Below are positions 1-30,788 of a DNA stretch of 30,788 bases, in pieces. Positions within the stretch are counted from its first letter, which is position 1. Each line of letters starts with the position of its first letter. The DNA comes from Coleofasciculus chthonoplastes F2-STO-03 (GTDB taxonomy: Bacteria > Cyanobacteriota > Cyanobacteriia > Cyanobacteriales > Coleofasciculaceae): NCBI GenBank assembly GCA_040222015.1, contig JAVJWO010000158.1, forward strand, positions 1 to 30,788. Direction: 5' to 3'. The translations under genes and the position numbers were made by a program. Under the pieces are notes generated by a model that searched no databases, was not told where the DNA came from, and was given only the letters and a program-made list of their open reading frames with translations.

Positions 1-141
1 CCCTCTGGAGTTATCTAAATTAGGCTCAATACTTGGTAGTTTTCTACGGGTGTTTGGTTTAAGTATTGCCGCAAGGATAGATAATTGTAAGGTGTGTCGC
101 GGAACTAAGAATCCCCGCACTTATAGGGCGGGGAGTGTCAA
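1..141 (+). mobile_element. Right end of an IS200/IS605-family (TnpB-type) element; the rest lies left of the window
   Basis: Subterminal hairpin TCCCCGCAC-TTATA-GGGCGGGGA (112-134) followed by GTGTCAA ending at 141, matching the GAATCCCC...GGGGAGTGTCAA right-end layout of cyanobacterial IS605-type elements. The host reading frame resumes at 142. Confidence 0.8.
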
Positions 142-1401
142 ACCTCGGTGGGGGCGTCACAATTTGCACAATTTGCTGACGTACTCGCCAAGCTGCGCGG
201 GAATCAAGCTGTAGCGGAATGGCGTTCATTACAACAGGTAATGGCACCATTGGGACAAGCTGCGATCGCAATTCCTCCGGCGGCGGTACGCTGGGATTTG
301 GGGGTAGCGTTGACGGTGGGAAGATTTGCGCCGTCAATGTGGCAACATGGGCTAAATGTCATGAAACTGACGGGACCCTTTAGCCAGATTATGGATGATG
401 TGGTGTTTGACCCCTTCTTACGCAACTGGTTAAATCTCCTCTGTTTCCTGCTATCTGGACTTCCGGCGAATGGAACCAGCGCCGCAGAGATGGCGTTTAT
501 GTTTGCGGATTGGTATCAACCGGGTGTTGTCTTAGATTATCCCGTGGGAGGAAGTGGTGCACTCGTGGAAGCCTTGGTACGGGGACTGAAAAAACACGGG
601 GGTCAACTGAGGTTAAATGCTCATATTGAGCAAGTTTTGGTAGAGAATAATCGGGCGGTTGGTGTGCGATTACGCGGGGGTAAGGAAATCCGGGCGCGTC
701 AGGGGGTGGTGTCTAATGCCTCGGTTTGGGATACGCTGAAACTGATACCTGATGATGCAGTTCCGAAAGCGTTTCGCCAGTCTCGACAAGCTACACCCAC
801 TTGTGAGAGTTTCATGCATCTGCATCTGGGGATTGACGCCCAGGGATTACGTTCAGATTTAGCCTGTCACCATATTGTGGTCAACGATTGGAATAAAGGG
901 GTGACGGCGCCGCAAAATGTGGTGTTGATCTCAATTCCTTCGATTCTTGACCCCTCCCTGGCGCCACCAGGAAAACATACAATTCATGTATATACACCGG
1001 GGAATGAACCTTACGAACTTTGGCAGGGACTTGATCGCCGTAGTGAAGACTATTTACAGCAAAAGCAGGTGCGATCGCAAGTGATGTGGCAAGCCTTAGA
1101 GCGAATTATACCCGACGTGCGATCGCGGTGTGATTTAACCTTAGTTGGTACACCGTTAACCCATGAACGTTTTTTGCGACGTTATCGGGGTTCTTATGGA
1201 CCAGCGATTCAGGCGGGGGTTGGTTTCTTTCCCGGAGTGGGTACACCTCTACCCGGATTATACTGCTGTGGCGATTCCACCTTTCCTGGAATTGGACTAC
1301 CCGCAGTAGCGGCGAGTGGGATGATTGCGGCGAATACTCTTGCACCTGTACAGAAGCATTTAGATATGCTGAGGGAGATTGGTTGTGTTGACCCGTCATA
1401 A
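142..1401 (+). pseudogene. Carotenoid isomerase / phytoene desaturase family FAD-dependent oxidoreductase (CrtH/CrtISO-like); 3' part, separated from its N-terminus by the IS end
   Basis: Motifs YPVGGSGALVEALV, SFMHLHLG, GTPLTHERFL, LYCCGDSTFPGIGLPAVAASG. No N-terminal GxGxxG Rossmann motif. The frame is closed upstream by TAG at 124-126 inside the IS end, so GTG at 148 is probably an internal Val. Confidence 0.8.
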
Positions 1402-1409
1402 TAAGTGAA

Positions 1410-2552
1410 TCAGCGATCGCGTTCAATTTTGGCGATCGCCTCTTCTGGTGATGCATCTCCCTGAATCACAGACTTGATTCCCGGTAGATATTGATCCATC
1501 ATCGCCACGTTGGTATCAACTAAGCGCTTCATTTGAGGAAACGTGAGTGTTGAACCTTCAACATCAATGCTGGTTTTGTAGGCGACTTCTCCTTCAGCAA
1601 AGTCTAACTCAAAATTGCCGATAATCATGCCATAATTAGCTCTAGCGATGAATTCTCCTAAACCTCGACGCTTTGATTTGGGTACTGTAACTGGGCAAAT
1701 TGAGTAAAAAACGAATTGCTGTTCGTTTTCTCTCGCTCTAGCGTAGCAAGTCCATTGACCATTTTTTCCCTGGAATCCCATTTGTAATACAGGTTGTCCT
1801 TTTATCTGGTAAAAAGACCAGTCGTCCTGTTTGAAGAAATTGACCATTTCCGCAAAAATCTGGATGCTGGATGGTTCAGGTTCGGTGATGGTGCTAGGTA
1901 CTTGCTTTTCTATGGCATCCAGACTAACATCAGCTAATTCTTTGAAGAAATTAAGCATTCCATCAAGCATCTGAGATGTTGCTTTTTGCGTAACGGCAGA
2001 TAAGTTATTCTCTGTCCATTCTTTGAAGAATTTAGCAACGGCTTGATTCATTTCCTCACTGGATGTTTCACCAGAAGCCAGTGCGGAGGGATTAATATAA
2101 GCCCAGATTGTACTGTAACCTGTTTCGCCTGATTCCTGGTGCTGTTTTACGGATAAGGCTAACCAATTTTCAGTAGAAAGCAGGGGGTGGTTGGGTTGTT
2201 CTTGGCTAAGATTCAGGAGATAGGTTGCAGCTTGGTTTGCATCGGCGGCGTGTTCTGTTAGGTGTTGAAGTAAGTCGGGTTTTAGACTGGTTTCGATGGT
2301 GATGTCGGGTTCAGGGAGGAATTCACCAGAGGAGAAATTACCGCGTATTTCTGGTTTAAGGTTGAATAAGGCTTGGGTGTCGATGCGTTTGTAAAGTGTA
2401 AGGTTAACGTTGAAGGTGAGACGACACTCGATGAGTTGATCGTTATCTTTACATAGGGACAGGGTGATTATTTGGACATTTAGGGGAATTTGGCTTTGAG
2501 TGTGTAGTGTTGACTTACTGTTTAGATTACAATATTCAGTATTAGTAATCAT
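1410..2552 (-). CDS. YbjN domain-containing protein (C-terminal YbjN / T3SS-chaperone-like domain)
   Basis: C-terminal FFKQDDWSF...GFQGKNGQWTCYA...FIARANYGMIIGNFELDFAEGEVAYKTSIDVEG is typical of cyanobacterial YbjN-domain proteins; the N-terminal half is unassigned. Confidence 0.75.
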   Translation of the reverse strand: MITNTEYCNLNSKSTLHTQSQIPLNVQIITLSLCKDNDQLIECRLTFNVNLTLYKRIDTQALFNLKPEIRGNFSSGEFLPEPDITIETSLKPDLLQHLTEHAADANQAATYLLNLSQEQPNHPLLSTENWLALSVKQHQESGETGYSTIWAYINPSALASGETSSEEMNQAVAKFFKEWTENNLSAVTQKATSQMLDGMLNFFKELADVSLDAIEKQVPSTITEPEPSSIQIFAEMVNFFKQDDWSFYQIKGQPVLQMGFQGKNGQWTCYARARENEQQFVFYSICPVTVPKSKRRGLGEFIARANYGMIIGNFELDFAEGEVAYKTSIDVEGSTLTFPQMKRLVDTNVAMMDQYLPGIKSVIQGDASPEEAIAKIERDR

Positions 2553-2766
2553 GGGTCACATCTAAATTTCAGCTTAACTCTTTTTGCTTAGTAACTAGAT
2601 TACTGTTGTATATTTATCACAACTACGGCATAAGTTAGCCAAATCATATTATGATTTGTATTTGAATAAATAATGCTATTATGATTGCCATTTTTTAATT
2701 GTATTCTATCGTTCACTTCAAAACTTAAAGTTTCACTGCTGAAAGATTAATTAAACTTTGGAAAAC

Positions 2767-3894
2767 TCATAAAATACAATGAATATCTTGTTTTTGACCA
2801 TATTTGTAAAGACACCCAGGTTCAAATCGATTACCCTCTTGCTGCCACCAAGTTTTGGCGCACACCACTACACTATTTAAATCATCATGTTCAACAGAAA
2901 GCTTTGGACTGAATTCAGCAAAATTCTTGCCCGTTATAATGTATAGTTCCTGGATTAATTGACTTTGTTTATTTGGTTTATGCTGATTATTTTCTAAAAC
3001 TTTGATCACATTTGGCAACCAAATAGGTTGACATAATCGGTAACAAACATTGCCGACCAATTCATTTTTATATTCATCCCACCACTTTTCTAATTCTTCT
3101 ATTTTTTGATTGTCATCCAAGCCTTCTCCCGTGAGTCCATGTAGCTTATAAATTGCTTCTTGTGATAGATCTGAATTTTCATCTTCTACACAAAATATCA
3201 ACTCCCTAATTACTTCTTTTACCCCTAAATAGAACATCGCATCCATCGCATCCCTACGAATCTCAGTGATCTGATCATGCAAGGCTTCTTTAAGCACAGA
3301 AAATAGTCCTGGTGCCACTATATGCTTCAAAGCTTTAACCGCCTCAATTCGGATAATTGAATCTTCTTCTCTTGCTAAGGAGATAATAAGAGATGCTTTT
3401 TGCTGATCACCTAATTTTGCTAGAGCTACTATAGTCGAAATTACAAAATTGTAATGATACTTCAGTTCATCCTGTTCTAGAGTTTGTTCAACAACTCGGA
3501 GCAATTGTTCTATAGCTTGCGAATCCTGTAATTCTCCTAGAGCATTAGCTGCCCAAGTCCTCGCACTCTCAAGATTTTCCACATCCATTAATTGGTTTAT
3601 TAAGGGTTGTAAAGCTCGTCGATCTTTCAACTTTCCTAGCATTTTAAATGCAGTGGAACGTAAATAGGTATTTTCCTCGTTCAAAAGAGGAATCATAAGC
3701 GGAACAATTTCTGGATTGTTTATATGGAAAATTACCTGGCGTAAGTTCCGAGCTTCTCTTGTAGAACTTTCACGCATAGCACTAATGATTGATGGAACTG
3801 CTGTTACACCAAGTTGTACTAACGAAGACGTTGATGCACTTGCTTCTGCATCATTTTTTTTTACATTCTCAATTAAATTTTCAATTTTATTCAT
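2767..3894 (-). CDS. HEAT-repeat (PBS lyase-like) protein, candidate immunity/partner of the upstream toxin
   Basis: Repeated HEAT units (LRSTAFKMLGKLKDRRALQPLI, ARTWAANALGELQDSQAIEQLL, IRIEAVKALKHI, IRRDAMDAMFYLG). Starts 38 bp after the toxin stop on the same strand; AT-rich. Confidence 0.75.
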   Translation of the reverse strand: MNKIENLIENVKKNDAEASASTSSLVQLGVTAVPSIISAMRESSTREARNLRQVIFHINNPEIVPLMIPLLNEENTYLRSTAFKMLGKLKDRRALQPLINQLMDVENLESARTWAANALGELQDSQAIEQLLRVVEQTLEQDELKYHYNFVISTIVALAKLGDQQKASLIISLAREEDSIIRIEAVKALKHIVAPGLFSVLKEALHDQITEIRRDAMDAMFYLGVKEVIRELIFCVEDENSDLSQEAIYKLHGLTGEGLDDNQKIEELEKWWDEYKNELVGNVCYRLCQPIWLPNVIKVLENNQHKPNKQSQLIQELYIITGKNFAEFSPKLSVEHDDLNSVVVCAKTWWQQEGNRFEPGCLYKYGQKQDIHCIL

Positions 3895-3932
3895 GCTAAA
3901 TTATTTCAACTATACTTTTTGTCTTTAAAAAA

Positions 3933-6900
3933 CTAGTTAATTTCTAACAAGTTCTTTAGTGTACTCTTGCGGCTAGTCCACCAACCAGAAAACGGTGAAT
4001 GCTCACTGTCTCTTAAATATTGCAGGTTGTTGTTATCTGTTTGTGAACCTCCCCAGTTTACTGGATGTATGTGATGTTGACTCCAACCTACTAGCCATAT
4101 ATCCTCATAAGACATTCCATATTGGCTATATTGATCTTCTACCTTTTTCCTGGCTCCATGATCTATTAATTGGTCAATTGATTTACTTTGCCAGTTTGCA
4201 TTTTCTGCATTTTCTGTTACACCTAGATGTCCAAGGATTTCACATTTAGCTATTTCTTCATTCCCTTGGTTTGCCTTTTTTATATCGGTAAGAGCTTTAC
4301 GATGTCTCTCGTATTCAGGTTGTATAATTTCCTTACGCCATTCGTCTGTATGTTTATTACCTCCTGTATTACCAGAGATTTCATATTTCCCCTGTGGTTG
4401 CGGTACTATAGTGTTGTTTTTCAGTCCATCAAACTCTTCATTAGCTGGATGAGGTGTGGCAGTAGAGGGGGGGTAACCTGTCCAGTCAAAATAAGAAAAT
4501 TCTCCTTCTATATTACCTCGACTGTTGACTTTAGCTTTGTAAGAATTATCTTTTTCAAGGCTTTTTTCTTCTGGCTCTGTCTCCCCTTCCGGATTGATCT
4601 GACCATGAACATGAACTATTTCCTTCGTATCATCTTTACTATCGACAACAAGTTCAAGCGACGTCATCTTGTATTTTGACTTAATACCCGGTAAGCGTTC
4701 CCTGATTTCATCAGAGGACATTTCTTTGTTATTCAATAACACATCAGCATCAGTCAATGCTCTATTAAGATCGGCTTTCTTTTCTTCCGCAGTCCGCTCA
4801 TCTGGTTCATCTTCCTCGCCTTCCTCTCCTTTACCAATACCCAGCCGCCTTAATAGACTAGCCGCCATCTGCTTGGCTTTGTTAAGTACAAACTCGATCG
4901 CGTCATCAACCCGTTTGCGAATCCCTTCAACAACATTCTGTACCTTTCGAGCCAATCCACTAACACCGATCAACGAAGCCAAGAAACCAATCGCCACAGG
5001 CAAAGCTTTAGCCAGCGCCGACTCAATTAAACTCGCCGCTTGACCCAGTGAACCCGATGCGATCGCACCAATCGATTCGGTGATCGCCTGCACCAGTTCG
5101 ACAACCTGGCTACCTCGATTGACGAAGAACATGACAATGTTATAAATTGTCTGCGCCGCCTTGACAAACGCTCCGGCTGGTGTCAACAGACCCAGCATCC
5201 AGCTCACACCGGACTGAATCACTTGGGTAATCACCATATCCTTAATCTGGTCAATCACCTGCTCTTTCAAGTCAGTAAACTGATCTTGAACCTGTTCCCA
5301 TAACGCGATCGCTCCTTGAGACTGGAAGACTTGGAACATTTCTAACCCTTGTTCCATCGCCGCTACGACTGGATCTCCAAACATCCTCACTGCCTTGGAA
5401 CGGATATAATCCCACGTCAGACCCAGTATTTGCGCGACTAAATTAAAAATACCCTCTAAGCTGAACAGATCATCGGGAATCTGAATCCCCAAGCCTCCCA
5501 TCGTCCCAGTCAACCAGGCAACCAGTCCGCCTTGCAAGTGGGTGGCAACATTGCCGACAAAGTTATCTAAGCCCTGCTTCACCCCACTAATTAAATTACC
5601 CAAGAACCCAATCGGGTCTGATAGAATCGCGCCAATTGCACTCGCTGCACCTGCCAACACGCCTTCGAGCATGGAGCGGATTTGCGCGATCGTGTTGAAA
5701 ACCCCACCCATCATATCCGTGAATTGGTTGACTAAACCCTGATTTTCCGCTTGCATCTCCTCAATGCGGGCATCAACCTCTTGCAGACTCGTGCTGTACT
5801 GCTGTGCCAATGAGTCGATTAACTCATTTTGTTTGTTATTAACACTTTCCTCTAACTGATCAAATCGGCTCTGAATATTTTGTGCTGCCTCTTCTCCTAC
5901 CTGTCGGAGATTGTCTGGCAACCCAGCCACATATTCCTGAATCTCCTGCTTACCTTGATCAATTCGTTCTTTTGCCTCATTGAGTTTTTCAGCGACATAA
6001 TTGGCAATATCGGTGAGTGCGATATCCATCTCATCGATATATAATTGCCGCCCATCGACAAAGAATTGATTCACCTCTGGTGGTAAGCCAAATACCGCAT
6101 CACCGAACCGTTCATCGTAGCCTGTAATATCCCACAACTCACCGTAACGTTCTTGTTTGTAGGCGTCCATTTTTTCACCAACGTAAGCCTCAAACTTCTG
6201 CTTGGCTGCTGCTGCACCAGCGTCAAATTTATTAGTGACTTCTGTATCTAAATCACTGAGAATCGTTTCAACATCTGTCTTTGTTTGCTCATAAATGCCA
6301 TTAATTTCATTAGCAACTCTAGTTCGTTCCTGTTCATCTTGGCTCTTTGTTTCATCTTGAAGCCCCATCACCTCATTTAACTGTTGCTCCCGCTGACCAT
6401 GCATTTCCCCTAACTGGGTTTGAGCCATGGTTTGAGCCTCAGTTTGCCCCTGAGTTAATATCCCTTGCTCCTCGGCGCGATAGGCAGTAGGTGCTGTCGC
6501 CGCATGATCCTGTGCCTGTCTCTTGGCATCTAGTGCGGCAATAAATTCGGGTTCATTAGAATTCGCCAGTTGTTCCTCGGTGACATTTTCTGCCGCCATC
6601 TGCTGGTCGAGTTCTTGGCTATTTGCCTGTAGCGGTGCAGATACTTCAGCCTCACTCCTCGCTTGGGGAACAGCTCCCTCGGCATTGACATCGTTTGGCT
6701 CTCCCGCCTCTGGCTGCTCTAGCGGTGTCGCTTCTCTGGGGTCAATACTACTGGTATCCGGTTCTGCCTCGACTGTATCTTGAATACCTCCTGCGGCTTG
6801 TTCCTGTTCCTGGGTAACTTGTGAGGATACCTCTTGCCTAACTGAATCGATTTGATTATTGTTTTGGAATTGTTCGGCTTCTTCTTGATTGGTGGGAGTA

Positions 6901-8516
6901 ATCGCCGCAATTCGTTCCAGCAACGCCGCCTTGAACGCTTCCCCATTGAAGGTTCCTGGCTCCTGCTGATCCATTTGCTGAACCTGAGCATCTTGCGCTT
7001 GGCTCTCTACCTCATTATCGGGGGATTGCGCTGCATCTTGGGCTTCCTGTGACTCAGATTCGGCTGGATCATGTTGTCGCTCTTGTTCGGCAACCCCCTC
7101 CACCTGACTAACCACACCTTGGAATCCGGGATCGGCTTCTGGGGAAGCGGGAGATGTTGCTCCGCCACCAGCCCCCGGTGATGCACCGCCAGAAGCGGCT
7201 GCCTGTGTTGCGGCTGTACTGCCACCTGCTGCCATTTCAGGTGCTGCTGTGGCATCCCCACTTTCTACCATCTCTGGGGCTGCTGCACTCCCACTTTCAT
7301 TGACTACCTGGGGAGTGGCTGGAGCCATGTCACCACCTGATTCTGGCGCTGGTGCGGGAGTGGGGGGTGCTGGTTGGGGTTTATTCTCTTTTACTGTTTG
7401 TTCTTGGGGATTTTCTCGGCGTTGGATTTTCAGTTGTGTCGGAAAACCGGATACCAAACGTTCTTGTGTCTGTAACTTATTTCCCTTTGTCGCAACTTGG
7501 CTATCGGTTTTCGCCTGAACTTGACTGCCATTTTGCTGAACAACATGAGTTAATTCATGCGCCAATAATTCCTGTCCTGGCTGATTATCGGGTTGATATT
7601 CTCCCTGTTTAAAGAAGATATCTGTACCTGTGGTAAATGCCTTGGCTTGAATTGACTCATTCAGTTTGTTCGACTTACTATCGGTGTGAACCTGAACTTG
7701 ACTAAAATCTGCCCCGAACGCCTGCTCCATTGGCTGGCGTATTTTATTGGAAATTGGCTGTCCCCTACCTCGTTTCTGTTGAATCTCCTGCTCTAGATTC
7801 GGTGCAGCCTTAGCTTCACTAGCATCCGATGATTGTGGTGTACCTTTCTTCTGAACCGTTTCTGTATTTGTTTGAGTTTGATTTAATATAGGATTGACTG
7901 GTTTAACAGGCGACTGAATCCGCTGCGGCTGTAAGAATTCGCCAGTTTGAAAAGCATTGAGTTGATTTAATTTGGGGTGAGAGGCGGGTTGAATTTGCTG
8001 AGAAGAGGAATTTGTGAACTTGCCTAGATTTACCTGTCTGGGGATCGAGGATGACGGTGTACCTGGAACATTTACCGGAATTCCGAGTAAATTGTGATAG
8101 TCTTCTGATTTTTCTGTCTGTTGATCAGGTGTGTCTGGTGTGTCAGATTGGCGTTGAACGGTTGGAGGTTCACTCGATGATATCTCATCTTCTTCAGCGT
8201 CTGGTATTTCCTGTCGCTGGATAGTTTCATCTTCTTCCTGCAACTCTTGTTCAGCTTCTGGCTCAACTTTTTCCTCAGTTTCAACTGACTGCTGTTGAAT
8301 CGAATTATCTAATCCCCTGAAGTTAACTTGCCTTTGTACAGAAGATGGCGATGTACCCGGAGCGTTGATGGGGAGTTCTAAGAAATTACGAGCAGGTTGT
8401 TGCGCTTTCGCCTGGATTTCAGTATCTTCTTCTTGATTTTCACCGCTGTTTACCTGAGGTTCAGGGATTTCCTCGGCTTCACTGTCGGATATTTCCTGAC
8501 GCTGGATAGTATCATC
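3933..8516 (-). CDS. DUF4157 (eCIS core domain) polymorphic toxin: Q/E-rich N-terminus, DUF4157, long helical/tape-measure-like middle, C-terminal HNH-like nuclease tip; 5' end apparently truncated
   Basis: DUF4157 signature MEQAFGADFSQVQVHTD...AKAFTTGTDIFF...ELLAHELTHVVQQ; C-terminal WSQHHIHPVNWGGSQTDNNNLQYLRDSEH. The frame stays open 91 codons above the ORF-track TTG at 8243, up to TAA at 8517-8519, with no in-frame ATG. Confidence 0.8.
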   Translation of the reverse strand, partial: DDTIQRQEISDSEAEEIPEPQVNSGENQEEDTEIQAKAQQPARNFLELPINAPGTSPSSVQRQVNFRGLDNSIQQQSVETEEKVEPEAEQELQEEDETIQRQEIPDAEEDEISSSEPPTVQRQSDTPDTPDQQTEKSEDYHNLLGIPVNVPGTPSSSIPRQVNLGKFTNSSSQQIQPASHPKLNQLNAFQTGEFLQPQRIQSPVKPVNPILNQTQTNTETVQKKGTPQSSDASEAKAAPNLEQEIQQKRGRGQPISNKIRQPMEQAFGADFSQVQVHTDSKSNKLNESIQAKAFTTGTDIFFKQGEYQPDNQPGQELLAHELTHVVQQNGSQVQAKTDSQVATKGNKLQTQERLVSGFPTQLKIQRRENPQEQTVKENKPQPAPPTPAPAPESGGDMAPATPQVVNESGSAAAPEMVESGDATAAPEMAAGGSTAATQAAASGGASPGAGGGATSPASPEADPGFQGVVSQVEGVAEQERQHDPAESESQEAQDAAQSPDNEVESQAQDAQVQQMDQQEPGTFNGEAFKAALLERIAAITPTNQEEAEQFQNNNQIDSVRQEVSSQVTQEQEQAAGGIQDTVEAEPDTSSIDPREATPLEQPEAGEPNDVNAEGAVPQARSEAEVSAPLQANSQELDQQMAAENVTEEQLANSNEPEFIAALDAKRQAQDHAATAPTAYRAEEQGILTQGQTEAQTMAQTQLGEMHGQREQQLNEVMGLQDETKSQDEQERTRVANEINGIYEQTKTDVETILSDLDTEVTNKFDAGAAAAKQKFEAYVGEKMDAYKQERYGELWDITGYDERFGDAVFGLPPEVNQFFVDGRQLYIDEMDIALTDIANYVAEKLNEAKERIDQGKQEIQEYVAGLPDNLRQVGEEAAQNIQSRFDQLEESVNNKQNELIDSLAQQYSTSLQEVDARIEEMQAENQGLVNQFTDMMGGVFNTIAQIRSMLEGVLAGAASAIGAILSDPIGFLGNLISGVKQGLDNFVGNVATHLQGGLVAWLTGTMGGLGIQIPDDLFSLEGIFNLVAQILGLTWDYIRSKAVRMFGDPVVAAMEQGLEMFQVFQSQGAIALWEQVQDQFTDLKEQVIDQIKDMVITQVIQSGVSWMLGLLTPAGAFVKAAQTIYNIVMFFVNRGSQVVELVQAITESIGAIASGSLGQAASLIESALAKALPVAIGFLASLIGVSGLARKVQNVVEGIRKRVDDAIEFVLNKAKQMAASLLRRLGIGKGEEGEEDEPDERTAEEKKADLNRALTDADVLLNNKEMSSDEIRERLPGIKSKYKMTSLELVVDSKDDTKEIVHVHGQINPEGETEPEEKSLEKDNSYKAKVNSRGNIEGEFSYFDWTGYPPSTATPHPANEEFDGLKNNTIVPQPQGKYEISGNTGGNKHTDEWRKEIIQPEYERHRKALTDIKKANQGNEEIAKCEILGHLGVTENAENANWQSKSIDQLIDHGARKKVEDQYSQYGMSYEDIWLVGWSQHHIHPVNWGGSQTDNNNLQYLRDSEHSPFSGWWTSRKSTLKNLLEIN

Positions 8517-8593
8517 TTATGGCTGAAAATTAACACAATTGTGATCAAATTTATGCTGTCAACTGAATAAGTTTTGTTAAACTAACTAACATT

Positions 8594-8607
8594 AGTACAC
8601 ATGTACA
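8594..8607. promoter_or_regulatory. Putative cyanobacterial LexA (SOS) box
   Basis: AGTACACATGTACA matches the cyanobacterial LexA consensus AGTACWNWTGTACT at 13 of 14 positions; intergenic, overlapping a TACAAT -10-like hexamer. Confidence 0.45.
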
Positions 8608-8693
8608 ATTAGAACGTGAGGCTTCTCGCAGATAAAGCTAAACTTCCTGCAATGTCTGGGAACCTTGAATATTTGATGTATGTTTAGTGTCCT

Positions 8694-8919
8694 TACGCTG
8701 GGATTTGGGGGTAGCGTTGACGGTGGGACGATTTGCGCCGTCAATGTGGCAACATGGGCTGAATCCCATGAAGTTGACAGGACTCTTTAGCCAAATTATG
8801 GATGATAGAGTTTCGCTCGTCTCGACAAGCCACACCCGCTTGTGAGAGTTTCATGCATCTGCATCTGGGGATTGACGCCCAAGGATTACGTTCAAATTTA
8901 GCCTGTCACCCTATTGTGG
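8694..8919 (+). pseudogene. Internally deleted duplicate fragment of the carotenoid-isomerase-like gene
   Basis: 8694-8806 aligns with 287-399 and 8807-8919 with 768-880, with scattered substitutions; 400-767 is absent. Confidence 0.9.
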
Positions 8920-8957
8920 CACGTATAATTAAACATGAAAAACGACACAAAAAAAAT

Positions 8958-9230
8958 ATGCTAGCTTTACCTAAATTGCACAACCTACCAAATAGTTTCC
9001 CTGTTGAAGGAGCGGTTCGTATTGAATTGGTTGAAGGAATTCCTCTATTTCGGGCATCCATTACTGTTCAAGAACGTATTGACACACTATTAGAGAAACA
9101 ACAAAAATTACCCCTCAATACTGAAGAAGAACAAGAACTAGATTTATATGAAGAAATTGATGACTATCTCAGTTTTGTAAATCGGACTGTTCGCAATCTT
9201 TATTTAACCCAAAATCAATTCAATTTATAA
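8958..9230 (+). CDS. Small hypothetical protein (90 aa), antitoxin-like partner of the downstream HNH
   Basis: ATG at 8958 (MLALPKL...); C-terminal QERIDTLLEKQQKLPLNTEEEQELDLYEEIDDYLS helical motif; 3 bp from the HNH gene. The longer ORF from 8802 only adds the carotenoid-gene fragment. Confidence 0.65.
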   Translation: MLALPKLHNLPNSFPVEGAVRIELVEGIPLFRASITVQERIDTLLEKQQKLPLNTEEEQELDLYEEIDDYLSFVNRTVRNLYLTQNQFNL

Positions 9231-9233
9231 ACG

Positions 9234-9686
9234 ATGCCTGCTCGTCGTCCAATTTCTGAAACGATCCAATACCAAGTTCGTCAGCGGGCTAATCTTTTAT
9301 GCGAATACTGTCATGCTTCTGAACAATGGCAATATGTAACCTTTACTATCGAGCATATCATTCCACTCGCGAAAAATGGAGCCGATACTCTTGACAATTT
9401 GGCTTTAGCTTGCTTCCATTGTAACCGCAAGAAATCAGATCGAATGACAGCCATTGATCCTCAGTCAGAGGCAGAAGTCCCCCTGTTTAACCCCAGACAA
9501 GATAATTGGAGTAATCATTTTATTTGGTCAGCGGATGGACTATTCATCATCGGTTTAACCCCAGTTGGACGGACAACGGTTACAGCATTAGCCTTAAATC
9601 GAGAAAGAGTCATTAATATTCGTGCGGCGGACAAAGCTGTAGGGCGACATCCACTACCAGGCGATCCAATTCAGTCAGAAAATTGA
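9234..9686 (+). CDS. HNH endonuclease
   Basis: CEYC...IEHIIPLAKNGADTLDNLALACFHCNRKK, LFNPRQDNWSNHF. Confidence 0.9.
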   Translation: MPARRPISETIQYQVRQRANLLCEYCHASEQWQYVTFTIEHIIPLAKNGADTLDNLALACFHCNRKKSDRMTAIDPQSEAEVPLFNPRQDNWSNHFIWSADGLFIIGLTPVGRTTVTALALNRERVINIRAADKAVGRHPLPGDPIQSEN

Positions 9687-9858
9687 TAGCACTTGCCATC
9701 TGAAGCGATCGCGTATTCTAGATTTACCGCGTTCGGTTACAGCAGGGCGAGAATCCGGTTATTCGGTGCGATCGCGTGAGGCTCCGGTTATCTGTTCTGT
9801 CGAATGTTAAGATAGATTTCCGATATCCTACAAGATTAGCATCGAGCAGTTCCCTATT

Positions 9859-11409
9859 ATGTCCCCTGAGCAGTCCCCACCCGATCGCCAAAACACGCTG
9901 GAAGAAATTCGTGCTACCCGTTTTGAAAAAGTCCAACAGCTTAAAGCGTTGGGAATTGAACCCTATGCGTATCACTGGCAGTCTACTCACCACGCGGCTG
10001 AACTGCAAGAGAAATTCGCGGATCTAGGGAATGGTGAAGAAGTTGATTTTGAAGTCGCGATCGCAGGTCGTATTTTAGCCCGTCGTGTCTTTGGCAAGTT
10101 AGCATTCTTCAATCTCCAAGACGAAACTGGAACGATTCAACTGTATCTCGACAAAAAGCGGATTACCGCAACCATGACAGATGTACCAAATCCGTTCACC
10201 CCTCTCAAGCAACTCACGGATATTGGCGACATTTTAGGCGTCAAGGGGACAATTAAGCGCACGGATAAAGGGGAACTCTCCGTCTATGTCAGTGAATATG
10301 CTATCCTGACCAAATCCCTCTTACCCTTACCCGATAAGTGGCATGGTCTCACCGATACCGAAAAGCGCTATCGTCAGCGTTATGTGGACTTAATGGTAAA
10401 TCCCACTGTTCGGGAAACCTTCCGCCGCCGTGCCAAAATTACCGCTGCCATTCGCCGCTATTTAGAGGATCGCGACTTTATCGAAATTGAAACCCCTGTT
10501 TTTAGTACAGAAGCCGGAGGTGCAGAAGCCCGCCCCTTTATCACGTATCACAATACTCTAGAGATGGAGTTGTATCTGCGAATAGCCACAGAACTCCACC
10601 TGAAGCGGTTAATTGTCGGCGGATTTGAAAAGGTATTTGAGTTGGGGCGAATTTTCCGAAACGAGGGAATTTCCACGCGCCACAATCCCGAATTTACCTC
10701 AATTGAGGTGTACCAGGCTTACGCCGACTACAACGACATGATGACGTTGACGGAAAATTTAATAACTACCGTCACTCAAGAGAGTTTGACAACTTTAGAA
10801 ATTACCTATCAAGGTGAAACAATTGATTTCACACCGCCTTGGCGTCGAGTCACGATGCATGAGTTGGTGCAAGAGTTGACAGGGTTAGATTTTAATCAAT
10901 TTCAGACCTTAGATGAAGCAAAAGTTGCGGCTAAAAAAGTTGGAATTGAAGGGGTAGACGACTGTCCATCATTGGGGAAACTGCTCAACGAATGCTTCGA
11001 GCAAAAATGTGAGGAAACCCTGATTCAGCCAACCTTTATCGTCGATTTCCCGATTGAAATTTCTCCCCTGGCTAAACCCCATCGTTCTAAGCCGGGATTG
11101 GTGGAACGGTTTGAGTTATTTATGGCTGGGCGAGAAACTGCTAATAGCTTTTCTGAATTAACTGATCCGATTGATCAACGGGAACGTTTAGAGGCACAAG
11201 CTGCACGGAAAGCGGCTGGAGACTTGGAAGCCCAAGGGGTTGATGAAGACTTTCTGGCGGCGTTAGAGTACGGAATGCCACCAACCGGGGGGTTAGGAAT
11301 TGGGATTGATCGTTTAGTGATGTTATTAACAGATTCGGCAAGTATTCGGGACGTGATTGCGTTTCCGTTGCTTAAAAGTAGCAGCCGCGATGGTTCCCCT
11401 GCACCCTGA
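9859..11409 (+). CDS. lysS: Lysine--tRNA ligase (class II)
   Basis: OB-fold anticodon domain ([16 protein letters not shown]), [27 protein letters not shown], motif 2 [14 protein letters not shown], motif 3 [15 protein letters not shown]. Confidence 0.98.
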
Positions 11410-11437
11410 GTGAGCGCTAAAAACGGAGGAATAATTT

Positions 11438-11809
11438 GTGAAGAGATGGATTGTTTTCAAAACTGAATCAGCCTCATCGCAGGGGTGGAAGGATCGCAAG
11501 TTGCAACCTGCTGGACACTTAACCCGAATGCTGGCTGAGTATTTGGATTGTTCTGATAAGGTGTTGCCAGAACCAGGCGATCGTCCGCGTGAGTTTGCTC
11601 GATTTGAAGAGTCGGTTGATCCAAACTTCCCGGATGCTAGCACTCATGTTCGTTGGTCTGACTGGGAAGTGAGCCGAGTTGAGCGATTCAAGTCGGTTGA
11701 GTCGGCTGAGTATGATGAGGTTGTTGTGTGTTATTGCCGCTATTCACCGATTGAGCCGGAGTGGAAGGAGTTACCTAAAATTGGCGTTTTGCAAGAGGGT
11801 AAACTTTAA
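11438..11809 (+). CDS. Hypothetical protein (123 aa)
   Basis: GTG start preceded by GGAGGA; protein-like composition; no motif recognised. Confidence 0.6.
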   Translation: MKRWIVFKTESASSQGWKDRKLQPAGHLTRMLAEYLDCSDKVLPEPGDRPREFARFEESVDPNFPDASTHVRWSDWEVSRVERFKSVESAEYDEVVVCYCRYSPIEPEWKELPKIGVLQEGKL

Positions 11810-11838
11810 CTCTTTGCTATTTAACTGCTCATTGGTGA

Positions 11839-11926
11839 GTGCGATCGCTCTTTGAGTGTGCCAGAGGTGTCTGAAACAGAGTTCCGCAATGCTCTGCTAA
11901 AGTTGGGTTATAGCCTACCGAACTAG
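11839..11926 (+). repeat. HIP1-anchored diverged repeat, copy 1 (orphan 3' gene tail)
   Basis: Aligns without gaps to 13214-13304; reads DRSLSVPEVSETEFRNALLKLGYSLPN*. Confidence 0.75.
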
Positions 11927-11946
11927 ATGCTCCGAAGGGGGCGATC

Positions 11947-12555
11947 ATGACTGTAACGACTAAGAAGCTAACCTTTGAAGAGTATCTGACCTACTCAGAC
12001 GGGACTGATACCCGCTATGAGTTGGTGAACGGGGAATTAGTAGCAATGAGTATTGGCACCGGGCAACATGGAGAAATCATTGACTTTCTCTATCGGCAAA
12101 TCGATGCTGAGATCGGGCGTAGCGGACGCGACTGGATTGTTAGACCCGTGGCGATTGGTGTGCGATCGCCTCGTGCTGGCAAGTGGGATACCTCTCGCAT
12201 TCCCGATTTGACTATTATTCCTAGCCAGCAGTGGCGCGAATTAAGAACCCGCGAGGCTGTTATTGAACTCAACGAACCCCCTCCGATTTTAGTGATAGAA
12301 GTCGTTAGCGAATCGACAAAGACCGCAGATTATCGGGCTAAGCGGGTTGAGTACAATGTTTTAAATATTCCAGAATACTGGGTAGTTGACCCACTGACAT
12401 CAAAGGTGACGATATTTACCCTGGTTGAGGAACTGTATGAAGGTATGGAGTTCGTTGGTGCTGAGCAGATTGTTTCAGGCACTTTCCCAGAGTTGAATCT
12501 GACAAGTGAGCAGATTATTTGGGCTGGAGCAATTCCTAGCGCTGAAGAAAATTAG
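11947..12555 (+). CDS. Uma2 family (DUF820) PD-(D/E)xK endonuclease-fold protein
   Basis: LTFEEYL...RYELVNGELVAM, RIPDLTII, PILVIEVVSES, YRAKRVEY...IPEYWVVDP, TFPELNLT. Confidence 0.93.
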   Translation: MTVTTKKLTFEEYLTYSDGTDTRYELVNGELVAMSIGTGQHGEIIDFLYRQIDAEIGRSGRDWIVRPVAIGVRSPRAGKWDTSRIPDLTIIPSQQWRELRTREAVIELNEPPPILVIEVVSESTKTADYRAKRVEYNVLNIPEYWVVDPLTSKVTIFTLVEELYEGMEFVGAEQIVSGTFPELNLTSEQIIWAGAIPSAEEN

Positions 12556-12570
12556 TGAAAGGCGATATAT

Positions 12571-12909
12571 CTAATTGCCAGTGATTTCTACAAGCCTTTC
12601 GCCCGATCGCAACAGTTCGAGAGCATCTGGCAAAGTGGCAGTGAGGATTTCTTTAAGCCGTGCATTAGACGTATTGCCACAAGTCAGCCAAATCACCTGT
12701 GGAGGTGAACCATATCGTTCAACTAATTCGACAAAATCTCTATCTTTGGTCATCACAACTACCCCCTGAGCCTTCGCCGCCTCAAAAATTTCACGATCCT
12801 CTGCGTCTCTCAACCCAAGATCGCGCACAGCTATAGTTGTTATACCGAAGGTAGCAGTAATCCAAGCAGCAATAGCAGGCGGCAGTTGGGCATTGAGCCA
12901 GATAATCAT
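12571..12909 (-). CDS. DUF5615 family PIN-like toxin
   Basis: MIIWLNAQLPP...VRDLGLRDAEDREIF...VMTKDRDF...PPQVIWLTCGNTSN; 4-bp overlap with the DUF433 gene. The first usually acidic PIN position reads N. Confidence 0.88.
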   Translation of the reverse strand: MIIWLNAQLPPAIAAWITATFGITTIAVRDLGLRDAEDREIFEAAKAQGVVVMTKDRDFVELVERYGSPPQVIWLTCGNTSNARLKEILTATLPDALELLRSGERLVEITGN

Positions 12910-13130
12910 GCCGCAAGCACTGGATGATCGACTTTACGTGCTGCATAGAGTAAAGCTGCCTTGAGATCGTCCATCTCAAGGTCTGGCATTTCTTCTAAGA
13001 TTTGCTCAAAGCTTAAACGAGCAGCGAGTAAATCTAATACATCCGACACCCTGATTCTCATCCCACGGATGCAAGGACGACCACCACACTGCTTGGGATT
13101 GACTGTAATTCTGTCAAGCAAACTGGACAC
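12906..13130 (-). CDS. DUF433 family antitoxin
   Basis: RITVNPKQCGGRPCIRGMRIRVSDVLDLLA...ILEEMPDLEMDDLKAALLYA. Confidence 0.92.
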   Translation of the reverse strand: MSSLLDRITVNPKQCGGRPCIRGMRIRVSDVLDLLAARLSFEQILEEMPDLEMDDLKAALLYAARKVDHPVLAA

Positions 13131-13213
13131 TTGTACCTACGCTAACAAGACTACATCAAACTTTTACCCCTATAGTCTATACCTGTGTTTACGCAAATGT
13201 CCTTTAGATATGG

Positions 13214-13304
13214 GTGCGATCGCTCTTTGGTCGTGCCAAGGGCATCTGAAATCAAGTTCCGCAATGCTCTGCTGAAGCTGGGCTACAGCTTCGGTAAGCT
13301 GTAG
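13214..13304 (+). repeat. HIP1-anchored diverged repeat, copy 2 (orphan 3' gene tail)
   Basis: Aligns to 11839-11926; reads DRSLVVPRASEIKFRNALLKLGYSFGKL*. Confidence 0.75.
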
Positions 13305-13355
13305 CCCTCGCACTAATGGCGGACAAATGGAACTATGATGCTATGGGACAAGCTT

Positions 13356-14738
13356 CTACTCTGCTTGCATCCATCCTTCGATAATCGCTACCAAAACGTT
13401 AACCAGTGGATTATCGACTGCTTCCTTAAACGCTTCAGTACCTCCTGATTGGAGAGCACCAATCACTCGCGCTTTCAGTGTGGGATTATTCTTAATTTCA
13501 TCAGCCGCCTTTGCTGCAACTATCATTTTTTCTGTTTCAGTTGTAGTAGGATTAGTTTACTCTAGTTGCTTCAAAAGTTGCTGAATTTCTGCTGCTGCCT
13601 CATCCAGACTTTGCTTGGATGAGTAGTCATTTAGACTTCCACCTATCTGTGTTCCTCCATCCCCAGCGAAGCCACCACCGAACTTTGAACCCCGAAGATC
13701 ATATTTAGGAGTTTCTGCCATTATTTTTTGTACCTCAGTTTGTTGTTTAAGTATATTATGTAGATTATTGATATTTTCTCGCAAACTTTGATTTTCTTGT
13801 TGATAATTTACGATTTGAGTATCTTTAACACGAATCTCTATTTTATATTTTTTTTCTAATGCTTCACGTATTTTTTCATAAGTTTGCATAAATTCGTCGT
13901 GAACTATCTCCTGATCTACATCAGGGGATATACCGACTTTAACTACATAAATATTATCTCCTCTTTCCTCAATACTATGAATATCTAATTGAGCATCTTC
14001 ATGTCTGGCTTGTAAGGATTGAAAGGAATATACAAAAGTTTCAAAATTAATGGTATCGTCGATAACTATATCGATTGTTTCAAAAGATTTTTGAAATTCT
14101 TTAGTGAATTCCCCTGGAGCAAATCTTCTTCCGACAGGATAGGGTTTTCGCCTACTAGAATCTAAATAAACAAAGTCACAAACGATTCCATTAAAGTTCG
14201 TTGCTTCGTTATATTGCCAATCTTCAATACAAGCTCCAGTAAACTTGGCAAAAGCGAATTGGGCATCTGCTGCTTGAATCTCTGAAAGATTAGCCCTGAT
14301 GAGATTAGCCCCATAAAATTCAGCTCCGCTAAGATTAGCTTCATGTAGGTTAGCTCCATGTAGGTCAGCTCCAGTGAGGTTACTATTAGTCAGATTGGTA
14401 TTAAAATAGCGGCGTTCTAACCAGCTCCCGGTGTATTCGTACCCTTTGTCTCCAAGGTCAGCCTTACGGAGGTTAGCCTTGCTGAAGTCAGTTCCACTGA
14501 GGTTAGCTCCTTTAAGGGAAGATTCACTGAGGTTAGCCCCACTAAGGTTTGCCCCGCTAAAGTCAACCTCACTAAAGTTAGAATTGCTTAGATTAACCCC
14601 ACTGAAATCAATCCCACTCCAGTCCCCATGAAAGCTAATCTTGATGAGATCTACCTCTACATCAAGATTTCTCTCTCGCCAAAAGTTCCAGCTATCGACA
14701 CCTTGCTTAAGCAGATCGAAAAATTCTTGTTGTTCCAT
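13356..14738 (-). pseudogene. Pentapeptide-repeat protein with one in-frame nonsense codon (13557-13559)
   Basis: A(N/D)LxG pentapeptide repeats and FTGACIEDW motif. After ...QQLLKQLE* the frame continues TNPTTTETEKMIVAAKAADEIKNNPTLKARVIGALQSGGTEAFKEAVDNPLVNVLVAIIEGWMQAE*, the usual C-terminus of this cyanobacterial family. Confidence 0.8.
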
Positions 14739-14801
14739 CTAGAGCCAAAGTTGTACTTCCAGTACACACCATAACTCATCTTTTTCCTTACTTGTAGGAA
14801 G

Positions 14802-14936
14802 TCAAAAACTATGGTGGCTACCTTTAGACCTTTTTTCTTCAAAGACAAAGGTTTCCAACAGGTAGCACATGTCATCAAACCTTACTTCCGGCAGTTTGTT
14901 TAGGAATTGCTCTACTAATTTCTTTAATTTACCCCT
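14802..14936 (-). pseudogene. hicA: HicA-family toxin remnant
   Basis: Translates (AGG)GKLKKLVEQFLNKLPEVRFDDMCYLLETFVFEEKRSKGSHHSF*: HicA GSH motif, AGG where ATG is expected, premature TGA. Confidence 0.65.
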
Positions 14937-15029
14937 TGAGTAATAATATCATAGGTAGTATCATAACAAGATTTCAAGCGCACCATCCTCCTTGAAGTCT
15001 ACTCCCCCAAAGTTGAAGCAGTACGAGAA

Positions 15030-15062
15030 GCGATAAGCGAAGCCATGCCGTAGGCTTATCGC
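15030..15062. repeat. Small palindromic element splitting a HIP1 site (SDR-like)
   Basis: GCGATAAGC-GAAGCCATGCCGTAG-GCTTATCGC: 9-bp inverted arms whose outer ends are the halves of GCGATCGC. Confidence 0.6.
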
Positions 15063-15112
15063 TCTCACTCCCATAAGCTACGATGAATCCAAAGACCTGA
15101 GAGAGAAAACCC

Positions 15113-15457
15113 ATGTCTGAGCAAGTGCGTTACATTACCAACGAGCAGGGGGAGCGAGTTGGCGTCTTGTTAGATTTGGAAGCCTATAATCGACTAGCGA
15201 ACCCATTAGCTCTAGATGACGAGTGCTTAATTGGCTTAAGCCACGATGAGTTGCAAGCATTAGCCGATAGTAAGCTAGCTCCCGCAGCACAAAATCAATT
15301 GAACGATTTGCTAGTTCAGAATGCAGAATCTCAGCTTTCTGCCGACGAAATTGCAAATCTAGACCGTCTCCTAGCACAAGTCGATCAACTGACAATCCTC
15401 AAAACCAGAGCCAGATACACTCTACACTGCCTAGAAACAGTGGCAACGGTGGCGTGA
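15113..15457 (+). CDS. Small hypothetical protein, antitoxin-like partner of the downstream HNH
   Basis: N-terminal VRYITNEQGERVGVLLDLEAY and C-terminal QLNDLLVQNAESQLSADEIANLDRLLAQVDQLTILKTRA; GTGA overlap with the HNH gene. Confidence 0.75.
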   Translation: MSEQVRYITNEQGERVGVLLDLEAYNRLANPLALDDECLIGLSHDELQALADSKLAPAAQNQLNDLLVQNAESQLSADEIANLDRLLAQVDQLTILKTRARYTLHCLETVATVA

Positions 15458-15882
15458 GCGCTTATATTCCTGTTGAGCTACAGCGACAAATTCGCGCCCA
15501 TTTTAGGGATTGCTGCGCCTATTGCCGCACGGCTGAAGCTCTGACGGTTGCAATTTTTGAATTTGAACACATTGTCCCCCGCTCGGCTGGTGGAGAGACA
15601 ATTTTCCAGAATCTCTGCCTCTCCTGTCCTACCTGTAATCGCTACAAAGCCAGTTTCAAAACAGCATTAGACCCTACTACCCAGCAGACGGTTCCTTTGT
15701 TTCATCCTCATCATCAAGTGTGGGAGGAGCATTTTACATGGAGTGAGGATGGGACAGAGTTAATAGGATTGACACCGATTGGTCGAGCAACAATTGCTGC
15801 ATTGAAGATGAATCGTCCTCAGTTAATTCGGGTGCGTCGGATGTGGGTGAAGGTAGGGGAACATCCACCAAAATTTGAGTGA
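15454..15882 (+). CDS. HNH endonuclease
   Basis: CAYC...FEHIVPRSAGGETIFQNLCLSCPTCNRYK, LFHPHHQVWEEHF; paralog of 9234-9686. Confidence 0.9.
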   Translation: MSAYIPVELQRQIRAHFRDCCAYCRTAEALTVAIFEFEHIVPRSAGGETIFQNLCLSCPTCNRYKASFKTALDPTTQQTVPLFHPHHQVWEEHFTWSEDGTELIGLTPIGRATIAALKMNRPQLIRVRRMWVKVGEHPPKFE

Positions 15883-15932
15883 GCGAAGAAGTACAGCGTT
15901 TTCAGACTCGATGTGATACAGCTATTCCAAGA

Positions 15933-16215
15933 GTAGTGGGCTGACCCACCTAAAATGGTGAATTAGAATTGTAGGGGCGCACCGACGTGCATTGGTGTCA
16001 ACTTAAGGTAAAAAGCTCTTAGAGCGGGGGGTGTAGGGGCGGGTTTTACAGATAACTTATGGCACCCAACTGATAACTTAACTAAACCCGCCCTTCTCCG
16101 GTGGCTGAAAATTAGAATGGGTAAGGGTTATGGCTTAAGTTGACACGGATGATCGACGTGCGCCCATTCTAACAGTCAAATCTATTCCACAATTTTAGCT
16201 GTGTCAGTCCACTAC
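15933..16215. mobile_element. Nested MITE/REP cluster
   Basis: Outer imperfect TIRs GTAGTGGGCTGACCCACCTAAAAT / ATTTTAGCTGTGTCAGTCCACTAC. Inside, a GTAG-REP at 15971 is interrupted by a MITE (15990-16151) with 18-bp TIRs CATTGGTGTCAACTTAAG / CTTAAGTTGACACGGATG and a 9-bp target duplication ACCGACGTG/ATCGACGTG. Innermost is the palindrome GTAGGGGCGGGTTT...AAACCCGCCC (16033-16093). Confidence 0.75.
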
Positions 16216-16222
16216 ATATAGA

Positions 16223-16281
16223 GCCTTTGCGTAAGTCCTACAATTTTCAGCAAAGGGCAAGAGGGCAAAAAGAGCAAATGG
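16223..16281 (-). repeat. Conserved 3' flank of a DGR target gene, copy 1
   Basis: CCATTTGCTCTTTTTGCCCTCTTGCCCTTTGCTGAAAATTGTAGGACTTACGCA directly after the stop; near-identical to 18784-18841. Confidence 0.7.
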
Positions 16282-17100
16282 CTACTGAAGAATCCTCGGA
16301 TACTCGCACACTACCCGAAACCCGAGATAGACGTCGAAGTCGAAGCCGGGGTGAGCGTAGAAGCGAGATGCAGAACGACAATCTCTCGGATTGACGTCCC
16401 AGCAACCGCCGCGTCGCACAAGAAAAGCCTTTTCATCATCGGTTAACCAGGCACTTCCATCATTCGGTGCGCCCTCGTAATTACCATGCCAGTGGTCTAA
16501 ACACCATTCCCACACATTTCCATGTATATCACACAAGCCAAACGCATTGGCTATGCCAAAATGGTTGACTGGTGTGGTTTCTTTTCGGTATTCTCCTTTT
16601 ACTCCATCACCGTAGGTCTGAGTTGCATCATAGTTTGCTAATTCTGCGGTGATTGTTTCACCAAAATAAAAAGGAGTCGTTGTTCCAGCTCTGGCAGCAT
16701 ATTCCCACTCGGCTTCGGTTGGTAGGCGATAGGTGCGATTAGTGTGTTGAGAAAGGCGCTGACAAAACTCCACTGCATCGTACCAATTTACAGATTCCAC
16801 CGGACGATTATCACCTTTAAAGTAAGCAGGAGCGGGATTAAGTTTAAGGTTAACTTGAGGTAAAGAGGTAACAAATCGCCATTGAGCTTGAGTAACGGGA
16901 TACCGCCCCATAAAGAAAGTAGGAACCGTGACTGAATGCTGTGGACTTTCATCGTCATATCGCTCTAACTCATCTGGCGGTGAACCCATCAGGAATGTTC
17001 CACCTGGAATGAGAATCATGTCCAGACCAATATCGCTCCCCAAGTCTTCTGTAAAATACCGAGTTTGACTTTTTTTTCGCTCGATGATGAATTCAGCCAT
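16282..17100 (-). CDS. Standalone formylglycine-generating enzyme (FGE-sulfatase / CLec-fold) domain protein, putative DGR target
   Basis: MILIPGGTFLMGS, YPVTQAQW, RPVESVNWYDA, YRLPTEAEWEYAARAG, GNVWEWC, RGGCW...GFRVV. Confidence 0.92.
   Translation of the reverse strand: MAEFIIERKKSQTRYFTEDLGSDIGLDMILIPGGTFLMGSPPDELERYDDESPQHSVTVPTFFMGRYPVTQAQWRFVTSLPQVNLKLNPAPAYFKGDNRPVESVNWYDAVEFCQRLSQHTNRTYRLPTEAEWEYAARAGTTTPFYFGETITAELANYDATQTYGDGVKGEYRKETTPVNHFGIANAFGLCDIHGNVWEWCLDHWHGNYEGAPNDGSAWLTDDEKAFLVRRGGCWDVNPRDCRSASRFYAHPGFDFDVYLGFRVVCEYPRILQ
16306..16413 (-). other. DGR-type variable region VR-A (108 bp)
   Basis: Differs from VR-B and VR-C mainly at codon positions 1-2 of NNC/NNT codons; one extra NNC codon. 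Confidence 0.8.
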
Positions 17101-17160
17101 TGCTGGAGACAGAAAATTAAGGGTTGTCTAATATAATTCCAAAACCAAGAAGGCTAATTC

Positions 17161-18660
17161 CTACTCTTGTGGTGAGGGTTCAGATTCTAGATAATGAAGG
17201 AAGTCGAGCAATTGTTCATCGGTTAGTAACTGGCGCGATCGCTTCCCATAAGTTTTTACCAGATAATCACGCCCTTGTTGGTTTGTCCAGCCCAAACGCT
17301 TGAGTTCCACATTCGTTCTAGCAATGATCTCAGAAAAGTCCATAGGGCTAGCTGTTGGAGAGGGTTCAGATTCTAGATAGTGAAGGAAGTCGAGCAATTG
17401 CTCATCGGTTAGTAACTGGCGCGATCGCTTCCCATAAGTTTTTACCAGATAATCACGCCCTTGTTGAGCTGTCCAGCCCAAACGCTTGAGTTCCACGTTC
17501 GTTCTACCAATGATCTCAGAAAAGTCCATAGGGCTAGCTGTTGGAGAGGGTTCAGATTCTAGATAATGAAGGAAGTTGAGCAATTGCTCATCGGTTAGTA
17601 ACTGGCGTGATCGCTTCCCATAAGTTTTTATCAGATAATCACGCCCTTGTTGATTTGTCCAGCCCAAACGCTTGAGTTCCACATTCGTTCTAGCAATGAT
17701 CTCAGAAAAGTCCATAGGGCTAGCTGTTGGAGGGGTTTCGTTCGTATCTGTCTCTAGTTCTTTCTGGGTGTACGATGTGAAGGGCGACTCTGCGAGAAGA
17801 ATCCTCGGCAACTCGCACACTACCCGAAACCCGAGAGTGATGTCGTCGATGCCGGGGTTAATGCTGACGCGAGATGCACAACGACAATACCTAGGATTGA
17901 TGTCCCAGGAACCGCCGCGTAGTATACGCCAAGCACTCTCATCATCGGTTAACCAAGCACTTCCATCATTGGGTGCGCCCTCGTAATTACCATGCCAATG
18001 ATCCAAACACCATTCCCAAACATTGCCATGCATATCACACAAGCCAAACCCATTGGCTATGCCAAAATGCTCTACTGGTGTGGTTTCCTTGCGGAATTCT
18101 CCTTTTGTCCCTCGTCCATAAGCACCCGACCAACCAGATTCTTTGTCATTAGTTCCGCGATAATTCGCTAAATCAGTGGTAATCGTTTCCCCAAAATGAA
18201 AGGGCGTTGTTGTTCCAGCACGACAAGCATATTCCCATTCAGCTTCAGTAGGTAGGCGATAGGTGCGATGAGTGTATTGAGAAAGGCGCTGGCAAAACTC
18301 CACTGCATCGTACCAACTAACACATTCTACCGGACGGTTCTCACCTTTGAAACGAGAAGAATCTGGATTAAGTTTGCGGTTAACTTGGGGCAAGGAAGCC
18401 ACTACCCGCCACTGCGCCTGAGTTACTGGATACTTACCCATAAAAAAACTAGGCACGTTCACCCGATGCACGGGTTCCTCTTTTGCGTTTCGCTCTGGTT
18501 CATACTCTGGGGAACCCATATTGAAGCTGCCTTTGGGTATTAGCATCATGCGTATGCTCACTGCATCGCTCAGTTGCTCTAGGAAAAATTGAGCTTCTCC
18601 CTGATGCCGCTTGATGATGACTTTGGGTTTCCCTTCCTGAGTTTCTAGGGGCTGGCTCAT
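17161..18660 (-). CDS. FGE/CLec domain protein with an internal variable region and three C-terminal 62-aa repeats
   Basis: Same FGE motifs as its neighbours; the frame reads through where the paralogs stop and continues into 3x PTASPMDFSEII.RTNVELKRLGWT.QQGRDYL.KTYGKRSRQLLTDEQLL.FLHYLESEPS. Confidence 0.9.
   Translation of the reverse strand: MSQPLETQEGKPKVIIKRHQGEAQFFLEQLSDAVSIRMMLIPKGSFNMGSPEYEPERNAKEEPVHRVNVPSFFMGKYPVTQAQWRVVASLPQVNRKLNPDSSRFKGENRPVECVSWYDAVEFCQRLSQYTHRTYRLPTEAEWEYACRAGTTTPFHFGETITTDLANYRGTNDKESGWSGAYGRGTKGEFRKETTPVEHFGIANGFGLCDMHGNVWEWCLDHWHGNYEGAPNDGSAWLTDDESAWRILRGGSWDINPRYCRCASRVSINPGIDDITLGFRVVCELPRILLAESPFTSYTQKELETDTNETPPTASPMDFSEIIARTNVELKRLGWTNQQGRDYLIKTYGKRSRQLLTDEQLLNFLHYLESEPSPTASPMDFSEIIGRTNVELKRLGWTAQQGRDYLVKTYGKRSRQLLTDEQLLDFLHYLESEPSPTASPMDFSEIIARTNVELKRLGWTNQQGRDYLVKTYGKRSRQLLTDEQLLDFLHYLESEPSPQE
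17174..17731 (-). repeat. Tandem coding repeat, 3 x 186 bp
   Basis: Units begin at 17174, 17360 and 17546 and are nearly identical. Confidence 0.95.
17815..17919 (-). other. DGR-type variable region VR-B (105 bp)
   Basis: TGG GAC ATC AAT...CGC GTC AGC ATT AAC CCC GGC ATC GAC GAC ATC ACT CTC GGG TTT CGG GTA GTG TGC. Confidence 0.8.
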
Positions 18661-18750
18661 TCTCTAAACTTCCTGCACGAATCAAAACTTGCCTTCCTAA
18701 CCCCACCATATCCTCTGTCTAGACTTACCAAAAAAGTAAGGGCGCCCATC

Positions 18751-18776
18751 AAGGGCGCACGTCGGTGCGCCCCTAC
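18751..18776 (-). repeat. GTAG-type REP-like palindrome
   Basis: GTAGGGGCGCACCGACGTGCGCCCTT on the minus strand; the intact version of the element interrupted at 15971. Confidence 0.7.
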
Positions 18777-18783
18777 ATATCGT

Positions 18784-18841
18784 GCCTGTGCGTAAGTCCT
18801 AAAATTTTCAGCCAAGGGCAAGAGGGCAAAAGAGCAAAGGG
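18784..18841 (-). repeat. Conserved 3' flank of a DGR target gene, copy 2
   Basis: CCCTTTGCTCTTTTGCCCTCTTGCCCTTGGCTGAAAATTTTAGGACTTACGCA directly after the stop. Confidence 0.7.
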
Positions 18842-21670
18842 CTACTGACGAATCCTCGGAATCTCGCACACTACCCGAAACCCGATATGGTTGTTGTCGT
18901 TGCCGGGGAAAATGAGGTGGCGAGATGCACAACGACAATTCCTTGGAACGTTGAGCCAAGAACCGCCGCGTCGCACACGCCGAACACTCTCATCATCGGT
19001 TAACCAAGCACTTCCATCATTCGGTGCGCCCTCGTAACTACCATGCCAATGATCCAAACACCATTCCCAAACGTTCCCATGCATATCGCACAAACCAAAC
19101 GCATTAGCTATGCCAAAATGGTCTACTGGTGTGGTTTCTCGGCGGTCTTCTCCTTTTACTCCATTCCCATAGATCTCAGTTGCATGATAGTTCGCCAGTT
19201 CTGTGGTAATTGTTTCCCCAAAATGAAAAGGAGTGGTTGTTCCAGCACGACAAGCATATTCCCATTCTGCTTCGGTGGGTAGGCGATAACTGCGATGAGT
19301 GTATTGAGAAAGGCGCTGACAAAACTCCACTGCATTGTACCAACTGACACGTTCTACTGGACGATTATCACCTTTGAAATGGGAGGGATTAGGATTGAGT
19401 ATGCGGTTAACTTTGGGTAAAGAAGCAACAAATCGCCATTGGGCTTGAGTAATGGGATATTTGCCCATGAAAAAACTACTGACAACGACCTCATGCTGGG
19501 GTCTTTCATTATTGGAGCTTTTTAGTTCCTGCTGAGGCGAACCCATGAGGAACGTTCCATCCGGAATCGCAACCATTTCTAAGATGAGATTCTCTCCGAG
19601 GACTTCGATGAATTGGTTGTTGCTCCCCTGCTGACGCTGGACTACCCATTGGTTCTCTTGTCGGGTAAGCGTGGCAACTGTAAATTCAAAGGGTTGTAGG
19701 TCATGTTCCCTTGTCTCAGGTTCCGACTCTAGGGTAATAGTGGCAATGCTAAACTGCTCAACCTGGAGAGGAGGAAAATACGAGTCTACATCTGAGGTTT
19801 TGACCAAACGTGCCGTCTCAAATTCCAGCGTCTTTAAGTCGGGCAAAGATGGTTCTGATACTGGCTTAATCCAATCGGTTCTCCGTTGAGCATCCTGTTC
19901 CACCAGTTCAGCCAGCGATGCAAACTCACCCCCTAAACTATGGAGGACTTGAGTCGCAATTTGAGCGAAGGGGAGAATCGCGGCTTGGGTTTCCTGACTC
20001 CAATCGGACTTGGGGGAGAGTAATGCGGTAAAGCTTTTAATCGGTGGAAGGTTAAGGCTTTTGGCAATGGCTTCGGATAGGGTGTCTAAAACGGTTGTCG
20101 TCTCATCAATCGGAGTTCTCTGAATGAGTAACTCTCGTACTCCCGGAGCAAAGTCATATTCGATAGGCTCCCTAGGCGATTTCCGGGGATTGACCTTACT
20201 GTTCACAATATCTGGAAAACCTCTCTCCAAACCTCTCTCCTGCAAGGAGAGAGGCTTTGAGTTCTCCTCCCTCGCAGGGGGGAACGAGGGGGGTTGGGGG
20301 GTTAGGTTTTTCACTGGCTCCAACAGCTTACTGTCATACACCTCAGCCAGATGGATAGGTTTGGCTTCTGGCAGTAACAGCTTCTGAATCAAATTCACCA
20401 CAGACAAGCTAACTGGTACTGCCGCCATCATGGTGGCTAATTGTTGAGCAATGGGAGATGCCGTTGCCTCAAACAATTCAATCCGGGCTTCTGGAGACTG
20501 AGGATCGACAACAAATTCAGCGCGATCGCGTTCCTCATCCTGCACCCAATTCAGGTCAAACCATCGCGCCGGGGTGCGCTGACGACCAACTGCCGCAACC
20601 ACTAAAGCCCATTGTTTCAAAGACTTAGCCGTTAAGGTCACTATCGGTACCGTTAGAGTATCAGACGATTCAAGTTCACGCCAGCCTAACCGTTGATTTA
20701 TCTTGAGTTTGTGTCCTGGCGCACCGGGAGTTAATGCACTAACTTGGACACTAACCCCAACATCCAACTCACTTTGACTCCAGAGGCGTTCCGGTAAAAG
20801 CTGCACGATTGCAGTTGCGCCGTGGGTACTCCACAGCTTCAGGAGGTTATGGATATCCCCTGATTTCCAAGCGGACGAACGACAATCACTCACCAACAAT
20901 ACCAGCCGCCGTCCGGTGGGATCGATGAGTTCTCGCGGACTGCGCGGACGCGAGGTAAACTCAGGAGGCTGGGATTTCTGAGAAACTAGGTTTAATTTGC
21001 CTTGTTCGGTGCCTTCCAACCACCAAGTCCGCACATTCCGAAATGCCCCTTGTCGCTCTAAAATCTGCCGAAATTCCATCAGCGTGGCATCCCAGATAAA
21101 GCTAAATTCAGAGGCTTCAATAACGAATTCCAAATTCAACCAGCGTTCAGAAGCACCTTTGAGGACAGGCAGCCAGATTTCCTCCTCAGCAATACGATTC
21201 ACTGTCGCCGCTTCATCTAAAACCTGCCGCGTCTGAGAGCGGACTTTTCGCTTCAGGGGACGTAGCGATCGCGCGATGGATAGTTTATCTTGTAACGCTG
21301 GGGCGGCTTGAACTTGAATCGGTAAGCCAGATTCGGGTTCCTCTTCAGTAATATCCTCTTCGGTCATATCAGCCGTCGATGGACTCGATTGAGGCAGATA
21401 GGCAGGCACAGAAGGCGGCGGCGGTAATGGCGGCAACTTTGTCTCAACGTCTTCGATTATCACCGTAGAGGTGTCCTCATCCTGTCCAGAACCATCAGAA
21501 TCATCATCGACAACCGGACTTTCATCCGTCCCCATCTGCAGTGCCAACCAAATCGCATCAGCAATGTCTTCCGCACTAAGCAGAGATTCCGCCTCGGTAA
21601 ACGACGCTAAATCCTCATCGCTTAAAATTAAGCCTGCTTGTTGCAGTTTATCGAGCAACCGAGCAATCAT
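18842..21670 (-). CDS. SAV_2336-like N-terminal / vWA-type protein fused to a C-terminal FGE/CLec domain (vWA component of a VMAP system)
   Basis: IADAIWLA, LSIARSLRPLKR...LDEAATVNRIAE, GAFRNVRTW, GRRLVLLVSDCRSSAW, VQLLPERLW, YDFAPGVRELL; C-terminal FGE motifs; ATGA overlap with the MoxR gene. Confidence 0.87.
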   Translation of the reverse strand: MIARLLDKLQQAGLILSDEDLASFTEAESLLSAEDIADAIWLALQMGTDESPVVDDDSDGSGQDEDTSTVIIEDVETKLPPLPPPPSVPAYLPQSSPSTADMTEEDITEEEPESGLPIQVQAAPALQDKLSIARSLRPLKRKVRSQTRQVLDEAATVNRIAEEEIWLPVLKGASERWLNLEFVIEASEFSFIWDATLMEFRQILERQGAFRNVRTWWLEGTEQGKLNLVSQKSQPPEFTSRPRSPRELIDPTGRRLVLLVSDCRSSAWKSGDIHNLLKLWSTHGATAIVQLLPERLWSQSELDVGVSVQVSALTPGAPGHKLKINQRLGWRELESSDTLTVPIVTLTAKSLKQWALVVAAVGRQRTPARWFDLNWVQDEERDRAEFVVDPQSPEARIELFEATASPIAQQLATMMAAVPVSLSVVNLIQKLLLPEAKPIHLAEVYDSKLLEPVKNLTPQPPSFPPAREENSKPLSLQERGLERGFPDIVNSKVNPRKSPREPIEYDFAPGVRELLIQRTPIDETTTVLDTLSEAIAKSLNLPPIKSFTALLSPKSDWSQETQAAILPFAQIATQVLHSLGGEFASLAELVEQDAQRRTDWIKPVSEPSLPDLKTLEFETARLVKTSDVDSYFPPLQVEQFSIATITLESEPETREHDLQPFEFTVATLTRQENQWVVQRQQGSNNQFIEVLGENLILEMVAIPDGTFLMGSPQQELKSSNNERPQHEVVVSSFFMGKYPITQAQWRFVASLPKVNRILNPNPSHFKGDNRPVERVSWYNAVEFCQRLSQYTHRSYRLPTEAEWEYACRAGTTTPFHFGETITTELANYHATEIYGNGVKGEDRRETTPVDHFGIANAFGLCDMHGNVWEWCLDHWHGSYEGAPNDGSAWLTDDESVRRVRRGGSWLNVPRNCRCASRHLIFPGNDNNHIGFRVVCEIPRIRQ
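18866..18970 (-). other. DGR-type variable region VR-C (105 bp)
   Basis: TGG CTC AAC GTT...CGC CAC CTC ATT TTC CCC GGC AAC GAC AAC AAC CAT ATC GGG TTT CGG; retains several unmutated AAC codons. Confidence 0.8.
20211..20310. repeat. In-frame dispersed repeat inside the vWA-FGE gene
   Basis: AAAACCTCTCTCCAAACCTCTCTCCTGCAAGGAGAGAGGC...GGGGGTTGGGGGGTTAGGTTTT, translating NLTPQPPSFPPAREENSKPLSLQERGLERGFP; internal hairpin CCTCTCTCC-TGCAA-GGAGAGAGG. Confidence 0.7.
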
Positions 21671-22713
21671 TTCTTATCCATGACAGGGCGCGAACTATCC
21701 AGTTCAGCCAACAGGTATCGAATCAACTTTTCTTGATCATCCCCCACCCATTCTCGCTCACGAGTCACCATAAAGATAGCATTCAACAGTTGATCGGTTG
21801 CTAATGCTTCTTTTCTACGTCGGTCAAGGAAGGTTTTAATTAGCGTATCAACGTCTTTTCTCGATGCTATCTCATCTCCTAAATGAGCCTTGATAATCCG
21901 TTCTAGCTCAGAGCGATTAGGTTCTCGCATAGTGAGGCGCAAACAACGCCGTAAAAATGGTGGCGGAAAGTCGCGTTCCCCATTACTCGTCAATATCACC
22001 AACGGAAATTCTTGACAAGTAATCCGCCCCCCTTGGATTTGGACTCGTTTATCAGCACAGGTTACTTCTTCATCATCGGTATAAGCCGTTCGCACTGAAA
22101 CAGTTTTCGACTCGTTCTGATTACCATCCCCTTTTTCCAGACGGGCTAATTCAGCAATCTCAAAGCGCCCTTCCTCAAAAATTGCCAGTAAATCATTGGG
22201 TAAGTCAATATCACTCTTATCAATTTCATCAATTACCAAGACACGAGGACGTTGAGACGGGAGGAAGGCAGTACCCAGTGGTCCTAAAGTAATATAATCT
22301 GCTATTTGTTGCGGCTCATCGGTTTGACCCCCACTCGATTCTGCTTGCTTGACAGCCTGTAAGCGAGCGATCGCATCATAGGTATAAAGCCCATCTTTGA
22401 GGGTTGTACGGGTGGTAATCGACCAATAGAGGACTTCACCCAGCTTCAATTCTCGCGCTACAGCATAAGCTAAAGACGATTTACCCGTACCCGGTTTGCC
22501 TGTAAGTAGTAAAGGTCTACGCAGGTACAACGCCGCATTAACCATTTTTACCTCTTCCGGACGACACTGAAAGGTTTCCCCTCGGTGTTTCCTGCGGCTC
22601 ACCCCCGGACTAATATCTTTCCCAAAAGGACGCCAATTCGGAGCATCCGGCAAGTTATCAATGCCGTCATGGGGGTTGCGGTTGTCGCCCTGAAAGATTT
22701 TCCAGTCACTCAT
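21667..22713 (-). CDS. MoxR-family AAA+ ATPase
   Basis: AALYLRRPLLLTGKPGTGKS (Walker A), VLVIDEIDKSDIDLPNDLL (Walker B), ILTSNGERDFPPPFLRRC, ATDQLLNA. Confidence 0.93.
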   Translation of the reverse strand: MSDWKIFQGDNRNPHDGIDNLPDAPNWRPFGKDISPGVSRRKHRGETFQCRPEEVKMVNAALYLRRPLLLTGKPGTGKSSLAYAVARELKLGEVLYWSITTRTTLKDGLYTYDAIARLQAVKQAESSGGQTDEPQQIADYITLGPLGTAFLPSQRPRVLVIDEIDKSDIDLPNDLLAIFEEGRFEIAELARLEKGDGNQNESKTVSVRTAYTDDEEVTCADKRVQIQGGRITCQEFPLVILTSNGERDFPPPFLRRCLRLTMREPNRSELERIIKAHLGDEIASRKDVDTLIKTFLDRRRKEALATDQLLNAIFMVTREREWVGDDQEKLIRYLLAELDSSRPVMDKK

Positions 22714-22728
22714 AGCTACTTTAATAGG

Positions 22729-24123
22729 TCAGGCAGATTTCGGCGGTACTAAGTCTGGATCATCCCACAGCAGAGATAGGTGATGCCCAATATGACAATT
22801 TATAGGCTTGTCGCGAGAGTCAAGACGCTCATTTTTTACAGTTTGGGGTAATCTCTCTAGGATACAGGCATCCAAAACGCGATTTAACTCCGCTTCGTTT
22901 GTTGATACAGATAAGTTAGAGCGACCCCAAAGCGCTAAAGGCAGCCCTGCTTTTGAAATTAACTTAACGATATCAGTAAAACTATCGTGATGGGGGGCTT
23001 TAATGAGTTTTAATCCCATCACGTATTCACTTCCTTCATTACACAGCTCACAATAGAACCCATCTAAATCATCTAAATTGCAGTCATCAAAGCTTTGAAA
23101 TATATTAGCTGCATTTTCCTGAAGTAATTTGTTTACCAGATTCCATTTTCTCTTCCATTTTTTGCAGTACTGATTACTCCGGCTCAACCGCTCATACAGC
23201 CGAACAAAGACCTTATATTTATAACCGATGGGAATATCATCTTTGATTGCCTTAATCAGTTTCCAACAATCGGCATCACAATTGAGGCGTTCTTGAGGCA
23301 AGAAAACATGAACCTCTGTATCGTCTGTATCGGAGGACAGCTCATTATCAACATTCCCTTGTTCAAAATATTGCTTTAATACGTCAGGAATTGCTTCCCA
23401 GGAGTAAGTTTCATCCCCCGTTAACCCACTATTTATATCAAGACCGACTGTGCGATAGCCTTGTCGAGCTGTTTTGTATTGCTCAACGTTTTCAATCAGC
23501 CACACTTGCACCCGATAGGCTTCTCCATCTTGAGATTGCGTTGCTGCCTCATCACTATAGCTAATCAAAACAAACAAGGCTGCTTTACCATTTGTGTCTT
23601 GCTTATCTCGCTGCGTTTCTATCTGTCTTAAAAGGTTAGACCAAACTTTACAGTGTTCTTCTCCCCATTGTTGAAGTGACCTAATCAAATCATGGTTTTT
23701 TGAAATAAAAGTCAGCCAAGCGGCAAATTCTTCTAGAGCCGTGGAATTTGATTGACCTTTAGGAATTTTTAAGAGTTCAGTAATCAGCGATTCGATTGTT
23801 TCTGGAGTTGAACGTCTCTTAAATGAGCGTGCCTTTACCGTAGCTTGATACGCCTGCTGCATTTCACCCAATTGAGCATTATGGCGTGGCAAAATTTCCC
23901 TGAGTTCATCTAAAGCAGCATCTTGAAGTTCTCGCTTACGGGCTTGGATTTGGTTCTCGCACTTATCCATGTCTTGCCCAATTTGTTCAAGTTGGCGTTC
24001 CAACTTATTTTGCGTAGAACCATCTTGCTCAGTCCGAAGCTGGGACTTAACTTTCTCGTAGTCCCGCTCCAGATCGTTCAACTTATCTTCCCATAATTCG
24101 AGCGTGTAATCCTTGTTAGCCAT
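22729..24123 (-). CDS. vWA-MoxR-associated protein (VMAP): N-terminal EAD-like coiled hairpin and VMAP-C-like domain
   Basis: C-terminal VHVFLPQERLNCDADCW...W.RKW...GLPLALWGR...HLSLLWDDPDLVPP; directly upstream of MoxR; N-terminus homologous to the C-terminus of the CHAT protein. Confidence 0.8.
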   Translation of the reverse strand: MANKDYTLELWEDKLNDLERDYEKVKSQLRTEQDGSTQNKLERQLEQIGQDMDKCENQIQARKRELQDAALDELREILPRHNAQLGEMQQAYQATVKARSFKRRSTPETIESLITELLKIPKGQSNSTALEEFAAWLTFISKNHDLIRSLQQWGEEHCKVWSNLLRQIETQRDKQDTNGKAALFVLISYSDEAATQSQDGEAYRVQVWLIENVEQYKTARQGYRTVGLDINSGLTGDETYSWEAIPDVLKQYFEQGNVDNELSSDTDDTEVHVFLPQERLNCDADCWKLIKAIKDDIPIGYKYKVFVRLYERLSRSNQYCKKWKRKWNLVNKLLQENAANIFQSFDDCNLDDLDGFYCELCNEGSEYVMGLKLIKAPHHDSFTDIVKLISKAGLPLALWGRSNLSVSTNEAELNRVLDACILERLPQTVKNERLDSRDKPINCHIGHHLSLLWDDPDLVPPKSA

Positions 24124-25687
24124 TCCCTTGTTTTAACCGATCTAATTGCTGCTCACGTTGAGCCATATCCTGCCCAATTTGTTCAAGTTGACGTTCTAAC
24201 TTATTTTGTGTCGCTCCGTCTAGTTCAGTCCGAAGCTGGGATTTAACTTTGTCGTAGTCTTGTTCGAGATCATCAAGTTCGGTTGTCAAGCGTTCCAACT
24301 CTCGCTGCTGAAAGCGACTTAACGGTTGTTTTTGTGGTTGCTTATTGCTCAACTGCGTTGAGTCTTGGGATACCTTATCTGATTGAACCGGAGAAGCTGT
24401 AAATAACTGTCCTCCTTCATTATCCTGCCAACGCAAATACAGCACCGGACGATACCACTGATTACCCTCCCCACCACCCATTGCTTCCTGTGCCTGACTG
24501 ATAGCCGTCGCTAACGAGTTCTTACAACCTAAAGAGCGGTAGAATTGCTCGGCAAATTGGATGGCAGCATCAACTCTAACGCTGTACTGCATCGCTACAA
24601 CTGCGGGAATCCGGTGACTAATCAACTGCTGTGCTACGCCATTAAAAACCGATTCTCCACCGAATGCCGTGCCAGACTTGCAGGCACTTAACACTGCAAC
24701 AGCCACTCCACCCCGCCGTTGGGTTGAATCATCTCCAAAGCTGGTTTTCTGGAGCAATTCCCCTAACTCCTTGGCGCTGACATAATCTGGTTCATCCTCC
24801 TGTGTTTCAAACAGCAGATATCCTTGTGGTTCTGGTAACGCTTCCCCACAGTTCTTGCATTTTTCTGTGCTTAGATTTCCATGAATAGTTCGGCAGGAAG
24901 ATATATTACAGCGTCTGCCAAAGAAACCATGACCATCAAAGTGAAAGATATGCGGTGCTTGGTTGCCTTGGTGTTCTGTTAAATAGCTTCTTAAATGGTT
25001 CACAGAGGCTGGCTCTAGAACCTCTACATGGATATGCCCTTCCGCCTGTGCCTTCTCCAAACCCTTGAAGACCGCATTTTGCTCCTTCTTGGACAAGGGC
25101 AGTAACTTATTTTCTGCATCTGATGCCGCAGAGGAAACTAGGAGTACATTGAGTTGCTGAACGGGCGGCAAGTTAGGAATAGTTGCCACATGAGCAATAT
25201 GGCGAAAAAACCTTACCTGGTGATGGGCAAGAAACTTCTGTTTATCATGCGCTAACTCCCACGGGTAGTCGGGTAGACGGCTGCGCTTGGTAATTTCAGC
25301 ATTGAATTCCAGTTGAATGTGGAGTTGTGTGGAGTTGTCTTCAGCACGAGCGAGCGCACGTTGCAGCACATCTCGCACCCCTCCCACTGGAAAAAGCGAT
25401 TCATACATTGCCTGTCCAATCTGAGCTAGCATTGCGGGATGGAAGCTTTCCTTGTTGCTACTGAGTAGCCCTTGCTCCACCATCCATTCCTGCTCTCCCT
25501 GGCGTTGAAAGACAGAGGCACGAAATTCGCTAACTTCTAAAGCTTTAATCACAGTTGTGCGCCAGCGCTCGGCAGTCTCAAAGAAAGGTAGCCTGGAATC
25601 TGCCTCAGCTTGCCCAACCTTAGAGCGAGCAATCACCTTGAATTGAGCAGCATCAACGGCTGAAAGGTAGATTGTCAGTATTTCCAT
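24116..25687 (-). CDS. CHAT (caspase-like) protease with C-terminal EAD-like domain
   Basis: LPDYPWELAHD, catalytic His HIFHFDGHG, catalytic Cys VLSACKSG, IPAVVAMQYSV, QWYRPVLY; 8-bp overlap with VMAP. Start at ATG 25687, or alternatively at 25705. Confidence 0.9.
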   Translation of the reverse strand: MEILTIYLSAVDAAQFKVIARSKVGQAEADSRLPFFETAERWRTTVIKALEVSEFRASVFQRQGEQEWMVEQGLLSSNKESFHPAMLAQIGQAMYESLFPVGGVRDVLQRALARAEDNSTQLHIQLEFNAEITKRSRLPDYPWELAHDKQKFLAHHQVRFFRHIAHVATIPNLPPVQQLNVLLVSSAASDAENKLLPLSKKEQNAVFKGLEKAQAEGHIHVEVLEPASVNHLRSYLTEHQGNQAPHIFHFDGHGFFGRRCNISSCRTIHGNLSTEKCKNCGEALPEPQGYLLFETQEDEPDYVSAKELGELLQKTSFGDDSTQRRGGVAVAVLSACKSGTAFGGESVFNGVAQQLISHRIPAVVAMQYSVRVDAAIQFAEQFYRSLGCKNSLATAISQAQEAMGGGEGNQWYRPVLYLRWQDNEGGQLFTASPVQSDKVSQDSTQLSNKQPQKQPLSRFQQRELERLTTELDDLEQDYDKVKSQLRTELDGATQNKLERQLEQIGQDMAQREQQLDRLKQGNG

Positions 25688-25713
25688 ACACCACCTAGCG
25701 ATCACTCAGGGGA

Positions 25714-26127
25714 TTAAACAATGCCCGCATCAACATCTTCATCATCACCTTTGAAGAGTGCCTCTATACTCTTATTCAGTGTCGGTAGCACCTGTTCTGA
25801 ACGCAGGGATTTATAAGCCTCCATCAGACGCTCCTTATCGAAGAGTGGAGACAGTTTGACGTTCACTTTATGAACTTCGTTTCGCCCCAAGTCACCACCC
25901 GCTTCAGCTCCTAGCTCTCCCCCAGTACCCAAGACATTAATTTTGATACCCGCCTTTCCACTTGCTTTGGCAGTCCGCTTTACCGTAACTTGTAGCTCCA
26001 GTTCCACAGACTCAACAAACAGGAAGGGAGCATCCTTATCCTTACCAGGTGCTACAGAGAGAAGGTCTTGTTTAACCTGTTGAATAAACTCAGCCAGTCC
26101 AATCGAGCGGTTATCGTTGTCAGACAT
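25714..26127 (-). CDS. Trypco2-like (trypsin co-occurring) small protein
   Basis: IGLAEFIQQVKQDL...FLFVESVELELQVTVKR...KAGIKINVLG...VHKVNVKLSP; the ATG at 26127 (MSDNDN) is a likelier start than 26220. Confidence 0.75.
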   Translation of the reverse strand: MSDNDNRSIGLAEFIQQVKQDLLSVAPGKDKDAPFLFVESVELELQVTVKRTAKASGKAGIKINVLGTGGELGAEAGGDLGRNEVHKVNVKLSPLFDKERLMEAYKSLRSEQVLPTLNKSIEALFKGDDEDVDAGIV

Positions 26128-26234
26128 TAGTAGTATTATAGTATCCTGTATAGTCAACTTCTGATTGTACACTTGGTCTACTTCAGGAAACAGTTTGTGT
26201 TTTGCACCGTAACCCACCATTATCGTTTGTTTTC

Positions 26235-26392
26235 GTGCGTTACGCTGTCGCTAACGCACCCTACAAGAGGCGATCGCTTGGGAATTAAGCCTTTGTACTA
26301 GACTTTGGTGGATTTTCAACTCATCACCCACCTAAGGCGAATGTCACTGACTGGTATGCTGGTGGGTTGAGCGAAGTCGAAACCCACCCTAC
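26235..26392 (-). repeat. Two GTAG-type REP-like palindromes and a HIP1 site between dnaE-N and the conflict operon
   Basis: GTGCGTTACGCTGTCGCTAACGCACCCTAC (about 26235-26264) and GGTGGGTTGAGCGAAGTCGAAACCCACCCTAC (about 26361-26392). Confidence 0.6.
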
Positions 26393-26479
26393 GATAGATA
26401 AAGGGTTTTGGCGCTCCCCAAATGCTTAAGGAGCGTGCTATTCAACCTAAGGCTAGTTAATGCGGCGGCTTCCCCTCTC

Positions 26480-26794
26480 TTAAAAAACAGGTTGCAATAC
26501 CTCCACCTGCTTCAACTCCAAGCCTTGCTCAAATATCTGATCAATCGGTAACATTTGATCCTCATCTGTCATAAACTTATGGTCTTTTGTCGCCCGAATC
26601 GTAGCACCATCCTCTAACACATATTCAAACACCTCTTGTTCACCGCGATTATGCCATTGTGCAATGGGTTGGGTGTAGACATAGCCATGCTCATCCACAC
26701 TATAAACTGTACACTCAATCTGCTTTTCTACAATTTCCCCAATTGCCACAGCGCCATATTCAACCGTGAGAATCTGTGTATCATAACTCAAGCA
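26480..26794 (-). other. N-terminal half of the naturally split DnaE intein (104 aa)
   Basis: [14 protein letters not shown]...[18 protein letters not shown]...[11 protein letters not shown] followed by a stop; no C-terminal HN. Confidence 0.96.
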
Positions 26795-29700
26795 GTATTC
26801 AGCAAATAGGATCATCTGCTCGAATAACTCTTCCGCAATCCGTTTTGCTACACCATTTTTTGCCGCCCCATCGATAAAAATTCCTCGATGTTTCTCCATT
26901 TCTGCCACTTTCTTTTTACCCATACAGTTATGAGCAATAAAGTCATTGGCAATAAAGTTATGAGTTTGGCAAATGCTTAAGTCAAAAACCTCCTCTTGAC
27001 CAACATATTCAATCGAGACAATTTCATCCCAGAATACATCAGACTCGGCAATTGCCATCAGTGCTTTATCCGGCAAAGCCGTGGCAAAATTCTGGACTCG
27101 ATGACGTGCTAAACTCCGAGTGGGAACTTTCTGGAAATTTAAACCAGAAGACATGGTTCCCTGTCGGACACCAGCAGCGTGATCAATCTGTTTCCACGTC
27201 ATACCCTTTGCTTTTTTCGCTTGGGCAATTAAGGAAATCACGTCTGGAGGAATTGAATGTTTTGACTGATTCTGCGACTTATTCTTTATCACCGCATAAC
27301 ACGTTTGAGCTTGTTGCCATTTATAGCGACTCAAAAAGGGTTGAATCAGTTCACAGAATTTAAGCATATCCTCACGCCCTGTAATTTGCGCTTTGTAGGA
27401 AATGTGAGGCTTGCCATTGTACTGAATTGTTTTAACGTTAAACAGGGCAACAATACCCAGTCGCAGGAGTAAATGCTGAATTTGTCTGATGAGGATTTCA
27501 GAGGTTGATGTATAGTCTGTATGTCCAATTTTACTATCAAAGCTGCCATCTGTTGACCATAATGTTCCTAAAAACAGTTGCAATTGACGGCGAGATAGTG
27601 TGAACACCCACTTGGGAATTTTTTTATCTCTTGAATGAGCGCGTTTAATATAATGATCAACCCAATTGTTAAAGGCAGAAAGAAAACCAATCCGGACATA
27701 GGTGACGGATTGACGATTCGGATGGAACTGATGATCGACTGGTGCAGTCGTCCCAAAAAGTTGTTCTGCACAATGATTAAAATCAGCAATCAGTTCAGGG
27801 TCACTATTACAGAAATAGCTACAGGAAGGACTCTTTGTCGAAAGATGACCATCACCTATTAAATAAGCAGTTAGCTTAATTTGAGCATCTGATATATCAC
27901 TCTCTGCCGCCAGTGGCAATATCTTAGCTAGTCCAATCCGACTACCAACCTTAAACTGATCCAGAGGCTGCCATCCTAACAGTGAATAGAAACGATGATC
28001 CGCTGTCGCTTTAATTTTACGATTGGTTTTCGTGATGATTTCCCAAACATCTCGCACGCCGTTCGGATGAATTTCACTAATCGGTTGCTGAGTAATCTTT
28101 TGCGTTACCTGATCCAGAGACAACACCTCTCGTCCCAACCAATACTCAGGTTTGGATGCAATGTCTTTGAGAGACACTAAACGCCCCGTTTCTGCATCAA
28201 TAATCTCCGTTGAACCACTCAGACATCGGCGTAGTAAATCCGCTTGACCTAGGGAATACCCCGCCAAATCCTGAGCCATTTTCATGATTTGCTCTTGATA
28301 ACAAAGCGTACCATACGTTTCTTTTAAAATTGGCTCTAATAGCGGATGTTGATATTCAACCTTTTCTTTCCCATGTTTCCGATTAATAAACTTAGGAATT
28401 AGACCTGCATCCAAAGGTCCCGGACGATACAATGCCAAAATCGAAGAAATATCTTCAATACTCGACGGTTTCAACTCCCGCACCACCTGACGCATCCCAG
28501 AGGATTCTAATTGAAAAATTCCCTCTAACTCGCCTTTCTCTAACACTTTATAGGTCTGTTTTATGTCATCGGGGATTTTCTTAATTTCCCCCTTTGCCAC
28601 AATCTGAAATGCTTTCCGTTCATCCAGGGGTAACTGATCCAGATCTAAAGTTATATTTTGATGTTGGCGAATCAATTCCGCTGTTTTCTGAATCGTGGTT
28701 AAATTTTTCAGACCTAGAAAATCCATTTTCAAGAGTCCGAGGGATTCTAAGTCCTCCATAAAATACTGAGTAATCACCGCCCCCTCATTATTCACCTGCA
28801 AGGGAACAATTTCATCTAAGGGTTCGGACGAAATCACCACCCCCGCCGCGTGAACGCCAAAGGTTTTATTGGTTCCCTCAATCCGGATTGCCATATCCAG
28901 CCAGCGCTGCACTTCGGGGTTATTTAAGTAAGCATCTCTAAACTCTGGGGTGGGCGTTTTCTCAGAAATCATTACCTTTAACTTAGTGGGTTTTCCCCGT
29001 GAAACCGGAATCATTTTTGCCATCCGATCTGATTCCCCATAGGGAATATTCAACACCCTGGCGACATCTTTTAATACCGCCTTTGATGTCATCCGGTTAA
29101 ATGTAATAATTTGTGCCACCCGATCTGCCCCATATTTGTGGGTGACATATTCAATTACCTCATCCCGACGTTCAATACAGAAATCCGTATCAATATCAGG
29201 CATAGATTTCCGTTCCGGATTGAGAAAGCGCTCAAATAAAAGCCCATGATGCACCGGATCAATATTAGTAATTTTCAGGGAATAGGCAACTAAGGAACCC
29301 GCCGCCGAACCCCGTCCTGGACCGACAGGAATCTTCTGATCTCTGGCATATTTAATATAATCCCATACGACTAAAAAGTAGGTGGAAAATCCCATCTGCT
29401 GCATCATTTTCAGCTCATATTCCAGCCGTTCTTTATAGACGAGATCGATGTCACTGCGAGAACGACATCCCATGCGATCCAATAATCCCTCCCAAGTAAC
29501 TTCTTCTAAGTAACTATCGGCGCTGTGACCCTTGGGAACGGGATAATTGGGGATGCGTGGTTCCCCCATAATGTTGTAACGTTTTACCTTATCCGCTACC
29601 TCTAACGTATTCGCGATCGCCTCCTGGATCACCTCATCGGGTAAATGATCCCGAAATAGCTGTGCCATCTCTTCGGCGGACTTGAGATACTCGGTTCCGG

Positions 29701-30421
29701 AGTAGCGCATCCGCTTCTCTTCTGAAATTAATTTCCCGATTTGAATACAGAGTAAGGCGTCATGGGCTTCGACATCGTAGCAGGAGATAAAATGGGAGTC
29801 ATTTGTGGCAACCAGTTTAATCTCTAACTCACGAGCAATTTTAACAATTTCTACGTTAACAATTCGGTCTTCAATTGACCCATGATCTTGAATTTCTAGA
29901 TAATAATCGTCACCAAAAATCTCTTTATACCATTTGGCAAGCTCTCGTGCCTTTTGCACGTCACCTTTGAGAATGGCTTGGGGTACTTCTCCGCCTAAAC
30001 AAGCACTGGTGACGATTAATCCCTCACTGTATTGTTTGAGTAATTCTTTATTAATACAAGGACGCTGAAAAATTCCTTTTCCTTGGATTCCTTTCAGATG
30101 AGAAATTGTCGTCAGTTTAACTAGGTTCTTATAGCCTTGGGTATTTTTTGCCAAGACAACTTGATGGTATTTGCGCTGTTTCTTCTTCGTCTTATCTTGA
30201 ATATCCCCATTAACTACATACATTTCATTGCCGATAATCGGCTTAATCCCTTTCCCCCGACAGACTTTAATCAACTCGATCGCGCCATACATTACCCCAT
30301 GATCCGTCAGTGCGATCGCACTCATCCCTAATTCCACCGCCCGATCCACCAGTTGCGGTAGCTGGGACGCGCCATCAAGTAAGCTGTAGTCACTGTGAAT
30401 ATGTAGACCAACGAAGGACAT
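26480..30421 (-). CDS. dnaE: DNA polymerase III alpha subunit, N-terminal half (dnaE-N), with a cis-intein and the N-half of the split intein
   Basis: PHP domain [61 protein letters not shown]; ends in AEY|CLSYDT. Confidence 0.98.
26927..28225 (-). mobile_element. Cis-splicing intein (433 aa) with LAGLIDADG homing endonuclease
   Basis: [14 protein letters not shown]...IKATADHRF...[10 protein letters not shown]...[11 protein letters not shown]...[27 protein letters not shown]. Confidence 0.95.
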
Positions 30422-30581
30422 AGAACAAATAGAGATAAGGATTCCGTTAAGGGGTGCGATCGCTCACCTTCATGGTAAGCTGACGGGTCTAATGATAGTC
30501 CCGATTCATCCAGATTGACTCTGGCTACCCCACATATAAGGATACATCATCCAGTTAAACCCTATATGTAGTCACACCACC

Positions 30582-30606
30582 AGTAGGGGCTTGGTTACTG
30601 AGCCCT
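30582..30606 (+). repeat. GTAG-type REP-like hairpin
   Basis: GTAGGGGCTTGGTTACTGAGCCCT, with GGGCT(T/C)...GAGCCC arms. Confidence 0.45.
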
Positions 30607-30616
30607 CAGTATCTGT

Positions 30617-30787
30617 TTACGCGATCGCACTCGATAGATCTTGCCAGCGCTGATGCCACAATTGCTGCATCTTTTGGATAATCTCAGGTAAATCCTGAAA
30701 CTCCTGACTTTGTTGATTGATTTCCCCGGCTAATCCCTGAAGTCGGTTAAACTCTCGGCAACAGTAGAGTACCCGTTTCCAAGCCCC
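30617..30787 (-). CDS. 3' end of an unidentified gene entering from the right edge
   Basis: Open frame GAWKRVLYCCREFNRLQGLAGEINQQSQEFQDLPEIIQKMQQLWHQRWQDLSSAIA*, co-directional with dnaE-N. Confidence 0.6.
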   Translation of the reverse strand, partial: GAWKRVLYCCREFNRLQGLAGEINQQSQEFQDLPEIIQKMQQLWHQRWQDLSSAIA

Positions 30788-30788
30788 A

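Follow-up and report, generated by a model that had tools for sequence, protein, structure and literature searches.

The window, a 30,788-nt stretch of the Coleofasciculus chthonoplastes F2-STO-03 draft genome, contains three FGE/CLec genes whose C-terminal tips bear the marks of DGR mutagenesis, and these genes close a VMAP conflict operon. The account that best fits the data, to which we give a probability of roughly 0.75, is that the tips were written by a DGR in the past, that the cassette has since been lost, that the tips are no longer rewritten and that the proteins have been kept as sensors.

All genes of the operon lie on the reverse strand. The first is a Trypco2 adaptor gene (25714..26220; PF19631, E 4.6e-18), followed by a gene for a CHAT (caspase-like) peptidase with a C-terminal EAD9 domain (24116..25705; PF12770, E 1.1e-24; PF19962, E 2.9e-10) and one for a VMAP protein composed of EAD9, VMAP-M1 and VMAP-C (22729..24123; PF20028, E 2.6e-32; PF19963, E 3.4e-18; PF19962, E 2.7e-10). 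The gene at 21667..22713, between the VMAP and vWA genes, was assigned to a MoxR-type AAA+ ATPase by an AAA_5 match (E 9e-10) and had a dN/dS of 0.14; in the profile search no MoxR-specific model scored above the cut-off for this gene. Target gene 1 (18842..21670, 942 aa) encodes an N-terminal SAV_2336-type domain (NF041121, 410 bits, cut-off 200) and a C-terminal FGE/CLec domain (PF03781, residues 698-934). We take SAV_2336_NTERM to be the vWA domain of VMAP ternary systems, which agrees with the position of gene 1. The components of a ternary system, namely VMAP-M and VMAP-C, MoxR and a vWA protein with a C-terminal FGS domain, were thus all present. Judged by these profile matches, the window holds a VMAP ternary conflict operon of the cyanobacterial type that is intact, with its vWA component assigned by position, and the proposed attachment of the CLec array to a conflict system was borne out.

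Target gene 2 (17161..18660, 499 aa) encodes an FGE/CLec domain (PF03781, residues 38-281) that reads through into three copies of a domain of about 61 aa. This triplet (17164..17700) repeats the C-terminal domain of an slr1353-family protein (NF058667) three times in tandem; its source was a housekeeping gene on contig C45, to which it is 82% identical. Target gene 3 (16282..17100, 272 aa; PF03781) encodes a stand-alone FGE/CLec protein, which matched PvdO (E 8e-39) and Treponema TvpA (2y3c, E 1e-20) in the PDB, its VR aligning to the C-terminus of TvpA. The PDB alignments to FGE enzymes ended short of the region of the FGE catalytic residues. Outside the VRs the genes were under purifying selection, with dN/dS values of 0.14-0.21 in 12 comparisons, whereas five comparisons inside the VRs gave 1.0-2.4.

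The VRs were placed by alignment, on the reverse strand, at 18863..18970 (VR1, gene 1), 17812..17919 (VR2, gene 2) and 16303..16413 (VR3, gene 3, one codon longer), and the VR codons quoted in the original prediction were all found in the three open reading frames where it had put them. A pyrimidine-rich tail of the kind present at intact targets followed VR1 and VR3 and was absent after VR2, which is internal to its open reading frame and has neither stop nor tail. The tail 3' of the gene 1 stop (18814..18841, reverse strand) resembles those after the targets of intact DGRs and is a putative homing-initiation element; that 3' of the gene 3 stop lies at 16253..16281 on the same strand. When the sequence 3' of the VRs was folded, no hairpin reached significance, and controls were equally without one.

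In each tip a VR lies at the C-terminal end of a CLec/FGE domain and shows the codon-position signature of a DGR target. In the 99-nt VR cores, taken without the extra codon of VR3, variable columns fell 13, 12 and 3 times on the first, second and third codon positions, compared with 41, 33 and 91 upstream, where 192 codons were aligned (Fisher p=8e-6), confirming that third positions are held while the first two vary. Third bases were kept in 14/15 VR codons that changed the amino acid (upstream, 21/54), and all 45 variable VR codons ended in C or T (upstream, 95/162). At constant third positions VR1 and VR2 differed at 1/32 sites as against 23/92 in the flanks (p=0.008), the VRs being more alike. 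The columns also pointed to adenine: 23 of the 28 variable ones coincided with the 27 majority-A columns (p=7e-14), defined as A in at least four of six genuine TRs from other cyanobacteria and therefore a foreign proxy rather than the cognate TR. Among 16 family members A occurred in 30/30 hypervariable columns and was the commonest base in 21, and in seven genuine VR/TR pairs every mismatch (108/108) was at a template A. Adenine-specific retrohoming, as had been proposed, is well supported as the process that wrote the VRs. The fit to a single template is slightly imperfect: three of the variable columns have no A in any of the six foreign TRs, and VR3 is longer by an insertion of 3 nt.

The window was expected to lack both RT and template repeat (TR), and neither was found in it. 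The assembly searched for the cassette is a draft estimated at 99.99% complete, with 219 contigs, no N and an N50 of 60 kb. No TR matching the VRs was recovered from it by blastn (word 7), by an adenine-aware scan or with a profile of eight TR-RNA regions; these searches matched only seven coding VRs and a spacer remnant. Of an RT of the DGR clade the assembly contained only residues ~280-328 (C52:31457-31600), and of Avd only codons 1-48/50 (C52:30439-30582). Three other full RT matches, 24-30% identical, were an RT-Cas1 fusion and two group II intron-like open reading frames, and a fourth PF00078 match, on C151, had no match to the DGR profile. The original prediction had a template and RT elsewhere in the genome diversifying the targets in trans, and this part of it failed in the assembly, which has no TR, DGR RT or whole Avd gene. 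Active remote targets are recognised in Doré 2024 (PMC10907252) by a perfect match to a TR of the same genome at non-adenine sites; no such match exists here, the TR being absent from the assembly.

The Avd and RT fragments and a TR spacer form a cassette wreck on contig C52 (119.7 kb), 30 kb into it. Between Avd codons 1-48 (C52:30439-30582) and RT residues ~280-328 (C52:31457-31600) lie ~870 bp of unrelated DNA, and the RT fragment runs straight into a post-TR spacer (C52:31601-31650) that is 88% identical to an intact one. Since the two abut, the TR itself was deleted on C52. The same wreck was present in the congeners G002 and G007 (94-95% identical). It adjoins a different VR family, with 15 fixed differences from the window family, 10 of them without any A. 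The wreck served that other family; that the window family once had a cassette and lost it is deduced from absence and not from a scar. The three genomes sharing the wreck had different VR alleles beside it, and the VRs of this second family (family B) were independent alleles across the genus, many pairs of them showing no third-position difference even though their flanks were 83-92% identical. Both observations indicate that DGRs were active in the genus recently or still are in some strains.

Closely related genomes gave a similar result. No TR or RT was found in 9/9 genus representatives. The outcome that the original prediction had named as its refutation, no TR or RT in this or closely related genomes, holds for this genome and these relatives but not for the whole genus, in which one Coleofasciculus MAG has a recorded Avd and RT of full length. 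Nearest to the RT fragment were ten full-length RTs, 93-99.7% alike, one of them named Coleofasciculus sp. A1-SPW-01. In four genomes one family survey scored only 40 of the 44-56 candidates, and another scored 11 per genome; the unpublished genome G044 was counted in the tallies solely as a negative. A separate search gave ten partial Avd matches, some of which were inspected, and that in G050 was at a contig end. Two candidates were rejected: a possible TR in G003, matching the VR part only, turned out to be the VR of a third gene with an internal deletion, and a partial match at G017:C264 was a broken vWA gene.

Wider motif searches, which may miss variants, recovered no TR of the window family from 185,579 species genomes, 401 order-level genomes or JGI metagenome contigs. 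The general family motif matched ten loci in the species genomes, none with a TR. Matches in 5/401 order-level genomes were all TRs of other families; this sample omitted G003 and G006, both of which were covered by separate searches. The metagenome searches gave 0 and then 11 loci, comprising four family members, one distant cyanobacterial-like VR, two from an unrelated DGR and four chance or unrelated matches. The template motif had no match in viral contigs, and in plasmids it matched four records at only 70-74%.

Alleles were compared between strains using contigs, assembled and not raw reads, from 4 of the 20 runs containing the stretch. A contig from run X1 differed from the window at 11/929 bases in gene 3 and at 5/222 bases around VR2, all five outside 17812-17919, so that VR2 was identical in a diverged strain. 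By a rough estimate, the chance of two independent retrohoming products matching at VR2 is near 1e-15. On its 99% identical gene 3 body X1 carried another, older VR3 allele, and the swapped tract takes in the loop upstream of the TR-covered part. This allele lineage was common to G003, L177 and X1; L177 and G003 differed at 9/111 VR3 sites, six of them not adenine-type. VR1 and its counterpart at metagenome locus L172 shared an allele lineage, with seven differences in 105 nt, and four of the seven were first-position changes at adenine-type columns, which counts against frozen tips. L172 was a mosaic relative to the window, being 296/300 identical upstream of VR1 and 272/300 upstream of VR2. 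Compared as contigs, the strains show old alleles: one VR was unchanged, while others drifted at non-adenine sites or were swapped between backgrounds.

An intact Avd-RT-TR cassette on DNA outside the assembly could still rewrite the three VRs in trans. Such a cassette might sit on an unassembled or unbinned replicon of this draft genome, related populations do have intact enzymes, trans activity has been argued for DGRs 4 and 5 of Thiohalocapsa (PMC10907252), and Kaur 2020 (PMC7159879) found TRs nearby or elsewhere in the genome. We nevertheless regard it as unlikely, given the empty genus representatives and wider searches, the disagreement of the VRs at three non-A columns and in one codon of length, and the unchanged VR2 with its lost 3' tail. 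A minority of strains could hold a live cassette with a family-matching TR, from which cassette-less strains import fresh alleles by recombination. The mosaic background of L172 and the different allele on the X1 gene 3 body are in keeping with such import, as are a clade of intact RT and Avd in the genus and the coexistence of intact and broken cassettes in one population described by Doré 2024 (PMC10907252). We consider it improbable, however, because a TR of the window family was found nowhere searched, the TR of the intact-RT JGI contigs is of another family if these contigs lie in the scanned collection, and the swapped alleles observed were old and common to several species rather than fresh. 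Positive selection on a binding loop with gene conversion among paralogs, for which the missing cognate TR and the evident recombination could be cited, was largely refuted by the codon-position and adenine-column analysis and is very improbable, since selection on amino acids would neither fix third bases or C/T endings nor direct changes to columns where unrelated TRs have A, and the same operon has a cis Avd-RT-TR in G038 (L045) and G030 (L046).

In the preferred reading of orphaned targets, the three CLec tips were written by a DGR of the clade 5E type that used a single template family, after which its cassette disappeared from the genome, as observed for the assembly. With the cassette absent, the tips are presumably not being rewritten in this strain; their present changes, as the strain comparisons support, come from point mutation and from recombination, in which strains and paralogs exchange whole alleles. 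The proteins most likely still serve as ligand-binding sensors, now a fixed set. In line with the models put forward by Kaur 2020 and by Doré 2024, the CLec tip may bind an invader molecule, MoxR would remodel the vWA partner, and EAD9-EAD9 contact would recruit the caspase-like CHAT effector. Other Coleofasciculus-like populations do have intact DGR enzymes, so recombination may bring in alleles. More tentatively, hypermutation may have been outsourced in Coleofasciculus: most strains would have lost the cassette and a minority retained it, while DGR-written alleles circulate by recombination as long-lived polymorphisms between species, comparable to plant resistance genes or MHC, the window tips being draws from that pool. 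This is possible but rather doubtful; if the intact cassettes of a few strains do feed the allele pool, it would amount to a population-level division of labour for hypermutation.

The arrangement itself is already known, VMAP operons with DGR-written CLec tips and cassette decay both having been described. The value of the window is as a clean case of what follows once the cassette is lost: purifying selection continues to act on the target genes, while individual alleles last across species and are passed from one background to another. A narrow literature check, which is no proof of novelty, found no open-access paper on DGRs in Coleofasciculus or on orphan VRs with recombination or balancing selection.

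VMAP operons paired with DGRs were described by Kaur 2020 (PMC7159879) and Doré 2024 (PMC10907252), and in both papers, as here, the defence role of VMAP systems is a prediction. According to PMC7159879, about 80% of cyanobacterial VMAP ternary systems with an FGS-fused vWA are DGR-associated. The window shares with those systems the order VMAP, MoxR, vWA-FGS, the invariably C-terminal FGS and the hypervariable VR; unlike them it has no TR in the neighbourhood or the rest of the genome. Trypco2 here adjoins a CHAT peptidase, whereas that paper pairs Trypco with trypsin and caspase with alpha/beta-hydrolase. As with the clade 5E DGRs and the remote or degraded loci of Thiohalocapsa PB-PSB1 (PMC10907252), CLec sensors lie in VMAP operons, but as three separate genes instead of tandem domains within one gene. 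Mobile DNA breaks cassettes in PB-PSB1, where the VRs of DGR 7 are without a perfect TR, and the decay here is similar; true remote targets of Thiohalocapsa match a same-genome TR at all non-A sites, whereas here no TR is left. The dispersed CLec paralogs recall the remote variable proteins of Vallota-Eastman 2020 (PMC7517822), which suggested loss of diversification components after variant selection; its remote targets were defined against a same-genome TR, which those of the window do not have. Treponema denticola TvpA (2y3c) is likewise an FGE-type CLec protein, to whose C-terminal segment the window VR aligns, but it is a lipoprotein with a linked DGR (Doré 2024, PMC10907252), while the window proteins belong to a conflict operon. 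The intact cis DGRs of G038 (L045) and G030 (L046) likewise belong to a VMAP-MoxR-vWA/FGE operon that includes a second FGE gene, and they retain Avd-RT-TR between the targets, with VRs that differ from the TR only at A.

The genome G000 (Coleofasciculus chthonoplastes F2-STO-03) carries DGR-written tips and an intact operon, and no DGR cassette is present in its assembly. The window makes up all of contig C158 in that assembly. The three minus-strand genes at 18842-21670 (gene 1), 17161-18660 (gene 2) and 16282-17100 (gene 3) terminate in FGE-sulfatase/CLec domains, and the codons and coordinates of their variable repeats (VR1 to VR3) in the original prediction were correct when the sequence was re-read. 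In the 99-nt VR cores, the variable columns numbered 13/12/3 by codon position, compared with 41/33/91 for the 192 codons upstream (p=8e-6). The third base was unchanged in 14 of 15 amino-acid-variable VR codons, and C or T ended all such codons (45/45). Furthermore, at 23 of the 28 variable VR columns, at least four of six genuine templates taken from other cyanobacteria have A (p=7e-14). Among 16 same-length members of the window's VR family, A was found in 30/30 hypervariable columns and was the most frequent base in 21. Genuine VR/TR pairs (n=7) had 108/108 mismatches at A. The codon-position counts and the template-A columns thus bore out the predicted adenine-type writing of the three tips by a DGR. 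The dN/dS of the window genes was 0.14-0.21 outside the VRs (12 comparisons), indicating purifying selection, and 1.0-2.4 inside them (5 comparisons), with no purifying selection.

The prediction that a template repeat (TR) and a reverse transcriptase (RT) elsewhere in the genome act in trans did not hold, as neither was found in the G000 draft assembly (7.72 Mb, 219 contigs, N50 60 kb, 99.99% complete, no N). No TR was detected by blastn at word size 7, by an adenine-tolerant scan of every position or by a profile of eight TR-RNA regions; the matches were seven VRs, all of them coding, and a single spacer remnant. No whole DGR RT was detected in G000 either; the searches gave four other RTs (two group II intron-like ORFs, an RT-Cas1 fusion and an unrelated RT) along with a 44-residue fragment. 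The RT-Cas1 fusion gene (contig C215, 4025-7845) adjoins a CRISPR-like repeat array. No cassette was found in cis at the orthologous arrays of G003, G021, G006 and L118, and motif searches turned up no template of the window's VR family in 401 order genomes or in the species genomes, metagenomes, viral contigs and plasmids examined. The array belongs to no complete DGR, and tested as an active remote target in G000 it came out negative.

The 44-residue RT fragment is part of a cassette wreck in the interior of contig C52, in which a target gene is followed by codons 1-48 of Avd, some 870 bp of other sequence, RT residues ~280-328 and a conserved spacer. Since the spacer abutting the RT fragment is the one normally 3' of the TR, the RT end and TR have been deleted. 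The same wreck was found in G002 and G007 at 94-95% identity. The VRs adjoining it showed 15 fixed differences from the window VRs, 10 of them without A; because they are of another family, the C52 cassette was not the template source for the window. The surrounding region (C52, 24000-40500) holds two more VMAP-type operons with four FGE genes, and the cassette, which follows the first operon, is interrupted by repeats as well as a small remnant resembling a toxin-antitoxin system.

Full-length DGR RTs were found in 0/9 genus representatives and 3/52 family representatives, a survey in which four genomes were incompletely scored and G044 was entered only as a negative. The three also had a full-length Avd, and 10 others had a partial Avd. 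Cassette decay seems recurrent in this family. That DGR cassettes can be lost is described in the literature (PMC7517822).

All sequencing-run data were compared as contigs. In the one contig of run X1, 11/929 bases differed from the window in gene 3 and 5/222 around VR2, all five outside the VR2 core; run X3 differed at 4 of 260 bases in the VR2 region. Identity between two independent retrohoming products would have a chance of roughly 1e-15. VR3 of the X1 contig did not align to that of the window; by eye, 39 of its 40 readable letters equalled the allele of locus L177 and 38 that of G003. The L177 gene body was just 603/680 identical to the window, and the L177 and G003 VR3 alleles differed at 9/111 sites, 6 of them not adenine-type. 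The exchanged tract in X1 extends into the loop upstream of real-template coverage (6-10 nt before the core), which points to recombination rather than retrohoming. VR1 and its counterpart in locus L172 had 10 of 13 non-A letters in common at hypervariable columns and differed at 7 sites; L172 was 296/300 identical to the window upstream of VR1 and 272/300 upstream of VR2. These comparisons support the reading that the window VRs are old, static alleles shuffled by recombination.

Several findings argue against a pure fossil. Across the genus, alleles of the C52/C218 family are independent; many pairs lack any third-position difference though their flanks are 83-92% identical, and alleles next to the common wreck differ among the genomes carrying it. 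Coleofasciculus sp. A1-SPW-01 has a full-length Avd on record, 90-92% identical to the C52 fragment, and a full-length RT within the clade of ten intact RTs closest to the C52 RT fragment. Intact and broken cassettes within one population are described by Doré 2024 (PMC10907252), and Roux 2021 (PMC8144416) cautions that activity can be hidden by purifying selection. That sensor alleles form a common pool supplied by a minority of strains is a tentative and rather unlikely idea.

Within gene 2, the C-terminal domain of an slr1353-family housekeeping protein is present as three tandem copies (17164-17700, minus strand; source gene on C45, 82% identity), fused 3' of the CLec domain. The same fusion occurs in L172 and L177; L118 encodes the domain as an ORF of its own, and the X1 contig skips 17361-17734. 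The fusion is in keeping with the theme of captured modules or decoys in VMAP systems.

Elsewhere in the window, a 1436-aa protein with an eCIS core (PF13699) and, judged by eye, an HNH-like motif at its C-terminal tip is encoded at 2767-8243 (minus strand) and followed by a HEAT-repeat gene; the two resemble a polymorphic toxin with its immunity protein. A piece of an oxidoreductase gene (148-1401) is repeated about 8 kb away at 8638-8900, beyond the eCIS block, suggesting duplication at an insertion site. Three small toxin-antitoxin-like two-gene modules (8802-9686, 12571-13130 and 15113-15882) include HNH-type genes in two cases, that at 15454-15882 confirmed by Pfam. At 26480-30421 (minus strand) the N-terminal part of DnaE is encoded, with an internal intein carrying a LAGLIDADG domain (residues ~749-1165); its C-terminus holds another intein-like stretch, presumably a split intein.

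The predicted attachment of the array to a conflict system was confirmed: Trypco2, CHAT-EAD9, EAD9-VMAP-M1-VMAP-C and MoxR-type ATPase genes lie upstream, and gene 1 starts with a SAV_2336-type domain. The effector end is exchanged between genera: in the orthologous operon of G021 (L037, 13859-16715), a longer VMAP and a hydrolase-like gene replace Trypco2 and CHAT-EAD9. From the literature, the CLec tips would sense an invader, MoxR would act on a vWA partner, and the EAD9 domains may link VMAP with the caspase-like CHAT effector. The operon is a VMAP ternary system of Kaur 2020, and its three-gene array behaves as a set of DGR targets would. That paper (PMC7159879) reports FGS fused to the vWA component, DGR association for about 80% of such cyanobacterial systems, and TRs either near the systems or at other places in the genome. 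G038 (L045) and G030 (L046) have the same operon as the window, but with Avd, RT and TR present in cis as intact DGRs.
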